Shown here: piece by piece, positions 1 through 64,000 of the stretch | Position numbering within the stretch: the first letter of the stretch is position 1 | Layout of the letters: each line of letters starts with the position of its first letter | The notes under the pieces: generated by a model | The model's input: the letters and a program-made list of their open reading frames with translations, nothing else | What the model was told of the DNA's origin: nothing | Database searches by the model: none | Origin: an uncultured Acidimicrobiales bacterium | GTDB taxonomy: Bacteria; Actinomycetota; Acidimicrobiia; Acidimicrobiales; SHLQ01 | Assembly (NCBI GenBank): GCA_964441145.1 | Contig: CAYTUB010000002.1 | Coordinates: forward strand, 3,305 to 67,304 | Direction of reading: 5' to 3' | DNA length: 64,000 nucleotides | Program-made: the position numbers and the translations under genes

Positions 1-1
1 G

Positions 2-688
2 CCCCCGCAGTGGCACATTGTCGTGACGGCCAACCCCGAGGGTTCCGACTACAGCGTCACGCCACTCGATGACGCCATGCTCACCCGCATGCTGCACGTC
101 AGCATGGAGTTCGACCACAAGGTCTGGGCGAATTGGGCAGTCGGAGCCGGAGTCGACGAACGCGGCATCTCGTTCGTGCTGACCTACCCCGAAATGGTCA
201 CCGGATCGCGAACGACCCCTCGGTCGTTGACACACTTCTTCGAGCAAATTCGTCCGATCGATGACCTGCGTTCGAACTGGGATCACGTGCATGCGCTGGC
301 CCTGAGCGCTCTCGATCGCGAAGCGGCGACCGCGTTCATGTCGTTCGTCAACGACGACCTGAACCAGCTGGTGTCGTCGGAGGAAATTCTGAACGACCCC
401 TGGACCGAAACCGAGTCACGAATTCGAGAGCTCGCATCAGACGACAATGGGGTGCGCCTCGATCGCCTCAACGCGATGACCGTGCGCCTCTACATGACTC
501 TCACAGCCGACGGTTTTGTGCCGGCTGACGATCAGGGACCGAACCTCATCTCGTTTCTCACAAGCGACGTGCTCCCGAGTGATCTGCGACTCACATTGCA
601 CCGCGACCTTGTGCGTGACGCGGGACCTGATGTTGTCGAACTCATGCGTGATAAGGCCCTCGCCGAACTGACGCTCGCGTCGCTGTGA
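2..688 (+). CDS. AAA+ ATPase (AAA_5 / MoxR-like), C-terminal part; 5' end lies outside the window
   Basis: The frame is open from nt 2 (PPQWHIVVTANPEGSDYSVTPLDDAMLTRM...), resembling the distal part of AAA_5 ATPases. The TGA stop overlaps the GTG start of the downstream VWA gene (GTGA at 685-688). Confidence 0.55.
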   Translation, partial: PPQWHIVVTANPEGSDYSVTPLDDAMLTRMLHVSMEFDHKVWANWAVGAGVDERGISFVLTYPEMVTGSRTTPRSLTHFFEQIRPIDDLRSNWDHVHALALSALDREAATAFMSFVNDDLNQLVSSEEILNDPWTETESRIRELASDDNGVRLDRLNAMTVRLYMTLTADGFVPADDQGPNLISFLTSDVLPSDLRLTLHRDLVRDAGPDVVELMRDKALAELTLASL

Positions 689-1854
689 GCGACGGATCCG
701 ATCGGTCGCTGCTGTCGGAGGCAACGAACGAAATCGGACGAGCCGTGATCGCACTGATTCGCGAAGAGCCCTTCTTTGGGCATTTGCTATCGGGGATCAA
801 CCGCAAGATCACCAACGAAGTTGAAGGCACCCGTGTGGTCTTTCGCAATGGTCGACCCGTCCTGACCGTGAACCCCGAGTTCTTTGTCAATGAACTGTCG
901 ATCCCGGGTCAACGAAGCGCCGTCATAAAGCACGCGGTGCTCTACGTACTGCTCGATCATCGCGGAAGGTTCAACGCGGAGGTCATGGACCAACAGATCT
1001 TCGCCATGGCTTCAGAGGTGGTCATCAGCCAACTGATCGGCGACAGGTGGCCGGCTCCTCCGGGTGCGATCAGCCTCGACTCGTTCAGTTTCGAGCTCGC
1101 TCGGGACATGACCCTGGAGTGGTACTACGAGCAGCTGTGGGAACACCGCGACGAGATCCCCCCCGAGCTTAAGCCCGATCCCTCCGATGACGACCAGCCG
1201 ATAGACGAAGACGATCAAGAATTCGCGATCGCGCAGCACGAGCTCTCCAAGGCTCTGCGCGATGCTCGCGATCGTTCGGGCGATGACTTTGCGCTCGTCG
1301 ACCTACAGATTCAAGAGCTGGTCGAGTCGATGATCGATGAGCTGGAACCATCGGTCGACTGGAGGCGTGTCATCCGACTATTCACCACATCGAGTCGCCG
1401 GACCCGCATCTCCAACACGCTGCGCCGCCCGTCGAAACGCTACGGCACCTACCCCGGCATCAAGGTCAAACGCCTGCACCGGATGGCGGTGATCATCGAC
1501 ACGAGTGGGTCGGTCAATAACAGTGCGTTTGGCGAGTTCTTCGCCGAAATCCACACGATCTGGCGACAGGGTTCCGAAGTGACCGTCATTGAAGCCGACA
1601 ATGCAGTTCGGGCGACCTGGGAGTACGTCGGTACTGCCCCTACGAGTGCGAAGGGTCGAGGTGGCACCACGTTCGATCCGGCATTGCAATGGGTTGCCGA
1701 CGCAGCTCCAGCCTTCGACGCCGCGCTCTACTTCACCGATGGCAAGGCGCAGGCACCCAAAGTGCGCACTCGATGTGAGGTCCTGTGGGTGCTTCCCCAT
1801 GACGGCGACGAGCGCACACTTTCGGGAAGGCGCATCATCAAGCTTTCCCCGTGA
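685..1854 (+). CDS. VWA-like protein with an N-terminal putative-metallopeptidase-like domain (DUF2201-type)
   Basis: 389 aa. N-terminus EEPFFGHLL...VNPEFF...IKHAVLYVLLDH resembles the DUF2201_N fold, but the HExxH position reads HAVLY. C-terminal MAVIIDTSGSV...FTDG is a VWA/MIDAS-like DxSxS motif. Translationally coupled to the upstream ATPase. Confidence 0.65.
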   Translation: MSDGSDRSLLSEATNEIGRAVIALIREEPFFGHLLSGINRKITNEVEGTRVVFRNGRPVLTVNPEFFVNELSIPGQRSAVIKHAVLYVLLDHRGRFNAEVMDQQIFAMASEVVISQLIGDRWPAPPGAISLDSFSFELARDMTLEWYYEQLWEHRDEIPPELKPDPSDDDQPIDEDDQEFAIAQHELSKALRDARDRSGDDFALVDLQIQELVESMIDELEPSVDWRRVIRLFTTSSRRTRISNTLRRPSKRYGTYPGIKVKRLHRMAVIIDTSGSVNNSAFGEFFAEIHTIWRQGSEVTVIEADNAVRATWEYVGTAPTSAKGRGGTTFDPALQWVADAAPAFDAALYFTDGKAQAPKVRTRCEVLWVLPHDGDERTLSGRRIIKLSP

Positions 1855-3118
1855 GGTGAGCGGGCCCCCGTCGAGAAAGCCGACCGTGTCGCCACGTCTT
1901 GACGACCCGATCGGCAAGCTCAGGTGGGATATCGCGGGCGTCGGCATTTTCGATCACGAGAACCTCAAGATTGGGCAACCCAATCAGCGGGGTGAGGTCG
2001 GTAATGCCCGCCGAGAATCGGATATCGAGGACCCGCAAGTCGGTCGCTGCGCGCAGTGGCTCAAGCGACAGCGGTGAGCGCACTCGCGGCATCAACAGAA
2101 TGCGGAGACCAGGCAGCTCGCCGATGTTCCCGAGGTCGCTCAACCCCGGTCCCCAGAGCGAGACCCGGGGATCGGCAAGTCGGGTGCCTTCGGGGAACCT
2201 CCCGCCGCTGAACTTGCTCGTCTGGTTCATCTTGACGGCACCGAGACTCTCCAGTTGGGCGACATCGAATCCCTCGCTTATCCGGTCGAGGAGATCAACG
2301 TGACGAAGGTCCGGGGCTTCAACGCTGACCCCGCTCAGGCGAAGATGGTCTACCCGGCGACACCCGAGCATCTCTACATCTCCGCGGTAGCACCACAGAT
2401 TTCGCATCGACTTATATCCGATCAGGCGGATGCCACCGCGTGCCTCGAGGTCAACCAAGTTCGGCATGTTGTCGTGACGTAGCGGACCGCGGTCATGGAA
2501 CCGGCCGCGCACGGATTCAAGCGCCGGGAAATGCGCGTCCGGAGCGAACTGAAGACGTACCGCATTGATCGCCTTAAGGTGCTGCATTGCTGGCAGAGGG
2601 CCCGCAAGTACAGCTCCACGTAGCCGCAGGTATCGCAGTTGAGGGAAGGATTCCAGACCGCTTAGGTCGAGCTGATCGTCCTTGCTGGTCAGGTGGATAT
2701 CGAGATGGGTCAGGGCGGTCAGTCGTTCGAGGCCTTCGATCCAAATGTTCGGCGCCGGATGTGCGAACTTGCGCTTGGGGGTTCCCAACGCAATCGAGGT
2801 GACCTTGGTGCGGAGCGGATGTTCCGACGCGGCAAGAAGGTGCAGCATCGCAAGGTCGAGGAGCGCTTGGTGGCCATCGCCCACCTCGAAGATCTTGGCC
2901 CGCTGAGGGGTCGGATATCGCCGATGATTTGGGAAGCGATCTCCCGGAGCCTGTTCTGATGGATGGAGCGCTATCCCGTCGAGGAGAGCCGCAAAGACCT
3001 TCTGGTCGTCGAGCGCTGTGGCGAGTTCGATACCTTGCCGGATCGCCGATTGATCGCGCTGAGTTACCAGCGACGCAATCGCATCGACTTGCTGTTGTTG
3101 TTGCTCACTCAAAGGCAC
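1838..3118 (-). CDS. leucine-rich-repeat protein
   Basis: 426 aa with many L-x-x-L-x-L repeats (LTALTHLDIHL, FPQLRYLRLRG, LPGLRILLM, LRVLDIRF, LPNLEVLVIEN). Its 3' end overlaps the VWA gene 3' end by 17 nt (convergent). Confidence 0.6.
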   Translation of the reverse strand: MPLSEQQQQQVDAIASLVTQRDQSAIRQGIELATALDDQKVFAALLDGIALHPSEQAPGDRFPNHRRYPTPQRAKIFEVGDGHQALLDLAMLHLLAASEHPLRTKVTSIALGTPKRKFAHPAPNIWIEGLERLTALTHLDIHLTSKDDQLDLSGLESFPQLRYLRLRGAVLAGPLPAMQHLKAINAVRLQFAPDAHFPALESVRGRFHDRGPLRHDNMPNLVDLEARGGIRLIGYKSMRNLWCYRGDVEMLGCRRVDHLRLSGVSVEAPDLRHVDLLDRISEGFDVAQLESLGAVKMNQTSKFSGGRFPEGTRLADPRVSLWGPGLSDLGNIGELPGLRILLMPRVRSPLSLEPLRAATDLRVLDIRFSAGITDLTPLIGLPNLEVLVIENADARDIPPELADRVVKTWRHGRLSRRGPAHLTGKA

Positions 3119-3309
3119 GGTGATGCCAAGTGTAGGAACTCAAATTGATCGGTGTTTGCACGCAGTTCGACTGGTGTTCATCTGTCGCAGGCCACACTGG
3201 ACCCATGACCAACACCGATGATCGACCAGCAGTCCTTTTTCACGGTCACGTGCACGAGCTCATCAAATCGCTCCAACCCGAGGGATAGCCAAGTCATAGA
3301 CTTTGGGCG

Positions 3310-3696
3310 ATGACCTTCTTCGAGAGCCTGGCCAAGCCATCGTGGATTCCGCCAGATTGGGCGTTCCCGGCGGCCTGGTTCACGTTGTGGTTGCTCCAGG
3401 CGATCGCGGTGCTCATCGTGCTCACCAGCGAACGCGAAGGTAAGGGGCTCGCACTTGGGCTCCTGGCCGCGCAGTTCGTGATCGCCGTCGCGTGGGAAGT
3501 GTTTGTGTTCGGACCGGGGCGGCTCGCCCTTGCCGCCTGGTGGCTGGTGGGCGTGCTGGTTTTGGTGGTGTTAGCCGTCATCGCAGCGTGGCGTGTGGAG
3601 CGACTCGCCGGTTTGCTTGTCGCCCCAACCATCGTCTGGGTCTCGGTCGCCACCGCACTCGGCTTCAGCCTGTTACGCCTCAACCCCGGCGCGTAA
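3310..3696 (+). CDS. tspO: TspO/MBR-family tryptophan-rich membrane protein, N-terminally short
   Basis: 128 aa starting at LAKPSWIPPDWAFPAAWFTLW, which matches the K-P-x-W-x-P-P-x-W-x-F-P motif that normally follows TM1. There is an in-frame TAG at 3286-3288, so no upstream extension is possible. Confidence 0.65.
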   Translation: MTFFESLAKPSWIPPDWAFPAAWFTLWLLQAIAVLIVLTSEREGKGLALGLLAAQFVIAVAWEVFVFGPGRLALAAWWLVGVLVLVVLAVIAAWRVERLAGLLVAPTIVWVSVATALGFSLLRLNPGA

Positions 3697-3776
3697 ACCT
3701 AATAATTCAGGTACTTGCAGTCCAGTGGGTGCCGCTCCCCATCAACACGGCCGGCCACCTCACCGATAGCTATCTC

Positions 3777-4628
3777 ATGGCAACAAAGAAACCGCTCACC
3801 TTTCTCTTCGGCGCACTCCTCCTGCTCTCCGCATGTGGATCTTCTGATCTAGACTCGCAAACCGCAATCGATCCAACCGCCACTGAGGGAGTGAGCACCG
3901 TTGTCGAAGTTGTCTCAGACGACCCGGAGAGCCTGCCCGTCACCGGCGACGTCGTCAGTCAAGACGTAGACGGTGACCTTGGTTCCGGAAGCCCGGATCA
4001 GGATTCGACGACCACGACCACCGAAGCCCCCGTGGCTACATGTGCGACTCCGGCTCAATCTCACTTTGTCGACGTGGCCATCGACGATCCCGACGGCGGG
4101 CTGAACATGCGATCGGGGCCGGGGCCTAGCAACAGCATCGTCAATACGTTCGCACCCGGGGAAGAGCTGTTGACCACCGGTGCGTGCGCATTCGTTGGTG
4201 CGACCCAATGGTGGCAGGTAGCCACAACCGATGGCGCGGAAATCGGCTGGGTATCAAGCAGCTTCCTAAGCGACACCGAGATCGTCAGTCCGGTTCTTGG
4301 AGCACGGATCGACGATCCAGATCTCGATGGTCTAGCCAGCGAGTCGGCGGAGGCCACCGTCGAGTTGCTCGCCGATCGATATGGATTCGATGATGACCGC
4401 GTGATCACCTTCATCGAGGGCGGAGCCGCCGACTCACAGGGTGGTTCGGTTATCTACGAAGTCACGGGCCTCAAGGACGATGCGATCAGCGGATACCGCT
4501 TCGAAATCGACTTCTTCTTCGTGAGGTCCGGCGAGCAAGCCGACCAAATCGACGGAATCGATCCGTTCGGTGTCGCCGTTCGAGCCATCTGCAATCGGGG
4601 TATCACCCCCGACGGCCTCTGCATCTGA
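3777..4628 (+). CDS. lipoprotein with a bacterial SH3-like domain
   Basis: The internal ATG at 3777 gives MATKKPLTFLFGALLLLSAC (lipobox LSAC). GGLNMRSGPG...GWVSSSFL resembles SH3b. The longer track ORF (from 3492) overlaps tspO. Confidence 0.6.
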   Translation: MATKKPLTFLFGALLLLSACGSSDLDSQTAIDPTATEGVSTVVEVVSDDPESLPVTGDVVSQDVDGDLGSGSPDQDSTTTTTEAPVATCATPAQSHFVDVAIDDPDGGLNMRSGPGPSNSIVNTFAPGEELLTTGACAFVGATQWWQVATTDGAEIGWVSSSFLSDTEIVSPVLGARIDDPDLDGLASESAEATVELLADRYGFDDDRVITFIEGGAADSQGGSVIYEVTGLKDDAISGYRFEIDFFFVRSGEQADQIDGIDPFGVAVRAICNRGITPDGLCI

Positions 4629-4651
4629 GTTGTCGCCCAACCGGGGCATGC

Positions 4652-5326
4652 TCAGGCGCTGACGCCAACCGAGTTGAGAACGCTCTGCAGCAACACGTTG
4701 CCGTCGGTCGAGCCAAGCAGATCGTGGCTGGCACGCTCGGGGTGAGGCATGAGCCCAACGACATTGCGACCCTCATTGCAGACGCCGGCGATGTCACCAA
4801 CGGATCCGTTCGGGTTCGGGGTGTAGGTCAGAACGATCTGGTCGTTGGCTTGTAGCTCGGCCAGCGTTTCGGGGCTGCAGGTGTAGTTGCCCTCGAAGTG
4901 GTTGATTGGGATGTTGAGCTCTTGGCCATTCGTTGCCGCACTCGTGAGCACCGAGTTTGTGCTGGCGACGGTGAGGATCTGCCAATCGTTGATGAATTTG
5001 AGACCGGCGTTCTTCTGGAGCGCTCCGGGCAATAACCCAGCCTCGGTGAGAACCTGGAATCCGTTGCAGATACCAACGACGGGCATGCCGCCGTTCGCTG
5101 CTTCGGTGACGGCGCCCATGATTGGTGAGAATCGTGCGATGGCACCGGGACGGAGATAATCGCCATGCGCGAATCCTCCGGCGATGATCACCGCGTCGAC
5201 GTCTCCAATCGAATCATCACCGTGCCAAAGGATCTCTCCCTGGCCTCCTAGTGCGTTGATTGCTTCGACTGTGTCGAACTCACAGTTCGTACCCGGAAAG
5301 CGGACGACGCCGACCTTGGCCGCCAT
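4652..5326 (-). CDS. purQ: phosphoribosylformylglycinamidine synthase, glutaminase subunit
   Basis: MAAKVGVVRFPGTNCEFD...GICNGFQ...MPHPER. The ATG overlaps the purS stop (ATGA at 5323-5328 region). Confidence 0.92.
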   Translation of the reverse strand: MAAKVGVVRFPGTNCEFDTVEAINALGGQGEILWHGDDSIGDVDAVIIAGGFAHGDYLRPGAIARFSPIMGAVTEAANGGMPVVGICNGFQVLTEAGLLPGALQKNAGLKFINDWQILTVASTNSVLTSAATNGQELNIPINHFEGNYTCSPETLAELQANDQIVLTYTPNPNGSVGDIAGVCNEGRNVVGLMPHPERASHDLLGSTDGNVLLQSVLNSVGVSA

Positions 5327-5589
5327 CAGTGCGCCCCGGCGCCTTCGAGAACGCTGATCTGCGCGCCCTCGATGACCGGGTTGGTTAGAAACTTGTCGCA
5401 CACCTCAGCCAATTGGGCCTCGGCGGTAGCGGCGTCGGGCGCCTCGATGTCGAGGTGGATGCTCTTTCCGGCGCGCACCTTGGAGATGCCATCAAAGCCG
5501 AGCGTTGGAAGCGCTCGTTCGATGGTGGATCCCTGCGGGTCGGCGATCCCGGCGTGGAGTTGAATGTCGATCACGGCATGGAACTGCAT
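5326..5589 (-). CDS. purS: phosphoribosylformylglycinamidine synthase subunit PurS
   Basis: 87 aa, ...GIADPQGSTIERALPTLGF..., sitting between purC and purQ. Confidence 0.9.
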   Translation of the reverse strand: MQFHAVIDIQLHAGIADPQGSTIERALPTLGFDGISKVRAGKSIHLDIEAPDAATAEAQLAEVCDKFLTNPVIEGAQISVLEGAGAH

Positions 5590-5617
5590 ACCTTGAACCT
5601 ACCCGGCTTCGGCCCGA

Positions 5618-6502
5618 TCAGGCGACGCCAGGCCAGTCTGCGAACGATAACCCGGTGATCACTTCGTATCCCTCGACGTAGCGCCGTTGCGCAGCGTCGA
5701 TGACTTCCTCGGGCAGCGTGGGCGGAGGCGGGGTCTTGTCCCAGTCGAGGCCGTCGAGAAAGTCGCGAACGGGCTGCTTGTCGTAGCTCGGAGGCGTGGT
5801 TCCTGGGGTCCATGCATCGGCGGGCCAAAAGCGTGACGAGTCGGGCGTGAGCATCTCGTCAGCGACGACCAGTTCGCCGTCGATGAAGCCAAGTTCGAAC
5901 TTCGTGTCCGCAATGATGATCCCTCGTTCGCCCGCCCATGCGGCGGCCTCGCTATAAAGCGCAAGCGACATATCGCGGGCTGCCTCGGCAACATCTGCGC
6001 CGACCATCTCGACCGCGCGTTCGAAGCTGATGTTTTCGTCGTGCAGGCCATCTTGTGCCTTGGTGCTCGGCGTAAAGATCGGTTCGGGGAGTCGTTCGCT
6101 CTTTGTGAGTCCCTCCGGCATCGCCATGCCATGCACCGTCCCAGATGCTTCGTATTCCTTCCATGCCGAACCGCTGATGTAGCCGCGCACGATGCACTCG
6201 ATTGGAAGCATCTCCGCTTTGCGAACGTGCATCGATCGGCCTGCGAGTTCCGGGTCTTGGGCTCCCGCTGGGAAGTCGGCGATGTCGGTGGAGATGATGT
6301 GGTTCGGCGCGAGGTGTTGCAGTCGTTCAAACCAGAATGCCGAGATGGCGGTGAGCACTCGGCCCTTGTTGGGGACGGGCTCCTCCATCACCACATCGAA
6401 GGCCGACAAACGGTCGCTCGCCACGATGACGAGGGTGTCATCGCCGGCGTCGTACATGTCTCGGACTTTGCCTTGGTACAGGTGGGGAAGCTCCACATTC
6501 AC
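5618..6502 (-). CDS. purC: phosphoribosylaminoimidazole-succinocarboxamide (SAICAR) synthase
   Basis: 294 aa, YQGKVRDMYD...ASDRLSAFDVV...ADTKFELG. Confidence 0.93.
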   Translation of the reverse strand: MNVELPHLYQGKVRDMYDAGDDTLVIVASDRLSAFDVVMEEPVPNKGRVLTAISAFWFERLQHLAPNHIISTDIADFPAGAQDPELAGRSMHVRKAEMLPIECIVRGYISGSAWKEYEASGTVHGMAMPEGLTKSERLPEPIFTPSTKAQDGLHDENISFERAVEMVGADVAEAARDMSLALYSEAAAWAGERGIIIADTKFELGFIDGELVVADEMLTPDSSRFWPADAWTPGTTPPSYDKQPVRDFLDGLDWDKTPPPPTLPEEVIDAAQRRYVEGYEVITGLSFADWPGVA

Positions 6503-6523
6503 CTGAGAGAAACTAGCCGGATT

Positions 6524-7945
6524 CTAGAGAATGTCCCCGGGTCGATAGCTCGCCGCATCAGGGTCGTTCTCCACGAGCACCGCCACACGCGATGCAATCG
6601 CGTCAACATGGTCCCCTGCTCGGCCGGCGAGCTCGATTGGATTCGACAGCGCGTCGCTCAGATCTTTCGGATCGACGGGGAAACGATCGTCGGCAGCCAG
6701 GCGCTCGAGCAGGTCGTTGTCCGCCCGTCCGCTTTGGCGCATCTCGAGTGCAACGGCAACGGCGTGCTCCTTGATTGCCTCGTGTGCTTCTTCGCGTCCA
6801 GCCCCCGCCTTGACCGCAGCGATAAGCAGCTTGGTCGTGGACAGGAACGGCAGGTAGCGCTCGAGTTCACGATCGATCACGGCCGGAAACGCACCGAACT
6901 CATCGAGGATGGTGAGGAACGTCTCGAACAATCCATCGATGGCGAAGAACGCATCGGGTAGGGCAACGCGGCGCACGACCGAGCAGCTGACATCGCCCTC
7001 GTTCCATTGATCGCCTGCAAGGGAACCGACCATCGTGACGTGACCACGAAGGATGGCTTGGAAGCCGACGATTCGTTCCGACGAGCGGGCGTTCATCTTG
7101 TGCGGCATGGCCGACGACCCGACCTGGCCTTCCTTGAACCCTTCGGTCACGATCTCTTGCCCGGCCATCAATCGCAGCGTCGTAGAAAAGCTCGACGGCC
7201 CCGACGCAACCAGCAGCAAGGCCGAGACGACATCGAAGTCCATCGAGCGGGGATACACCTGGCCGACGCTGTCGAGGGTCTCCGCGAATCCGAGATGTGC
7301 GCCGACCCGTGTTTCGAGCTCTTCGACCGTGGCTGCCTCGCCGAGGAGGTCGAGAAGATCCTGCTGGGTACCCATCGGGCCTTTGATGCCACGAAGTGGG
7401 TAGCGCTCGATGAGTTCGTCGATGCGAGTGTGGGCTTGCAGCAGTTCCTCGGCTGCGTTCGCGAACCGCTTGCCGAGGGTGGTGACCTGGGCGGCGACGT
7501 TGTGGCTGCGGCCAGCCATGGCCGTGTCGCGATGCTCGACAGCGAGCTCGGTGAGGCGGGCGAGAGTGGCGACCATGCGGCGTTGGACGAGTTCGAGGCC
7601 GCGTTTGATTTGGAGTTGCTCGACATTCTCGGTCAGGTCGCGAGAGGTCATTCCCTTGTGAATGTGTTCGTGCCCGGCGAGCGCATTGAACTCTTCGATG
7701 CGTGCTTTGACATCGTGTCGAGTCACGACTTCACGTTCGGCGATCGATGCCAGATCGACCTGATCGACAACTGCCTCGTAGTCCTCGACGACGCCGTCGG
7801 GCACTTCGACTCCAAGATCGCGTTGTGCCTGGAGCACGGCAATCCAAAGCTCACGTTCAAGGACGATCTTCGCCTCGGGCGACCAGATGCCGACCATGTC
7901 AGCACTCGCGTAGCGGCCAGCAAGAACGTTCGGCAAAGTCACCAT
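6524..7945 (-). CDS. purB: adenylosuccinate lyase
   Basis: 473 aa, LAGRYASADM...GSSAMPHKMN signature loop. Confidence 0.93.
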   Translation of the reverse strand: MVTLPNVLAGRYASADMVGIWSPEAKIVLERELWIAVLQAQRDLGVEVPDGVVEDYEAVVDQVDLASIAEREVVTRHDVKARIEEFNALAGHEHIHKGMTSRDLTENVEQLQIKRGLELVQRRMVATLARLTELAVEHRDTAMAGRSHNVAAQVTTLGKRFANAAEELLQAHTRIDELIERYPLRGIKGPMGTQQDLLDLLGEAATVEELETRVGAHLGFAETLDSVGQVYPRSMDFDVVSALLLVASGPSSFSTTLRLMAGQEIVTEGFKEGQVGSSAMPHKMNARSSERIVGFQAILRGHVTMVGSLAGDQWNEGDVSCSVVRRVALPDAFFAIDGLFETFLTILDEFGAFPAVIDRELERYLPFLSTTKLLIAAVKAGAGREEAHEAIKEHAVAVALEMRQSGRADNDLLERLAADDRFPVDPKDLSDALSNPIELAGRAGDHVDAIASRVAVLVENDPDAASYRPGDIL

Positions 7946-7961
7946 TCGAGCGTACCGCCCT

Positions 7962-8016
7962 AAAGATTTGTCCCCCGTTTGATACCTATACGGTACTTTT
8001 TGGGGGACAAATCTTT
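7962..8016. promoter_or_regulatory. long perfect hairpin in the purD-purB spacer (15-bp arms, 25-nt loop)
   Basis: AAAGATTTGTCCCCC (7962-7976) and GGGGGACAAATCTTT (8002-8016) are exact reverse complements. The site lies in an AT-rich island, 16 nt from the purB ATG region on the minus strand. A T-run follows on the plus strand. Confidence 0.45.
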
Positions 8017-8163
8017 TTGTTCACGAGCTCGGGAAACGTCCAGCGCGTCAGCGCTGGAGTACCCCTGCGTCACAAAACGAGACATCGAGAACCGAAAGTG
8101 GAAGCCGCGACATGGCCAAAGCGTAGCTGGGACAGTTAGGGACAGTCCCTGAGTGTTTGGGTG

Positions 8164-9384
8164 TTAGCGCGCTTGGTGGGCGATGTCGGTTCGGTATTGC
8201 ATGCCGGGCCAGGAGATCTCGTTGACGCCCGCATAGGCGCGTTCGACGGCGTCGGACATTGTTGGGCCGCGCCCGACCACATTGAGAACCCGCCCTCCGC
8301 CCGTGATCAACGCTCCCGAGTCGTCGGCCTTGACGCCGGCGGCGTACACCGAGACCCCTTCGAGGTTTCGAGCGGCATCGAGCCCTTCGATTCGATCGCC
8401 GGTTCGCGCAGAGGCCGGGTAGCCCTCGCTGGCACACACGACCGTCACCACAGCATCGCCCGAGAAGACGGGCTGAGTCTCAATCTTTCCGGCTGCTGCT
8501 TCGGCAAGAAGGTGGCAGAGGTCGGATTCGATTCGAGGCAAGACGACTTGAGTTTCGGGGTCGCCGAAGCGCACGTTGTATTCGAGCATTTTGGGGCCGT
8601 TGGCCGTGAGCATGAGTCCGGCGAAAAGCGTGCCGCGGTAGTCGATACCTCTTTTACGAAGCTCGGTCAGAGTCGGTTCGATACACGACGTCATGATCGT
8701 GTCGACCAAATCAGGATCGGCCCATGGCAATGGGGTGTAGGCACCCATACCGCCGGTGTTCGGGCCGGTGTCGCCATCACCGATTCGCTTGTGATCTTGT
8801 GCGGGAGCGAGCGCCACAGCCGTGGTTCCGTCGCAGATCGCGAAGATCGAAACCTCCGGGCCAACCAGGCCTTCTTCGATGACGACGGTTCGGCCGGCGT
8901 CGCCGAAGGCATCACCGGCGAGATAGTCCTGCACGGCCGCTTCGGCTGCTTCGCGATCGTCGGTAACGAGAACTCCCTTGCCAGCCGCGAGGCCGTCGGT
9001 CTTGATCACAAAGGGCGCTTCCATGGTGGCCAAGAACTCGAGTGCCGGTCCCGCTTCGTTAAACGCCCCATGCCCTGCGGTTGGAACGCCCGCGGCCACG
9101 AGCAGTTCCTTCATGTACTTCTTGCTGCCTTCGAGTTGCGCTCCATCGGCTCCGGGCCCGAAGACCAACTTGCCCTGCGCTCGTAGTTCGTCGGCCAGAC
9201 CGTCAACGAGTGGAACCTCGGGTCCAATGACAAACAGGTCGGCTTCGAGCTCGGTGGCGGAAGTGTCGACGGATCCAGGGATTCCCGCGTTCCCCGGAGT
9301 AACGATGACCTCGGTGGCGGTACGACCAAGTACGTCAGCCAGCGCGTGCTCGCGTCCGCCCGAACCAACTATGACGACTCTCAT
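8164..9384 (-). CDS. purD: phosphoribosylamine-glycine ligase
   Basis: The internal ATG at 9384 gives [16 protein letters not shown]. It overlaps the purA stop (ATGA 9381-9384). Confidence 0.92.
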
Positions 9385-10661
9385 GCGGAGAAGTCGAAGA
9401 CCTGCTTGCGGCCTGGCCCGACGCCAACAAGGGTGACGGGCAAGCCGCACTGCTCTGCAAGGAACGCGAGATAATCGCGCGCTTCGGTTGGAAGTTCTTC
9501 CTTGCTGGTGACGCTCGTGAGATCGGTCTTCCAGCCGGGAAGGGTTTCATACACCGGCGTGCATTCGTGTAGCACGCTCTGGTGATACGGGTAGTCCTCG
9601 AGACGTTCACCGTTGTGTTCGTAGGCAACGCACACCTTGATCTCATCGAGTTGGTCGAGCACGTCGAGCTTGGCGATCGCCATTTCCGACAGCGAGTTGA
9701 CGCGTCGTGCGTAGCGCATCATGACGGAGTCGAAATAGCCCGGACGACGACGCCGACCAGTGTTCGTTCCGTACTCGTGACCAACATCAACAAGGTGGTC
9801 GCCAACCTCGTCGAATAGCTCGGTGACGAACGGTCCCGCGCCGACGCGGGTGATGTAGGCCTTTGCCACTCCCACAACGCGGTCGATGTAGCGGGGCCCA
9901 ACTCCAGAGCCGACACACGCGCCACCCGCGGTCGGGTTCGAGGAGGTCACGAATGGGTAGGTGCCGTGATCGAGATCGAGGAAGGTTGCCTGGGCGCCTT
10001 CGAGCAAAAGCTCGTCGCCAGCTTCGAGTCGGTCGTGTACCAGCGAGACTGCGTCGGTGATCAGCGGCTCGAGCTTGGGGCGGTATTCGTTTTGGAACGT
10101 ATCGACGATTTCGTCGATGTCGAAGCCCATCTTGTTGTAGACGCGGGCCATGATCGGGTTCAGCTGGTTGAGCACTACTTCGAGCTTCTCGCGGAAGATC
10201 TTTTCATCGAGAACGTCCTGCATCCGAAGACCGGTTCGCATGGCTTTGTCCGCGTACGACGGCCCGATGCCACGCTTGGTTGTACCGAGCTTGTTCTTGC
10301 CGAGGTGCCGTTCTTGCAGTGCGTCGAGGCTTTGGTGGTACGGAAAGATGAGGTGCGCGTTGCCACTGATCCGGAGACGAGACGTGTCGACACCCTTGGA
10401 TTCGAGCATCGCCATTTCGGCGAGCAACACCCCGGCGTCTACCACTACGCCATTGCCAATCACGGGGGTGATGTGGTCATAGAGAACGCCGGAAGGCACG
10501 AGCTGCAGTGCAAAGCTCTCCCCTTCGACAACGATGGTGTGTCCCGCGTTGTGTCCGCCCTGAAAACGCACAACGGTGGACATGTCGCGCGCGAGCAAGT
10601 CCGTGAACTTGCCTTTGCCCTCATCACCCCATTGCGTACCGACGATGACAGTCGCGCCCAT
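9381..10661 (-). CDS. purA: adenylosuccinate synthetase
   Basis: The start at 10661 gives [18 protein letters not shown] (P-loop), with GGHNAGHT further in. The track ORF carries 29 extra N-terminal codons. Confidence 0.92.
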
Positions 10662-10726
10662 CAGTGGTGTCCTTCCAGTCCAAATCCGACCGACTGACTC
10701 TACCGGACTCGATAGGGTCGAACACC

Positions 10727-11215
10727 GTGCGACGTAAACCTGAAACACCGCCGTCGTTTAGCGTCTGCGACCCGCAAGCCGATGAGGCCCTGGCCGCGAT
10801 GACCGCTTACTTCGAAGAGCTCGAACGCCGATTCGTCGATGGCTTTGATCCCGGCGACACCCTGAACGCAGACGCCGACCAGTTTCGACCACCTCTCGGA
10901 TGCTTCTTGATTGGCCGACGCGGCGGAGGTGTCGTGTCGTGCGGAGGCGTATATCTCATCGAGCCGACGCGCGCTGAAATCAAGCGAATGTGGGTCGCTC
11001 CCCAGGTGCGAGGAAATGGCATTGGTGCCTTGACGCTGCACCAGCTTGAAGAGACTGCCCGCGAGCTTGGCGCCGTCGACGTATGCCTCGACACAAACTC
11101 GGTACTAGACGAGGCCATCTCGCTCTATAGCAGTCGTGGCTATGAGGACATCGAGGTGTACAACGACAACCCCTACGCCCAGCGCTGGTTCGCAAAGAAA
11201 CTCGAGTTGGATTAG
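10727..11215 (+). CDS. GNAT-family acetyltransferase
   Basis: ...[29 protein letters not shown]... is the acetyl-CoA-binding motif Q/RxxGxG/A. The start is uncertain: GTG 10727 was chosen to leave room for the divergent purA promoter, while the track starts at 10664. Confidence 0.7.
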
Positions 11216-11244
11216 TCCGAGCTGATCTGCAGAGCTGGTCTGAC

Positions 11245-11787
11245 CTAACCAGTGAAGGTGGGAGTACCAATCTGCGCCTCGGCGGCAGGTGCGGCGGGCA
11301 TGCTGTCGCCGTCCAACTCGGAAGTGTTTGTCTCGGTGACACCCTCCACCTCAACGCGCGGTTCTGTCGTGGCGTCGTTGGTTTCGACAGTGGAGACGGC
11401 GAGATCGGTGCAGCCAATCTCGACCACGACATCGAAGGTTCCCTCCGCGGGGAAATTGATGGCGACGCTACCGGAGCTGGTCTCGCTGAAATCTGAAGGC
11501 ATGATCGACACCGTGCAGTCGAGACCTTCGGGAAACGGAATCACGCATTCTTCGCCACCTTCAAGACCGGTGAGAGCAACATCGATTTCATCACCGGATC
11601 CGGCTTCGCTTTGCGATTCACAGATCACACCGGCCGATGATGCCACCGATGCGTTGGAGTCATAGTCGAGCGTGATCGACGATCCGTCCTGCGCGGCGAC
11701 GGCGCTAATGCCCACCACCGAACCAAACAGAAGTGCGGCGACAACTCCACCGGCTCGCTTTGTTCTTCGGTTTCTTGCGCGTTCCAC
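11245..11787 (-). CDS. secreted hypothetical protein (4 Cys)
   Basis: GTG at 11787 is preceded by AAAGGGGAG and gives MERARNRRTKRAGGVVAALLFGSVVGISAVAAQ (signal peptide). The track ORF begins at a TTG (11871) that would overlap the clpB terminator. Confidence 0.5.
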   Translation of the reverse strand: MERARNRRTKRAGGVVAALLFGSVVGISAVAAQDGSSITLDYDSNASVASSAGVICESQSEAGSGDEIDVALTGLEGGEECVIPFPEGLDCTVSIMPSDFSETSSGSVAINFPAEGTFDVVVEIGCTDLAVSTVETNDATTEPRVEVEGVTETNTSELDGDSMPAAPAAEAQIGTPTFTG

Positions 11788-11867
11788 AACCGCTCCCCTT
11801 TGTCCGCCCTTTCCGCAAAGATTGATCACGAAGAGGTCTCTACGCCGAGAGTACGGGTCAGGTTTTG

Positions 11868-11910
11868 CCAAATCGAAAGTCGATCGGCCCGACTAATCAG
11901 GCCGATCGAC
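11868..11910 (-). terminator. intrinsic terminator after clpB
   Basis: GTCGATCGGCC (11879-11889) and GGCCGATCGAC (11900-11910) form an exact 11-bp stem with a 10-nt loop, followed on the minus strand by TTTCGATTT. Confidence 0.65.
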
Positions 11911-11920
11911 CCTGGCGAAG

Positions 11921-14410
11921 CTATGCCCGAAATTCGAGCGCATCACCCGTTGAGCTGACATCCACCGTTATCGAAGAGTCATCTGCAAAGGAACCGTCGA
12001 GCAGCTTGACCGCGAGCTTGTCGGCGACTTCTCGCTGGACAACCCGCTTCAGCGGACGTGCACCAAAGGCAGGGTCATAGCCCTCCTTGGCAAGCCACGC
12101 CCGAGCATCATCGGTGACCTCGAGGGTGATCTGTCGATCCGCGAGACGCTCGCGGAAGATGTCGATCTGAATATCGACAATCTGTCGCAGATCGTCCTGG
12201 GTGAGCTCGCGGAACCGAACCATGTCGTCGATTCGATTGATGAACTCTGGCCGGAAGAAGTCCATTGGATCGCCGGGCAGGTTCGAGGTCATGATCAACA
12301 CGACGTTGCTGAAGTCAACCGTGCGGCCTTGGCCATCGGTCAGGCGTCCGTCGTCGAGCAATTGCAGCAACACGTTGAAGACGTCGGCGTGTGCCTTTTC
12401 GACCTCGTCCAACAGAACGACGGCGTAGGGACGGCGTCGTACCGCCTCGGTGAGTTGGCCGCCAGCGTCGTAGCCGACGTAGCCCGGAGGAGCGCCGATC
12501 AGGCGAGACACCGAGTGCTTCTCCATGTACTCGCTCATATCGATGCGGATCATCGCCCGTTCGTCGTCGAACATAAAGTCCGCCAACGACCGAGCCAGCT
12601 CGGTCTTTCCAACACCGGTCGGGCCGAGGAACAGAAAGCTTCCGATCGGACGATTCGGGTCGGACAGACCAGCGCGGCTTCGACGGATGGCATTGGCGAC
12701 GACGCCGACAGCATCGTCTTGGCCGATGACGCGCTCGTGGAGGACCTCTTCGAGTCGGATCAGCTTCTGGACTTCGCCTTCGAGCAATCGACTGACGGGA
12801 ACACCCGTCCAGGCGCTGACGACCGAAGCGACATCTTCTGCGTCGACTTCCTCTTTGAGCATGACGTTGTCGCCCTGAAGATCACTCAGGTGCGCGGTGG
12901 CTTCGGCAATCTCGGCTTCGAGAACTGGGATCAAGCCATATCGAAGCTCGGCTGCCTTCTCGAGGTCGGGCTCGCGCTCGACATCGAGCTTGAGCTGTTC
13001 GAGCTGCTCTTTCCTGCTTCGGATTTCATCGATGGCGTCCTTCTCGGATTGCCAATGGACCTTCATCGCAGAGAGCTCTTCGTTGAGATCCGCGAGCTCG
13101 CCGTCCAAGTCTTTGAGGCGGGCTTCCGAAGCCCGGTCAGATTCCTTCTGGAGCGCGACTCGTTCCATATCGAGCTGACGAATACGACGATCGACGATGT
13201 CGATTTCGATCGGGACCGAATCGATCTCGATGCGCAGCTTTGAGGCGGCTTCGTCGACCAGGTCGATGGCCTTATCGGGCAGGAACCGGCCGGTGAGATA
13301 GCGGTCCGAAAGCACGGCGGCGCTCACGAGTGCGGCATCTTGGATACGGACTCCGTGATGGACCTCGTAACGCTCGGCGAGGCCTCGCAGAATCGCGATC
13401 GTGTCTTCGACCGATGGTGGCTCGACCAGCACTTGCTGAAAGCGACGCTCGAGCGCGGCATCCTTCTCGATGTACTTGCGGAACTCATCGAGCGTTGTGG
13501 CACCCATCATCCGCAACTCGCCTCGGGCGAGCATTGGCTTGAGCATGTTGCCCGCGTCCATCGAACTGTCGCCGCCGGCACCGGCACCAACGACGGTGTG
13601 GAGCTCGTCGATGAAGGTGATGATCTGGCCGTCGGCGTCGTCGATCTCTTTGAGGACTGCCTTGAGTCGCTCTTCGAATTCGCCGCGGTACTTTGCGCCA
13701 GCAACCATCGACGAAAGGTCGAGCGACATGATCGTCTTGTTCTTCAACGATTCGGGAACGTCGCCTTCGACGATGCGATTGGCCAAGCCTTCGACGATCG
13801 CCGTCTTTCCAACTCCAGGCTCTCCAATGAGCACGGGGTTGTTCTTGGTTCGTCGACTCAATACCTGGATCACGCGTCGGATCTCGTCGTCACGGCCAAT
13901 GACGGGATCGAGCTTTTGAGCTCGGGCAGCAGCGGTGAGATCACGCGCATACTTTTCGAGGCTCTGATATTGGTCCTCTGGGTTTTGCGTCGTGACACGA
14001 TGCGAACCGCGGACCTCGCGCAACGCCTCCATGACCTCTTTGCGGTCGAGGTCGAGGCGATCGGCCATGGCCAAGAGAAGATGCTCGGTCGACAGATAGT
14101 CGTCACCGAGATCGACTCGCGCCTTGTCAGCATCCTCAAAGGCCTTGATGAGATCGCGAGATTGCTGAATCTCACCGCCATAGGCCTTGGGAAGTTCGCC
14201 CAGTTTTTCGTTGAGCCTGTTCCGTACTGTTAGAGGTTCGTGACCCAGGCGCTGCAGGATTGGTAACACGACACCATCGGCTTGGCCGAGAAGGGTCAAG
14301 AGGAGGTGTTCAGGAGTGACCTCCGGGTGTGATTCGGTCTTTGCGAGTTCTTGTGCCGCAACAAAACCCTCGCGAGTCTTTTGCGTCCATTGGTTGGGGT
14401 CAATAGCCAT
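11921..14410 (-). CDS. clpB: ATP-dependent chaperone ClpB
   Basis: The start at 14410 gives [16 protein letters not shown]. Two AAA modules ([16 protein letters not shown]) and a coiled-coil middle domain are present. Confidence 0.95.
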
Positions 14411-14482
14411 TTTCGTCCTCCCTTGAGCAACGGTAGTTGGGTTGGACTCCGGCTGGGGTATGTCCAATGACTACCTCATCAA

Positions 14483-14505
14483 AGTTGAGTCCATCTAACT
14501 CAACT
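14483..14505. promoter_or_regulatory. HAIR (HspR-associated inverted repeat) operator upstream of clpB
   Basis: AGTTGAGT-CCATCTA-ACTCAACT matches the HAIR consensus CTTGAGT-N7-ACTCAAG, about 75 nt upstream of the clpB start. Confidence 0.8.
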
Positions 14506-14664
14506 TCTGCGGTGGTGTATTATTCCCGAAAGTGATCGACAAGCGGTGGAAGAGACCTGCTTCCCGTGGTCGGCATCGTTGACAGTATTGCCTAGACGGC
14601 GGAACCTCTTTACGTCATCAATGTTCCGTGGCACACTTCTTTACATGGGCGAAGGTGGTGCGTC

Positions 14665-15519
14665 ATGGTGAAGAGGCTCCGTTTGTGGGTTTCCGCGCTT
14701 GCGATTCCACTCTTAGTGCTCGGATTTGACTCGTCGGCAATTAGCGCCCAACCCAGCGGAAACGGCTCAGAGGTAGTGGCAACGGATTCGGGAGGTGGCC
14801 CACCCCAACGAGTGAGCGGACCAGGGGCCAGCGCCGATCCCAACGCACCCGTCTACGCGTGCTACTTCGCTAGGCAGTACACCAACGACAGAGGCGAAGC
14901 GCGCCAAGGCGATCAGTTCATTCACGACACCGCTGGTCCTGACCTCGTGGAGGGTCTGCACTACGCCCGACAGTGCTTGGACGACACCGGAGCGGTCGTG
15001 GACTTTGGCGTGATCCAATACACCCCTTTCGCTGGCACCGTTACCGACGAACGCCAAATCGCTAATTTCTGGGTTCAGAACAGCAAAGATCTAGACCCCC
15101 AAGCCCATGAGTTCGACCTAAGCCCCGATGCGAACCAGATCACCGGACTTGAAACATGGATCGATCAACCAGGACCCACGGAGCTAGGTCCTGATTGGGC
15201 ATCGGCAGGATCGGTAACAGTGGGTGTCCGTGGGCGGCTCGTGGACGTACTCATCAATCCTGGCGATGGTTCCGCACCATTCAACTGCGACCCGACGGAC
15301 TTTGCCGCGTGGACTGCGGGAGCCACGAATGCAGGATGTAGTCACACCTATTGGGAAGAACCCACATCGGGTTCATACCAAATGCAAGCCACCTACTTCT
15401 GGACCTACGACTGGCTACCCGACGGCCAAACGATTTGGGAACTGGACTTCTTCCAAGACGCCGAAGTCGTTGCCTTCGATGTCGCTGTTGTCGACCTTGA
15501 AGCAGTAATCAGCAACTAG
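14665..15519 (+). CDS. secreted hypothetical protein
   Basis: 284 aa, MVKRLRLWVSALAIPLLVLGFDSSAISAQ (signal peptide), with SD GAAGGTGG upstream. I recognised no domain. Confidence 0.55.
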   Translation: MVKRLRLWVSALAIPLLVLGFDSSAISAQPSGNGSEVVATDSGGGPPQRVSGPGASADPNAPVYACYFARQYTNDRGEARQGDQFIHDTAGPDLVEGLHYARQCLDDTGAVVDFGVIQYTPFAGTVTDERQIANFWVQNSKDLDPQAHEFDLSPDANQITGLETWIDQPGPTELGPDWASAGSVTVGVRGRLVDVLINPGDGSAPFNCDPTDFAAWTAGATNAGCSHTYWEEPTSGSYQMQATYFWTYDWLPDGQTIWELDFFQDAEVVAFDVAVVDLEAVISN

Positions 15520-15556
15520 GACCGAGGTTCTTGAGCCGTCGTGAAACCGACGAGAC

Positions 15557-15967
15557 TCAGCGTTCGCGATAGACGGTGACCGTTTGCTGCAGCGGGACGA
15601 GATCGCGCCGGTAGGTTCGCTCGGTTTCTCTGATCGCCGACGAGCGAGCGTCGTCGACGTCTCCGTCGTGGATTGCTCGCACCCGATCGAGGGTTCGTTC
15701 AAGCTCTGCGACCCGGCGTTCCAGATCGAGGATTCGCTTCACCCCAACGAGGTTCATGCCTTCGGAGGTCAGCTCAGAGATCCGCTGGAGCAACGCCACA
15801 TCGGCGTCGCTGTAGCGGCGTGAACCACCCGAAGTGCGGGCGGGCTGTACCAGACCTTTGCGCTCGTAAATGCGCAGCGTCTGTGGATGCATGCCACACA
15901 ATTCGGCAGCCACCGAAATCACATACACCGCAGTGGTGCGGCTAGTAGAGGGAGTACGGTCAGCCAT
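15557..15967 (-). CDS. hspR: MerR-family heat-shock repressor HspR
   Basis: YVISVAAELCGMHPQTLRIYERKGLVQPARTSGGSRRYS. It is the last gene of the dnaK operon. Confidence 0.9.
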   Translation of the reverse strand: MADRTPSTSRTTAVYVISVAAELCGMHPQTLRIYERKGLVQPARTSGGSRRYSDADVALLQRISELTSEGMNLVGVKRILDLERRVAELERTLDRVRAIHDGDVDDARSSAIRETERTYRRDLVPLQQTVTVYRER

Positions 15968-15969
15968 TG

Positions 15970-16896
15970 CTAATCCCTCGGCGCCGGGGTCTCGACCGCT
16001 TGAAGCTTCTCGATGAGCGCACGTTCTTCACCGGTGGGGTCCTCTGGGACATGAACCAAAATGGTGACGAGCAGGTCGCCGGTTTGCGAAGGGGTCTTCA
16101 CTCCACGGCCCCGTACGCGCAGCACCTTGCCGGGTGAGGTTCCCGGGGGAATCCGCACCGTTACATTCGTGCCGTTCATCGTTGGCACCTTTACATCTAC
16201 ACCGAGGACGGCTTCGGTAAAGGTGACGGGTACTTCGACGCGAAGGTTGTTGCCGTCGCGTTCGAAGGTGTCGTGTTGCTCGATGGTGATGGTGACCAAG
16301 AGGTCGCCAGGGTCGCCGCCATCCTTGGACGGCGCTCCCTTTCCAGGCACTCGAATACGTTGCCCACCCTTGACTCCGGCTGGGATGCGAACGTTGACTT
16401 CCATCGGTGCGCTGAGAACTTCAGAACTCAGACGAACCGACTTTGTGACACCTCGGATCGATTCTTCGAAGGTCAGGTGCAGGGATGCTTGCAGGTCCAT
16501 ACCAGGCATGTGGCCAAAGCCAAATCCAGGTCCGGGTCGTTGGCCTCCCCGCGCGCCTCCGAAGAGTCCGCCGAGCAGATCCGATAGGTCGCCTAGGTCT
16601 TGGTTGCCTTGGGGGCCTCGATTGAAACCGCCTCCACCGAAACCACCACCCCCTGCGCCTCCGATGCGCCGGAAATCGTCGTAACGCTTGCGCGCCTTTT
16701 CGTCTCCGAGCACCTCATAGGCAGCGGAGATTTCCTTGAACCGCTCCTCGGCTTTTTCATCGCCAAGATTCGCATCCGGGTGATACTTGCGAGCAAGGGT
16801 TCGATAGGACTTGGACAGCTCTTTGGCAGTGGCTGTCTTCTCCACACCGAGGGTGCGGTAATAGTCCTTCTCTAGCCATTCACGTTGTGGATCCAC
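15970..16896 (-). CDS. dnaJ: J-domain co-chaperone (DnaJ/CbpA type, no zinc-finger domain)
   Basis: J domain DYYRTLGV...KYHPD and a G/F-rich linker. There is not a single Cys, so no CxxCxGxG repeats. Confidence 0.85.
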   Translation of the reverse strand: MDPQREWLEKDYYRTLGVEKTATAKELSKSYRTLARKYHPDANLGDEKAEERFKEISAAYEVLGDEKARKRYDDFRRIGGAGGGGFGGGGFNRGPQGNQDLGDLSDLLGGLFGGARGGQRPGPGFGFGHMPGMDLQASLHLTFEESIRGVTKSVRLSSEVLSAPMEVNVRIPAGVKGGQRIRVPGKGAPSKDGGDPGDLLVTITIEQHDTFERDGNNLRVEVPVTFTEAVLGVDVKVPTMNGTNVTVRIPPGTSPGKVLRVRGRGVKTPSQTGDLLVTILVHVPEDPTGEERALIEKLQAVETPAPRD

Positions 16897-16936
16897 TACT
16901 CACCTCCTTGGTGAATTAGCGCAGCGTTCGCTGTGC

Positions 16937-17554
16937 TTAACCAATTACTTTGACCATTGCTGGACGGACCACGCGGCCCTTCCACGTGTAACCAGCGCGG
17001 AAGACTTCACCCACGACCGATTCGTCAAATTCACTATCGGCAGGTGCTTCTTCGTGCATCACTGCCTCGTGTTGTTCAGGGTCGAACAGCTCGTTCTCGG
17101 CTGGAGCCAAGAGTTCGAGCCCATTCTTTTCAAGCTCGCTGATAAGCGCGCTACGAATAGGACCGACCGCTGAGTCGGCGTCTTGCACCAGTGCGCTATC
17201 GCATGCGTCAAGGATCGGGATCAGGTCGCGAATCAGTGACGCTGACTGCGTCGCTGCTGCATCCATCACTCGCTTGTCGGATTGCTTGCGATAGTTCGCA
17301 AAGTCTGCGGTCAGACGCTGCGTGTCGGCAAGGTACGTATCGCGTTCAGCTCGAAGCTGCACGATGTCGTCGCTTGCGTCCGAACCACCTCCGGCAATCC
17401 CATCTGTTCCGCTGGCACGTTCATGTGAGGCGCCGTCGTCCGAACCGAGGTCGAGCGGCGTGCCCGCCGGGGCGTCAGCGGCTTCGGCCGCTGCCCGCCC
17501 GTCGAGCGCTTCGTCTACAAGATGATCGATGGCGGATTCCTCCGACTCGCTCAT
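16937..17554 (-). CDS. grpE: nucleotide exchange factor GrpE
   Basis: 205 aa, ...DFANYRKQ...[16 protein letters not shown]. The ATG overlaps the dnaK stop (ATGA 17551-17554). Confidence 0.9.
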
Positions 17555-19392
17555 GCGTCGTCGTCAGGGTTGACGTCGTCTTCGATGATCTCCGCGTCGA
17601 CAACGTCGTCGGGAGAGGGCTCAGCAAAGTCGGGGTTGTCAGCTACGTCTTGAGCAGACGCCTCTTCATAGAGCCGCTGACTGAAACCTTGTGATGCCGT
17701 CATCAATGCTTCGGTCTTTTCCTTGATGTCGTCGATGTCCTCGCCGGTCAGCGACGTCTTCAACTCCGACAGCTTGGCTTCGACGTCGATCTTCTCGTCA
17801 CCTTCAAACTTTTCGCCTTGCTCACGGAGCAACTTGTCGGTCTGGTAGACGAGCGAGTCTGCGTTGTTGCGAGCCTCAGCTTCTTCTCGACGACGCGAAT
17901 CTTCTTCGGCGTGAGCCTCAGCGTCGCGCACCATCTGATCGATGACATCGTTGTCGAGCGAGCTCTGACCGGTGATGGTCATCGACTGCTCTTTGTTGGT
18001 TGCACGATCCTTTGCCGAGACGTGCACGATGCCGTTTGCGTCGATGTCGAAGGTGACCTCGATCTGTGGAACGCCGCGTGGAGCGGGAGGCAGATCGACG
18101 AGCTGGAACTTGCCGAGCGTCTTGTTGTAGCTGGCCATGTCACGCTCGCCCTGGAGCACGTGAATCTCAACCGATGGCTGATTGTCATCAGCGGTCGTGA
18201 AGACCTCGGTGCGCTTGGTGGGGATCGTCGTGTTGCGATCGATGAGCTTGGTCAGGACGCCACCCTTGGTCTCGATACCGAGCGAGAGTGGAGTTACGTC
18301 GAGAAGGAGGACGTCTTTGACCTCACCCTTCAGAACGCCTGCCTGAACAGCGGCGCCGATTGCGACAACCTCATCGGGGTTAACCGTCTTGTTGGGCTCC
18401 TTGCCCGTGAACTCTTGAACGAGTTCGGCAACGGCGGGCATACGGGTCGAACCACCGACGAGAATGACGTGATCAATCTCGCCCTTGGTCAGGCCAGCAT
18501 CCTTGATTGCTTGCTCGAAAGGAGTGCGGGTGCGCTGAAGTAGGTCGGCTGTGAGCTCTTCGAACTTGGATCGGCTGAGCTGGTAATCGAGGTGAAGCGG
18601 TCCGGCGTCGGTTGCCGTGATGAACGGCAGATTGATCTGCGTCTGCTGAACCTGAGAGAGCTCAATCTTGGCCTTCTCTGCAGCTTCCTTTAGACGCTGA
18701 CCCGCCATCGAGTCGGCGCCGAGGTCGACGCCATGATCGTTCTTGAAGCTGGTGACGAGCCAGTCGATGACCGCGTCATCCCAGTCGTCGCCGCCGAGGC
18801 TGGTGTCGCCGTGCGTCGAACGAACTTCGAATACGCCGTCGCCAATCTCAAGGACGGAAACGTCGAACGTTCCGCCACCGAGGTCGAATACGAGAATGGT
18901 CTGATCCTCGTCGCCCTTGTCGAGGCCATAGGCCAAGGCCGCGGCCGTTGGCTCGTTGATGATGCGCAAGACCTCGAGCCCGGCAATGGTGCCAGCCTCT
19001 TGGGTAGCCGTGCGCTGGGAGTCGTCGAAGTACGCGGGAACGGTAATGACAGCTTGGGTGACCGACTCGCCAAGGTATGCCTCAGCGTCGCGCTTGAGCT
19101 TCATAAGCGTGCGGGCGCTGATCTCCTGCGAGGTGTAGTCCTTGCTGTCGATGCCAATCTTCCAGCTGGTACCCATGTGGCGCTTTACCGAACGGATCGT
19201 GCGCTCAGGGTTGGTGATCGCTTGACGCTTCGCGACTTCGCCGACGAGAACCTCGCCGTCTTTCGCGAATGCAACAACCGATGGGGTCGTGCGCGAGCCT
19301 TCGGAGTTAGCGATCACTACCGGATCGCCGCCTTCGAGAACGCTCACGACTGAGTTAGTGGTTCCGAGGTCGATACCTACTGCCTTGGACAT
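17551..19392 (-). CDS. dnaK: chaperone DnaK (Hsp70)
   Basis: The start at 19392 gives [16 protein letters not shown], with DLGGGTFD further in. The track ORF has 20 extra codons. Confidence 0.96.
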
Positions 19393-19464
19393 GTGTTCAT
19401 GCTCCTGAATGTCTTGCAATGTCGTGTGGAACCGGTTGTTCCTCAGCGACAATTTGAATGAAAG

Positions 19465-19483
19465 TTGCGTGGACAGCGCTCAA
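19465..19483. promoter_or_regulatory. imperfect HAIR-like operator upstream of dnaK
   Basis: TTGCGT-GGACAGC-GCTCAA (one mismatch per half-site versus TTGAGT-N7-ACTCAA), 73 nt upstream of the dnaK ATG. A second weaker site CTTAGT-N7-ACTCAA lies at 19561-19579. Confidence 0.5.
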
Positions 19484-19644
19484 GTGTAAGAGGTGCAACG
19501 AAGTTCGCGGGTCGCCGTGGCGGCCAGCTGGCTTTCTGCACTACTCGACGGGAGCCAATCCTTAGTCACATCCACTCAACTTTCACTAGGCAAGATCTAT
19601 TCCCAAATTCCCTTTTTCGTGTCTGGGAACCAAAAGACGCCTTG

Positions 19645-19851
19645 CGTCACACGAGACGACCTAGTCTCCGGCGGCAATGGCGACGACTTCATTGGCGGCG
19701 ATGGGGCGACGACACAATCAACGGCGGCAACGGCGAAGACTTCCTGATTGGTGGAGACGGTGCAGACAACGTCAATGGCGGCGATGGCGAAGACATTTGC
19801 TTCCCCAATAACTTCGCGGGAGGCGGGGGCAGGCAAAATTGCGAAGGGTAA
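19645..19851 (+). pseudogene. relic of the C-terminus of an RTX-family paralogue (frameshifted, no 5' part)
   Basis: Reads DDLVSGGNGDDFIGGDG in one frame. It then reads DDTINGGNGEDFLIGGDGADNVNGGDGEDICFPNNFAGGGGRQNCEG* in the next, keeping the family D-x-C-x13-C-E end. There is no signal peptide and no blades. Confidence 0.6.
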
Positions 19852-19933
19852 CTATCGCTCAACACATGGGCACTTTTCGCCGAAGGAAGTGTGTCCGCTG
19901 AACGACTGGTGGGCGGAAACCTAAGGCGGAGCG

Positions 19934-21874
19934 ATGCCCCAGATTCACGGATCAACACACGCATTTCGGCGACTGCAGAAGACAGCGGTGTTGTCTGTTG
20001 GCCTGACGGTCGCTCTAGTGCTCGGGCTTGCCACGGCAAGTTCCGGGCAGGTGTCCGGCGAACCCACGACGCAAGACCAGCGAGTCGTGGCCAGCGACCC
20101 AGGTACCGGCGACAGGTTCGGTACTGCAATCGCGATCGACGGCGACACGATGGTCATCGGCGCCGGGTTTGGCGACGAATTTACCGGAGCCGCATATGTG
20201 TTCGTGCGCACCGGCGACACCTGGATCGAAACACAACGACTCGTCCCCGCCGACTCTCAAACGTTCGACGGCTTTGGTTTCGCCGTGGCCATCGAGGGAG
20301 ACACAATCATCATCGGCGCAAGCCTCTCCAGTCCGTTCGTTGCCCCAGGCGAGTTGCAGGGAACGGGCGCGGCATATGTGTTCATGCGCACCGGCGACAC
20401 GTGGACCGAAACACAGAAACTGTCAGCAGACGCCCCGCAAGCAGACGGCAGGTTCGGTGCACAGCTCGCGATCGACGGCGACACACTGGTAGTCGGCGCT
20501 CCAGCAGTCGAAGATTCAGCGCAAGCGACCCATGTGTTCACCCGCACGAATGACTCCTGGACCGAAACGCAACGCTTCGCCATTCCCGATGCCGATCCAC
20601 AGAACTTCGGCACTCATGCTTTTGGCAATGCAGTCGCCATCGACGGCGACACCATCCTCGTCGGAGAAGCGTCCAGTCTGGGGAATTTTCGGGAGACCCC
20701 CGTCTATGTATTCACAGAAACCAACGGCACATGGGATCAAAGCCAAATCCTGGTGCCGACCGATCCTGAAGGAATCGGTGGTGGCGGCTTCGGTCTCTCG
20801 ATAGCAATCGACAACGACACCATCATCATCGGCGCACCCGAGACCCGGACCGCACTTCTCCGCGACTTGGGAGCGGTCTACGTGTTCAGCCAGAGCGGAA
20901 CTGCGTGGACCCAGACACAACGGTTGCAGAGTGCAAACCCACAAGCAGACGACAGGTTTGGCAGAACTGTGGCCATCGACGGCGACACCGCGATCATTGG
21001 TGCCGACACCAGGGTCACCATTGGTGGACCGGCACCAATGGATGATGTCGATGAGAGTCATGTCTCTGTATTGACTCGAATTGGCACCACCTGGACCGTG
21101 ACACAACAGCTGGCCCGATCCGACGCGCAAACAATCAACGGTTTCGGCGGCCCGGTAGCCATCGCTGATGAGACCGTCGTCGTCGGTGCATTCGCAGGTG
21201 AAGCCGGCGACATCGAGGATGCCGGAGCGGCCTATGTCTTCACGGTTGACCCTCCCCAGTTCTGCAACGGCGAACTAGTGACGGTGAATCTCGCTGCGGG
21301 CGATGTTCCAACCGATGGCCCTGACGTGATCTTGGGAACCAATGGCCCGGATGTGATCGACGCCGGTGCGGGCAAGGACGTCATTTGCGCTGAGGGTGGT
21401 GCTGACACCATCGACGCAGGCGATGGCAACGACACGATCTTTGGCGGTGCCGGTGCGGACAGCATCCAAGCAGGAAAAGGCAACGACACCGTCAACGGAA
21501 ACGGCGGCGATGATTTCGTGGTCGGCGGCAAGGGCAACGACACCCTCAACGGAGACGCTGGAGACGATGAGCTTCGTGGCGGCGCCGGCAACGACACCCT
21601 CGATGGCGGCACCGGCAAGGATGACCTCCGCGGCGACGACGGAGCCGACACCCTCAAAGGCAACAAGGGCAACGACGAACTTCGCGGCAACAAGGGAGCC
21701 GACGACATCAAAGGCGGAAACGGCAACGATGACCTCCGCGGCGGCAATGGAGCTGACGAACTCAACGGCGGCAAAGGAACCGACGAGCTCGACGGCGGCA
21801 ACGGCGAAGACACCTGCGAACTAGACCCCGACGGTCGCAACGAAGACACCCGGCGCTGTGAACTCACCGGTTAG
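19934..21874 (+). CDS. secreted FG-GAP beta-propeller (7 blades) + RTX Ca-binding repeat protein, paralogue 1
   Basis: Signal peptide ...LVLGLATASSGQ. Seven FG..(A/V)I(D/E)GDT..(V/I)GA units. Junction FCNGELVTVNLAAGDVPTDG at 21263, then 17 GxGxDx(L/I)xG nonapeptides, ending DTCELDPDGRNEDTRRCELTG. Confidence 0.85.
   Translation: MPQIHGSTHAFRRLQKTAVLSVGLTVALVLGLATASSGQVSGEPTTQDQRVVASDPGTGDRFGTAIAIDGDTMVIGAGFGDEFTGAAYVFVRTGDTWIETQRLVPADSQTFDGFGFAVAIEGDTIIIGASLSSPFVAPGELQGTGAAYVFMRTGDTWTETQKLSADAPQADGRFGAQLAIDGDTLVVGAPAVEDSAQATHVFTRTNDSWTETQRFAIPDADPQNFGTHAFGNAVAIDGDTILVGEASSLGNFRETPVYVFTETNGTWDQSQILVPTDPEGIGGGGFGLSIAIDNDTIIIGAPETRTALLRDLGAVYVFSQSGTAWTQTQRLQSANPQADDRFGRTVAIDGDTAIIGADTRVTIGGPAPMDDVDESHVSVLTRIGTTWTVTQQLARSDAQTINGFGGPVAIADETVVVGAFAGEAGDIEDAGAAYVFTVDPPQFCNGELVTVNLAAGDVPTDGPDVILGTNGPDVIDAGAGKDVICAEGGADTIDAGDGNDTIFGGAGADSIQAGKGNDTVNGNGGDDFVVGGKGNDTLNGDAGDDELRGGAGNDTLDGGTGKDDLRGDDGADTLKGNKGNDELRGNKGADDIKGGNGNDDLRGGNGADELNGGKGTDELDGGNGEDTCELDPDGRNEDTRRCELTG
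21263..21871 (+). repeat. 27-nt-period coding repeat (RTX nonapeptides) of paralogue 1; equivalent blocks occur in all members
   Basis: GAGKDVICA EGGADTIDA GDGNDTIFG GAGADSIQA GKGNDTVNG ... The other blocks start at 23660, 24583, 26595, 27760, 28633, 32439, 33661 and 35596. Confidence 0.85.
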
Positions 21875-22009
21875 TGCACCTAGTAGCAGTCCAGTGACGC
21901 TACGAAATTTTGTGTTCCTCGTCCACTGTTCCTTCACTCGTTGCCAACTCCACCGATAGAGGAATGGGCCTGAAGAAATTCAGGGTCTTCAACGACGAAA
22001 GGCGGGGAC

Positions 22010-24238
22010 ATGAGATCCCTAAAAACAACGCGTACTACCGCGCGCACTGAACGTACAACGAGGAAACGGCTTCGCCACACAGCCCTTTGCTCCATCCTGC
22101 TCACCACAGCGATAACGCTGGGCTTCACGGCAACCAGTACCGCCCAGGAGGTCGAGGGTCTTGCCGAGGATCAAAAGCTCGAGGGGTCGACAGATGGTCT
22201 CCTCCCCGGTGGATTCGGATTTTCCGTCGCCGCTGACGACGACACCATTGTCATTGGCGTCCCGTTCGAGACGGGTGACGGCGCAGCGTACGTGTACGAA
22301 AACACTCCTCAGGGCTGGCTGCAGACGCAGCGCCTCACCAGCAACGATGCAGCTGACGATGAGCTCCTTTTTTTCGGAGGGGGCGATCAGTTCGGCCAGG
22401 CGGTAGCCATCGACGGCGACACCATCATCGTCGGCGCACCAGCGGACACGAACTTCCCCGACGACGACGTCTTAAGAGCTTTGGGATTCATTGGTTGTTG
22501 CGAGGACGACTTCGGATTCTTCGGAGCGGCATACGTGTACGAGCGTGACGGTTCGGACTGGACGGAAACACAACGGCTCACCGACGCCGACTTCGTTTCG
22601 CTCGACAGCGATGACAACTTCTTTGTCCCGACCAGCGAGGGATTCGGCCAGGCGGTAGCCATCGACGGCGACACCATCGCCGTTGGAGCGCCCATCGGTA
22701 ACTTCAATGGTGGAACCGCCTACGTCTACGAGCGAACCGACCAAGCATGGCAATCCCAGCAAGCACTAACGGCACTCCCTGACAATTCGCCAGCGGTTCC
22801 AGGCGTTGAAATCCAACAAGGCTTTGTCTCATTCTTCAATGATGATCTCTTCGGGTACTCCCTGGCAGTCGATGGCGACACCATCGTCGTCGGTGCACCT
22901 CTCTATGGCGAAATTCCGGTCGTCAACGAGAGTTTCAATGCCGAAACCAGACCAGCGGTTGAACTCGGGGTAATCGGAAACCCGAACACCTCCGCGAACG
23001 GCGCAGCACACGTGTTCTCATTCGACGGAGACCAATGGAATGAAGACCAACGACTGTTCGGAGACGAAGAGTTCTTCGAGTTCGAGTTCGAGGACGAAGT
23101 CGACTTCGGGGACGAGATCGACTTCGGCGATGAATTGCGTCTACTCGGAATTGAAACGTTCGACGGTGGCGATCAGTTTGGTTACTCGGTAGACATCGAC
23201 ACCGACACCATCGTGGTTGGTGCGCTGTTGGAAGATGGCGAAACCTACGACGAAGGTGCCGCATACGTCTTTGCAAACAATGGTGGCATCTGGACTGACG
23301 TAGACACCCTTACTCCACTCGTTCCCGAGAGCGGTGCTCGCTTCGGTCGATCGGTCGCCATCGAAGGTGACAGCATCGTTGCTGGCTCACCCTTTGGAAA
23401 CGGCTACACGGGAGCGGCGCACCTCTTCCGCAATGACAGCGAAAGCGGATTCGAAGAAGTTGAACTCGTTGCATCCGATATCGAAGCTGGCGAGGGCTTG
23501 GGATTCTCTATTGCCTTGTCCGGCGGTACAGCTGTGGCGGGAGCGCCGCTCAATGTCAGTCTGTTCGGAGTCGACCGGGGCTTCGGCGGCGAATTCTTCA
23601 CCGACACTGGTCCGGGTGCCGCGTACGTCTTCGATGTGAGCGCTGAGCCACCGGTCCTTTGCAACAACGAAGAGGTGACCGTGAACTTGGCCCTCGGAGA
23701 TGTTCCTACCGATGGTGACGACGTGATTCTCGGAACCGATGGACCCGATGTGATTGAGGCTGGTGCCGGAAGCGACACGATCTGCGGCGGCGATGGCGAC
23801 GACACCATCAACGCTGGTGCTGGTGACGACACCGTCCTTGGCGGTTTGGGTGACGACACCATCAACGGCAGCGGCGGTGACGACGTCATTTCCGGTGACA
23901 AAGGAGCCGACATCATCAACGGTGATTCCGGTAATGACGAGCTTCGAGGCAACAAGGGCAACGACACCATCAACGGTGGCAGCGGCCTGGATCTCCTCGT
24001 CGGCAGTTCGGGCAACGATGAACTTCGAGGTGGCAAAGCCAGCGACACCCTCAAAGGTGGGACAGGCTCCGACACCCTCAAGGGAGGCAACGCTGACGAC
24101 GACCTGAGTGGCGGCAACGGCGCTGACGTTCTCGACGGCGGCGTAGGTATCGACAACCACAACGGTGGTGGCGGCGAAGACACCTGTGTGGCTGACCGCT
24201 CTGGGCTAAACGAAATCACTGAAAGGTGCGAGCTCTAG
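22010..24238 (+). CDS. secreted FG-GAP beta-propeller + RTX protein, paralogue 2
   Basis: 742 aa with a signal peptide ...GFTATSTAQE and 7 blade signatures. An acidic insert EEFFEFEFEDEVDFGDEIDFGDE is present. Junction LCNNEEVTVNLALGDVPTDG; ends DTCVADRSGLNEITERCEL. Confidence 0.85.
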   Translation: MRSLKTTRTTARTERTTRKRLRHTALCSILLTTAITLGFTATSTAQEVEGLAEDQKLEGSTDGLLPGGFGFSVAADDDTIVIGVPFETGDGAAYVYENTPQGWLQTQRLTSNDAADDELLFFGGGDQFGQAVAIDGDTIIVGAPADTNFPDDDVLRALGFIGCCEDDFGFFGAAYVYERDGSDWTETQRLTDADFVSLDSDDNFFVPTSEGFGQAVAIDGDTIAVGAPIGNFNGGTAYVYERTDQAWQSQQALTALPDNSPAVPGVEIQQGFVSFFNDDLFGYSLAVDGDTIVVGAPLYGEIPVVNESFNAETRPAVELGVIGNPNTSANGAAHVFSFDGDQWNEDQRLFGDEEFFEFEFEDEVDFGDEIDFGDELRLLGIETFDGGDQFGYSVDIDTDTIVVGALLEDGETYDEGAAYVFANNGGIWTDVDTLTPLVPESGARFGRSVAIEGDSIVAGSPFGNGYTGAAHLFRNDSESGFEEVELVASDIEAGEGLGFSIALSGGTAVAGAPLNVSLFGVDRGFGGEFFTDTGPGAAYVFDVSAEPPVLCNNEEVTVNLALGDVPTDGDDVILGTDGPDVIEAGAGSDTICGGDGDDTINAGAGDDTVLGGLGDDTINGSGGDDVISGDKGADIINGDSGNDELRGNKGNDTINGGSGLDLLVGSSGNDELRGGKASDTLKGGTGSDTLKGGNADDDLSGGNGADVLDGGVGIDNHNGGGGEDTCVADRSGLNEITERCEL

Positions 24239-24264
24239 CGATCCACTAAACCCTCACCCGAAGG

Positions 24265-24300
24265 CCCCCTTCCCTGCACGGGGAGGGGGTCTTTGTGCTT
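24265..24300 (+). terminator. intrinsic terminator after paralogue 2
   Basis: CCCCCTTCCC (24265-24274) pairs with GGGGAGGGGG (24280-24289) over 10 bp including one G-U pair, with a 5-nt loop, then TCTTTGTGCTTT. Confidence 0.7.
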
Positions 24301-24459
24301 TCACTGAGCGTTGCGAAGAGCAGTAATCTTTTTGCGCCTTTGGGAACCAGATCGGGCAACGCTTCGTACAAGACCTCGATTGAACGGACTATTTCGAACG
24401 CACTGTGGCGAATGGTACTCTCGGTGATAAGTCGACTGCGAAAGGTGGCTAGCAGCGTA

Positions 24460-25230
24460 ATGATGGCGAACATTCAAGGAAGAGGTAGGCGACCTCAAGC
24501 GTGGCTCGCACTGCTCGGCATGATCGGAATCACGCTCGCGTCAGCGTCCCCGGTCGGAGCTCAGTCTTCCGACCCTTTATTTTGTAGCGGCGAAATCGTG
24601 ACGGTCGATCTGGCCGCTGGGGACCTCCCGACCGACGGTGACGACGTGATTCTCGGGACCGATGCTGATGACTTAATCATCGCCGGTGCAGGCAACGACA
24701 TCATCTGTGGAGAGGGGGGCGACGATTCGATCGTCGGCGGCAACGGCGCCGACCTCATCTTGGGCGGGGACGGCGACGACAGCATCGCTGCCGGCGGGGG
24801 TCGTGACTTCGTAGATGCCGGCAACGGCGACGACTCGGTATCGGGTGGCACCGACGGAGATGTGATTGCCGGAGGCAACGGAAACGACACTCTCGGTGGG
24901 GGTAGAGGCTTCGACGTTGTATTTGGAGACGGCGGTGGTGACTTGCTCCTCGGCGGCCGAGGTAACGACGTACTCGACGGCGGACTCGGGAACGACGTAC
25001 TCGACGGCGGCCGCAATAGCGACAACCTCTTCGGAGGCCCCGGCGACGACGTCATCACCGGCGGTCGAGGTTTCGACAACCTGTTCGGAGGCGCCGGCGA
25101 CGACAACCTGCTCGGCGGCCCTGGTTTCGACTCGTACACGGGCGGCCGAGACGGCCAGGATCTCTGCCTTCTTTCATCCTCGGACCTCATCGACGACGTC
25201 CGCGGCTGCGAGGTCATCGATCAAGAATGA
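24460..25230 (+). CDS. secreted RTX-only paralogue 3 (no propeller blades)
   Basis: ATG 24460 follows SD AAAGGTGG and gives MMANIQGRGRRPQAWLALLGMIGITLASASPVGAQSSDPLFCSGEIVTVDLAAGDLPTDG. The signal peptide runs straight into the junction motif and the RTX repeats. Ends DLCLLSSSDLIDDVRGCEVIDQE. Confidence 0.75.
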   Translation: MMANIQGRGRRPQAWLALLGMIGITLASASPVGAQSSDPLFCSGEIVTVDLAAGDLPTDGDDVILGTDADDLIIAGAGNDIICGEGGDDSIVGGNGADLILGGDGDDSIAAGGGRDFVDAGNGDDSVSGGTDGDVIAGGNGNDTLGGGRGFDVVFGDGGGDLLLGGRGNDVLDGGLGNDVLDGGRNSDNLFGGPGDDVITGGRGFDNLFGGAGDDNLLGGPGFDSYTGGRDGQDLCLLSSSDLIDDVRGCEVIDQE

Positions 25231-25253
25231 GAACTGGAGCGGAGCAGAACATC

Positions 25254-27449
25254 ATGACCTCGATACGGCGATACAGGGGACGAGGATGGCTTGTCATGCT
25301 CGGCGCGATCGGACTGACGCTCGCGTTCGCCTCGGCACTCGGCGCCCAAGTAGACCTCGAGCCAACGACCGAGGACCAACACCTGACCGCCTCCGACGGC
25401 GAGTTGGGCGATCGATTCGGTTTCAGCGTTGCGATCGACGGCGACACCATCGTCATCGGCGCACCTGGGGACTTCTTCGACAGCAACGAGGGTGCCGCCT
25501 ACGTCTTCACTCGAACCGATGACGCCTGGATCGAGACGCAAACGCTGACCGCATCAGACGGCCAAGACTTTGATCACTTTGGTAACTCGGTGGCTATTGA
25601 AGGCGACACCATCGTCGTCGGTGCAAGCTCGGGCGAGGGCGCCGCCTACATCTTCACCAGAGCCGACAACACCTGGACCGAAACACAACAACTCACCCCA
25701 CCAGATGGCCAAGACTTTGGGGGGTTCGCCAGCAGCGTCGCTATCGACGGTGACACCATCGTCATCGGCGCACCCTTTAGTGACTCGCCCGATACAAGAC
25801 GAACAGGTGCGGCCACCGTCTTCACCCGCGCCGACGCCATCTGGAGCCAAACACAGGTACTGGCCTCATCGGACGGTCAGCAGATTGACTGGTTCGGGTT
25901 CTCGGTCGCCATCGACGGTGACACCATCGTCATCGGCGCACCGAACGCCGACACCGGCCTTAACGGCGAACGGATCTCCCCGGGAGATGGAGGGACTGAT
26001 CGTTCAGACGAGGGCGCCGCCTACATCTACACCAACACCAACAACACCTGGACCGAACAACAAAAGCTCATCGCATCAGACGGTCAAGTGAAGGACTTCT
26101 TCGGCTCCGCGTTAGCCATCGACGGAGACACCGTCGTCATTGGCGCAACTGGATTTTTCGAGTTCAGCAGCTCTGACTCGGGCGCTGCGTACATCTTCAC
26201 TCGCAACGACAACACCTGGACGCAAACGCAACGGCTATCCACCAATGACTCTGGGTTTACGCTGTTTGGTTTCTCGGTCGCCATCGACAGCGACACCGCC
26301 ATCGTCGGCGCCCTCTTCACGCCGACAACTGAAAACGTCAGACAAGCCTCGTACGTATACGAGCGCACCGAGGGCACGTGGAACGAGGTGCAGGTGGTCG
26401 CCTCAGACCAAACGGTACTGGGGGACTTTCCAAGCCAACTGATGGCTATCGACGGCGACACGCTCGTTGTGGGCTCACCCAACACGGTCGGTTTGGACGA
26501 CACCGACGTGAACGAACGGTTCGGAAACGGAGGTGGGGGCATCGGAGCGGCAGATGTCTTCGAACTCGACCTCCCCCAACCTCAAATCCCACTGTGCGGC
26601 CTCGAAGCGGTAACGGTCGACCTCGCAACCGGAGATACTCCGACAGATGGTGACGATGTCATCCTTGGAACCGACGGTGACGACATCATCAACGCCGGAG
26701 CAGGCAATGACATTATTTGCAGCCAAGGCGGAAACAACACCATCAACGGCGGAGCCGGCGCAGACCTCATCTTTGGCGCTGACGGAGACGACGTCATCGA
26801 TGCCGGACAGGGTCGAGACGTTATCTTTGGCGGTGGGGGTGCCGACACGCTTACCGGCGGACGGGGAGACGATGAGATCCTTGGCGGCAGCGGAGCAGAC
26901 ACCATCAGCGCCGGAAACGGTAGAGATGAGATCTTTGGCGGTCCCGGGTCTGACGTCCTTATCGGCGGAAACAAGAACGACCGCGTTAACGGCGACGAAG
27001 GTGATGACACCATCGACGCGGGCAAAGGAAACGACTTCATTGACGGCGACGAAGGTGATGACACCATCGACGCCGGGTTGGGTGACGACCTCGTCCGTGC
27101 CGGTGACGGAGCGGACGTCGTGGACGGCGGACGCGGCGCAGACAATATCTTCGGCGGCATCGGAGCCGACATCATCCGAGCCGGCAAGGGCAGCGACTGG
27201 ATCGACGCAGGTGCCGGTGACGACACTGTTCGAGGCGGCAGCGGTAACGACGGCCTCGACGGCCGCAAAGGAAACGACCTGCTCCGCGGTGGCGGCGGAG
27301 ACGATCGACTCAACGGTGGCCGCAATGACGACACCCTTATGGGAGGTAGCGGCGATGACATTCTCGACGGAGGCGACGACGAAGACGTCTGCAAACCCGA
27401 CCCCGACGGTCTCGACGAATTCAGCGAAAACTGCGAGCTCGACGGCTAG
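25254..27449 (+). CDS. secreted FG-GAP beta-propeller + RTX protein, paralogue 4
   Basis: ATG 25254 follows GGAGCGGAG and gives MTSIRRYRGRGWLVMLGAIGLTLAFASALGAQ. An alternative ATG at 25227 overlaps the paralogue 3 stop. There are 7 blades and the longest RTX block. Ends DVCKPDPDGLDEFSENCELDG. Confidence 0.85.
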   Translation: MTSIRRYRGRGWLVMLGAIGLTLAFASALGAQVDLEPTTEDQHLTASDGELGDRFGFSVAIDGDTIVIGAPGDFFDSNEGAAYVFTRTDDAWIETQTLTASDGQDFDHFGNSVAIEGDTIVVGASSGEGAAYIFTRADNTWTETQQLTPPDGQDFGGFASSVAIDGDTIVIGAPFSDSPDTRRTGAATVFTRADAIWSQTQVLASSDGQQIDWFGFSVAIDGDTIVIGAPNADTGLNGERISPGDGGTDRSDEGAAYIYTNTNNTWTEQQKLIASDGQVKDFFGSALAIDGDTVVIGATGFFEFSSSDSGAAYIFTRNDNTWTQTQRLSTNDSGFTLFGFSVAIDSDTAIVGALFTPTTENVRQASYVYERTEGTWNEVQVVASDQTVLGDFPSQLMAIDGDTLVVGSPNTVGLDDTDVNERFGNGGGGIGAADVFELDLPQPQIPLCGLEAVTVDLATGDTPTDGDDVILGTDGDDIINAGAGNDIICSQGGNNTINGGAGADLIFGADGDDVIDAGQGRDVIFGGGGADTLTGGRGDDEILGGSGADTISAGNGRDEIFGGPGSDVLIGGNKNDRVNGDEGDDTIDAGKGNDFIDGDEGDDTIDAGLGDDLVRAGDGADVVDGGRGADNIFGGIGADIIRAGKGSDWIDAGAGDDTVRGGSGNDGLDGRKGNDLLRGGGGDDRLNGGRNDDTLMGGSGDDILDGGDDEDVCKPDPDGLDEFSENCELDG

Positions 27450-27457
27450 GCACCGAG

Positions 27458-29226
27458 ATGACCATGGCCACACCGCAGCAACGCATCTACCGCGCATGGT
27501 TCGCGCTGCTCGGAGCGATCGGCCTGACGTTCTTATTCGCCTCCGCTCTTGGAGCGAAAGCCACTATCCAACCCACAACTGAGGACCAACAATTGCTTCG
27601 TACTGACGGTCAAGAGGATGACTTTTTCGGTCGGTCGGTGGCAATCGACGGCAACACCATGGTGGTCGGAGCTTCCGGTGCCGCGGACCAGCAGGGTACG
27701 GCCTATGTCTTCGAACGTGACGACTTGACATTGACCCCGAGCAGCCCGCTGTGGTGTTGTGCGGCGCTCTGCCAGTAACGGCCGATCTCGCCGCGGGTGA
27801 TCTCCCGACCGACGGCGAAGATGTCATCCTCGGAACGAACGATGATGACGTGATCCTCGCAGGCGCAGGAGACGACATCATCTGCGGACAAGGCGGAAAC
27901 GACAGCATCTTCGGCGATGGAGGTGACGATGCCCTCTTCGGGAATCGTGGGGACGACTCACTCGACGGCGGCGCTGGCAGCGACGAACTCGATGGCTCTT
28001 TCGAGAACGATGCCTTACGAGGCGACCGCTCCACATTCGTCGCCGGCGCCCCAAGCGACTTTTCAGCATCCCTAAAGACAGGCGCTGCGTATATCTTCAC
28101 CCAAACCGACGACACCTGGACCGAGACCCAAACACTTGAGAGCGCGCTCGATCAGCGAGGCGATCACTTTGGCGAATCAGTCGCTATCGAAGGCGACACC
28201 ATCTTCGCTGGGGCACCCTATGGGTTTGTCTCCGAGGGGAATGAATCGCAGCGCAACAATCTGGCGGATGGCGCAGTCTTCATCTTCGATCGCACCGGCG
28301 ACACCTGGAGCGAGACACAGAGCTTCTCCATCACCGCCGAAAGCCATGAGGCCTTAGGAATGTCCGTCGATCTCGATGGTGACACTGCCGTCGTCGGGTC
28401 TGGAGACTTTCGAGGTGACGGATCGGCGTACCTGTACACACGAACCGATGGCACATGGGCTCAACAAACACGATTCCGTGCGACTGACTCCACCCGTGGT
28501 GCCGAGATGGGACGGTCCGTGGCAATCGATGGCGACACCATCTTCGCCGGCGCACCAAATGACGACAACAACGACACGGGGTCAGGAGCAGCGTTCGTCT
28601 TTGGCACCGATGCACTCAACCAAACAGTTGCGTGCCACGGCAGCCCAGTCACCGTTGATCTCGCAGCCGGCGAACTCCCCACCGACGAAGACGACGTCAT
28701 CTTGGGAACCGATGGCCCCGACGTCATCGAGGCTGGCAAGGGCAGTGACATCATCTGCGCCTTCGGCGGCGATGACACGATCGACGCCGGAAATGGCCAA
28801 GACCTCATCTTCGCTGGCGACGGCGACGACACCATCAGCGCCGGTGGCGGTTCTGACATCGTCCATGCCCAAGGTGGCGACGACGTCGTAACCGGTGGCA
28901 GCCACCACGACATCATCATGGGTGGTGCCGGTAACGATGATCTCCGTGGCGGTGCGGGTCAAGATGAACTCCGCGGCGGACATGGCAACGACAAGCTGCG
29001 TGGTGGGCAAGCGAAAGACACGCTCTTTGGCGCTAACGGCAAGGACACGCTTATCGGTGGCAAAGGCCCCGATAAGCTTGAGGGTGGCAGAGGCCTAGAC
29101 GCCTCCGACGGCGGACAAGGAGTTGACCTCTGCGAAGCCCTCTTCGACGACCGTGACGAAGAAACCACGAGCTGCGAGTTCGATGACTTCTTTGAATTCG
29201 CCGATTTTATCTATGACGTTGGCTGA
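27458..29226 (+). pseudogene. chimeric paralogue 5, interrupted by a frameshift near 27720
   Basis: ORF 27458-27778 encodes a signal peptide plus one blade (...TAYVFERD) and then runs into nonsense. The family junction (LDIDPEQPAVVLCGALPVTADLAAGDLPTDG) continues in the -1 frame (ORF 27751-29226). Overall order: short RTX block, about 4 blades, second junction (VACHGSPVTVDL, 28633), second RTX block, cap. Confidence 0.6.
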
Positions 29227-29242
29227 TGCTCGACGGGGTCCA

Positions 29243-30859
29243 TTACCCCAAGTTCAATAGCGACGCGTCGTAGTCGTCGGGAGCGGCGAAGCCGAGCAGG
29301 TTCGCGAGGGTGGCGGCGATGTTGGTAAGACCAGCATCATCGGCACCCTCCAACTTGTATCCGGCTGTGCCGGTGTCGTGAATTGCGAACGGCACGGGTG
29401 AGAGCGTGTGGCTCGTGACCGGCACGCGCTCGCCGTCTTTCTCCTTGTACATGATGTCGGCGTTGCCGTGATCGGCGGTGAACACCAACACGCCGCCGAG
29501 CTCATCGATGACCGGCAGTAATTTGCCGACACATTCGTCGAGTACGCGAATGGCCTCGATCGTCGCATTGAGATCGCCGGTGTGGCCGACCATGTCGGGA
29601 CTCGGGAAGTTCAAGCGTCCCCAGTCGTAGTCACCGGAGCGAAGCATCTCAATGGTTTGCTCGGTGATCTCACGTACCTTCATCGCCGGCGTCTTGTTGA
29701 ACTCGACATTGTCTGACGGGATCTCGATGTAGGTCTCGAGGTCTTCGTTGATGAAGCCCGATCGGTTGCCGTTCCAGAAATAGGTGACGTGACCGAACTT
29801 CTGTGTCTCACTAATCGCAAAGCTGCGAAGTCCCTCGGCGCAGAGGTACTCGCTCAATGTGTTGTCGATCGCCGGTGGATCCACCAGGTAGCGCTTGGGT
29901 ACGAAGGCATCACCGTCGTATTGCAACAAGCCCACGTAGTTGACGTTTGGGTGATCGCCTCGATCGAAGAACGCGAAGTCTGCGTCTTCGTAGGCCTGAC
30001 TGATCTCGATCGCTCGATCGCCGCGGAAGTTGAACAGCACTACCCCATCGCCGTCGGACATCGTCCCAACCGGCGCTCCCCCGTCGTCGACGATCACGAA
30101 TTCGTCGAGATCCTGATCGCCGGCGTCGCTCTCGCCATACATTGTCTCAACCGCTTCGATGGCGGACGCGAACTGGCGGCCGATGCCATGGGTGTGGGTG
30201 TTGTACCCGCGCTCAACCATTGGCCAATCCGCTCCGTAGCGGTCCATGGTGATCGTCATGCGGCCGCCACCCGATGCAATGCGAAAGTTCGCTCCGTCGT
30301 AGGAGCTATTGATCTCGGCCAGCACAGCTTCGGTCGCTTCGATGTACCCCAGCGCCGAGCGCGGATCGACGTCACGGCCGTCGTGGAGAATGTGCACCGC
30401 ACAACGGGTTACGCCGGCATCAGCAGCGCCACGCAACAAGGCATAAAGGTGATCGTTGTGGGAGTGGACGTTGCCGTCGGAATGCAGCCCGAGAAAGTGA
30501 AGTGTGTTGTCTCGACCTGAGGCAATGACATCGTTCCAGGCGTCGCTTTCGAAAATGGATCCTTCGGCGATGGCCTTGTTCACGAGCTTGGCGCCCTGGG
30601 CGAAAATTCGACCGGCACCAAGCGCATTGTGGCCAACCTCGCTATTTCCCATATCGCCATCGGTGGGAAGCCCGACAGCGGGACCATGTGCCCGTAGTTC
30701 GATCGAGTCTGCGAGGAGCGCATCGATGTGTGGTGTCTCAGCCATGGCGATCGCATTTGATTCGACATGGTCGGCACAACCAAAGCCGTCGGCGATCACC
30801 AACAGCAGCGGGCCTTCACGATCGATTGGTGAGTCGAGCTTTTTAAGCGACAGTTCCAT
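29243..30859 (-). CDS. gpmI: 2,3-bisphosphoglycerate-independent phosphoglycerate mutase
   Basis: 538 aa, ...VIADGFG..., SEVGHNALGAGR, ...TADHGNAD.... This housekeeping gene sits on the opposite strand inside the paralogue array. Confidence 0.9.
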   Translation of the reverse strand: MELSLKKLDSPIDREGPLLLVIADGFGCADHVESNAIAMAETPHIDALLADSIELRAHGPAVGLPTDGDMGNSEVGHNALGAGRIFAQGAKLVNKAIAEGSIFESDAWNDVIASGRDNTLHFLGLHSDGNVHSHNDHLYALLRGAADAGVTRCAVHILHDGRDVDPRSALGYIEATEAVLAEINSSYDGANFRIASGGGRMTITMDRYGADWPMVERGYNTHTHGIGRQFASAIEAVETMYGESDAGDQDLDEFVIVDDGGAPVGTMSDGDGVVLFNFRGDRAIEISQAYEDADFAFFDRGDHPNVNYVGLLQYDGDAFVPKRYLVDPPAIDNTLSEYLCAEGLRSFAISETQKFGHVTYFWNGNRSGFINEDLETYIEIPSDNVEFNKTPAMKVREITEQTIEMLRSGDYDWGRLNFPSPDMVGHTGDLNATIEAIRVLDECVGKLLPVIDELGGVLVFTADHGNADIMYKEKDGERVPVTSHTLSPVPFAIHDTGTAGYKLEGADDAGLTNIAATLANLLGFAAPDDYDASLLNLG

Positions 30860-31052
30860 GACTCCAGCTTAGGAGGGCGGTGCAGGCGGCGGTTGCAGTT
30901 GGGCCTCACCAAAACTGATCGTTTCGTCGGCAGTCGCCTTTATTGGGAGATAGGTGATTTGGCCCATACACAACGGGACTCACGAATCAGGTGCCAAATA
31001 CCACAGAGAGTGATTATAGATACACACGACAAGTTAAGAAAAGGCGGCATCC

Positions 31053-32990
31053 ATGCCCAGTAATTCACCCTCCCTACGCAATTCACGTTGGCTCCGGAGA
31101 ACAACCATCTCCTCGCTAGCACTCACCGGAACACTCCTCTTCGGCTTCACCGCAGTAAGCGCTCAAGCTCAAGCACCGACAAACGTCGAAGGTCAGACGC
31201 TTGTAGCCGATGATCTCGCATCGCTCGCTGAGCTCGGCGATGCCGTCGCAATCGACGGCGACACCCTCATCGTCGGCGCACCTTCGCCCGATCGAGCTGA
31301 AGAGGGCGCCGCATATATCTTCACTCGCGATGCCGCAGGTGAGTGGGCCAACCCACAGAGAATCACCGCGGGCGATGCCGGCGGTGGCGATCTCTTCGGC
31401 ACCGCCGTCGCCATTGATGGCGACACCATCATCGTCGGCGCTTCAGGTGATCGCGACTTCGGATTCGGTTCAGGTTCTGCCTACGTCTTCACCCGCACCG
31501 GCACCAGCTGGACCGAGCAGGCGAAACTCAACGCCATCGACGGACGATCCAGCGACAGTTTCGGTGTGTCGGTAGCTATTAGCGGCGACACCATCGCTAT
31601 CGGCGCAATCGGTCGAGACGATGTCTATACCGGACCCCTCGTCGACCCTATGACCCAGGAACCCGTCTTGGACGCAAACGGAGACCCTGTACTCGGCCTC
31701 CTCGTCGACCAGGCAGACATCGGTTCAGTCCACATCTTTAGCCGCACCGGCACCAGCTGGACACAGCAACAAGAGGTCGTGGCAAGCGACTTTGCTGCGA
31801 GTGATCAGTTCGGCTCAGCAATCGCTATCGACGGCGACACCCTCGCTGTTGGCGTACGCCAGGACGATACCGCTGCAGGCAACGACGCCGGTTCTGCCTA
31901 CGTCTTCACCCGCACCGGGACCGACTGGACCCAGCAACAACAGTTGTTCTTCGCGGACGAAGCACAGTTCGACTTCTTCGGTGACTCGATCGCCATCGAC
32001 GGAAACACCATCGCAGTCGGTGTTCCTGGCGAAGATCCCGGGGGCGTCACCGCTTCTGGAGCAGTGGCCATCTTTACGGGCGCAGGCGACAACTGGACCC
32101 AAAGCCAAGAGCTCACAGCACCAGCACCAGCCTTGAATGACCAATTCGGCTTCTCGCTCGACATCGAGGGAACCAGCATCATCGTCGGTGCTCCTTCAAA
32201 TCTCCAGGGCGCAACAAACACGGGTGCGGCGTACGTCTACACCTCAGCGGCCGGAGTCTGGTCACTAGATCAAGAGCTTGTGCCTAGCCAACCGGTTGCA
32301 TCGGACGAATTCGCTAATGCAGTTGCAATCTCTGGCGGTACCGCACTAGTCGGCGCACCAGCTATCGATACTGCGTTCGTCTATGCCGATGGCCTTGACG
32401 TAGCACCGCCACCACCACCAGAACCAGTGGTCCCGACCTGTAACGGTCTCGAAGTAACCGTCAACCTCGCACTTGGGGATGTACCGACTGCTGGCGACGA
32501 TGTGATTCTCGGAACCGACGGTCCTGACGTGATTGAAGCTGGCGACGGCGCAGATGTGATCTGTGGCGGCGACGGCGACGACATCATCCGAGCCGGCAAG
32601 GGCGGCGACTGGATCGACGCAGGTGCCGGTGACGACACTGTTGCTGGCGGCAAGGGCCACGACACCATCAACGGTGGCGAAGGCAACGATGACCTCCGCG
32701 GTGACAAGGGCCGAGACACCATCAACGGTGGCGAAGGCAACGATGACCTCCGCGGTGACGAGGGCCAAGACACCATCAACGGTGGCGAAGGCAACGACGT
32801 CCTCCGAGGCGGCACGAAAGCTGACGTACTCAACGGTGACGCCGGTGACGACAACCTTGGTGGCGGTAAGGGAACTGACATCCTCGATGGCGGTATCGGC
32901 ATAGATGAGTTCAACGGCGGCGGCGGCACCGACAGCTGCACGGTAGATCCCAACGGTCTGACCGAAATCGTCGCTAAGTGTGAGAACTAG
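31053..32990 (+). CDS. secreted FG-GAP beta-propeller + RTX protein, paralogue 6
   Basis: 645 aa with a signal peptide ...FGFTAVSAQAQA and 7 blades. Junction PTCNGLEVTVNLALGDVPTAG; ends DSCTVDPNGLTEIVAKCEN. Confidence 0.85.
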   Translation: MPSNSPSLRNSRWLRRTTISSLALTGTLLFGFTAVSAQAQAPTNVEGQTLVADDLASLAELGDAVAIDGDTLIVGAPSPDRAEEGAAYIFTRDAAGEWANPQRITAGDAGGGDLFGTAVAIDGDTIIVGASGDRDFGFGSGSAYVFTRTGTSWTEQAKLNAIDGRSSDSFGVSVAISGDTIAIGAIGRDDVYTGPLVDPMTQEPVLDANGDPVLGLLVDQADIGSVHIFSRTGTSWTQQQEVVASDFAASDQFGSAIAIDGDTLAVGVRQDDTAAGNDAGSAYVFTRTGTDWTQQQQLFFADEAQFDFFGDSIAIDGNTIAVGVPGEDPGGVTASGAVAIFTGAGDNWTQSQELTAPAPALNDQFGFSLDIEGTSIIVGAPSNLQGATNTGAAYVYTSAAGVWSLDQELVPSQPVASDEFANAVAISGGTALVGAPAIDTAFVYADGLDVAPPPPPEPVVPTCNGLEVTVNLALGDVPTAGDDVILGTDGPDVIEAGDGADVICGGDGDDIIRAGKGGDWIDAGAGDDTVAGGKGHDTINGGEGNDDLRGDKGRDTINGGEGNDDLRGDEGQDTINGGEGNDVLRGGTKADVLNGDAGDDNLGGGKGTDILDGGIGIDEFNGGGGTDSCTVDPNGLTEIVAKCEN

Positions 32991-33011
32991 TAGCTCACAG
33001 TAATAAGAACC

Positions 33012-33053
33012 GAAGGCCCCTTCCTCCTCACGGGAAGGGGCCTTCCACGTTTT
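33012..33053 (+). terminator. intrinsic terminator after paralogue 6
   Basis: GAAGGCCCCTTCC (33012-33024) and GGAAGGGGCCTTC (33033-33045) form an exact 13-bp stem with an 8-nt loop, then CACGTTTT. Confidence 0.75.
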
Positions 33054-33139
33054 CAGGTGGTGTCGCTCTCGCTTCAGGTTGCAATCAACGTTGCCGATAT
33101 CTATTTCGCGAGTATCGACGCCGGCGGAGGGCATCGCAC

Positions 33140-34239
33140 ATGGCTACAACACCTCACACAAGACCTATCTCCAAGAGACCAACGGGTGCATTATTGGTCA
33201 TGTTGTTGGTCATCATCGGGGCGGCAACTGCGGCCGGAGCGCAAAACACATCGGTAACAACCGAGGATCAAAAGCTCACCGGCATCGATGCCGACGCATC
33301 CGATCAGTTCGGTGATGCAGTCGCGATCGATGGAGACACCTTGGTCGTCGGTGCACCCTTCGGCAATCAAGGCGTTGGCTCGGCCTACGTCTTCGAACGT
33401 TCCGGATCAACCTGGATCCAACAAGCAACGTTGACGGACAACCCTTGGTGGACAGTCAGGGTTCAGCCACGGTCTTCCGCAGAGCTGGCAACAACTGGAA
33501 CGAGCTCACCACACTGATCGCATCTGACGGCATCGGCTCTGACGGATTTGGGTACGCAATCGGCAACGACGGTGGCAGCATTGTCGTTGGCGCCCCATTC
33601 GATAGCACTCTCGATTCGGCCCGCGGCGCAGCGTATGTCTTCAGCATCGAGCAAGTTACCTGCGCCGGCCTCGCAGTGACCGTGAACGTGGCTAACGGCG
33701 ATGTACCTACCGATGGCGACGATGTGATTCTTGGAACGGATGGTCCCGACGTGATCAACGCCGGTGCCGGACGCGATGTCATCTGCGGGGAGGGTGGTGC
33801 CGACACGATCAACGGCGGCTCCCGAAACGACGTCATCTTCGGAGGGGCCGGTGCTGACACCATTCAGGCTGGTAAAGGCAACGACACGGTCAACGGCAAC
33901 GGAGGCGCCGACATCATCACCGGTGGCAACGGTCGGGACACCATCTTCGGTGACGCCGGCGCTGATGAGCTCCGCGGCAACCAAGGAAGTGACACCATCA
34001 ACGGCGGCTCTGGAAACGACCTTCTCGTCGGGGGCTCTGGTACCGATGAGCTTCGCGGCGTCAAAGGGTCCGACACCATCAACGGCGGCAACGGCAAGGA
34101 CCTGCTCGTTGGCGGTAACGGAGCTGACGATCTCGACGGCGGCATCGGAAACGATGAGTACAACGGTGGCGGCGGCAACGACACCTGCGCCGCAGACCCC
34201 GACGGCCGAAACGAAGTATCCGCAAACTGCGAGAGCTAA
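33140..34239 (+). pseudogene. paralogue 7: internal-deletion derivative with a frameshift at the junction (about 33436-33447)
   Basis: ORF 33140-33517 gives a signal peptide plus blade 1, very similar to the paralogue 8 N-terminus. After ...QQATLTDNP the family sequence (LVDSQGSATVFRRAGNNWNELTTLIASDG..., last blade + RTX + cap) continues in the -1 frame (ORF 33445-34239). Confidence 0.6.
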
Positions 34240-34243
34240 CAAC
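34120..34243 (+). repeat. 124-bp exact direct repeat, copy 1 (3' end of paralogue 7)
   Basis: Identical base-for-base to 36136-36259 (GGAGCTGACGATCTCGACGGCGGCATCGG...GCGAGAGCTAACAAC), including the stop codon and 4 nt beyond it. Confidence 0.9.
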
Positions 34244-34383
34244 CGCTGAAGGCCCGGCCCCTCCCTGATCGGGATGGCGCTTTGTCGCTGTGAAAGGCCG
34301 AAAGCGCTACGCCGACGCTTTAGATTCCAATCTCCGGTGTCGATGGAGAACTGCAACTACTAACGCTTACGGGAAGCATCTCC

Positions 34384-36255
34384 ATGACCAAACCACTTCG
34401 CCCAGGAACCCTGCCAAAGAAACCCACGGCTGCATTGCTCGTCATAGTGTTGCTCATTATCGGCGCAGCATCCGCCGTCGGAGCCCAAAGCACACCGGTA
34501 ACGAACGAAGATCAAAAGCTCACCGTCGACGGTGCCGAAGCATTCGATCGACTGGGTGAAGCAGTGGCAATCGATGGCGACACCTTGGTCGTCGGTGTGC
34601 CCGTCGACGACGATTCCCTTGGCTCGGCGTACGTCTTCGAACGTTCGGGGTCCAACTGGGTCCAACAGGCGAGGTTAACGTCAACAAACGATTCTGGTAG
34701 CGAAGTCGCCTTCGGGGCGGCCCTAGCGATCGACGGAGACACGATCGTTGTTGGCGCACCACTAGAAACACCAGACGACAATTTCAGACTCGCCGACGCG
34801 GGTGCTGCCTACGTATTTGTTCGATCTGGCAACGACTGGAACTTGCAGGCGCGAATAGTCGAACCAGTCAACCAAGGTTCCGGAAATTCATTCAGCGCTT
34901 CAGTGGCTATCGAGGGCGACACAATCGCCATAAGTGCGCCATTTTCGCAGACACCTGCGAGCTACGTGTTCGAACGGTCTGGCAACAACAACTGGAACTT
35001 CCAAACCGAACTCCAATCACCAAACACCATCGTGGGCGGAATGTCTGTCGCGATCGATGGGAACACCATCGTTGCTTCCTCAGAGATTCACTCCGGCAAC
35101 ACCTTCCAAGGTGCTGTAGATGTCTTCACAAACACCGGTGCGTCATGGGAACATCAAGACACGCTCGTGACTACGGCGCCTCAAGAGTTTGGTCTCCCGC
35201 ATTCCGTCGACATCGACGGCGACACCATCGCCACACTTAGCGACGAGGGAACCCTGATCTTCACCCGTTCGGGAACCACCTGGACTGAACGAGCAAATAT
35301 CGCCAGTCTGGGGGCCGTCTCGCTATCGGACAATGTACTTACGGTCGCACAACCCGCCGACGACTCAGCGATCGTATTTGGTGGATCAGGGAGCGATTGG
35401 TTTGAGCTTACGAGGTTGGTCGCCTCCGATGGTCAATTTGGTGATGCGTTTGCAATCAGCTTCTCGGGTGGGAACCCAATTGATAACGACGGTGGCACCA
35501 TCATCGTTGGCGCACCCTTTGCTGGCAGTCTGAATGCCGCTGTTGGGGCGGCGTATGTGTTTAGCGTCGAGTTCTCATTGGCTGATATCGAGGTCTGCAA
35601 CGGCGAGCTCGTCACAGTGAACCTCGCTGATGGTGATCGTCCTACCAACGGTGCGGACGTGATTCTTGGAACCGATGGCGATGACGTGATTGGCGCTGGT
35701 GCCGGAAACGACACCATTTGTGCTGGAGCTGGCAATGACACCATCAACGCTGGCGACGGTGCAGACACGGTCTTCGGTGGCGGCGGTGACGACATCATTA
35801 ACGGCGGCCAAGGCCAAGACGTCATAGACGGCAACGGCGGTGACGATGTCATTTCGGGTGGCAAGGGCAAGGACGTCATCAACGGCGGCTCGAATAACGA
35901 CGACCTTCGGGGCAACGACGGCGACGACACCATCGATGGCGGCAACGGGGACGATGTCATTAACGGCGGCGTAGGCAAGGACAACCTTCGCGGTAGAAAG
36001 GGAGCCGACGTCATCACTGGTGGCAACAGCAACGACGTGATCAGTGGCGGAGCCGACCGAGATGAACTGCGTGGCAGCAAGGGCCAGGACGCCATCGTCG
36101 GTGGCAACAGCAACGACATCCTTATCGGTGGCGATGGAGCTGACGATCTCGACGGCGGCATCGGAAACGATGAGTACAACGGTGGCGGCGGCAACGACAC
36201 CTGCGCCGCAGACCCCGACGGCCGAAACGAAGTATCCGCAAACTGCGAGAGCTAA
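34384..36255 (+). CDS. secreted FG-GAP beta-propeller + RTX protein, paralogue 8
   Basis: 623 aa with a signal peptide ...LLIIGAASAVGAQ and about 7 blades, the later ones degenerate. Junction EVCNGELVTVNLADGDRPTNG; ends DTCAADPDGRNEVSANCES. Confidence 0.85.
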   Translation: MTKPLRPGTLPKKPTAALLVIVLLIIGAASAVGAQSTPVTNEDQKLTVDGAEAFDRLGEAVAIDGDTLVVGVPVDDDSLGSAYVFERSGSNWVQQARLTSTNDSGSEVAFGAALAIDGDTIVVGAPLETPDDNFRLADAGAAYVFVRSGNDWNLQARIVEPVNQGSGNSFSASVAIEGDTIAISAPFSQTPASYVFERSGNNNWNFQTELQSPNTIVGGMSVAIDGNTIVASSEIHSGNTFQGAVDVFTNTGASWEHQDTLVTTAPQEFGLPHSVDIDGDTIATLSDEGTLIFTRSGTTWTERANIASLGAVSLSDNVLTVAQPADDSAIVFGGSGSDWFELTRLVASDGQFGDAFAISFSGGNPIDNDGGTIIVGAPFAGSLNAAVGAAYVFSVEFSLADIEVCNGELVTVNLADGDRPTNGADVILGTDGDDVIGAGAGNDTICAGAGNDTINAGDGADTVFGGGGDDIINGGQGQDVIDGNGGDDVISGGKGKDVINGGSNNDDLRGNDGDDTIDGGNGDDVINGGVGKDNLRGRKGADVITGGNSNDVISGGADRDELRGSKGQDAIVGGNSNDILIGGDGADDLDGGIGNDEYNGGGGNDTCAADPDGRNEVSANCES

Positions 36256-36259
36256 CAAC
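36136..36259 (+). repeat. 124-bp exact direct repeat, copy 2 (3' end of paralogue 8)
   Basis: Identical to 34120-34243. Confidence 0.9.
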
Positions 36260-36282
36260 TCCCGTTGTGTCATGCTTTCGCT

Positions 36283-36585
36283 ATGGCACGATCCGATGTT
36301 CTTGACACACATGACGTAATCGCCGCAATGAGCGAACTACATCCTGATTGGGAATTGGCTTCGGGCAAGCTCCATCGAGAATTGGTCTTTGCCGACTTCA
36401 TCACCGCCTTTTCGTTCATGACCGCGGTAGCGATCAAGGCCGAAAAGCTCGATCATCATCCGGAGTGGAGCAACACCTACAACCGCGTAACGGTCGATCT
36501 CGTAACCCACGATTCCGAGGGAACTACACAGCTCGATCTAGAACTCGCAGCTCACATCGACGCCTGCAGTAGTCACCGCGCCTAG
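36283..36585 (+). CDS. pterin-4a-carbinolamine dehydratase (PCD/DCoH)
   Basis: ...WELASGKLHRELVFADFITAFSFMTAVAIKAEKLDHHPEWSNTYNRVTVDLVTHD... The start may be GTG 36265. Its TAG stop overlaps the dnaN TAG in the palindrome CTAG (36582-36585). Confidence 0.8.
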   Translation: MARSDVLDTHDVIAAMSELHPDWELASGKLHRELVFADFITAFSFMTAVAIKAEKLDHHPEWSNTYNRVTVDLVTHDSEGTTQLDLELAAHIDACSSHRA

Positions 36586-37673
36586 GACACCCGCACCGGC
36601 ATCAAGAGATAGAGGAAGTCCTCAGAGTCTCCCCCGCGCATGACTGCAGGCTTGAGTGGATCGACCGTTTGAAGCGCTACTTCTTCGCCCGGCGTTACTT
36701 CGATGCCATCGATGAGATAGTCAGGGTTGAATGCAACGGTGAGTTCTTCGCCGGTGTAACTCGCGTCGAGAACTTCTTGGGCCTGACCAACATCTTGGGT
36801 TACCGCGACGAGCTCAAGGGCGTCATCGCGCATCGTCAACCGAATAGGTGTTGCTTCCTGTGCCATCAATCGTACGCGTCGTACCGCTTCGAGTAGCTCG
36901 GCACGGTTCACTGTCAATTCGTTTGGATGCGAATCGGGAATCAGTCCTCGGTAGTTCGGGAACTCGCCTTCGATAAGACGGGTCACCACTTGTGTGCCAC
37001 CAACCTCGAAGCTGGCGTCACGTTCACCCAAGCGAAGAGACACTTCGTCATTCTCACCAAACACTCGATTCAATTCCGAGAGAGCCCGAGAAGGAACCAG
37101 TACGGATTGATCTCCCGAAAGGACCGAGGTGCCGGGTAGGTCACGAACCGCAAGACGATACGAGTCCGTAGAGACCAAACGCAGCCCCTCCCCTTCCGCA
37201 GCGAGCAACACGCCCGTGAGGATCGGTCGAGAGTCGTCGCCCGATGCAGCCTTAACCACTTGAGTCAATGCATCTGAAAGCGCTTCAGAACTAAGGGTGA
37301 CCTCTTCACCCTCCGGTGAACCAAGGCGAGGGAAATCATCTGCGGGAATGGTTCGCATCGAGAATTCTGAGCGACCAGCAGTGATTTGAATCTCTTCTCC
37401 ATCGACAACTACATCAACCGCACCAGGCCCAAGGGCTCTCACAATGTCGGCAATCAGCTTGGAGGGTGCAACAACAACACCGTCGGTATCACCAGCAACC
37501 TCAACGGATTGAGCAATCGTCAAATCAAGGTCAGAACCAGTCACGCGGAGAGAATCTCCAGCGAGTTCTAGGTGTAGTCCGCTGAGGGCAACGTTGCTTG
37601 CGCGACCACCAACGGCACGACCAGCTGTGCTCAAAGCATCGAGAAGAACATCACGTTCACATCGAAATTTCAT
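36582..37673 (-). CDS. dnaN: DNA polymerase III beta sliding clamp
   Basis: 363 aa, MKFRCERDVLLDALSTAGRAV... with the three-domain clamp length, immediately downstream of dnaA/oriC. Confidence 0.93.
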   Translation of the reverse strand: MKFRCERDVLLDALSTAGRAVGGRASNVALSGLHLELAGDSLRVTGSDLDLTIAQSVEVAGDTDGVVVAPSKLIADIVRALGPGAVDVVVDGEEIQITAGRSEFSMRTIPADDFPRLGSPEGEEVTLSSEALSDALTQVVKAASGDDSRPILTGVLLAAEGEGLRLVSTDSYRLAVRDLPGTSVLSGDQSVLVPSRALSELNRVFGENDEVSLRLGERDASFEVGGTQVVTRLIEGEFPNYRGLIPDSHPNELTVNRAELLEAVRRVRLMAQEATPIRLTMRDDALELVAVTQDVGQAQEVLDASYTGEELTVAFNPDYLIDGIEVTPGEEVALQTVDPLKPAVMRGGDSEDFLYLLMPVRVS

Positions 37674-37954
37674 TGTTCCACATTTCTCAATCGAGTTGGA
37701 TTGGATTTGGTAGTAGGAAGAAGTAGGCGTGTGGATTGTGGACGATAGTCGTTTTTCGCTTGTATTCGGGCGATTTCGCGTTCAGTGTTTGTCCACCATG
37801 TTCCACAGAAACTATGCGATCGAACATCCGCGCGGTGGATGAATGTCGGGGCATCCACACGTATTGGGTCACTGCCCACATCATGGCTACCAGCCTGAAC
37901 CATACTTATCCCCAACTTTTCCACTCCCTGTGAACACTTTCCGCGCGAACCCAG
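37674..37954. other. oriC: probable oriC (dnaA-dnaN intergenic DnaA-box cluster)
   Basis: 281 bp, relatively AT-rich, holding at least 8 DnaA-box-like 9-mers. They are TGTGGATTG 37730, TGTGGACGA 37737, TTGTCCACC 37789, TGTTCCACA 37799, GGTGGATGA 37834, GCATCCACA 37851, TTATCCCCA 37906 and TTTTCCACT 37917. Confidence 0.7.
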
Positions 37955-39370
37955 TTACGGGTGTGACTTGATGCGGGAGTTCAATTCGGTGACCTGATCG
38001 TAGATCTGTCGACGCTCGGCCATCAGATTGGTGATCTTGTCAACCGCGTGAATCACCGTGGTGTGATCGCGTCCGCCGAATTCTCGGGCAATGGCTGGAT
38101 ACGAGAGATCGGTGGCTTCGCGAAAGACGTACATGGCGACCTGGCGAGCGGTCACGAGCGGTCGGCGTCGTGAAGCGCCCGTGATCTCTTCGATGGAGAA
38201 ACCGAACATGTCGGAGGTCTCTTCGAGGATCATCTGTGGCGTGATCTGACGAGGCTGCTTCGAGGAAAGAAGGTCACTCAACACTCGTTGGCACATATCG
38301 ATGGTCAGCGGTTCACCGGTGAGATTTGAAAATGCGGTGACTCGAGTGAGTGCACCTTCGAGTTCACGGATGTTGTCGGTGACACGTTCGGCGATAAACA
38401 TCAGCACGTCGTGTGGGATCTCACCACGAGCGTTTTCTGCCTTCTTGTGAAGGATTGCGAGACGGGTCTCGATGTCAGGCGGCTGAATGTCGGTGATCAG
38501 ACCCATCTTGAATCGACTCCTCAGACGATCCTCAAGGGTTGGAATGCTGTCCGGCGGGCGATCACAAGTCAGGACAATCTGGCGATTCGCCTGATGCAAC
38601 GTATTGAACGTATGAAAGAACTCTTCTTGGAGTCCTTCTTTACCTTCCACGAATTGGATGTCGTCGACCAACAGAACGTCGATCTCTCGGTAGCGGCGCT
38701 TGAACTGGATCGTCGTGTTCTGGCGAATGGCATCGACGAATTCGTTCAGGAAGGTTTCCGTTGAGACATAGCGAACCGAGAAGTGCGGATAGTGGGTATG
38801 TACGTAGTTCTCGATTGCTCGTAGCAAGTGAGTCTTACCCAGTCCTGCATCTCCATAGATAAAGAGCGGGTTGTACGACTTGGCGGGGGTTTCAGCCACA
38901 GATAGGGCGGCTGCGTGAGCGAAACGATTACCCGTGCCAGTAACAAAGGCCTCAAAGGTATAGAGGTCTCCGCCCTCGGCAGGCCTTCCGGGCAACTCAG
39001 CAACAGTCTCTGGAGCGGTCGTTTCTGCGGTGGCTGCTGCATCAGGCAACTTCACGTTGAGCCGCGGACCATCGTCGGTGAGATCAAGAACAGTTGAATC
39101 GAGCCCTAAAAGGGCTTGTTCGTTGAGATGGACCTGCAACGACATCTCGAGCGGCCCGTTGTGGGTCTCGGTGATCGCATCTCGGACAATTCCCAGATAG
39201 CGGGCCTCGATGCGCTCCTTCATGACCTGTGAAGGGACCGCAACGGTGATTTCGTTCGTTGTGAGGTCGATTGCCTCTAAGTGGCGAAATGTCGTGTTCC
39301 ACACGACATCGGATACTTGGGCGCGGATGAGAGCTGAACAGTTCTCCCATAGTTCCACTGCTTCACGCAT
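37955..39370 (-). CDS. dnaA: chromosomal replication initiator DnaA
   Basis: ATG 39370 gives [19 protein letters not shown]... with [11 protein letters not shown] (Walker A) and a C-terminal DNA-binding domain ...RDHTTVIHA.... The track ORF adds 96 non-DnaA-like codons upstream. Confidence 0.95.
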
Positions 39371-39387
39371 CTTATGTCTACTTCCCT

Positions 39388-39521
39388 CTTTCCACAGCAC
39401 TCTCCACAGATGTGGAAAGCCGCTGAAGGTCCAACCCTCGCGCGAGATCATCTTTGATGCCAACTGGGTACGGAAACTTCCAAAACCGTTGGAAATTCGC
39501 GCGTCTCGGCGTTGTGGATAA
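39388..39521. promoter_or_regulatory. DnaA boxes in the dnaA promoter region
   Basis: A perfect TTATCCACA (as TGTGGATAA, 39513-39521), plus CTTTCCACA 39388-39396, TCTCCACA 39401-39408 and TGTGGAAA 39411-39418. Confidence 0.7.
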
Positions 39522-39719
39522 TGACACTCGGCGCGAAAAGGTACGGGTGTCGAATAGCGCGTGTTTGCGCGTCCACTGTTGAAATAGGGGTTTCTGTGGT
39601 TAGCATTGCAAGGTTCTTTATTGCGACGGATGCGGGTGCGTCCCCACCTCGACAGCACGCTTCAGCCCAGTTGTGACAGCGTGTATGCATCGCCCCTCGC
39701 TCACTGAATCGGAGATGAC

Positions 39720-39854
39720 ATGAAACGCACGTACCAACCAAACGTCCGCAGGCGAGCAAAGAAGCACGGTTTCCGGGCACGTATGTCCACCCGCGCTGGC
39801 CGCGACATCATTAAGAATCGTCGCCGCAAGGGTCGCCACAAGCTGGCTGCTTGA
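39720..39854 (+). CDS. rpmH: 50S ribosomal protein L34
   Basis: Not in the ORF track because it is under 60 aa. GGAG, then ATG 39720, gives [44 protein letters not shown]. Confidence 0.93.
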
Positions 39855-40195
39855 TCTCGGGGATTTCGGATCGGGCAACGATCTCTCGGCTTTTTGCCGA
39901 CGGTCGAACCGAACGCTCTCGCGATCTACGAATTCGCTACCTCGACACTGAGGCATCCGCCCAGGCTCAGGTTGCGTTCTCCATATCGCGAAAGGTCGGG
40001 AATGCTGTTGTTCGAAATCGAACCCGGCGTCGCCTCCGATCCGCCCTCATCGAGATTCTGGGTGAACGCGCGACTCACATCGAAGCTGCAATGATCATTG
40101 TGTATCCAAGTGCAGTGGATCGTCGATATTCCGAACTTCGCGACCAACTTGTGGAAATCATGGAAAAGATTGAAAAATCAAGGGTAGGCGGTTGA
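39851..40195 (+). CDS. rnpA: ribonuclease P protein component
   Basis: 114 aa, basic, ...[21 protein letters not shown]... (RNR motif). The TTG start overlaps the rpmH stop. Confidence 0.88.
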
Positions 40196-40196
40196 A

Positions 40197-40418
40197 ATGG
40201 CGGCAATTTCGCGTCGTCTGATCGCCATCTACCGTTCCTGGTCAGTCACACGGCCACCCACTTGTCGATACACACCATCGTGTTCGCTCTACACCGACGA
40301 AGCCATTGTCGAGCACGGGCTCGCTCGCGGTATTTGGCTCGGAGTTAAGCGAATTTGTAGGTGCCACCCCTGGGGCGGTCATGGACTCGACCCCGTACCT
40401 GTTCGAAAGGCGAACTGA
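40197..40418 (+). CDS. yidD: membrane protein insertion efficiency factor YidD
   Basis: 73 aa, ...[19 protein letters not shown]...[17 protein letters not shown]. Confidence 0.9.
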
Positions 40419-41563
40419 TGTTCGATCTTCTTGCAAATCTATTGTCGTTTTTGTACGACATCAACCAGTCATACGTCGTCGCGATTGTGCTGTTGACGCT
40501 CATCGTGCTCGTGATTTCAACGCCTCTGACCCTCAAGGGCACTCGCTCACAGCTGCAGATGTCTTTGCTTCAGCCCGAGCTGAAAGCGATCCAAAACAAG
40601 TACGACAAGGACGAACGCGAAGAGATGAACAAGGAGTTGATGGAGTTCTACCAAGAGAACAGCATCAATCCGGTGGGCGGTTGTTTGCCCTTGTTGTTCC
40701 AGATTCCAATCTTCTTGGTCCTTTACCGAGTGATTCTTGGTCTGACCCGGCGTGCTACCGATATCGGCTTCCAATTCGGAGCATCGGCCGGAAACGTTGT
40801 CGATTCCACTGATCTCGAGTCCTTCGAGCGGCTCGAGGTCAATCAGTTCAACCCTGCGTTCGTAAGCAATGACTCACAGCTCTTCAGTGATCTTGCGAGC
40901 TCCAATGAAATGATTGCGTTGGGGTTTGATATCTCTCAGTCAGCGAGCCAAGTCCTCGCAGGAGATGGCCTCGTAGCAGCGTTCCCCTACCTGTTGTTGG
41001 TACTCGTTGTTGGTACGAGTGGATTTATCCAGCATCGGATGATTCGACAGCGTCAAACGGGTGCGGTCATCAACCCTACGCAGGAAATGGTGATGAAAAT
41101 CATCCCGTTCTTCCTGCCGATCTTCTCTTTTACACTCCCCGCGGCAATTGTCTTCTACTTCTTGGTCTCGAACCTGTACCGCATTGCTCAGCAGTACTAC
41201 ATCACCCGCCAGTTCTATTCTGGTGAGGATTCTCTTGGAGCCCAGGTGGCTCGAACCCGCGAAGAGTCCGCTAAATCAGTGGATAAGGGGACCAAGGGCG
41301 GAAACAACAAGAACAAGAACACCAAAGGCGCAAGCGCTAAGGGTGGAAATGCCAAGAGCCAGAAGGCGAAGAACACCGGTTCGACTGTCAAGAGCAAGGC
41401 CAAGAGCAATGGATCTGGGGCCAAAAGTAATGGCCGTGGGTCATCAAAGCCGAAGACGGCTGTGAAAACCGGGGGTTCATCCCCTGGCCGAAATGCAAGT
41501 GGACGTAGTGCAAGTGCTCGGACTCAGGTCGAGCCAAAGGCGCGCAAGAAAAAGAAGAGGTAG
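40418..41563 (+). CDS. yidC: membrane protein insertase YidC with a long Lys/Ser/Asn/Gly-rich C-terminal tail
   Basis: ATG 40418 overlaps the yidD stop by 1 nt and gives [14 protein letters not shown]... Also ...MNKELMEFYQENSINPVGGCLPLLFQIPIF.... The tail is KGTKGGNNKNKNTKGASAKGGNAKSQKAKN...KARKKKKR. Confidence 0.9.
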   Translation: MFDLLANLLSFLYDINQSYVVAIVLLTLIVLVISTPLTLKGTRSQLQMSLLQPELKAIQNKYDKDEREEMNKELMEFYQENSINPVGGCLPLLFQIPIFLVLYRVILGLTRRATDIGFQFGASAGNVVDSTDLESFERLEVNQFNPAFVSNDSQLFSDLASSNEMIALGFDISQSASQVLAGDGLVAAFPYLLLVLVVGTSGFIQHRMIRQRQTGAVINPTQEMVMKIIPFFLPIFSFTLPAAIVFYFLVSNLYRIAQQYYITRQFYSGEDSLGAQVARTREESAKSVDKGTKGGNNKNKNTKGASAKGGNAKSQKAKNTGSTVKSKAKSNGSGAKSNGRGSSKPKTAVKTGGSSPGRNASGRSASARTQVEPKARKKKKR

Positions 41564-41565
41564 TA

Positions 41566-42558
41566 ATGGATTGGATCACGACGTCGGGGCGAACCCTCGA
41601 CGAAGCAAAGAGCAACGCTCTCGATCAGCTTGGCATCGTTGCCGATGAAGCAGAATTTGATGTCGTAAATGATGTGGAGAAGGGTCTTTTTGGCCGGGTA
41701 AAGAACGAAGCCAAGATCAGAGCTCGTGTTCGTCCTCGCCAACCGGCACCCAAGGATGAGCGTCGATCACGCAGCAGCAGTAGCCGCAGTCGTAGCCGCT
41801 CTCGCCAACAAGGCGGAAATCGCTCACAGAAGAGCAACAGCGGTAGCTCAAAGTCTTCGAATAACAATTCTGGGAATACCAACTCCGGGAACTCGCAAGG
41901 CGGATCGAAGAGCAATAAGAGTGCACCAAAGAGCGACAACCGGAACTCTGGAAACAGCAAGGGATCTCAGGGCGGTAGTCGTGGGGGACAACAGAAGAAG
42001 CAATCACACGAATCGGGTAAAGCTGTAGCAGCAGGAGCTGCTGCAGCGAAATCATCGGGGAAGAAGGAAACAGTGGAAGCAACCATAAGTAGAGAAGAGC
42101 AGGAGAAGGTAGCGACCGGTTTCCTTGAGGGCGTTCTGAGCTCCTTCGAGATGACCGGTTCGGTGGCAGTTGTTGCCGAAGCTGCAGACGATGGCGCTAT
42201 CGAGATGGCAGTTTCGGGTGAAGAACTCGGTCTTCTCGTTGGCCCAAAGGGCAACACGTTGAGTGCCTTGCAGGAATTGACTCGCACGGTTGTGCAGCGC
42301 AACGCCGAAGGAGCCAAGACAGATCGACTCCGAGTTGACGTAGCCGGCTACCGTGCTCGCCGTGCGGCTGCGCTTGGCGATTTCGCTCAGAACCTGGCTC
42401 GTGAAGTTGCAGAGTCTGGAAACGAGAAGCTGCTTGAGCCCATGGGTCCTGCTGATCGTAAGGTCGTGCACGATGCAATCAACGACATCGAAGGTGTCGA
42501 AACAGGCTCTGAAGGACAAGAACCTCGCAGGAGGGTCGTCATCCGTCCCGTCGCCTAA
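41566..42558 (+). CDS. jag: Jag/KhpB-type KH + R3H RNA-binding protein with a roughly 110-aa low-complexity linker
   Basis: Jag_N start MDWITTSGRTLDEAKSNALDQLG and a C-terminal KH/R3H region ...PMGPADRKVVHDAINDIEGVETGSEG.... The middle is RSRSSSSRSRSRSRQQGGNRSQKSNSGSSKSSNNNSGN... Confidence 0.85.
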   Translation: MDWITTSGRTLDEAKSNALDQLGIVADEAEFDVVNDVEKGLFGRVKNEAKIRARVRPRQPAPKDERRSRSSSSRSRSRSRQQGGNRSQKSNSGSSKSSNNNSGNTNSGNSQGGSKSNKSAPKSDNRNSGNSKGSQGGSRGGQQKKQSHESGKAVAAGAAAAKSSGKKETVEATISREEQEKVATGFLEGVLSSFEMTGSVAVVAEAADDGAIEMAVSGEELGLLVGPKGNTLSALQELTRTVVQRNAEGAKTDRLRVDVAGYRARRAAALGDFAQNLAREVAESGNEKLLEPMGPADRKVVHDAINDIEGVETGSEGQEPRRRVVIRPVA

Positions 42559-42568
42559 ACTAAGGCCT

Positions 42569-43180
42569 ATGCGCCCAGTCGACGAGATCCTGCAAGAAGG
42601 TATTCGAGCAGGTCAGATCGGTCTACCAAGTGAACCCCATGGCAGTCACGCCATGGGGTTCCTTGCATTTTTGACCGAAGTGCAGGAGTTCGAAGGACAT
42701 GCAGTGGACCTCGGAAGCGGTGTTGGGATTCCGGGCCTTATTCTGGCTGATGCATGTCCGAAGAGTACCTGGACATTGGTGGAGCGTCGGTCGGGACGTA
42801 CGGATCTCCTGCGTCGTGCAGTGAAGCGTCTCGGACTTGATGACCGCGTCGACATCTTTGTCGGCGATGCGACAGAAGCTGCACGCTCATCTCTACGCGG
42901 TTCGGTCGATTGGGTAACCGCCCGATCCTTTGGTCCACCGAGTGATACCGCAGAGTGCGCCACGGGGTTTCTTCGCAATGGTGGAAGTCTTCTCACCAGC
43001 GAACCCTTTGATGCCGACAGCGATGATCGTTGGCCAAGCGACGATGTAGAAGCGTCGACGGGACTGGTGCGGCGTGAGGAGTGGACCACGGAAGCCGGCC
43101 GGTACCTCCGATTTGAACGAAATGACGACGAACTCGCAGACCTTCCTCGGAAAGGGGCTCGAAAGAAGCCCCTGTTCTAA
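42569..43180 (+). CDS. rsmG: 16S rRNA (guanine527-N7)-methyltransferase RsmG
   Basis: ATG 42569 gives MRPVDEILQEGIRAG... with VDLGSGVGIPGLILA (SAM motif). Its position between jag and parA is conserved. Confidence 0.85.
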   Translation: MRPVDEILQEGIRAGQIGLPSEPHGSHAMGFLAFLTEVQEFEGHAVDLGSGVGIPGLILADACPKSTWTLVERRSGRTDLLRRAVKRLGLDDRVDIFVGDATEAARSSLRGSVDWVTARSFGPPSDTAECATGFLRNGGSLLTSEPFDADSDDRWPSDDVEASTGLVRREEWTTEAGRYLRFERNDDELADLPRKGARKKPLF

Positions 43181-43203
43181 CGGCGACCTAGAGGGTGAGG
43201 CGA

Positions 43204-43219
43204 TGTTTCACGTGAAACA
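43204..43219. promoter_or_regulatory. parS: parS site 1 (perfect 16-mer)
   Basis: TGTTTCACGTGAAACA, an exact match to the canonical parS palindrome. Confidence 0.9.
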
Positions 43220-43282
43220 CACCGCACCCCTTCAAAACTGTCACTCCTTCACCACTTTCACTACTTCACCACGGTCTGAAGA

Positions 43283-43298
43283 TGTTTCACGTGAAACA
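43283..43298. promoter_or_regulatory. parS: parS site 2 (perfect 16-mer)
   Basis: TGTTTCACGTGAAACA. The flanking GA is also shared with site 1 (18-nt identity). Confidence 0.9.
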
Positions 43299-43377
43299 AT
43301 GGGGATGTATGGGGCCATTGTTCCTATTGTCAAGAAATGTTGTAGATGACACCATCGTGTGGCCATGAGGTACTACG

Positions 43378-44256
43378 GTGACTGAGGATATGACTGAGGC
43401 AGAAACAACGGCAAGCAACACGCGTGTGATCGCAATTGCAAACCAAAAAGGCGGGGTCGGCAAGACCACCACGACAGTGAATTTGGGTGCAGCGCTCGCC
43501 GAAATGGGCAATCGGGTGTTGCTAATCGACCTAGACCCGCAGGCCAATGCGAGTACGGGACTCGGTATCAACCCCAGAGCCATTGAGAAGAACATGTATG
43601 ACGTTCTGCTTGGTGATACTCCCCTGGAAGACACACTTGAACCGGCTGCAGACGTTGAGGGGTTGTTTGTTGCGCCCTCAAGCTTGGATTTGGCTGGTGC
43701 CGAGATCGAATTAGTCCCAGGCTTCAATCGTGAGCGTCGTCTCATCGATGCTCTCGCACCGATCATCGATGACTATGATTTTGTCTTTATCGACTGTCCG
43801 CCTTCTTTGGGGCTTCTCACCATCAACGCACTCGTGGCAGCGACCGAAGTGCTTGTTCCGATTCAGTGCGAGTACTACGCGCTCGAAGGTGTGGGGCAGC
43901 TTGTACGAAATGTCGACCTGGTGCGCAAGAGTCTGAATCAGGACTTGTACATCTCCACCATCGTCCTTGTGATGTACGACGCACGGACAAAGTTGGCGGG
44001 ACAAGTTGTAGATGAGGTTCGCAATCACTTCGGTGACAAGGTGTGCAAGATTGTTATTCCGCGAGTTGTGCGGTTGTCGGAGGCGCCATCGTATGGTCAG
44101 CCGATAACGGTGTTCGATCCGGATAATCGCGGCGCACAGGCCTATCGCGATCTCGCCAACGAGGTCATGGGAAATGAGCTTGATCTCGATCAGGAGTCCC
44201 CTTCGGAGACTTCATCGGATGAAGAGACAACGAGTGAGCAAGGAGAAGAAGAATGA
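43378..44256 (+). CDS. parA: chromosome partitioning ATPase ParA/Soj
   Basis: ...VIAIANQKGGVGKTTTTVNLGAALA... (deviant Walker A). 292 aa with an acidic C-terminal tail. Confidence 0.93.
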   Translation: MTEDMTEAETTASNTRVIAIANQKGGVGKTTTTVNLGAALAEMGNRVLLIDLDPQANASTGLGINPRAIEKNMYDVLLGDTPLEDTLEPAADVEGLFVAPSSLDLAGAEIELVPGFNRERRLIDALAPIIDDYDFVFIDCPPSLGLLTINALVAATEVLVPIQCEYYALEGVGQLVRNVDLVRKSLNQDLYISTIVLVMYDARTKLAGQVVDEVRNHFGDKVCKIVIPRVVRLSEAPSYGQPITVFDPDNRGAQAYRDLANEVMGNELDLDQESPSETSSDEETTSEQGEEE

Positions 44257-45143
44257 ATCGACCAAGTGGTCTAGGCCGAGGCTTGGGAGCCTTGATTCCA
44301 TCTGATGTCACCGACGATCCAGATGCGACCTTTCAAACAATCGCTGTATCTTCGATCCGAGCGAACCAATATCAACCTCGCGAGCACTTTGATGAAGAGA
44401 CCCTCGATTCGCTGACCAACTCCGTTCGCGAATTGGGTGTACTACAACCGTTGCTCGTCCGTCGAGATGGCGACAGCTACGAACTGATCGCTGGCGAGCG
44501 CCGATGGCGTGCCGCGAAGCGAGCTGGTTTGCAAGACGTGCCGGTGATCGTACGTGAAGCCGACGACACAGCCTCTTTGGAGCAGGCCCTCGTAGAGAAT
44601 CTGCATCGTCAAGATCTGAACGCGCTTGAAGAAGCTGCCGCGTATCAGCAGCTTGTGGATGATTTCCAATTCACGCAAGCCAAGATCGCAAAGCGGATGG
44701 GGAAGTCCCGTTCCGCGGTGGCCAACACCTTGCGTCTACTCGCGCTGCCGATGGATGTGCAGCTCTTTGTGGGCGATGGTCGACTGAGTGCTGGCCACGC
44801 ACGCACAATCCTTGGTTGTGAGGATGAAGCCCAGCAACTGGAGTTGGCGCAACGGTGTGTTGATGAACAGTTGACCGTCCGAGAGCTCGAGCAGATCCTT
44901 AGAGGCGACGTTCTCGATGAGGATGACGACACCGATTCTGACGAATCCGGTGCTGCGCCGAGTGGAAAGAAGCGATCGGTAGGGGAGACCCGACCTCCGG
45001 CGGCTCTCGAGCTTGAGCGGTTGCTTTCGGAGCGCCTCGACACCCGTGTAGGGGTCAGTCTTGGTGCCAAGAAGGGCAAAATCATGATCGACTACGCCGA
45101 TCTTGATGACCTCGAGCGGATCTATCGAATCATCGCCACATAG
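44253..45143 (+). CDS. parB: chromosome partitioning protein ParB/Spo0J
   Basis: ...GLGRGLGALIP..., ...QPLLVRRDGDSYELIAGERRWRAAK.... The ATG overlaps the parA stop. Confidence 0.93.
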   Translation: MNRPSGLGRGLGALIPSDVTDDPDATFQTIAVSSIRANQYQPREHFDEETLDSLTNSVRELGVLQPLLVRRDGDSYELIAGERRWRAAKRAGLQDVPVIVREADDTASLEQALVENLHRQDLNALEEAAAYQQLVDDFQFTQAKIAKRMGKSRSAVANTLRLLALPMDVQLFVGDGRLSAGHARTILGCEDEAQQLELAQRCVDEQLTVRELEQILRGDVLDEDDDTDSDESGAAPSGKKRSVGETRPPAALELERLLSERLDTRVGVSLGAKKGKIMIDYADLDDLERIYRIIAT

Positions 45144-45178
45144 ATTCGAACATATGTTCGATAACGGGTAATCAGCGA

Positions 45179-46165
45179 CTATTCTTGTTCGAGATTGGTG
45201 ATCCACTGAAGCATGGCTTCGTGGATTCCGTTGGCGATTGCCGTGCTCACGTCTTCAAGTTCGATTTGAGGTCCGAGGCGAAAGACCACCGCAGGCATTC
45301 GCGTCTGGCGTAGGACCGGTGACGCTGCGCCGATTGCTTGTCCTGGGATGCGCAAGGCAAGCGAGAGGGTATCGGTGGCGAGGTTGGCGATATCGCGTCC
45401 TCCGTAGCTGGAGAAGGACTCGGTTTCGTAAAACGATGCGCTGCAGGTCTCATCGTCGACGCCAATGATGCCGAGGTACACCTCGGCATCGAACTGGTTT
45501 GCTGCGCGTGCGTGGGTTGATCCGTCCCGGTGGTGCAACAGCAGCACTCGCGCCCCTTCACCTCGAAGCTTGGCGCCGATCTCGGCAGCAAGGCCGGGCG
45601 ACTGGCCAAGATCACCAACCACGATTCGCCGGCCAACGAGGCCCTCGGCTCCATCGCGAAGCTTCTCGAGCTCACGAACCGATGCCACGGGCCGGGCGGC
45701 GTTTGCGGAAAGCCGAAGACGGGTCAAGGTGTCGATGGTGGTGGGGCCGGCAACGCCATCAACGGGAAGACCCGCGTTTCGTTGGAAGTCCGCAACAGCG
45801 TCCTCGGTCTCGGGTCCGAAGATCCCGTCTATCCAGCCAGTATCAAAGCCCAGGCTTCCAAGAAATAGCTGGAGCTCGGCAACATCGTCTCCCCGCATCA
45901 TGGGGGTGCGACGACACAGAAGGCGTTCTCCAAAGTTGTGTCCGGCCTCATAGAGCGATCGCCAGGTTTCGCCACCGACCAAGCCGGTGGCCTCGAGACC
46001 ACGGCGTCGTTGGAATGCCGACACGGCATCGTGTGTGATGCCGTTGAAGCGGTCGAGGTGGACGGATTCAATTCGGTAGCCGGCGATCGTCAGAAGCTTG
46101 TGTAGCTCGACAACGTCGGGTCCTACATCGCCGCGTTGGAGTCTCGGGCGAGGGGTGTCGTCCAT
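45179..46165 (-). CDS. cwlM: CwlM-like protein: two peptidoglycan-binding domains + amidase_3-like domain
   Basis: Two PG_binding_1-like repeats are present (GDVGPDVVELHKLL..., GDDVAELQLFLGSLGFDTGWIDGIFGPETEDAVADFQRNAGLPVDGVAGPTT). Its position after trxB-trxA matches M. tuberculosis Rv3913-Rv3915. Confidence 0.7.
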   Translation of the reverse strand: MDDTPRPRLQRGDVGPDVVELHKLLTIAGYRIESVHLDRFNGITHDAVSAFQRRRGLEATGLVGGETWRSLYEAGHNFGERLLCRRTPMMRGDDVAELQLFLGSLGFDTGWIDGIFGPETEDAVADFQRNAGLPVDGVAGPTTIDTLTRLRLSANAARPVASVRELEKLRDGAEGLVGRRIVVGDLGQSPGLAAEIGAKLRGEGARVLLLHHRDGSTHARAANQFDAEVYLGIIGVDDETCSASFYETESFSSYGGRDIANLATDTLSLALRIPGQAIGAASPVLRQTRMPAVVFRLGPQIELEDVSTAIANGIHEAMLQWITNLEQE

Positions 46166-46377
46166 CTGCTTACCCTACTGGTCTGTGCCCGTCGGCCGGT
46201 GACGCGCAAACGCCGCCTCGTACAAAATACAAAGCGGCGTATTGCGAGCTGTAGGGAAATCTATCCGGTAGCCCGATCCGGCTCCGCCGGTCGGGCGAAA
46301 AGGGGCCTCCGGCTAGCAGCCGAGCATCGAGAGCCGAAGGCTCGGATTGTGAAGGCTGGAGGGAGAAGCCCGGGAAA

Positions 46378-46707
46378 TTAGATGAAGTCGGCGATTTCTT
46401 GCATGATCGCGTCCTTGGGCTTTGCGCCGACGATCTTCTTCACGGGCTCGCCGTCCTTGAAAAGGATCATCGTTGGAATGCTCATTACCTCGTACTTGAG
46501 GGCCGTTCCAGAAGCGTCATCGATGTTGACCTTCGCGATTTTGACGGTGCCCACTTGTTCGTCGGCGATCTCGTCGAGGATTGGGGCGATCATCTTGCAT
46601 GGGCCGCACCATTCAGCCCAGAAGTCGACGAGCACGGGCTCGCCATCAGCGGTAATCGTGTCGGAAAAGCTGGAATCATCCAGGTTGAGGACGTTTTCGG
46701 AAGCCAT
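46378..46707 (-). CDS. trxA: thioredoxin
   Basis: 109 aa, ...VDFWAEWCGPCKMIAP... Confidence 0.95.
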   Translation of the reverse strand: MASENVLNLDDSSFSDTITADGEPVLVDFWAEWCGPCKMIAPILDEIADEQVGTVKIAKVNIDDASGTALKYEVMSIPTMILFKDGEPVKKIVGAKPKDAIMQEIADFI

Positions 46708-46777
46708 CAGGCAATCTCGTTTCTACTTGCGTTCCAAAAAAGAAACTACTCGCTGGCCCCGCGCATTCCCCGGACTC

Positions 46778-47746
46778 TTAGTGTTCGCCCTGATCCTCAA
46801 GCCAACGTTCGGCTTCGAGCGCAGCAGCGCAGCCTGATCCAGCAGCGGTGATGGCCTGTCGGTAGTAGTCGTCTTGCACATCGCCGGATGCGAACACACC
46901 TTCAATGTTGGTGGCTGTTCGTCCTGGGGTGGTGAGCAGGTAGCCGTTGTCCTTCATGTCGAGCTGACCTTCGAAGAGACCGGTATTTGGCTTGTGCCCA
47001 ATCGCGATGAAGAGCCCGGTTACCGGAAGCTCCGACATTGAATCATCGACGGTGCTCTTGGTCTTGACTCCAGCCAACTTGGAGTCGCCGAGGTACTCGA
47101 CCACCTCGGTGTTCCAGACGAATTCGATCTTGGGATTGGCGTGGGCCCGATCTTGCATGATCTGTGATGCGCGGAGCTCGTCGCGTCGCACAACGACGTA
47201 CACCTTGGATGCGAACTTGGTCAGGAAGCTCGCTTCTTCAAGAGCTGAGTCGCCGCCACCGACCACGGCGATCTCATGGTCACGGAAGAAGAAGCCATCG
47301 CAGGTTGCGCAGGTGGAAACGCCGTGGCCGATCAACTCGGTTTCACGATCAAGGTTCAACATCAGAGACTGCGCACCGGTCGACACGATTACCGACTTTG
47401 CGAGATGTGTAGGTTCGCTAGCTTCAGGGTCGCCGACCCAGATCTTGAATGGTCGCTCGGAGAAGTCGACCTTGGATGCCTTGACCGTTTGGATCTCTGC
47501 ACCAAAACGTGCTGCCTGGGTACGGAAGTTCATCATGAGCTCGGGACCCATAATTCCTTCGGGAAAGCCGGGGAAGTTCTCGACGTCGGTGGTCAACATC
47601 AGCTGTCCACCGGGCTGGTCACTGGTCGACGATGGTTCGCCTTCGAGGACGAGTGGCTCAAGCGATGCTCGAGCCGCGTAGACAGCAGCGGTCAGGCCAG
47701 CAGGGCCTGAACCAATGATCACGACGTTCTGAACGTTGTCGGCCAT
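46778..47746 (-). CDS. trxB: thioredoxin-disulfide reductase
   Basis: 322 aa, VIIGSGPAGLTAA..., redox-active CATCDG, ...VVGGGDSALEEA.... Confidence 0.95.
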   Translation of the reverse strand: MADNVQNVVIIGSGPAGLTAAVYAARASLEPLVLEGEPSSTSDQPGGQLMLTTDVENFPGFPEGIMGPELMMNFRTQAARFGAEIQTVKASKVDFSERPFKIWVGDPEASEPTHLAKSVIVSTGAQSLMLNLDRETELIGHGVSTCATCDGFFFRDHEIAVVGGGDSALEEASFLTKFASKVYVVVRRDELRASQIMQDRAHANPKIEFVWNTEVVEYLGDSKLAGVKTKSTVDDSMSELPVTGLFIAIGHKPNTGLFEGQLDMKDNGYLLTTPGRTATNIEGVFASGDVQDDYYRQAITAAGSGCAAALEAERWLEDQGEH

Positions 47747-47806
47747 GAGGGGTTCCTTACTTTGCGATGTGGGAAGGTGCTGCCGGTTCCCCCGAAGTAT
47801 GGAGGA

Positions 47807-48115
47807 CTAGGCGACGCGTTTACGCCAGAGCACAGCTCCGACGATAGTGAAGATCACCCCGAGGACGAGGTACACCAGCCACACACCCAAATCGAGCACA
47901 CCGGTGGCGACCTGATTGAGTCCGTGAACAATGCCCACTAACAGCATGATCAGAGCAGGAACACCAAGAAGGACGATTGCAATTCCATAAACCACAGCTC
48001 GAACGACCTTTGTCGCCGGCTCGGTGGTCTTGTGCTTGACGTTGTCGACAAAGTCGACGATCGTCTCGGTTGCTTGCTGAGGCCAGTCGGGGGTGTCGTC
48101 GCTTGTCAGGGACAT
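47807..48115 (-). CDS. small two-TM membrane protein, unknown function
   Basis: 102 aa with two hydrophobic segments (VVYGIAIVLLGVPALIMLLVGIV and VWLVYLVLGVIFTIVGAVLW). Confidence 0.5.
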   Translation of the reverse strand: MSLTSDDTPDWPQQATETIVDFVDNVKHKTTEPATKVVRAVVYGIAIVLLGVPALIMLLVGIVHGLNQVATGVLDLGVWLVYLVLGVIFTIVGAVLWRKRVA

Positions 48116-48127
48116 AGGCAGCTCAGC

Positions 48128-49066
48128 CTAGCCAAGTAACGCGCAGTCCTCTGAATCGAGGAACCGAGTCGTGCCATCAGACACGAATTCGACGATTACG
48201 AGGCGGGCTGGTTCGGAGCCATCGGCATCGAGCAATACCGCGTCAAACATCGCGGATAGGTCGACGTCGGCGAGGCATTGGGGATTGACCCCGACTTCAA
48301 GAAGTTCATCGAGGTTGTACTCCGGAGAGACCGATCCAAATGTGATGAGATCGTCGATGCCATTCAACGAGTTAGCGACCGGTACGGCCGGTGGGGTCTC
48401 GGCGAGTCGTTCCGCGAGGCTTGGCTCGTCTCCATTGAATGGCGCGGGGGCGAACTCTTCCTCGGCGTCGGCTGCTTCTGGGCCAGCGGCGTCTACATCG
48501 TCTGCATCGTCGTCGTCTGAGGCGCTGACGGGCGGCAGGGTAGCGGGGCCCGAATCATCCTCGGCCGCCTCCTCATCATCTTCCATGGCTTCGTCGTCTT
48601 CCATGGCTTCGTCGCCTGCATCGTTGCCTACTGCATCGTCCACGCTGTCGGCCGCGTCAGCGCTCGTTGCTCTCTCCGCAACGTCGGCCACCGCCTCTGA
48701 AGCGGTGTCGGAGCCGCCGCTTCGCAGGCCGGCCACAACGGGGATGAGGACCAAAATGAACACGATTGCCGCAGCCGCCGTGAGAAGTGTGCGGCCCATC
48801 CCGCCGCGTCGAGCAGCACGCTCTGCAGTAAGTGAGGTGACCTCGGGAGCAGGGGTAGCGGCAGCGAGCGCGGCGGCGATCGACTGCTGACGACGCTCAG
48901 GCGTTGCCGCTGGTGGTTCTTCTCCAACGAGATCGATCACGGTTTGCAGATTTTCGAGACGCTGAGCGGTGGCGGGGTCTGCGTACGCGTCCGCGACCGT
49001 AGCTTCGTCAGCCTCACCATCGATGATGGCCGACAGGAGGTCCTCGTCGAAGCGTTCGTTACTCAT
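48128..49066 (-). CDS. putative single-pass anti-sigma factor (acidic extracytoplasmic region)
   Basis: ATG 49066 (MSNERFDEDLLSAIIDGEADE...) overlaps the sigma-factor stop by 8 nt (ATGAGTAA). It has one TM (LLTAAAAIVFILVLIPVVAGL) and is very D/E/A-rich. Confidence 0.6.
   Translation of the reverse strand: MSNERFDEDLLSAIIDGEADEATVADAYADPATAQRLENLQTVIDLVGEEPPAATPERRQQSIAAALAAATPAPEVTSLTAERAARRGGMGRTLLTAAAAIVFILVLIPVVAGLRSGGSDTASEAVADVAERATSADAADSVDDAVGNDAGDEAMEDDEAMEDDEEAAEDDSGPATLPPVSASDDDDADDVDAAGPEAADAEEEFAPAPFNGDEPSLAERLAETPPAVPVANSLNGIDDLITFGSVSPEYNLDELLEVGVNPQCLADVDLSAMFDAVLLDADGSEPARLVIVEFVSDGTTRFLDSEDCALLG
48579..48614. repeat. perfect 18-bp tandem duplication inside the anti-sigma gene
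   Basis: TCTTCCATGGCTTCGTCG occurs twice (48579-48596 and 48597-48614), encoding the repeated DEAMED in ...EDDEAMEDDEAMEDDEE.... Confidence 0.85.
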
Positions 49067-49655
49067 GGTCGTTTCCTTGTACGCCCGTCGAGCCCGGATG
49101 GTTCCCGCCATTGGTCACATCGCCGATGACATCTGCCAACTTTGCGCGGCCGCGCGCAATTCTCGACCGTACGGTTCCTGGCGCGATCTCCAACACTTCG
49201 CTGATTTGTTCATAATCCAGACCGCCAAGATCTCGCAAGATTACGGGGACGCGAAAGTCCTCAGGAAGCTGATCGAGAGCTTCGTTTACTACGAGCCGAG
49301 CCGTCGTTGCCTCGCCGAGATTGCCGCCCGCTGCGATCTGCAGATGGCCGTCGTCATCATCGATCGACGTCGCGCCTCGTCGTTGCCGCTTACGGAACTC
49401 ATCGATCGCTGCGTTTGTAGCAATCCGATACGACCAAGTCGTGAATTGAGCTCGGCCATCGAAACGATCAAGGTTCTTGACTATGGCGATCAGTGCCATC
49501 TGGGTGGCGTCATCGGCATCAGCTCCACGGCCGACCACCTTCGCACACACCGCGCGCAACCGATCATGGTGTCGGTCGAGCAGAATCTCCAGCGATGCCA
49601 TATCTCCACGCTGTGCAGCGCGGATCAGGTCAGCATCGTCCGCGAGAGTCTGCAT
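49059..49655 (-). CDS. ECF-type RNA polymerase sigma factor (SigM-like position)
   Basis: 198 aa with region 2 (...DDATQMALIAIVKNLDRFDGRAQFTTWSYRIATNAAID) and region 4 (...LGGLDYEQISEVLEIAPGTVRSRIARGR). The ATG directly abuts the kinase stop codon. Confidence 0.85.
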   Translation of the reverse strand: MQTLADDADLIRAAQRGDMASLEILLDRHHDRLRAVCAKVVGRGADADDATQMALIAIVKNLDRFDGRAQFTTWSYRIATNAAIDEFRKRQRRGATSIDDDDGHLQIAAGGNLGEATTARLVVNEALDQLPEDFRVPVILRDLGGLDYEQISEVLEIAPGTVRSRIARGRAKLADVIGDVTNGGNHPGSTGVQGNDHE

Positions 49656-51515
49656 TTATCCCACGACGATCTCGTTGACCACGAGTCGTTGATCGAAGCC
49701 ACCTGCTGCCACCTGGGCATCGTAGTCCTCCGGACTCTGCTCAGAGTCGACACCTAAATCGGTGACCCACAACAGCAAGGACATGGTTTCGCCGTCGGGA
49801 AGATCCAGATTGTTTTCGAGGCTGAGATTGGTGAACTCGGCAATCGGTGCTCCCCAACCGTCGAGATCGGCGGGCATCGCGTTCGACTGATACACCCGTG
49901 CCGCCCAGCCGAGGCGATCGGTCATCACGGAAATTTCGGTGAAGGACCGCGGCTGCTCGAATTCGATGATGAGCCCTACGCCATCTTTGATGTTGCCAAA
50001 CTCCCGAGTCCGATAGGACTGGGTGTTCCAGAACGTAGATACGTCGCCGTCGATTGCTCGCGGTGCCAGGTCGTCATGTTCACCATCACCCCCAAAGGGA
50101 TCAAAGGCGATGGCTCGTTGACCGGCGACGAAGTTCGCTACCGGGGCTGTGGTGGTCGTGGTTTCGACAACCGTCTCGGGCGTGACATCGGCAGAGGGAG
50201 CGCCTTCGATGGCAGCGGTGGTTGCGGTCGTCTCCGCGGCGTCGTTCTCTGGAACTGTTGTGGTGGAATCGTCGGTCTCTTCAACCGTGTCGACGGACTC
50301 TTCGGGAACCGTCTCGGTCGTATCGTCGGCTGAATCAACCGCCGTGGTGGAACCCATGAGCAACAGCCACACGGTGATGACCGCTGCTGCGACCAGTGCA
50401 AAGGCGATCAATGGGCCGATGATCGCCAGTCGTCCCCGGTTTCGCCGATGATGCTTGGCAACTGCGGGATCGGCCTTGGCCGGGGACCGACGGGGTGTGT
50501 CGCGTCCACTGGACCTCGTAGCCGCAGGAGTTGGTGCCGGCGAAACGGGCGCATTGGAAGGCGAAGCCAGCGGTGGTCGTCTTTCCTGCGGTTTTGGGGG
50601 TCGAACGGGAATCGATTGGGCTGAGGCTGATTGGGTAGGAGGGGTCGATGGTGCTCTGTTAACGACGGTTAGGTCTTCGTTGATGCTCTGGGTGAGTGCG
50701 GTAGACCAAGCCTGGGCATCGGGGTACCGGTCGTTGGGGTTTCGTGCGAGCCCACGAAGCAAAAAGCGTTCGAATGCAGCGGGAAGGTCGGGGCGTAGCG
50801 CGTGCACCGATGGGGGATCGACCTGGACGCGCTTCATTGCGGTGGCGAGGTCGCTTGCCGCGAAGGGGACCTCGCCGCACAACATTTCGTAGAGCAGAGT
50901 GGTCAGTGAATACAGATCAGTTCGTGCATCGGCGGTGTGGCCCTCGATCTGTTCTGGAGCCAAGTACTTCACCGTGCCGACCAAGGAACCCGATTCGGTG
51001 TGGCTTGTTTGGTCGAGCGCTTTGGCGATGCCGAAATCTGACAGCTTCACCCGACGGTCTGGTCGAACGAGAATGTTGGCTGGCTTTACATCGCGATGGA
51101 TGATGCCGTGCTGATGTGCGTGCCCGAGCGCAGCCGCCAATTGGACTCCTACCTCGGCCGCATCGGTGAGGGCGAGGGTTGGGCGCTCGTCGAGCAGCGT
51201 GCGAAGGTCGCGTCCCTCAACCAATTCCATGATGATCGCATCGGTGTCGTCGGTAGTGACCGTGTCGTAGATGGCGACGATCCCCGGGTGGGTCAATCGT
51301 GCAGCTGCTTGGGCTTCGCTACGAAAGCGGTTGAGAATCGAATGGTTTTCGGCGAGATGTCCGTGGAGAACTTTGATGGCGACCTTGCGACCGAGGTTGT
51401 GGTCGACGCCTTCCCATACTTCGGCCATCCCTCCGCTGCCGCGACGGACAACCATTTCGTAGCGGTCGCCAAGACGGGGCCGCTTCATACGGAGGTCTGG
51501 GGGAGTGTGGGCCAT
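49656..51515 (-). CDS. transmembrane Ser/Thr protein kinase with an extracellular discoidin/F5-F8-type-C-like domain
   Basis: Complete Hanks motifs are present: GSGGMAEV, VAIKVL, HRDVKPANIL, DFGIA, YLAPE. These are followed by a Pro-rich linker and a TM (LAIIGPLIAFALVAAAVITVWLLL). The C-terminus ...RAIDGDVSTFWNTQSY... is discoidin-like. Confidence 0.85.
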   Translation of the reverse strand: MAHTPPDLRMKRPRLGDRYEMVVRRGSGGMAEVWEGVDHNLGRKVAIKVLHGHLAENHSILNRFRSEAQAAARLTHPGIVAIYDTVTTDDTDAIIMELVEGRDLRTLLDERPTLALTDAAEVGVQLAAALGHAHQHGIIHRDVKPANILVRPDRRVKLSDFGIAKALDQTSHTESGSLVGTVKYLAPEQIEGHTADARTDLYSLTTLLYEMLCGEVPFAASDLATAMKRVQVDPPSVHALRPDLPAAFERFLLRGLARNPNDRYPDAQAWSTALTQSINEDLTVVNRAPSTPPTQSASAQSIPVRPPKPQERRPPLASPSNAPVSPAPTPAATRSSGRDTPRRSPAKADPAVAKHHRRNRGRLAIIGPLIAFALVAAAVITVWLLLMGSTTAVDSADDTTETVPEESVDTVEETDDSTTTVPENDAAETTATTAAIEGAPSADVTPETVVETTTTTAPVANFVAGQRAIAFDPFGGDGEHDDLAPRAIDGDVSTFWNTQSYRTREFGNIKDGVGLIIEFEQPRSFTEISVMTDRLGWAARVYQSNAMPADLDGWGAPIAEFTNLSLENNLDLPDGETMSLLLWVTDLGVDSEQSPEDYDAQVAAGGFDQRLVVNEIVVG

Positions 51516-51560
51516 AGCGAAATGAACGCTACTGGTCGGGTGGGCACTGTGGAGATCAGC

Positions 51561-52403
51561 TCACTTCGCGGACTGGTACGTGATACCGATGATGCCCGGG
51601 CCTCCATGGGTGCCAATCACTGCACCAATGACGTTGGTTCGAGCCTGAGCGACGCTTGGAATATCGGCCACCGATTGCATGAAGTCGTCGATGTCGGTGG
51701 CATTGGAATGGAGGATGGCGAGGTTTGATACATCATTGCCAGCATCGATCAGTTGTTGGCGCACCCACTCCAATGATCGCTTACGTGTGCGCTGGCGGCC
51801 GGCGGCCACCACCTCTCCAGTTGAGAGATCGAGGAGTGGCTTGATCGACAACATTGCGCCGAAGGCTGCTTGTGCTCCACCGATGCGGCCCCCCTTCTTC
51901 AAGTTCTCCAGGGTGTCGAGCGTGGCGAATACTTGTGTTCGCTTACTCAGATCCTCGGCCAACGCCACGATGTCATCGGCACTGGCACCGTTTCGGCCAG
52001 CTTCGGCAGCGGCCAGCACGATCGATCCGAGACCGCCGGTTAGTTGCGCGGAGTTGACGACTCGAACGTCGATGGTCACCTCATCGGCAGCTGCTGCGGT
52101 TCGTGCCGATTGGATGGTTGCCGAGAGGGCTTCGGACAGGTTGATGCACACCACACCTGTGGCGCCATCGGCGTGCATTGCGTTGAACATTTCGACGAAG
52201 GCGCCGGGGGAAGGAGCGGCGGTCTCGGGCAGAACTTCCGATGCTCCCAAGCGTCGGTAAAACTCGTCGGTACTGAGTTCGGTGCGGTCGGTGAACTCTT
52301 CCTCGCCGAATCGGATGGAGAGGGGAACCATGCCGATTCCCCAGTGTTCGAGTTCCTCGTCGGAAAGGTCGCATGCGCTGTCCGTCACGATTCGAATCGT
52401 CAT
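51561..52403 (-). CDS. DegV-family fatty-acid-binding protein
   Basis: 280 aa, MTIRIVTDSACDLSDEEL...ETAAPSPGAF... Confidence 0.85.
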   Translation of the reverse strand: MTIRIVTDSACDLSDEELEHWGIGMVPLSIRFGEEEFTDRTELSTDEFYRRLGASEVLPETAAPSPGAFVEMFNAMHADGATGVVCINLSEALSATIQSARTAAAADEVTIDVRVVNSAQLTGGLGSIVLAAAEAGRNGASADDIVALAEDLSKRTQVFATLDTLENLKKGGRIGGAQAAFGAMLSIKPLLDLSTGEVVAAGRQRTRKRSLEWVRQQLIDAGNDVSNLAILHSNATDIDDFMQSVADIPSVAQARTNVIGAVIGTHGGPGIIGITYQSAK

Positions 52404-52408
52404 GTCCT

Positions 52409-54481
52409 TCAGACTCCGATGAGTTCTCCGGAATCTTTAGAGTCCGGATTGGCGGTGGAATCCTTGACTGTACCGCGAGCTGATCGGAGGTGCCGCAACC
52501 ACCACCCAAGCAAAACAAGGATTGCTACGCCGCCGATGAGCACCCCAACACCAGAAAATGCCAGTAGTCGAACAACGATCTCCGATGAGCCGAGCAGGAT
52601 CGAGCGATCCGGGCTAAAGACCTGAATACGAATCGGGGAGTCACCAGAGCCGCGCGCTTCGATCGGTACCTCTATTCGGTTCGATCCTGGTGTGAGGACA
52701 GCGTCGATTTCGCGGCCTTCGGGGAAGTCGAGTTTCTCGCTATCGAGAAGCAAAAGGACGGCCGTGTCTGAATCAAGATTGTTGTCGATCAGGATTGGAA
52801 CGTCTGATCGGCGGCCCGTCAACGTGATGGTTTCGGTCGGGGGTGTGGTGATCGAATCGATTCGTTGGGTGTCGATAATGCTGTAGATCTGGTCGATGTA
52901 GGCATTGCGATCTGTGTCGTCGTGGTCGCTGCTGGTACTTAGCTCCAATAACTCGTTCAGACGACCGACGTCTTCGGTGTTACTCGCAATAACTGTGCTC
53001 CAGGCTTCGATAGTCGCTTGGGCTTGGCTGAACTCGGTGCGATAGGCACGAAGATCGTCGGGGGCCTGTTCGGGTTGTAGCTCACGTTGCAACGGTGGGC
53101 TAAGTGAGTCGATGCCACGTGCCGGGGTGAACGAGGTGATCGCCAGCACTTGCTCGGGTGACGTGCTGTTGATCGACGGGATTCGTTCGAGTCCACTCAG
53201 AAGGACATTGAGGAAGGTGGCATCGGGAAGCCAATCCGCTGGCGGACGCACAAATGCACCCTGAGAGGTGTCGGGATATTGAAACGAGAGGAGCGTCAGA
53301 TCGGCAAGCATGCGGTTAGCGTCGATCACCGCTCCGTTACCCGCGACGAAGTGATTTGCCAGGTCGTTGTCGAAGGCCATTGCAGGCAGAGGATCGATGT
53401 CTGGCGCCGGTACGAGGAATCGAGTGGTGAGCGATTCTGGGAAGAAGACGGGGTCGACCGGTTCGAATACTCCGGGGTCGGCGACAATCCCCTCCACTCC
53501 GAGGCTCTGAAGTTCAGCAAGTCCGGCACTGGTCACGGTGGAATCGAGAACCACCACGGAACCGTTCGGTTCAATACCGGTGAGTTCAGCGGTTGCTTGC
53601 GCACTTCGCGCATAGAGGTCGACAAGTTCGTTTGTGAGCCCGGCGTCGATCCATGCTTGCTCTTCGAGTTGGGTAAAGGGTTCGGGCAAGAGTTGATCAG
53701 CAGAAAATCCATTGCCGATCATCTCGAGGATCTCGGTTGCCTCAGGAGACTCGGTGCGTTGCAGTGAGAGTAATGTCTCGCCGGTGATCGACAGCGAGAC
53801 GTTGTCGTTGGGGTGTTGGGCGATGGCTTCCACCAGGATCAAGAGCTCGGCAATCTCATCGGTGGTCAGCGTGCTCGCGCCGTCGGTATCGATCGAGTTG
53901 CCGATAGGCGACTCAAGGATCAGCGAGGTCGCCAAGGTTGATCGAACCGGACGGCGGGGCAGATGGATGATCGACGAGACGAAACTGTCGATGACCTCAC
54001 CATCTGCGGTGAGCAACGATGCCACAAGTGGATAGACGGCGGGTTCGCCGTTGGTGATCAGGCGGGGAGCTGCATTGGAGACATCGTCGCTCTCATCATT
54101 TTGTGGGGGAGCCGGAGTCGTGCTTTGGCGACCAACCTCGACCTCGAGGCCAATGACCTCATTGCTGGTGTCCTGCACCTCCGAAAGCACGATTGGACCG
54201 ACGGTCAGAAGCGTTTCGGCTCCGGAGGTATCGGCAGTGAGAAACGCTCCCCGGTCTTCCCATGGTGCGAGTACCTCGAACATGACCGTCGAGTCAGCGT
54301 CGGCTCCGGCAACGCGAACCTGGGCGTTGAAGATACCGCCTTGGTCTACCCAGGAACTCTGTGCCACGAGCTCGAAAGATCCCAAGGACTGTGCCGTGAG
54401 CATGGAGGAGCCGCTCATACCAACCAGCGCGATGACGCAGAGCGCTAGGAAAGCGCGCAAAGAGCTGCGGCGTGCCTTCAT
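52409..54481 (-). CDS. large exported protein with a C-terminal TM anchor (Rv3909-like position; DUF6049-like)
   Basis: ATG 54481 overlaps the upstream GNAT stop (ATGA). Signal peptide LRAFLALCVIALVGMSGSSMLTAQS and C-terminal TM LLAFSGVGVLIGGVAILVLLGWW. Assigned by synteny and size only. Confidence 0.5.
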   Translation of the reverse strand: MKARRSSLRAFLALCVIALVGMSGSSMLTAQSLGSFELVAQSSWVDQGGIFNAQVRVAGADADSTVMFEVLAPWEDRGAFLTADTSGAETLLTVGPIVLSEVQDTSNEVIGLEVEVGRQSTTPAPPQNDESDDVSNAAPRLITNGEPAVYPLVASLLTADGEVIDSFVSSIIHLPRRPVRSTLATSLILESPIGNSIDTDGASTLTTDEIAELLILVEAIAQHPNDNVSLSITGETLLSLQRTESPEATEILEMIGNGFSADQLLPEPFTQLEEQAWIDAGLTNELVDLYARSAQATAELTGIEPNGSVVVLDSTVTSAGLAELQSLGVEGIVADPGVFEPVDPVFFPESLTTRFLVPAPDIDPLPAMAFDNDLANHFVAGNGAVIDANRMLADLTLLSFQYPDTSQGAFVRPPADWLPDATFLNVLLSGLERIPSINSTSPEQVLAITSFTPARGIDSLSPPLQRELQPEQAPDDLRAYRTEFSQAQATIEAWSTVIASNTEDVGRLNELLELSTSSDHDDTDRNAYIDQIYSIIDTQRIDSITTPPTETITLTGRRSDVPILIDNNLDSDTAVLLLLDSEKLDFPEGREIDAVLTPGSNRIEVPIEARGSGDSPIRIQVFSPDRSILLGSSEIVVRLLAFSGVGVLIGGVAILVLLGWWLRHLRSARGTVKDSTANPDSKDSGELIGV

Positions 54482-55179
54482 CGCTGCCACTCCAAGACCG
54501 TGAGTCGTTCGTCGTCGAGACCAAATCCATGGCGCTCGTACACCTGAAGCGCTGTGGTGTTGATCTCTTGGGTATTCACGAACATTGCGAGGCCACTGAC
54601 CTTTTGGGCCCAGAGCAACGCGTCGAGGATGAGTTGGCTCCCAACTCCTTGACGCCGAGCCTCTGTGGCGACGCCGAGCCGTTGGAGAAAGCTGGTCATT
54701 CCGGCGTGGCCCGAGACGGCGTAGCCGACGATCTGTTGATCGAGGGTCGCGACCACATACCGATTTTTCGGCGTGGCCCGGCGAGCAGCGATCAAGGCAT
54801 CACGATCGAAGACCCAAAAGTCATCGAACCCTTGTCGATCGATTTCCAAGACCCGGCCTAAGTCACTGCGTCTCGCGTTGCGAATGATGCATGGACCCTT
54901 TGGTCTCGCGATGTTCTCGAGGTCATGCTTGAGCAAATAGAGCGACTCGCGCGGGGTAAATCCGGCGGCGAGAAAAGGTTCTTGCTCTCGGCTCGAAAGT
55001 GCCGCGGTAACGACATAACCCGGCGTATCAGCGAGCTGCGCCATCACTCGTTCAACTTCGCTACGGTCCAATTTTCGCAGCGGAACTATTTGGACGCGCG
55101 CGGGTTCATCGGGTTGGTTCGGCGAGCGGTGAACCAGCCTGACGCCGCGGACTGGTCGGTGTAAACGATCCAGCAACAT
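54478..55179 (-). CDS. GNAT-family N-acetyltransferase
   Basis: ...QRLGVATEARRQGVGSQLILDAL...VNTQEINTTALQVYERHGF. Confidence 0.75.
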   Translation of the reverse strand: MLLDRLHRPVRGVRLVHRSPNQPDEPARVQIVPLRKLDRSEVERVMAQLADTPGYVVTAALSSREQEPFLAAGFTPRESLYLLKHDLENIARPKGPCIIRNARRSDLGRVLEIDRQGFDDFWVFDRDALIAARRATPKNRYVVATLDQQIVGYAVSGHAGMTSFLQRLGVATEARRQGVGSQLILDALLWAQKVSGLAMFVNTQEINTTALQVYERHGFGLDDERLTVLEWQR

Positions 55180-55217
55180 ACGCCGAGGTTACTCAAGGTT
55201 CACGTAGCCTTTGCGGC

Positions 55218-56468
55218 GTGCACGAAATGAGCCAGGGAGTCCTCGATGAGATCGCGCCGCTGATCGACGCCTTTGAGGAGGCTGGCAAGGCTCTCTACCT
55301 GGTCGGTGGGATCGTCCGAGATCTCCATCTTGGAGTGCCTATTGAGGCACTCGATTTCGATCTAACGACCGATGCTCGTCCCCTCGAAATAAAGGAACTA
55401 GTCCGGCCCTTTGCTGATGCGGTGTGGGCACAAGGCGAACGCTTTGGGACGATTGGTTGCCGCTTGAATGAGCGCCCAATTGAGATCACCACACATCGGG
55501 CGGAGTCCTATGGCGACGGGTCTCGCAAACCCGAGGTCGTCTTCGGCGATGATATCGAGCTCGACCTTTCACGGCGCGACTTCACGATCAATGCCATGGC
55601 GATCCGAGTCGCTCGGAAAGCAGCCGACACGGAACTGATCGATCCTTTCAATGGTGCCAAGCACTTAGAGCAGCGCTTGCTTCGCACACCAATGGACCCC
55701 GAGATTTCCTTCCAGGATGATCCGTTGCGGATCTTGCGTGCGGCTCGCTTTATTGCGCGATACGGCTTGTCTGTCGATGAGGGCCTGAAGACTGCGGCGA
55801 AAAAGTTGATCGATCGGATGCGAATCGTGTCGACGGAACGGGTGCGCGACGAATTCGACAAATTGCTTATGGCGACGGAACCCTCGAGTGGTCTCGAATT
55901 CTTAAACGAGGTCGGCGGGTGGCTCTATGTCGCTGAATCCATCGAAACCAATGAGCTTGAGCAGCTTGGGGTTGAGCTCGATCGTTCGGCAGTCGACGTA
56001 GACCTACGGCGGGCCGTGACCTTCAGTCACTGTCCACCGTCGAGTCGCGCCGTGCAGTTGGAGACGCTTCGGTACTCCAACGTTGAGGCTCGGTCGATGC
56101 GTCTCGTTCTCGCAGGTCTCGATCTGGTTCGAGAGGGAGACCAGGCCTTTGATGAGCCAACCATACGCCGCTTGGTCGATCGGATTGGATACGGATCCTT
56201 ACCTCTGTTGATAGACGTGGTCGGAGTCTTGGGTGTCGAGGATCGTGCTTTGGGTATGCAGTTTCGTGAACTCGATCAAAGCGAAGACCTTTCCGATCTT
56301 TCACCGGAGCTCGATGGTGAGTCGGTGATGGAAATTCTTGGGATCGAAGCTGGCCCTGAAGTCGGTGCGGCGCTTGGAGTCTTGCGCCAACGTCGTTTCG
56401 AAGAGGGCCCGCTGAGCCGCGAAGCTGAAGTGGCGCACCTGCTAGAGCGATACAAGCGGAACCGATAA
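55218..56468 (+). CDS. CCA tRNA nucleotidyltransferase / poly(A) polymerase family (PcnA-like)
   Basis: ...LYLVGGIVRDLHLG...DFDLTTDARP...RDFTINAMA.... Divergent from the Rv3909-like cluster, as in mycobacteria. Confidence 0.85.
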   Translation: MHEMSQGVLDEIAPLIDAFEEAGKALYLVGGIVRDLHLGVPIEALDFDLTTDARPLEIKELVRPFADAVWAQGERFGTIGCRLNERPIEITTHRAESYGDGSRKPEVVFGDDIELDLSRRDFTINAMAIRVARKAADTELIDPFNGAKHLEQRLLRTPMDPEISFQDDPLRILRAARFIARYGLSVDEGLKTAAKKLIDRMRIVSTERVRDEFDKLLMATEPSSGLEFLNEVGGWLYVAESIETNELEQLGVELDRSAVDVDLRRAVTFSHCPPSSRAVQLETLRYSNVEARSMRLVLAGLDLVREGDQAFDEPTIRRLVDRIGYGSLPLLIDVVGVLGVEDRALGMQFRELDQSEDLSDLSPELDGESVMEILGIEAGPEVGAALGVLRQRRFEEGPLSREAEVAHLLERYKRNR

Positions 56469-56573
56469 TCACCCAAACGGGTAACCCACAGTAGTTATCC
56501 ACAACATGGGGATAACAGTGTGGCTAGTTCCTATTTCGTTTAGGACGGAACCATCGGTCCAGCAGCGGCAACG

Positions 56574-57239
56574 CTAACTACCGATTTTTCGTGCCCGCAC
56601 GATGAGCGATGAGGGCAGCGACATGTCGCTATCGGGCTCGATCATGGTGTCAACACGAAAGTTTGCTCGCGTGAACTGCGTGAAGACCTGTCCAATGCTG
56701 TGTGGATAGGTAACAAACTCGTTTTCACCGAGTGGCTCGCCGCTGCCGTAGCCGCGCACGATGGTGGCGGGCTGATCGGGGTTGGAGAGCATCGATGCCG
56801 GATGAGGAAGCGTCAACACCATTGGGCGATCTGCGCGAAGTAGTCGATGGGTCTGGCGAAAAATTCGGCTGATGTCCTCGGCAGCTGCGAGTGAGTGGAT
56901 GGCGAGCACGGCATCGAACGCGTCGGCTGGCAGAAAGGCAAGCTCGGCGATATCACCGTGGTGGGCTTCGACGTGGACCTCGGCGACATCGGCAGCAGTG
57001 CGAGTGCGTTCGACTTCGATTTCATCAGGATCGATGGCAACCACGCGAGCGCCTTGACGCGCCATGGCAACCGCGGAACGACCGGCGCCACAACCAAGGT
57101 CGAGCACACGCATTCCGGAGAGATCACCAAGGAGTCGACGGTCGAGACCATCGCTGTGGTCGGGGCCGAGTTCGACATAGGAATCTGGTCGTCCAGCTCC
57201 ACTGGGGCCTGCGGTGGTGTAACGGTTCCATGACTGCAT
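56574..57239 (-). CDS. class I SAM-dependent methyltransferase
   Basis: ...MRVLDLGCGAGRSAVAMARQGARVVAIDPD... (motif I). Confidence 0.75.
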   Translation of the reverse strand: MQSWNRYTTAGPSGAGRPDSYVELGPDHSDGLDRRLLGDLSGMRVLDLGCGAGRSAVAMARQGARVVAIDPDEIEVERTRTAADVAEVHVEAHHGDIAELAFLPADAFDAVLAIHSLAAAEDISRIFRQTHRLLRADRPMVLTLPHPASMLSNPDQPATIVRGYGSGEPLGENEFVTYPHSIGQVFTQFTRANFRVDTMIEPDSDMSLPSSLIVRARKIGS

Positions 57240-57288
57240 ATTCGCGACTGTACTTTGCAGCTACCGTAAACATCATGAGTCGACTGGC

Positions 57289-57684
57289 ATGGCCAAGTGC
57301 GGTGACATAGCGATGGTTCAGGCATACGCGAACAGTGCTGGGGGCTCGATCGACTTTCGTCTTGCTCGCGAACGAACGATTTTCGCGTACAAGAGTGGGG
57401 AAGCGACCCGCTCAGAAGTCTGCGATGCGCAGCGCGAACTCATGCGCAATGCCCGAGAATGCGGGACCCCAATCGAGACCCCGTGCCCGATTTGTCACGA
57501 GCAGAAGTTGGTCGAGGTTCTGTATGTGTTTGGGCCTCGGTTGCCAGCGTCTGGCCGTTGCATTGTGACCGCTGCCGATCTCGAACGAGTGCGTAGCTAC
57601 CAGGGGAGCTTTACCGGATATGACGTTGAGGTATGCACGTCATGTCGGTGGAACCATCTGATGCGAACAAACCCGATTGTGTAA
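57289..57684 (+). CDS. DUF5318-like small Cys-containing protein
   Basis: 131 aa, ...IDFRLARERTIFAYKSGEATRSEVCDAQRELMRNA...PCPICH...VEVCTSCRWNHL. Confidence 0.55.
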   Translation: MAKCGDIAMVQAYANSAGGSIDFRLARERTIFAYKSGEATRSEVCDAQRELMRNARECGTPIETPCPICHEQKLVEVLYVFGPRLPASGRCIVTAADLERVRSYQGSFTGYDVEVCTSCRWNHLMRTNPIV

Positions 57685-57785
57685 GGGCGCGGCAGAGCCC
57701 TCTTGATTCGCGGGGTGGTTTGACCGTTAGAATGCATAACGCTGCCGGTAGCCCCTGTGCACTGGACGGCGAAGGAGTTACCACT

Positions 57786-58655
57786 ATGGCTAAGGCCAGC
57801 GGTTCGAAAATTACGGTTCCAAAGATCTCGGCGCGCAAACGTTCCGCCGGTGACGATGCCTTGGTGATGCTCACCGCCTATGACGCACCTGGTGCACGAG
57901 CGGCGAGTGATGCAGGGATCGACATGATCCTCGTTGGCGATTCGGTTGCCATGGTCGTCCTTGGGTACGACGACACACTCCAAGTGACCGTCGATGACAT
58001 CGCACATCACACCCGGGCGGTCGCTCGGGCAAATCCGAATTGTTTGATCGTGGCCGACCTTCCGTGGATGAGTTTCCATGTGTCTGTCGAGGAAACGGTT
58101 CGCAATGCAGCAACGTTGATCCGGGCTGGCGCGCAATGCGTGAAGCTCGAAGGTGGCCGCAAGCGTCTGGCCATGGTCGAGGCGCTCATCGACGCAGAGA
58201 TCCCGGTGATGGGCCACATCGGCCTCACCCCACAGTCGGTGCACGCCATGGGCGGGTTCAAGGTGCAGGGCCGTCAAGCGGAGGCAGCACTCGAGCTCAT
58301 CGAAGACGCGAAGGCACTCCAGCACGCAGGCTGCTTCTCCATCGTGTTGGAGGGGATTCCGGTGAAGGTGGCCGAAGCGATCACCGATGCTCTCGATATA
58401 CCAACGATCGGTATCGGTGCAGGTCCGCACTGTGATGGACAGGTGCTCGTGTATCACGACGTCCTCGGCATCGAAGATCGGTTCGTTCCAAAATTTGTCC
58501 GTCGGTACGCGGATCTCAAGACCGCCACGGTCGACGCGTTGTCGGAGTACGCCGCCGACGTGCGGTCGGGCGCATTTCCTAACGACGACGAGAGCTACCA
58601 CCTCAGCGACGAACAATCCGAGGCCTTTGGTTTGTACGGATCCGGCGGCGCGTAG
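57786..58655 (+). CDS. panB: 3-methyl-2-oxobutanoate hydroxymethyltransferase
   Basis: ATG 57786 gives MAKASGSKITVPKISARK...MLTAYDAPGARAASDAGIDMILVGDS...VKLEGG.... Confidence 0.9.
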   Translation: MAKASGSKITVPKISARKRSAGDDALVMLTAYDAPGARAASDAGIDMILVGDSVAMVVLGYDDTLQVTVDDIAHHTRAVARANPNCLIVADLPWMSFHVSVEETVRNAATLIRAGAQCVKLEGGRKRLAMVEALIDAEIPVMGHIGLTPQSVHAMGGFKVQGRQAEAALELIEDAKALQHAGCFSIVLEGIPVKVAEAITDALDIPTIGIGAGPHCDGQVLVYHDVLGIEDRFVPKFVRRYADLKTATVDALSEYAADVRSGAFPNDDESYHLSDEQSEAFGLYGSGGA

Positions 58656-58700
58656 GAGCTGGTTGGGCTTGGTTCGCGCGCGGGGTTTACGCTGCGCGCT

Positions 58701-59876
58701 ATGGAATTTGAAACTGCGGCATCGACTGTCGAAGTAACCAACGATGGTGTGCAGCTGCGTTGGTCAGATGGCGCCCGCAGTCGGTTCCATGCGCTGTGGT
58801 TACGAGACAACTGCCCGACCGGTGGCGAGAAGCGGACGGCGCTGCGCACCTTTTCCGTTGTCGACCTCGACCCCGATCTAGTTGTCGTCGACGCGGGTCC
58901 TAATGATGACGGCGACCTCGAGATCGAATTCAGCGATGGGCACACCTCGGTGTTCGACTTTGATTGGCTACGAACGCATTCGACAGAAGCGCCCGACCGT
59001 CGTCGTCTCGAGCACCGTTCGGTCTTTCGGGCGGGCGAGACTCTGCCGACCTTCCCGATGCCTGAGCCTGGCTCGACGGGTCATCTGGACGTGCTCGATG
59101 CGGTGGACCAATGGGGAGTGGCGTTGGTCGAAGACGTGCCCCTCGGCATGGAGGGCAGCGAAGCGCTCGCGGCGCTGATCGGCCGAGTGCGCGAAACCGA
59201 CTTCGGCCGCCTGTTCGACATCGTGGTCGAACCCGACGTGTGGGAGCTCTCTCAGAGTGGACTGGCTCTCGATCCACACACCGACGACCCCTATCGGTAC
59301 ACACCGAGTGGCTGCTCGTTTCTCCATTGCATCGAAGGCGCGGCCAACGGCGGTGATTCGCTCCTGGTCGATGGGTTTGCGATCGCCGAGGATCTTCGAG
59401 ATGACGACCCCGACGCGTTCGACCTGCTGTCGGAAACTCCCGTGCCGTTCATTCGCCACCGGACCGAAACCGTCGACCAAGGTGAAGACGTCCACCTCCT
59501 TGCCTATGCGCCAATCATCTCTCTCGATCGAGATCATCAGGTGTGCGGTATTCGATTCCACGAGCGGTCGATGGCCCCACTAGACCTCGACCCCATGATC
59601 ATGGGTCGCTACTACGAGGCGTTCATCACCTTCGCCAAGATGGTCAACGACCCGAGCCGAGCCGTGCAGCTTCGGCTACAGCCGGGCCAAGCAATCGTCT
59701 ACGACAACCAGCGCGTTCTGCACGGCCGTTCCGCTTTCTCACTTGAGGGAGGCCGCCGCCATCTTCGTCTCGCCACGATCGACCGAGATCAGTTCCACAG
59801 CCGACTCCGACGTCTCCGCGAAGACCACGACCAACCCGGCATTCACGCAGCGCTACCGCAGGGGTCAATTGCCTAG
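58701..59876 (+). CDS. Fe(II)/2-oxoglutarate dioxygenase of the gamma-butyrobetaine / TauD family
   Basis: An N-terminal DUF971-like region (VQLRWSDGARSRFHALWLRDNCP), then ...LDPHTDDPY... (HxD) and ...VLHGRSAF.... Confidence 0.7.
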   Translation: MEFETAASTVEVTNDGVQLRWSDGARSRFHALWLRDNCPTGGEKRTALRTFSVVDLDPDLVVVDAGPNDDGDLEIEFSDGHTSVFDFDWLRTHSTEAPDRRRLEHRSVFRAGETLPTFPMPEPGSTGHLDVLDAVDQWGVALVEDVPLGMEGSEALAALIGRVRETDFGRLFDIVVEPDVWELSQSGLALDPHTDDPYRYTPSGCSFLHCIEGAANGGDSLLVDGFAIAEDLRDDDPDAFDLLSETPVPFIRHRTETVDQGEDVHLLAYAPIISLDRDHQVCGIRFHERSMAPLDLDPMIMGRYYEAFITFAKMVNDPSRAVQLRLQPGQAIVYDNQRVLHGRSAFSLEGGRRHLRLATIDRDQFHSRLRRLREDHDQPGIHAALPQGSIA

Positions 59877-59890
59877 CGGCCTTGGGGGCT

Positions 59891-60199
59891 CTAGCCGGCG
59901 CAGAGGCTGTTGCCGTCGTCGCGCATGGCGGCTTCGCTATCACAAAACCAATGGCCGCCATCGGTGAGGTATTTGAACGAGGATTCCTCGCCTGGCTGTA
60001 GAACGATCGACGCGGAACGCGTGCCGTTGCTTCGCTTTTTCATAGGTGTTGCCAGCGGATCCCAGTTGTTGAAATCACCCACGACCGAGGTCGCGTCCGG
60101 TGCTTCTTCGAGAGTGAGCACGAACGTCACTTTGGTTCCGCCATCAGTTGATTTCTGCTGCTTAATCACGATGCTCCTTCGACCGAAATCGTTATCCAA
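59891..60199 (-). CDS. isoamylase-N / CBM48 (early-set) glycogen-binding-domain protein
   Basis: 102 aa, ...KVTFVLTLEEAPDATSVVGDFNNWDPLATPMKKRSNGTRSASIVLQPGEESSFKYLTDGGHWFCD.... Confidence 0.7.
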   Translation of the reverse strand: MDNDFGRRSIVIKQQKSTDGGTKVTFVLTLEEAPDATSVVGDFNNWDPLATPMKKRSNGTRSASIVLQPGEESSFKYLTDGGHWFCDSEAAMRDDGNSLCAG

Positions 60200-60347
60200 T
60201 TGAGTAGCCCAATGGACTGGTGTGATTGAGTAACCCCCTCAAATGGGGGGACTATTCATTTCGACAGTAGCGAAGGAGAATGTTGCTCGCGTCGAGAATT
60301 GCGAACAGCTGTCCGCAGCCTCTCATCTTTCGTTCTCGAGGAAGCGA

Positions 60348-60605
60348 CTAGCTGATGCGCTCGATCGTGCGGTTGACGATGGTTTCGATCAGTTCTTGTT
60401 GACCACTGACCGGCGCTGGATCGAAGATGTCGGCGGCTGGCCAAGCGAAGCTGTGCTAGTAGCAGACGGCCATGCGCAACTGGTCTTCCATCCTCTTACC
60501 CATGACCATGGGGTCCTTGTCGTACCAGCGATAGGCAAAGGAGTTGTCTGAGTCTGGACCTTCGTAGGTGACACCGTTGGGTACGTCGGTGAAAAAGTCG
60601 GTCAC
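60348..60605 (-). pseudogene. xylA: xylose isomerase N-terminal remnant with an in-frame TAG
   Basis: GTG 60605 overlaps the epimerase stop (GTGA). Hand translation gives [61 protein letters not shown]...ERIS*. The first TAG (60456-60458) replaces the W of the conserved XylA motif (A/C)YWH(T/S)F. Only about 85 of roughly 440 codons remain. Confidence 0.6.
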
Positions 60606-61360
60606 GTCATGCACCATTCAAGCGAGAAAGTAGTGGTGAGTTGGTCGCCCTCATCGAGGACGGTGGGAGAGATGTTGGCGGCGTTTGGTGGGTCGGTCTG
60701 TGGTTCCACACAGATTGCATAGTCGAGTTCGTCGTAGACCACCCAATAGTCGGCATCGGAGGCGAGCTCCACACGAAGGTCTCCCCATGACAGCGCCGGG
60801 TTTGTGGTCACGTCGGTGAAGCAGTCATCCCACGGTCGAGCCGACGGTTCGACTCGTTCGCCGGTGGGGATCGATGTGTCGTCTCGTTCGTACATGGCGC
60901 CAGGCGCAAAGGTCAGCTCGACGTCGCCGAGCGTCGTCGACTTTTGAAACCATGGATGCCAGCCGAGCATGATTGGCTGGCGGACATGCGCGTGGGCCGA
61001 CATGGTCATCGAGAAACGGTTGTCCTCGAGGACAAAGCTCTGCTCGATCCGACCGGCGAAAGGCCAAGGGGCAGCCAGGTCGTAGGCGATCGTGGTGTCA
61101 TCGACTTGGGTCCACACGCTGGTGAACCCGTAACCGTGCATTGCATGGTCGCCAAAGTTCGTCGGTATCGCGTAGTGGTGGCCATCGAAATTGAACTTGC
61201 CGTCACGGATTCGACCGGCGAAAGGCACCATTGGGTAGCACCCCCACATCACCGGGTCATCCTGGCGATCGACGAGCAGCTCGACGTCGTGAATCTGGAT
61301 GGAGGATGTCCGTCCACCATGGGCGGCGTCGACGACGATGCGTGCCGAATCGTTCGTCAT
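60602..61360 (-). CDS. aldose 1-epimerase family protein
   Basis: ATG 61360 gives [22 protein letters not shown]...HGYGF...LGWHPWF.... Confidence 0.7.
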
Positions 61361-61467
61361 TGTTAGCGGGCGCTCGCTCACGGCGAGCACCGTAGCGCAA
61401 GCCGTAAAGCGGAGACTCTTTCGGCGAATCCAAGCCGACCTCGGCCATCCATCTACGATGAGCGACC

Positions 61468-62766
61468 ATGCTCGCGATCCAATGCAGTGTCTTGCAGACG
61501 CCGACGCCTGAGGCGCTCCAGGTACTCGATGATGTGGTGATCGTTGTCGACGGTGACACGATTGAAGCAATCGTTGCATCCGCCGATTACTCGGGCGATA
61601 TCGACATCTCCTTGGGCCCCGATCAGGTCCTTGTGCCGGGATTTATCGACCTCCACATTCACGCACCGCAGTGGCCACAACTGGGAACTGGATACGACGT
61701 GCCGCTCGACCAGTGGCTGTTCGAGTACACGTTTCCGACAGAGTCGAAGTGTGGCGACACCGCCTATGCCCGGACAATCTGGGAAGACATGGTGCCAACC
61801 TTGTTGGCCCACGGCACGACGACGGCCGTCTACTACAGCTCGATCCACGTCGATGCTACGACCGCACTCGCGCAGGCATGCATTACCCATGGTCAGCGAG
61901 CGTGGGTTGGACGTACAGCTATGGACCACCCCGAAGGCACGCCGGACTACTACCGAGATGGCTCACCGCAGGAAGCGCTCGACGCAACCCGGTCTTCAAT
62001 CGCTGCAATCGAGGCACTGGAGGACCCCCATGGTCTGGTCCGGCCCATCATCACTCCTCGCTTCATTCCGGCGTGCACCGATGAACTGCTCACCGCACTT
62101 GGGCAGTTGGCAGACGAGTCAGGTCACTTGGTCCAGACCCATTGTTCAGAGAACGACTGGGAGCACGGCTACGTCTTGGATCGTCATCAGATGACCGACA
62201 CCAAGTCGCTCCATTCGTTTGGGTTGTTGCGCAAGCATGCAGTCCTCGCGCATGGATGCCTGCTCGAAGAGTCAGACCTCGATCTCATTTCGCAGGTCGG
62301 CGCTGGGGTTGCCCACTGCCCGCTGAGCAATATCTATTTCGGCGATGCAGTGTTCCCGTTGCGTCGTGCTCTCGACCACAACGTTGTGGTCGGTTTGGGA
62401 ACCGACATTGCCGGGGGTCCATCGCCTTCGCTGATTAGCCAAGCAGCTCGTGCGATCGATGTGTCGCGACAGCTCGAAAACGGTGTCGACCAGCGCGTTG
62501 GACCTGACGAGCGAGGTGTTGATGACAGCCGGATCACGGCGACGACAGCCTTCTATCTGGCGACGCTGGGAGGAGCGGAGGTATTGGGTGAGCCGCTCGG
62601 TTTGCTCGAACCTGGCAGGAGATTCGACGCCGTTGCCATTTCGATGGAGCGAATCGATCACGTTCCCGGTGGTGACCAACGAGAGCGACAGTTTGAGAAG
62701 CTCGTTCGCCTCGCCGGAAAAGGTGACATCACGGGCGTGTGGGTCTCTGGTCGGCAGGTGGTGTGA
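61468..62766 (+). CDS. guaD: guanine deaminase (amidohydrolase superfamily)
   Basis: 432 aa, ...VPGFIDLHIHAPQWPQLGTG...LDQWLFEYTFPTE...HCSEN...GLGTDIAGG.... Confidence 0.8.
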   Translation: MLAIQCSVLQTPTPEALQVLDDVVIVVDGDTIEAIVASADYSGDIDISLGPDQVLVPGFIDLHIHAPQWPQLGTGYDVPLDQWLFEYTFPTESKCGDTAYARTIWEDMVPTLLAHGTTTAVYYSSIHVDATTALAQACITHGQRAWVGRTAMDHPEGTPDYYRDGSPQEALDATRSSIAAIEALEDPHGLVRPIITPRFIPACTDELLTALGQLADESGHLVQTHCSENDWEHGYVLDRHQMTDTKSLHSFGLLRKHAVLAHGCLLEESDLDLISQVGAGVAHCPLSNIYFGDAVFPLRRALDHNVVVGLGTDIAGGPSPSLISQAARAIDVSRQLENGVDQRVGPDERGVDDSRITATTAFYLATLGGAEVLGEPLGLLEPGRRFDAVAISMERIDHVPGGDQRERQFEKLVRLAGKGDITGVWVSGRQVV

Positions 62767-62790
62767 CCGACCCGCTGTGGAAGGTGGATA

Positions 62791-63162
62791 TTGCTGTGGC
62801 AAAATCTACAGATGACTAGTCGTCGACTTCTTGGACCGATTTTTGCCTTTGCTCTTGTTTTGAGCGCGTGCGGCGGTGATGACGACGTAAGTCCCGTCGT
62901 TGCTGAAGTCCAAGAGGAAATCGACATGCTGCTGGAAACAGAAGAAGGTCGTGGCCAACTCGCTGTCACACTTGCGACGGGGTCACCAATGACCTTTGAG
63001 CAATCCGAGTGTTTCATCGAGAACAGCTCGAGCCGCGATCTCGCTGGGCTCATTGCGCTGGGTTCCGGCGAAGCTGGCACGAACATCCCCGGCGTCCTCG
63101 AGCCGATCCGTGAAGCCATGGAGGCCTGCGGCGTTCAGCTCGACTCATTCAACGTCCAATAA
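62791..63162 (+). CDS. small lipoprotein, unknown function
   Basis: ...RRLLGPIFAFALVLSACGGDDD (lipobox). The start is either TTG 62791 (after GGAAGGTGG) or ATG 62812. Confidence 0.5.
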   Translation: MLWQNLQMTSRRLLGPIFAFALVLSACGGDDDVSPVVAEVQEEIDMLLETEEGRGQLAVTLATGSPMTFEQSECFIENSSSRDLAGLIALGSGEAGTNIPGVLEPIREAMEACGVQLDSFNVQ

Positions 63163-63217
63163 ATCCTGCGCACCGCGCCCGGTTGCGGTGCCGTGAGCAA
63201 TCGCCGAGACTGACGCC

Positions 63218-64000
63218 GTGACCAATGATGCGCAGCCACCACCGCCCGGGAACTTCGCGAACATGCCCGAGCCGCCACCGCCTCGGGTTCCACCACCGCC
63301 CACCCAACCAGCGGGCTGGTACGCGGATCCCTGGGGGCAGGGCAATTGGCGATGGTACGACGGCCAACAATGGACCGCACACATTGATCAGCCGCGGATC
63401 GCGCCGGTAACCCTCGCTCCGACGGGCGTCGGCGTAGCGGTAGAGGAAACCAAGAAGCCACGGTTGCCCTCGTTTCTCTCGGTGCCCGTGGTGGTTGCCG
63501 CAGTTCCAAGCCTGTTGCTGCTCTTGTTCGCGTTCATCACAGGCCCATTGCCGACCTTGCTCGGGCTCACCACGTTCTTCATTGTGGCGCCACCGCTGCT
63601 GTGGCTTGACCGGCTGGAGCCCGAACCGTGGTCCTCGAAGATCCACACCTTCCTCTGGGGAGCGTTTGTGGCTGGCTTCATTTCTCTTGTCGTCAACACG
63701 ACCGTCGGTGCCTTCACCAGCGAAACCGTCGCTGCGGTGGCCTCAGCGCCGATCATCGAAGAGATCACCAAAGCCGCGGCGATCGTGTTTATGGTTCGAC
63801 GACGCGAAGTCGATGGGCTGGTCGATGGGCTCGTCTACGCCGGCTGGGCAGCGTTGGGGTTTGCCATGGTCGAGAACGTCAGCTTCTTCTTTCTCGCCCG
63901 CGAGCAGGGGATGCTCATTGAGACTTTCATCGGCCGCGCTTTGCTGACGCCGTTCGCGCATCCGCTATTCACGGCGTGGAGCGGGCTTGCCATCGGCGTT
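63218..64000 (+). CDS. PrsW-family intramembrane protease with an N-terminal DUF2510-like motif; 3' end lies outside the window
   Basis: Not in the ORF track because there is no stop inside the window. GTG 63218 gives VTNDAQPPPPGNF...GWYADPWGQGNWRWYDGQQWTAH... followed by TM segments. PrsW motifs are also present: ...APIIEEITKAAAI... and ...GFAMVENVSFF... Confidence 0.7.
   Translation, partial: MTNDAQPPPPGNFANMPEPPPPRVPPPPTQPAGWYADPWGQGNWRWYDGQQWTAHIDQPRIAPVTLAPTGVGVAVEETKKPRLPSFLSVPVVVAAVPSLLLLLFAFITGPLPTLLGLTTFFIVAPPLLWLDRLEPEPWSSKIHTFLWGAFVAGFISLVVNTTVGAFTSETVAAVASAPIIEEITKAAAIVFMVRRREVDGLVDGLVYAGWAALGFAMVENVSFFFLAREQGMLIETFIGRALLTPFAHPLFTAWSGLAIGV

What the first reader, a model, noticed from the sequence alone, without database searches (positions are those of the whole stretch)
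21263..21874. Every RTX block is bracketed by an invariant Cys frame: C-x-G..VTV(N/D)LAxGDxPTDG..DxIC at the start and D-x-C-x13-C-E at the end
All eight genes and the relic end with D-x-C, exactly 13 residues, then C-E. Examples are DTCELDPDGRNEDTRRCE, DTCVADRSGLNEITERCE, DLCLLSSSDLIDDVRGCE, DVCKPDPDGLDEFSENCE, DLCEALFDDRDEETTSCE, DSCTVDPNGLTEIVAKCE, DTCAADPDGRNEVSANCE (twice) and DICFPNNFAGGGGRQNCE. This motif usually lies 1-5 residues from the stop.

Every RTX block opens with C-x-G-x-x-V-T-V-(N/D)-(L/V)-A-x-G-(D/E)-x-P-T-x-G-x-D-V-I-L-G-T...D-x-I-C. Classical RTX proteins are type I secretion substrates with an uncleaved C-terminal signal. Here the proteins have N-terminal signal peptides, the C-terminus is a Cys-capped module, and no ABC/MFP/outer-membrane T1SS genes are in the window. 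This points to a Sec-exported, possibly disulfide-stapled variant of the beta-roll.
Basis: partly seen in the sequence, partly recalled or inferred. Interest (0 to 1): 0.6.

Follow-up and report, generated by a model that had tools for sequence, protein, structure and literature searches.

The report
Cysteine-capped, Sec-exported RTX beta-roll module
A cluster of secreted proteins from a Gram-positive-type marine or soil actinobacterium carries the calcium-binding "RTX" repeat rod known from Gram-negative toxins, but with an ordinary N-terminal export signal and two conserved cysteine pairs at the rod's ends instead of the usual C-terminal secretion signal; the same module occurs in many single-membrane microbes and appears not to have been described.

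Summary
The window has eight paralogous + strand genes (19934-36255) and one 3' relic (19465-19851). In these, the pattern D-x-C-x13-C-E occurs 9 times, always 1-15 residues from a stop (0.06 expected by chance). The 42-residue opening frame C-x4-VT(V/A)(N/D)(L/V)AxG(D/E)xPT-x23-IC also occurs 9 times.

Each intact protein has a signal peptide, usually a 7-bladed integrin-alpha-like FG-GAP propeller, and a continuous RTX beta-roll of 13-24 nonapeptides. AlphaFold2 models the roll with pLDDT 94.8. The four frame cysteines are the only cysteines in most mature proteins.

The host is an Acidimicrobiales-type actinobacterium, and the window covers its dnaA/dnaN origin region. No ABC, MFP or TolC genes lie in the window or beside 26 related loci.

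The frame is conserved far beyond these paralogs, in Acidimicrobiia, Nocardioides, Nonomuraea, Solirubrobacterales, Patescibacteria and Nitrosopumilus. There it sits behind many different extracellular domains. Diderm RTX hits lack it and mostly have no cysteine.

Mature cysteine counts are even in 36 of 36 relatives. Two local disulfide caps are therefore likely.

Verdict: a new variant of a known kind, of moderate interest.

The parts
19465..19851 (+). Relic: the 3' end of a paralog. It holds about 4 RTX nonapeptides and the closing frame DICFPNNFAGGGGRQNCE (19792-19845). It has no signal peptide and no opening frame.
19934..21874 (+). g1 (646 aa). Signal peptide (about aa 1-36), 7 FG-GAP_2 blades, opening Cys frame C444..C485 (21263-21388), 15 uninterrupted nonapeptides, closing frame C628-x13-C642-E (21809-21862).
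22010..24238 (+). g2 (742 aa). Same architecture as g1. Opening frame 23660-23785, closing frame 24179-24232. An extra vicinal Cys163-Cys164 lies in the propeller.
24295..25230 (+). g3 (likely start ATG 24460). Signal peptide plus Cys-capped RTX module only, with no propeller, so the module can stand alone. Opening frame 24583-24708, closing frame 25159-25212.
25227..27449 (+). g4 (740 aa). Signal peptide, 6-7 FG-GAP_2 blades, and the longest roll (24 nonapeptides between C2 and C3). Opening frame 26595-26720, closing frame 27384-27437.
27458..29226 (+). g5, a frame-broken chimera. It starts with a signal peptide and one blade (27458-27778), then changes frame. Next come an orphan opening frame (27760-27885) and a short RTX run without a closing frame, then 3 FG-GAP blades. 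It ends with a complete capped module (opening 28633-28758, closing 29125-29178).
31053..32990 (+). g6 (645 aa). Signal peptide, 7 FG-GAP_2 blades, capped module (opening 32439-32564, closing 32931-32984). An identical protein is present in public assemblies (P0271).
33140..34239 (+). g7, a frame-broken short copy. Signal peptide plus one blade (from 33140), a frame change near 33445, then the last blade and a capped module (opening 33661-33786, closing 34180-34233).
34384..36255 (+). g8 (623 aa). Signal peptide, FG-GAP_2 propeller, capped module (opening 35596-35721, closing 36196-36249). Its last 120 nt are identical to those of g7.

Best explanation
These are Sec-exported extracellular proteins of a single-membrane actinobacterium (Acidimicrobiales type). 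Their C-terminal domain is an autonomous, calcium-dependent RTX beta-roll closed at both ends by its own cysteine-containing caps. It has no type I secretion signal.

Shown:
- Each intact gene encodes a cleavable-type signal peptide, usually a 7-bladed integrin-alpha-like FG-GAP propeller, and one uninterrupted beta-roll of 13-24 GGxGxDxUx nonapeptides.
- C2 sits at the outward-facing position 9 of the second full nonapeptide.
- C3 sits at the core-facing hydrophobic position 8 of the last nonapeptide.
- C1 lies 41 residues before C2, in a non-repeat leader (C-x-G hairpin, then the VTVNLAxG strand).
- C4-Glu lies 14 residues after C3, almost at the C-terminus.
- The same frame occurs in many monoderm lineages behind unrelated extracellular domains.

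Inferred:
- After Sec translocation, N-terminus first, the leader folds back on the outer face of the first rungs and is stapled by a C1-C2 disulfide. This would give an N-terminal folding nucleus.
- Calcium binding then folds the roll from N to C as it emerges.
- The last 15-20 residues make one short irregular rung whose C4 plugs the open hydrophobic core by bonding C3. This would replace the C-terminal capping structure and secretion signal that classical RTX proteins need.
- The disulfides would be made by the actinobacterial extracytoplasmic oxidoreductase system.
- The roll probably serves as a rigid, calcium-stabilised stalk or stabilising domain for the N-terminal binding or catalytic domain.
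For: Architecture:
- Pfam finds FG-GAP_2 (E 1e-11 to 1e-89) and HemolysinCabind (E 1e-24 to 1e-53) in all copies.
- AlphaFold2 models the g1 module with pLDDT 94.8 and pTM 0.90. Three-residue strands recur every 9 residues, and extra strands at 200-202 and 205-206 form a last short rung.
- In the full-length model, residues 1-41 lie outside the fold.
- Foldseek matches the roll to CyaA RTX, the MpAFP calcium beta-helix, lipases and serralysins. It matches the head to integrin alpha propellers.

Register:
- The C2-to-C3 distance equals 9n+8 in 7 of 8 genes.

Secretion route:
- A signal-peptide heuristic is positive for all 8 N-termini.
- There are no Tat hits.
- No ABC, HlyD or TolC genes are among 30 flanking ORFs.
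- No Walker A plus LSGGQ signature occurs in six frames of the window or of 26 related loci.
- Only 16-30 residues follow C3.

Conservation:
- All 26 genome loci found with the opening-frame profile are from Actinomycetota or Thaumarchaeota, and nearly all keep both cysteine pairs.
- Among named protein hits, 5 of 5 with the frame are monoderm (Nonomuraea, Thermopolyspora, Patescibacteria). Of 23 named hits without it, none is monoderm.
- 75 of 120 and 64 of 120 RTX hits have no cysteine at all.

Frame goes with signal peptides:
- 26 of 38 frame-bearing hits are positive against 21 of 200 frame-less hits.

Pairing:
- The mature cysteine count is even in 36 of 36 proteins.
- Pairs occur or vanish as units: an orphan opening pair in g5, L006 and L019, and a closing pair alone in the relic and in Nonomuraea-type proteins.
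- The rod geometry puts the two pairs 13-24 nonapeptides apart, so only C1-C2 and C3-C4 pairings are possible.

Literature:
- Actinobacterial Sec-exported proteins show even-biased cysteine usage and Dsb-like enzymes (PMC2823432).
- RTX rolls need end caps to fold (PMC6891781, PMC9120197, PMC5618222).
Against: - No coordinates were available, so the Cys-Cys distances in the model are unknown.
- Simple 18-residue stacking would place C1 two to three rungs from C2. The C1-C2 bond therefore needs the leader to fold back, which I could not verify.
- pLDDT falls to about 75-78 over the last 20 residues.
- Signal peptides were judged by a home-made rule, not by SignalP.
- The organism assignment rests on relatives and gene content, not on a named genome.
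- There are no expression or protein data.
- The rest of the genome could not be searched for a T1SS or for DsbA/VKOR.
- Calcium binding and the biological role are inferred.
Confidence: 0.7

Rival explanations
1. The cysteines are functional but do not form intramolecular end-cap disulfides. They might form intermolecular disulfides (covalent dimers or polymers, or attachment to another envelope protein), or they might bind a metal.
For: - C2 points outward from the sheet, judging by its position in the nonapeptide, so it is accessible.
- A regular-stacking argument puts C1 and C2 rungs apart.
- Distances could not be measured.
- Tandem paralogs could form hetero-oligomers.
Against: - The C1-C2 spacing is fixed at 41 residues in all 9 window copies, and spacings in remote homologs stay narrow: 40-50 residues for C1 to C2 and 8-16 for C3 to C4.
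- C3 occupies the buried position 8, so it is not available for partners outside the molecule.
- Stand-alone and fused proteins keep exactly the same four cysteines.
- Two thiols per site is poor metal coordination for an extracellular protein.
Confidence: 0.12
2. These are ordinary RTX substrates of a type I (ABC/MFP) exporter encoded elsewhere in the genome. The N-terminal hydrophobic segments would not be cleaved signal peptides.
For: - RTX repeats are the hallmark of T1SS substrates (PMC3034196).
- Only one 64 kb window of the genome was seen.
- A Gram-positive HlyB/HlyD-type operon next to an RTX gene has been noted in Streptococcus sanguinis (PMC3034196).
Against: - All 8 N-termini have canonical n/h/c-region signal peptides.
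- The protein ends 16-30 residues after the last repeat, and that tail is modelled as a folded cysteine loop.
- No ABC, MFP or TolC genes are in the window or beside 26 related loci.
- The relatives are monoderm.
- The review that found RTX genes in six Actinobacteria found no T1SS homologues in those genomes (PMC3034196).
- T1SS substrates characteristically lack cysteines (PMC6891781).
Confidence: 0.05
3. Export is by the Tat pathway, as a folded protein, rather than by Sec.
For: Several n-regions contain Arg-Arg: g1 FRRLQK, g3 GRRPQ, g4 IRRYR, g6 WLRRTT. The g6 motif is conserved in its orthologues. The g6 h-region is only weakly hydrophobic.
Against: - No hit to the Pfam or NCBIfam TAT signal models, even at E up to 10.
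- g2, g5, g7 and g8 have no RR motif.
- RTX rolls need millimolar calcium and disulfides need an oxidising compartment, and neither is available before export (established knowledge; PMC6891781, PMC2823432).
Confidence: 0.05
4. The 'invariant frame' is only a by-product of recent gene duplication and has no structural meaning.
For: - There are eight tandem paralogs.
- g7 and g8 share a 120-nt identical 3' tract.
- 37 other columns are also invariant in the 13-sequence alignment.
Against: - The paralog modules are only 51-68% identical.
- The same four cysteines are kept in proteins at 44-60% identity from other orders, phyla and even Archaea, behind unrelated N-terminal domains.
- Cysteine is otherwise absent from these proteins.
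Confidence: 0.03

Closest known systems
Classical RTX exoproteins secreted by type I systems (serralysin/alkaline protease, family I.3 lipases, CyaA, HlyA)
   Same: - Tandem GGxGxDxUx nonapeptides (PF00353) predicted to form a parallel beta-roll.
- The roll is a C-terminal module behind enzymes or binding domains.
- The roll needs end caps.
- The opening strand VTVNLAxG aligns with the start of the serralysin roll.
   Different: - These proteins have an N-terminal signal peptide and no C-terminal secretion signal.
- They carry four conserved cysteines, where the classical proteins have none or one.
- No linked ABC/MFP genes were found.
- The hosts are monoderm.
- The folding direction after export would be N to C rather than C to N (PMC6891781, PMC9120197).
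RTX genes noted in Actinobacteria by Linhartova et al. 2010 (PMC3034196)
   Same: RTX-repeat genes in Gram-positive genomes that lack T1SS homologues.
   Different: That review only recorded their existence as a surprise. It reported no signal peptide, cysteine frame, cap or distribution.
C-terminal capping structure of CyaA RTX block V
   Same: A short non-repeat segment after the last nonapeptide that closes the roll and is needed for calcium-induced folding (PMC9120197, PMC5618222).
   Different: - The CyaA cap has no cysteines.
- It nucleates folding from the C-terminus, which leaves the T1SS duct first.
- Here the closing segment is a 14-residue cysteine loop ending in C-E. A second, N-terminal cap exists at the end that leaves the Sec channel first.
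Cysteine-rich LRRNT/LRRCT caps of extracellular leucine-rich-repeat solenoids
   Same: In concept: disulfide-bonded N- and C-terminal caps that shield the hydrophobic core of a repeat solenoid in extracellular proteins (PMC2637281).
   Different: There is no sequence or fold relationship. The repeat type differs, and these are eukaryotic families. This is an analogy only.
MpAFP region IV calcium-dependent beta-helix (PDB 3p4g)
   Same: It is the best global structural match to the long straight roll (TM 0.59 normalised to the query).
   Different: It has a 19-residue repeat, is part of a giant T1SS adhesin, and has no cysteine caps.

Membership tests
RTX / HemolysinCabind repeat proteins (PF00353 beta-roll) | Tandem nonapeptides GGxGxDxUx | tested here: met
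   PF00353 matches at E 2e-24 to 9e-53 in all eight proteins. The C2-C3 spacing is 9n+8 in 7 of 8 genes.
RTX / HemolysinCabind repeat proteins (PF00353 beta-roll) | Parallel beta-roll fold | tested here: met
   The AlphaFold2 model has pLDDT 94.8, with strands every 9 residues. Foldseek hits CyaA RTX, lipases and serralysins. This is a prediction only.
RTX / HemolysinCabind repeat proteins (PF00353 beta-roll) | Calcium binding in the turns | not testable with these tools
Classical RTX exoproteins (T1SS substrates) | Uncleaved C-terminal secretion signal downstream of the repeats | tested here: not met
   Only 16-30 residues follow C3 of the last repeat. They form the conserved cysteine loop.
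Classical RTX exoproteins (T1SS substrates) | No N-terminal signal peptide | tested here: not met
   All 8 N-termini show n/h/c regions with an A-x-A site. Residues 1-41 lie outside the fold in the model. This is a heuristic, not SignalP.
Classical RTX exoproteins (T1SS substrates) | Dedicated ABC transporter, membrane fusion protein and TolC-type outer membrane factor, usually linked | tested here: not met
   None are among the 30 flanking ORFs scanned. No ABC-ATPase signature occurs in the window or in 26 related loci. The rest of the genome is not testable.
Classical RTX exoproteins (T1SS substrates) | Cysteine-poor, no disulfides | tested here: not met
   Four invariant cysteines per module. 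The property is described in PMC6891781.
Integrin-alpha-type FG-GAP beta-propeller | Seven FG-GAP blades forming a propeller | tested here: met
   PF14312 matches with up to 7 stretches. The top 47 Foldseek matches of the full model are integrin alpha-subunit chains, best E 2e-14.
Tat-exported proteins | Twin-arginine signal (S/T-R-R-x-F-L-K) | tested here: not met
   No Pfam TAT_signal hit. No hit to a TAT signal model in NCBIfam at E up to 10. RR is present in only 4 of 8 n-regions.
Disulfide-capped solenoids (LRRNT/LRRCT-like) | Cysteine pairs within each cap close enough to bond | not testable with these tools
   Structure prediction returns no coordinates. Only indirect evidence is available: even parity in 36 of 36 proteins and pairs gained or lost together.

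The most novel reading that the evidence does not exclude
There may be a distinct 'monoderm-type' RTX module that the searched literature does not describe. It would be a self-contained C-terminal beta-roll, exported by Sec. It would fold N to C outside the cell and be locked by a disulfide strap at its N-terminal end and a disulfide plug at its C-terminal end. It would have spread as a mobile domain among secreted enzymes and beta-propeller proteins of Actinomycetota, Patescibacteria and ammonia-oxidising archaea. If so, the RTX roll evolved, or was retained, independently of type I secretion. Its capping problem would have been solved in a second way, and that solution could be borrowed directly for engineered beta-roll scaffolds.
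Probability: 0.45. Interest if true: 0.65.

Novelty: new variant of a known kind. Interest (0 to 1): 0.5.

Why it matters
[quoted passage not shown] Their lack of cysteines, and their C-to-N calcium-ratchet folding, are explained by that route.

A widespread version with a Sec signal peptide, no C-terminal signal and two conserved cysteine pairs shows three things:
- The beta-roll is useful in its own right as an extracellular calcium-stabilised rod.
- It separates the repeat from the secretion system.
- It explains the long-noted but unexplained RTX genes in Actinobacteria, which have no T1SS.

There are also practical consequences. Annotation pipelines that label such genes 'RTX toxin' or 'hemolysin' mislead. 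Naturally self-capped short rolls, such as the roughly 190-aa stand-alone proteins, could help protein engineers, who currently have to add artificial caps to make beta-rolls fold.

Tried and rejected
1. The profile search of 1.84 billion representatives with the 55-residue opening frame was swamped by giant multi-repeat RTX proteins whose domain scores add up. Only about 6 of the 150 listed hits carry the full frame, so no family size could be derived.
2. The exact look-up of g3 failed because its start codon is ambiguous. g1 was found on 13 metagenome contigs, but without an organism name.
3. The cluster look-up of ten frame-bearing proteins returned no organism names.
4. The structure tool gives pLDDT and DSSP but no coordinates, and no model file appears in /data. 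The decisive Cys-Cys distance was therefore not obtained. My attempt to deduce it from DSSP and 18-residue stacking was inconclusive for C1-C2.
5. A PDB sequence search with the opening-frame profile found only generic RTX starts (serralysins align from the VTVNL strand onward). No solved structure has the cysteine leader.
6. No Tat signal model matched.
7. Five literature searches for Sec-dependent, cysteine-capped or Gram-positive RTX rolls found no description. The library does not cover most subscription journals.
8. I considered a sorting-signal reading of the C-terminal C-E (LPXTG, PEP-CTERM or similar). I rejected it because no hydrophobic or transmembrane tail follows.
Full report
**Observation.** The interval 21263-21874 runs from the codon of Cys444 to the stop of a 646-aa ORF, g1 (19934-21874). 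The window holds eight paralogous genes on the + strand:
- g1, 19934-21874
- g2, 22010-24238
- g3, 24295-25230
- g4, 25227-27449
- g5, 27458-29226
- g6, 31053-32990
- g7, 33140-34239
- g8, 34384-36255

A 3' relic lies at 19465-19851.

A six-frame scan for D-x-C-x13-C-E finds exactly nine sites, each at the end of one of these units. Shuffled sequence gives 0.06. A scan for C-x4-VT[VA][ND][LV]AxG[DE]xPT-x23-IC also finds nine sites. C1 and C2 are always 41 residues apart, and 23 of 55 columns of the opening frame are invariant.

There are two exceptions to 'every block is bracketed'. The orphan opening frame at 27760-27885 in g5 has no closing frame. The relic has only the closing frame. Both are truncated or frame-broken pieces.

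In g1, g3, g4, g6 and g8 the four frame cysteines are the only cysteines of the mature protein.

**What the genes encode.** Pfam finds up to seven FG-GAP_2 repeats, followed by HemolysinCabind (RTX) repeats. g3 has the RTX part only. NCBIfam gives only sub-threshold RTX-type matches and no model for either cap.

AlphaFold2 models the g1 C-terminal module (208 aa) with mean pLDDT 94.8 and pTM 0.90, as one continuous roll. Three-residue strands recur every nine residues from residue 27 to 191. Two further short strands (200-202, 205-206) add a last irregular rung that contains C4. A short hairpin (F5-C6 / E9-L10, with an N-G turn) and a strand precede the first repeat.

Foldseek matches the roll to the CyaA RTX domain, the calcium-dependent beta-helix of MpAFP (TM 0.59), family I.3 lipases and serralysins.

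The full-length g1 model (pLDDT 81.7) has three parts: a low-confidence N-terminal helix (residues 14-31 within 1-41), a seven-bladed propeller, and the roll. The propeller's best PDB matches are integrin alpha subunits.

The C2-to-C3 distance is 9n+8 (n = 13-24) in seven of eight genes. The nonapeptide register is therefore unbroken. C2 occupies position 9 of a repeat, which faces outward. C3 occupies position 8 of the last repeat, the buried hydrophobic position.

**Genomic and taxonomic context.**
- Upstream lie clpB, a dnaK-grpE-dnaJ-hspR operon and purine genes.
- Downstream lie dnaN, dnaA, yidC, jag, parA, parB and trxB. This is the replication-origin region of an actinobacterial chromosome.
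- g1 occurs identically on 13 metagenome contigs.
- A scan of one genome per species with the opening-frame profile returned 26 loci. Most are Acidimicrobiales or Acidimicrobiia, including Ilumatobacter and Microthrixaceae. Others are two Nocardioides, one Pseudonocardiaceae, one Gaiellaceae, two Solirubrobacterales and two Nitrosopumilus/Thaumarchaeota. None is from an organism with an outer membrane.

**Conservation beyond the paralogs.** In those 26 loci the proteins keep two pairs:
- C1 and C2, spaced 40-50 residues apart;
- a closing pair, with C3 at position 8 of the last G-x-G-x-D-x-C repeat and C4 8-16 residues later. C4 is usually followed by Glu and lies 0-10 residues from the stop.

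An alignment of remote opening frames shows two classes:
- In Actinomycetota, C2 is at position 9 of the second full repeat.
- In Nitrosopumilus and Patescibacteria, the leader is shorter and C2 is at position 7 of the next repeat. This position also faces outward.

The module follows many unrelated extracellular domains: Spondin_N, FG-GAP_3/ASPIC, an apiosidase-like glycosidase, a right-handed beta-helix, RCC1, Vgb-lyase-type, PD40 and NHL propellers, PPC, GDSL lipase, M23 peptidase, trypsin and SASA esterase.

It also exists as a stand-alone protein of signal peptide plus module: g3, two Nocardioides proteins and two Solirubrobacterales proteins.

The FG-GAP_2 propeller itself is widespread with other C-terminal domains. 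Only four close orthologues combine it with RTX, and all four keep the frame.

**Contrast with diderm RTX proteins.**
- Of the 120 best hits to the g1 module, 75 have no cysteine and 15 have the frame.
- Of the 120 best hits to the module profile, 64 have no cysteine and 26 have both caps.
- All five frame-bearing hits that carry an organism name are monoderm: three Nonomuraea, one Thermopolyspora and one Patescibacteria.
- All 23 named frame-less hits are Proteobacteria, Planctomycetes or Cyanobacteria.
- A simple signal-peptide rule is positive for 26 of 38 frame-bearing hits. Most of the rest have visibly truncated signal peptides. It is positive for 21 of 200 frame-less hits.

**Secretion route.**
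- All eight window N-termini have a basic n-region, a 12-residue or longer uncharged hydrophobic stretch, and an A-x-A-type site, mostly ...LGA|Q or ...VGA|Q.
- No Tat model matched.
- No ABC transporter, HlyD or TolC homologue is among the 30 flanking ORFs scanned.
- No Walker A plus LSGGQ signature exists in any frame of the window or within about 3 kb of the 26 related loci.
- Only 16-30 residues follow C3, and they are modelled as part of the fold. This leaves no room for the roughly 50-60-residue signal of HlyA-type substrates (established knowledge).
- The 2010 RTX review already noted RTX genes in six Actinobacteria whose genomes lack T1SS homologues, without explanation (PMC3034196).

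**Are the cysteines disulfide-bonded?** This could not be tested directly. The structure tool returns no coordinates and no model file is exposed. The indirect evidence is consistent:
1. The number of cysteines in the mature part is even (4, 6 or 8) in 36 of 36 frame-bearing proteins with a recognisable signal peptide.
2. Pairs appear and disappear as units, never as single cysteines.
3. The roll is a straight rod, and the number of repeats between C2 and C3 varies from 13 to 24. Only C1-C2 and C3-C4 pairings are geometrically possible.
4. C3 is at the buried position of the last repeat. Its partner must enter the open end of the core, which is what a short terminal loop ending in C4 would do.
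5. Exported proteins of aerobic Actinobacteria show even-biased cysteine usage, and Dsb-like oxidases have been demonstrated (PMC2823432).

One caution applies. With regular 18-residue stacking, C1 would lie two to three rungs from C2. The C1-C2 bond therefore requires the leader hairpin to fold back over the outer face of the first rungs. The outward orientation of C2 is compatible with this, but it is not shown.

**Mechanism proposed (inferred).**
- Classical RTX domains leave the T1SS duct C-terminus first. They fold C to N from a C-terminal capping structure, and without a cap they do not fold (PMC6891781, PMC9120197, PMC5618222).
- A Sec substrate emerges N-terminus first.
- The conserved leader plus the C1-C2 staple would provide the nucleus at the end that appears first.
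- Calcium would then fold the roll N to C.
- The C3-C4 loop with its invariant Glu would seal the last rung and core. This would replace both the cap and the secretion signal.
- The roll then acts as a rigid calcium-stabilised C-terminal domain for propellers and enzymes. This parallels the enzyme-plus-RTX design of serralysins and lipases in diderms.

**Novelty.** Pfam and NCBIfam model only the repeats. No solved structure contains the cysteine leader. Five full-text searches found no description of cysteine-capped or Sec-type RTX rolls. A recent review states that the near absence of cysteines is a conspicuous feature of all RTX proteins (PMC6891781). The closest conceptual analogue is the pair of cysteine-rich LRRNT/LRRCT caps of extracellular LRR solenoids (PMC2637281). 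I rate this a new variant of a known kind.

**Limits.**
- Signal peptides were judged by a heuristic.
- The organism is inferred from relatives and gene content.
- Structures are predictions from shallow alignments (9-13 sequences).
- The literature library omits most subscription journals.
- Disulfides, calcium binding and function are untested.

Noticed in passing
34120-34239 and 36136-36255: The last 120 nt of g7 and g8, covering the final repeats, the closing Cys frame and the stop, are 120/120 identical. The sequence just upstream is about 60% identical, and downstream it drops to random. This looks like a recent gene-conversion tract over the C-terminal cap, or an assembly artefact between paralogs.
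   Followed up: partly
27458-29226 (g5) and 33140-34239 (g7): Both genes are frame-broken chimeras. Each starts with a signal peptide and one FG-GAP blade, then changes frame (about 27750 and about 33445). In g5 an orphan opening frame with about 5 RTX repeats then runs directly into FG-GAP blades with no closing frame. Public gene calls contain the same truncated g5 ORF (P0147), so the break is not unique to this window.
   Followed up: partly
19465-19851: Between the dnaK promoter region and g1 lies a 3' fragment of a ninth paralog. It holds about 4 RTX repeats and the closing frame, with no signal peptide or propeller.
   Followed up: yes
36582-45143: The paralog array abuts the chromosomal replication-origin gene set: dnaN, dnaA, yidC, jag, parA and parB. 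trxB is further on, and the dnaK-grpE-dnaJ-hspR operon and clpB lie on the other side.
   Followed up: partly
22496-22501 (g2 aa 163-164); also L012 aa 362-363 and L019 aa 157-158: Adjacent Cys-Cys pairs occur in the non-RTX parts of some family members. They may be vicinal disulfides, and they keep the total cysteine count even.
   Followed up: no
L027/L029 (Nitrosopumilus) aa 410-524; P0100, P0109, P0111, P0117: A second class of opening cap has a shorter leader (C-x-G-I-x-L-x-G...). Its second cysteine is at position 7 of the following nonapeptide instead of position 9 of the previous one. This class is found in ammonia-oxidising archaea and Patescibacteria-like proteins, where the closing loop is also shorter (C-x7-8-C or C-x11-C).
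   Followed up: partly
14665-15519: An ORF of 284 aa has a clear signal peptide and four cysteines but no Pfam match. It is another secreted protein of unknown family, next to the heat-shock operon.
   Followed up: no
31053-31170 (g6 N-terminus) and orthologues P0273, P0341, P0350: The n-region motif S-R-W-L-R-R-T is conserved among g6 orthologues and looks loosely twin-arginine-like. No TAT signal model matched it.
   Followed up: partly

Follow-up and report, generated by a model that had tools for sequence, protein, structure and literature searches.

Paralogue 5 (p5), which occupies positions 27458-29226 of the 64,000-nucleotide stretch of DNA analysed here (the window), is probably a genuine chimeric pseudogene, made by deletion and fixed in the population, in a lineage-specific tandem gene family of an uncultured Acidimicrobiales bacterium. 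Judging from sequences and structure models, members of this family are predicted to be Sec-secreted proteins combining a seven-bladed, integrin-like FG-GAP beta-propeller with an RTX beta-roll. The array comprises 8-9 fast-diverging genes of this kind between dnaK and dnaA-dnaN, and the intact members in the window (p1, p2, p4, p6, and p7) have seven blades and one RTX block in a single frame. The neighbourhood dnaK ... gpmI ... dnaN-dnaA is common to the window and the loci of relatives. Among these relatives, the intact proteins P0002, P0004, and P0007 from the metagenomic Acidimicrobiales loci L088, L089, and L091 share with p5 the same building blocks and neighbourhood, namely a Sec signal, FG-GAP_2 blades, a Cys junction of the form CxG..VTV(D/N)L..GD.PTDGDDVILGT, an RTX beta-roll, and a C...CE C-terminus. 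What sets p5 apart is its 1 + 3.5 blades, its two RTX blocks, the change of frame, and a C-terminal tail of 15 aa.

Parts and parentage of paralogue 5

All p5 features lie on the plus strand. The first reading frame (ORF-a, 27458-27778) encodes 106 aa, starts 8 nt past the p4 stop codon, and was called as a gene of this length in all assemblies. Its translation runs from MTMATPQQRIYRAWFALLGAIGLTFLFASALGA to FGRSVAIDGNTMVVGASGAADQQGTAYVFERDD and then ends in LTLTPSSPLWCCAALCQ before the stop. The region of MTMATPQQRIYRAWFALLGAIGLTFLFASALGA (27458-27556), with a charged n-region, a hydrophobic core, and ALGA, is predicted to be a Sec-type signal peptide; it shares 52-58% identity with the p4 and P0002 N-termini. 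Blade 1 (27575-27724), an FG-GAP repeat, remains blade-1-like through AYVFERDD, p4 aa 2-98 aligning to 27443-27724, and is followed by 17 out-of-frame residues. ORF-a scored 57.2 bits against the Pfam model FG-GAP_2 (PF14312), for which the cut-off is 23. After a TGA at 27718-27720, the -1 frame is open for 502 codons from 27721 to the stop at 29224-29226 and starts with RLDIDPEQPAVVLCGALPVTADLAAGDLPTDGEDVILGT; the gene-finder call within it (ORF-b, 27751-29226) has a GTG start and 491 aa. This frame contains a linker and junction, seven RTX nonapeptides, 3.5 blades, a second junction, approximately 16 nonapeptides, and the Cys-rich family C-terminus. It scored 86.1 bits over three stretches against FG-GAP_2 (cut-off 23) and 129.5 bits over seven stretches against the Pfam model HemolysinCabind (PF00353), above the gathering score. 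The preliminary description had read a signal peptide and one blade in ORF-a and an open -1 frame from 27721, and both were recovered at these positions.

In the frame-change interval (27721-27750), blade 1 runs directly into the pre-junction linker, without the six blades that p4 has at aa 99-445. The linker and junction 1 (LDIDPEQPAVVLCGALPVTADLAAGDLPTDGEDVI, 27724-27828, frame b), delimited by alignment to p4, lead into RTX block 1 (27829-28026), where the approximately seven nonapeptides noted earlier were mapped as exactly seven. This block is homologous to p4 aa ~480-546, and the remaining RTX repeats and C-terminus of that gene are missing. An ungapped alignment of p4 aa 446-546 to 27727-28026 gave 55% identity, which bears out the proposed match of the p5 junction to ADVFELDLPQPQIPLCGLEAVTVDL in p4. 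At the fusion point, where ..ALRGD meets RSTFVAGAP.. in frame (28021-28032), the p4 alignment ends and those of P0004 and P0007 begin, with a shared G-D microhomology. Alignment and the AF2 model assign 28027-28137 to a half blade, the C-terminal half of the downstream parent's blade 4. Blades 5, 6, and 7 follow at 28138-28326, 28327-28476, and 28477-28602, respectively, according to Pfam, alignment, and AF2. Three clear AI(E/D)GDT units had been described in this part; there are indeed three full blades, but the motif occurs in two of them, and the remaining one carries DLDGDT.

The linker and junction 2 (GTDALNQTVACHGSPVTVDLAAGELPTDEDDVI, 28603-28701) were delimited by alignment, with VACHGSPVTVDL starting at 28627 and its Cys at 28633, the position previously given for a second junction. 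The second RTX block described with it spans 28702-29127 and contains ~16 nonapeptides in register (Pfam; 57-61% identity to P0007, P0006, and P0016). The gene closes (29128-29226) with the family two-Cys motif LCEALFDDRDEETTSCEF and an atypical 15-aa tail, DDFFEFADFIYDVG, before the stop codon; C-termini in the family stop 0-4 residues beyond CE. The tail overlaps a terminator-like hairpin at 29174-29201.

The two modules of p5 have different nearest relatives. Module A (signal peptide, blade 1, junction, and seven RTX units) aligned to p4 aa 2-98 with 52.6-57.5% and to p4 aa 446-546 with 55% amino acid identity, and to p3 with 57%, p4 and p3 being its closest relatives. Module B was closest to P0004 (aa 262-658) and P0007 (aa 229-607), with 45-48% identity, and its junction and RTX part reached 61% identity to P0007. 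These alignments indicate that module B begins midway through blade 4 of a seven-bladed member. The differing affinities argue for two old paralogues fused together rather than one gene duplicated internally, in agreement with the earlier suggestion that a truncated member was fused onto the middle of another. Alignment to the paralogues, by which the chimera was to be checked, placed the breakpoints at 27721-27750 and 28021-28032. Recent gene conversion or recombination with a paralogue in the window was rejected as the source of the chimera, since the best nucleotide match was 76% over 142 nt.

A closed propeller of the FG-GAP/integrin-alpha type needs seven blades, and the AF2 model of intact p4 contained seven four-stranded blades and a beta-roll. 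In p5, blade 1 is in ORF-a and 3.5 blades are in ORF-b. The AF2 model of ORF-b had ~4 blade units and a beta-roll, with pLDDT mostly 85-95 over blades 5-7 and 92-98 over RTX block 2, which forms the beta-roll. RTX block 1 was unstructured, and pLDDT was below 50 for junction 1 and RTX block 1, a segment that the input alignment barely covers; the low values were for that reason not taken as evidence of misfolding.

The top Foldseek matches of the ORF-b model were the integrin alpha propellers alphaL, alpha4, alphaX, alphaIIb, alphaV, and alpha5 (E 4e-7 to 1e-5, probability 1.00). However, identity was only 14-21%, and the family protein is a bacterial secreted one, with no beta-subunit partner or transmembrane part, and p5 does not have all seven blades. 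The GGxGxDxUx nonapeptides of p5 are also those of the RTX beta-roll of CyaA, serralysin/alkaline protease, and family I.3 lipase, and the p4 sequence matches CyaA, lipase, and serralysin chains in PDB. Against the RTX toxin and serralysin models NF033943 and NF035945, scores were 118 versus the 1000 bits required and 50.4 versus 500, respectively, and only the repeat region matched. In contrast to RTX toxins, which rely on a C-terminal T1SS signal, members of this actinobacterial family carry N-terminal Sec-type signal peptides, as read from the translations. No T1SS genes were found among the gene calls listed for the ~21-kb locus.

Frame change and proposed deletions

The frameshift and fusion sites were identical in ten metagenome assemblies from at least four BioSamples and with three contig-naming styles (including BioSamples SAMN08954254, SAMN08954264, SAMN08954265, and SAMN08954317, contigs with k141_ names, and two Logan runs); all are short-read metagenome data, and several may share source samples. 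The recurrence of the same out-of-frame sequence shows a real frameshift and speaks against the sequencing error named earlier as a refuting alternative, and the frame of p5 is reproducibly disrupted relative to intact homologues. In tblastn with p4, P0002, and P0010, the frame switched at 27724/27727. The change had been tentatively attributed to a single-base loss around 27716-27724. The frame change itself stands, but its position may be anywhere in ~27721-27750 as far as homology goes: the stretch 27721-27778 is open in both frames, and linker sequences vary too much across the family to locate the switch. An out-of-frame deletion of ~1 kb of blades, with the frame change as its scar, is at least as likely as the single-base loss. 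Loss of 1 nt in the C4 run at 27735-27738, the sole homopolymer in the interval, is a further option.

No intact version of p5 was found among 5.8 billion protein clusters, in which the best match besides ORF-b itself was 38-42% identical, and the frame-repaired 589-aa p5 used as a protein query had no close intact relative. The 90% cluster of ORF-b contained only forms of 491, 490, 288, and 285 aa. Scans of JGI metagenomes for a gapped pattern across the frameshift gave no match. The closest GTDB species representatives (L008-L010, uncultured Acidimicrobiales with gpmI 77-78% identical) had no FG-GAP/RTX genes near gpmI, so they offer no orthologue for comparison.

A sister haplotype (L007), whose gpmI is 99.45% identical at the nucleotide level, lacks window positions 27474-29223 save for a 27-nt fragment. 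It joins 27473 to 29224 through filler, consisting of a 26-mer (CEVSG-stop + 8 nt) and then 27 nt equal to window 28211-28237. The 26-mer is absent from the window, and scans of JGI metagenomes for it gave no match. Compared with 3' ends and their spacers, it matched p4 at 16/26 and p1 at 15/26 positions, the background frequency of at least 15 matches being 5e-4. A family-type 3' end (CEVSG, stop, and 8-nt spacer) that is missing from the window fits a two-gene ancestor of p5, which we infer from this single 1982-bp contig. The same contig points to p5 being dispensable in a close relative.

In the proposed history, two old paralogues, 5A and 5B, would have lain head to tail between p4 and gpmI. 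A first deletion may have removed blades 2-7 of 5A, bringing blade 1 up against the pre-junction linker; it was most likely itself out of frame, and the frameshift would be its scar. A second deletion would have extended from RTX nonapeptide 7 or 8 of 5A to midway through 5B blade 4, with an in-frame join at the G-D microhomology, taking with it the 3' end of 5A, the spacer, and the signal peptide and first 3.5 blades of 5B. An in-frame outcome of the second fusion has a chance of 1/3, and selection for a product would give the same result.

The array contains a second paralogue with the same pattern. In p6b (33140-34239), the frame changes exactly at the blade-deletion junction, which lies at 33436 and connects aa 99 to aa ~320 of p7/P0073, indicating that out-of-frame deletions do happen in this array. 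It is possible, though clearly the less probable course, that the frameshift of the same chimeric pseudogene was a separate later event, recombination between blade repeats having first taken out blades 2-7 in frame and a single base then having been lost, for example in C4 (27735-27738) or in GACGAC (27719-27724). The two open frames and the variable linker leave room for this, a C4 homopolymer lies inside the interval, and p3 has lost its entire propeller cleanly and in frame. However, the gene is 1.77 kb long and its frame changes within ~30 nt of where the blades were deleted, a proximity with a chance of ~3% if the indel were independent, and p6b speaks for a change at the junction itself.

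Coding potential of the two frames

The preliminary description had raised the alternative that ORF-b is an independent gene with its own start signals, and none were found. No SD-like motif precedes its GTG at 27751, whereas p1, p2, p3, and p6 have AAGGCGG or AAGGTGG upstream. ORF-b also lacks a signal peptide, and its start falls within the conserved linker between blade and junction. These features make it improbable that p5 yields two functional products, a small secreted one-blade protein from ORF-a and a leaderless RTX/propeller protein from ORF-b made by translational coupling at the GTG, which overlaps the end of ORF-a. Gene finders do call both ORFs, ORF-b is undecayed, and in a relative, P0004 is preceded by a similar 109-aa ORF with a signal peptide and one blade (L089 9606-9935). 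But the L089 ORF is not an orthologue, being what remains of another paralogue (63% to p1), and the last 17 residues of ORF-a are the linker read in the wrong frame. Moreover, both ORFs are missing in the L007 haplotype, and a first protein search did not find the split arrangement in diverged relatives.

Programmed recoding, by -1 ribosomal frameshifting or transcriptional slippage, into a full 590-aa secreted protein with the order signal peptide, blade, RTX, blades, RTX is very unlikely, as is a phase-variation switch. In p5, as in p6b, the second frame is shifted by -1 from the first, and ORF-b is fully open with the frameshift fixed in the population, all of which recoding would accommodate. 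However, there was no slippery X XXY YYZ heptamer in 27690-27780 and no A/T run in the ORF overlap. The RNA downstream of the p5 shift had an MFE of -30.1 kcal/mol, its shuffles averaging -31.9 (z = +0.59), and that downstream of the p6b shift was no better than shuffles either (z = +0.95). Programmed frameshifting was rejected because there was neither a heptamer nor a fold beyond shuffles. The shift sites of p5 and p6b have no common motif, no length-variable tract or variation among the ten assemblies was seen that would suit a switch, and the repaired product would have only ~4.5 blades.

As a chimeric pseudogene, p5 would at present yield at most a 106-aa secreted fragment, predicted to comprise the signal peptide, one blade, and a junk tail. 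Considering that ORF-b has no ribosome-binding motif or export signal, that frame-repaired p5 would have only ~4.5 of seven blades, and that L007 has nearly lost the gene, p5 most likely no longer functions and is being lost. For annotation, ORF-a and ORF-b would be one frameshifted chimeric pseudogene, not two genes or an assembly error.

The blade and RTX motifs of ORF-b look undecayed. This speaks against a dead gene and would mean that inactivation was recent or that ORF-b is still under some constraint. Only two SNPs in ORF-b distinguish strains, one nonsynonymous and one at a third position, probably synonymous (L094).

Rearrangement within the array

The order of blade(s), junction, and RTX occurs twice in p5, as an internal partial duplication of a single gene would produce, but such an origin is highly unlikely. 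The two junction and RTX copies were 51% identical in amino acids and 57% in nucleotides, no nearer to each other than to other array members; other array members and foreign relatives reach 55-61%. Third-codon (synonymous) positions are saturated between paralogues, and the separate 3' end and spacer left in L007 argue for two genes. The chance of a sequencing or assembly artefact, with the true gene in one frame or the blade deletions being collapsed repeats, is close to negligible: the family is repeat-rich and the short-read assemblies may overlap in samples, but their agreement across samples and naming styles, a shift not necessarily in a homopolymer, and blades with only 31-51-nt stretches in common, at 80-90% identity, all stand against it. 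A de Bruijn mis-join via repeats was rejected, since no exact repeat longer than 14 nt was found at either p5 junction and a graph with k of at least 21 cannot jump there.

Deletion-made fusion pseudogenes are a general pattern of birth-and-death evolution in tandem multigene families. Like them, p5 joins diverged neighbours with frame loss, varies in presence and absence, and has other decayed copies nearby (p3 and p6b); its membership is descriptive, and nothing essential differs. The decay of p5 is ordinary for a fast-changing tandem gene family and opens no new question, and its junctions are a clean worked example of module loss and reshuffling by deletion in tandem repeat-protein families. 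Rfam and tRNA scans of the window gave no match, and a literature search on the family in Acidimicrobiia and on the sample accessions found nothing relevant.

Rearranged architectures in the family are not automatically dead. A 625-aa protein of L091 (5999-7876; P0061/P0066) has the order signal peptide, junction, RTX, CEL, and seven blades, with RTX before blades as in p5, and evidently arose as a fusion of two neighbouring paralogues. Unlike p5, it is in frame with all seven blades and no second RTX block. Its presence in several clusters (of 9 and 3 member sequences) suggests that it is probably functional.

The nearest species-level relatives lack the array, and its structure is polymorphic within one population; its products are candidate cell-surface or adhesion proteins under diversifying pressure in uncultured Acidimicrobiales. 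Pseudogene cassettes feed antigenic variation in some pathogens. There is a very slight chance that p3 (no blades), p5, and p6b are kept as silent donor cassettes or switchable modules that diversify secreted propeller/RTX proteins by recombination; if so, a cassette system would adjoin the replication origin of a free-living or host-associated member of the Acidimicrobiales. Structural polymorphism, seen in the L007 deletion and in an RTX copy number of p6 that differs within the population, is compatible with such a role. So is sequence exchange between array members: p6b and p7 share ~91% identity over their 3' 172 nt, against 56% amino acid identity over the rest of the aligned parts.

Paralogue 5 in the tandem array

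The gene under study, p5 (27458-29226), belongs to a tandem array of FG-GAP/RTX paralogues on the forward strand, located between dnaK (17551-19452) and dnaN/dnaA (36582-39658) and interrupted by the convergent gpmI (29243-30859), all three on the reverse strand. The full-length members p1 (19934-21874), p2 (22010-24238), p4 (25227-27449), p6 (31053-32990) and p7 (34384-36255) encode, from the N to the C terminus, a Sec-type signal peptide, seven FG-GAP_2 blades, a Cys-containing junction (C.G..VTV[DN]L..GD.PTDGDDVILGT), an RTX nonapeptide block and a C...CE motif, and end 0-4 residues past its CE. An AlphaFold2 model of p4 showed seven four-stranded blades and a long beta-roll (mean pLDDT 83.6). 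The literature search on this family found nothing relevant, and the family is uncharacterised. The p5 blades are structurally similar to integrin alpha propellers, and the family RTX repeats resemble the beta-rolls of CyaA, lipase and serralysin, although their scores do not come close to the cut-offs for the RTX-toxin and serralysin families.

Immediately upstream of p4, p3 (~24460-25230) contains a signal peptide, linker, junction and RTX block but no blades. Its ORF is intact and has an SD-like motif, so the entire propeller was lost in frame. The stop codon of p3 and the start codon of p4 overlap in an ATGA, and 8 nt separate the p4 stop from the p5 start, so that p3-p4-p5 look like one operon; a strong hairpin (24266-24289) lies upstream of the three.

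The preliminary description of p5, a signal peptide and one blade that decay in frame, followed in the -1 frame by a junction, about seven nonapeptides, new blades, a second junction and a second RTX block, was reproduced throughout. In ORF-a (27458-27778), the signal peptide is followed by blade 1 (...FGRSVAIDGNTMVVGASGAADQQGTAYVFERDD) and then by 17 nonsense residues (LTLTPSSPLWCCAALCQ) before the stop. The -1 frame (frame b) is open from the TGA at 27718-27720 to 29226. It encodes a linker and junction 1 (27724-27828), RTX block 1 of exactly seven nonapeptides (27829-28026), a half blade (28027-28137), three full blades (28138-28602), a linker and junction 2 (28603-28701, Cys at 28633), RTX block 2 of about sixteen nonapeptides (28702-29127) and the two-Cys C-terminal motif (29128-29181). 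Pfam searches gave FG-GAP_2 in ORF-a, and HemolysinCabind and FG-GAP_2 in frame b. An unusual tail (29182-29226) extends 15 residues beyond the usual family end (CEF, then DDFFEFADFIYDVG and a stop) and overlaps a terminator-like hairpin (29174-29201). The usual stop may have been lost, or the tail may be typical of a gpmI-adjacent copy. A comparable tail, CEGEAFFRDN before the stop, occurs in P0002, the gpmI-adjacent protein of the related locus L088.

Chimeric structure and loss of frame

When intact relatives were aligned by tblastn, p4 aa 2-98 matched 27443-27724 in the ORF-a frame and p4 aa 446 onwards matched from 27727 in frame b, so that p5 lacks any equivalent of p4 aa 99-445 (blades 2-7). 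The RTX homology with p4 is ungapped up to ...ALRGD(R), and from RSTFVAGAP on, p5 aligns to the relatives' proteins P0004 (aa 262-658, 45-47%) and P0007 (aa 229-607, 48%), starting in mid-blade 4. The nearest sequences to the front module are the neighbours p4 and p3 together with P0002 (55-58%), and those to the rear junction and RTX block are another group, P0007, P0006 and P0016 (57-61%). These alignments point firmly to p5 being a chimera of two different family members, a truncated one fused onto the middle of another, as had been proposed. A recent internal duplication was excluded, the two junction and RTX copies within p5 being only 51% (amino acid) and 57% (nucleotide) identical with saturated third positions, as was recent conversion from another window paralogue (best nucleotide match 76% over 142 nt).

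The frame must switch after the frame-b stop (27718-27720) and by roughly 27750; the boundary of blade 1 with the linker is no more than about 30 nt away. A similar arrangement was found in p6b (~33140-34239), in which a signal peptide and blade 1 (66% to p7 aa 7-99) are read in one frame as far as 33436, and the -1 frame from 33436 encodes the last blade(s), junction, RTX block and C terminus (p7 aa ~322-623, 56%). Residue 99 of p7 or P0073 is thus joined to residue ~320, and the frame changes exactly at 33436; gene finders called only a 263-aa ORF. Hence p6b is a second disabled paralogue, from which about 220 internal codons were deleted out of frame. Because of this precedent and the position of the p5 frame change, we consider it most likely that p5 lost its frame through one out-of-frame deletion of about 1 kb. 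The preliminary description had correctly placed a frame change here; the single-base loss around 27716-27724 that it suggested is a possible cause.

Recoding, or an independent ORF-b (491 aa from a GTG at 27751), is unlikely, because no slippery heptamer was found at the switch, the downstream RNA fold was no better than that of shuffled sequence (z = +0.59), and the GTG lacks both the AAGG(C/T)GG motif found upstream of p1, p2, p3 and p6 and a following signal peptide. The sole homopolymer at the switch is a C4 run (27735-27738).

Sequencing or assembly error was rejected. Assemblies of the same locus were retrieved through exact matches to the proteins of the adjacent gpmI and p4 genes and to ORF-b cluster members. 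Ten independent metagenome assemblies, naming at least four BioSamples, were letter-identical over 27650-27800 and 27960-28080, and seven of them contained the complete 27458-29226. Their three contig-naming styles (k141_*, BPAM22-1_*_METAG-scaffold_* and Logan) suggest different assembly pipelines. No exact repeat longer than 14 nt was found at either p5 junction, so a de Bruijn graph jump there is impossible; between paralogues, blades reach 80-90% identity over short stretches only. A frame-repaired query against 5.8 billion protein clusters returned no intact version, only ORF-b itself and next matches of 38-42% identity, and the ORF-b 90% cluster consisted only of forms of 491 and 490 aa plus two fragments from contig ends. 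Two contigs (L092 and L093) end inside p5, at the equivalent of ~28587, with a called protein terminating in ...GSGLSLIHI. Since this is the translation of the Nextera adapter CTGTCTCTTATACACATCT, the truncation reflects contig-end adapter contamination and is not a biological variant.

Other haplotypes and probable decay of p5

In a further sample, contig L007 (ERZ23487831, 1982 bp) has a gpmI 99.45% identical in nucleotides and an identical p4 3' end, with only 57 nt between the equivalents of 27473 and 29224: a 26-mer, 27 nt and AGAT. The 26-mer, TGTGAAGTCAGCGGCTAAGTATCGCC, reads C-E-V-S-G-stop followed by an 8-nt spacer and is absent from the window. Of its 26 positions, 16 match the p4 3' end plus 8-nt spacer and 15 match the p1 3' end; only 5e-4 of window positions give at least 15 matches. 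The 27-nt piece is identical to 28211-28237, a blade-5 fragment. The remnants thus run p5 start, family 3' end and spacer, module-B (rear) blade and p5 stop. Such an order, read from one short contig, is expected if two ancestral genes, 5A followed by 5B, were eroded by different deletions. The same contig shows, by its deletion, a p5 locus that is apparently dispensable. Six of the 17 nt separating the p5 and gpmI stops differ between L007 and the window. A third haplotype, L094, retains ORF-b's 3' half with two substitutions, of which one is nonsynonymous and the other, at a third position, probably synonymous.

We read p5 as most likely non-functional, because at most 4.5 of seven blades remain, ORF-b lacks an export signal and a deletion haplotype circulates. 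An AF2 model of ORF-b contained about four blade units and, predicted with confidence, a beta-roll at the C terminus, with junction 1 and RTX block 1 unstructured, where alignment coverage is poor. Against loss of function, frame b is open over 502 codons with motifs intact, so either inactivation is recent or some constraint persists, and an intact, conserved rearranged relative exists (L091 5999-7876; signal peptide, junction, RTX, seven blades). In this 625-aa protein (P0061/P0066) of reversed domain order, TSCEL, the usual C terminus, runs without a stop directly into the blades. The protein is conserved in several clusters and apparently arose by read-through between two neighbouring paralogues.

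Turnover of the family

The host is an uncultured Acidimicrobiales whose gpmI is 77-78% identical to the gpmI of three Acidimicrobiales MAGs. In these MAGs, its closest relatives at species level, no FG-GAP/RTX array surrounds gpmI. Metagenomic loci of nearer relatives (L088, L089 and L091) carry shorter arrays in the same dnaK-gpmI-dnaN-dnaA neighbourhood. Remnants (L089 9606-9935, L090 1642-1917 and L091 3815-4021) lie between dnaK and the first full-length member, and include a 109-aa ORF of signal peptide plus one blade (63% to p1) and a 68-aa blade fragment. Such shorter arrays and remnants indicate that the family evolves by rapid duplication, deletion and fusion, with p5 as one decaying product of this turnover.

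The array directly adjoins dnaN and dnaA, with rnpA, yidD and yidC further out, presumably a replication-origin region. The p6 RTX block contains a 54-nt tandem repeat (32651-32806; 2.9 copies, 94% identical). One assembly (L005) has 54 nt fewer there, giving a p6 of 627 aa instead of 645 aa, and another (L002) has about 155 nt extra, with the p6 ORF uncalled; the repeat is nearly perfect, and these differences reflect either true copy-number variation or its ambiguous assembly. The final 172 nt of p6b (34072-34243) are about 91% identical to p7 (36088-36259) and encode the same last ~30 residues, compared with 56% protein identity over the whole aligned C-terminal part, a pattern that suggests gene conversion between the p6b pseudogene and the intact p7 next to it.
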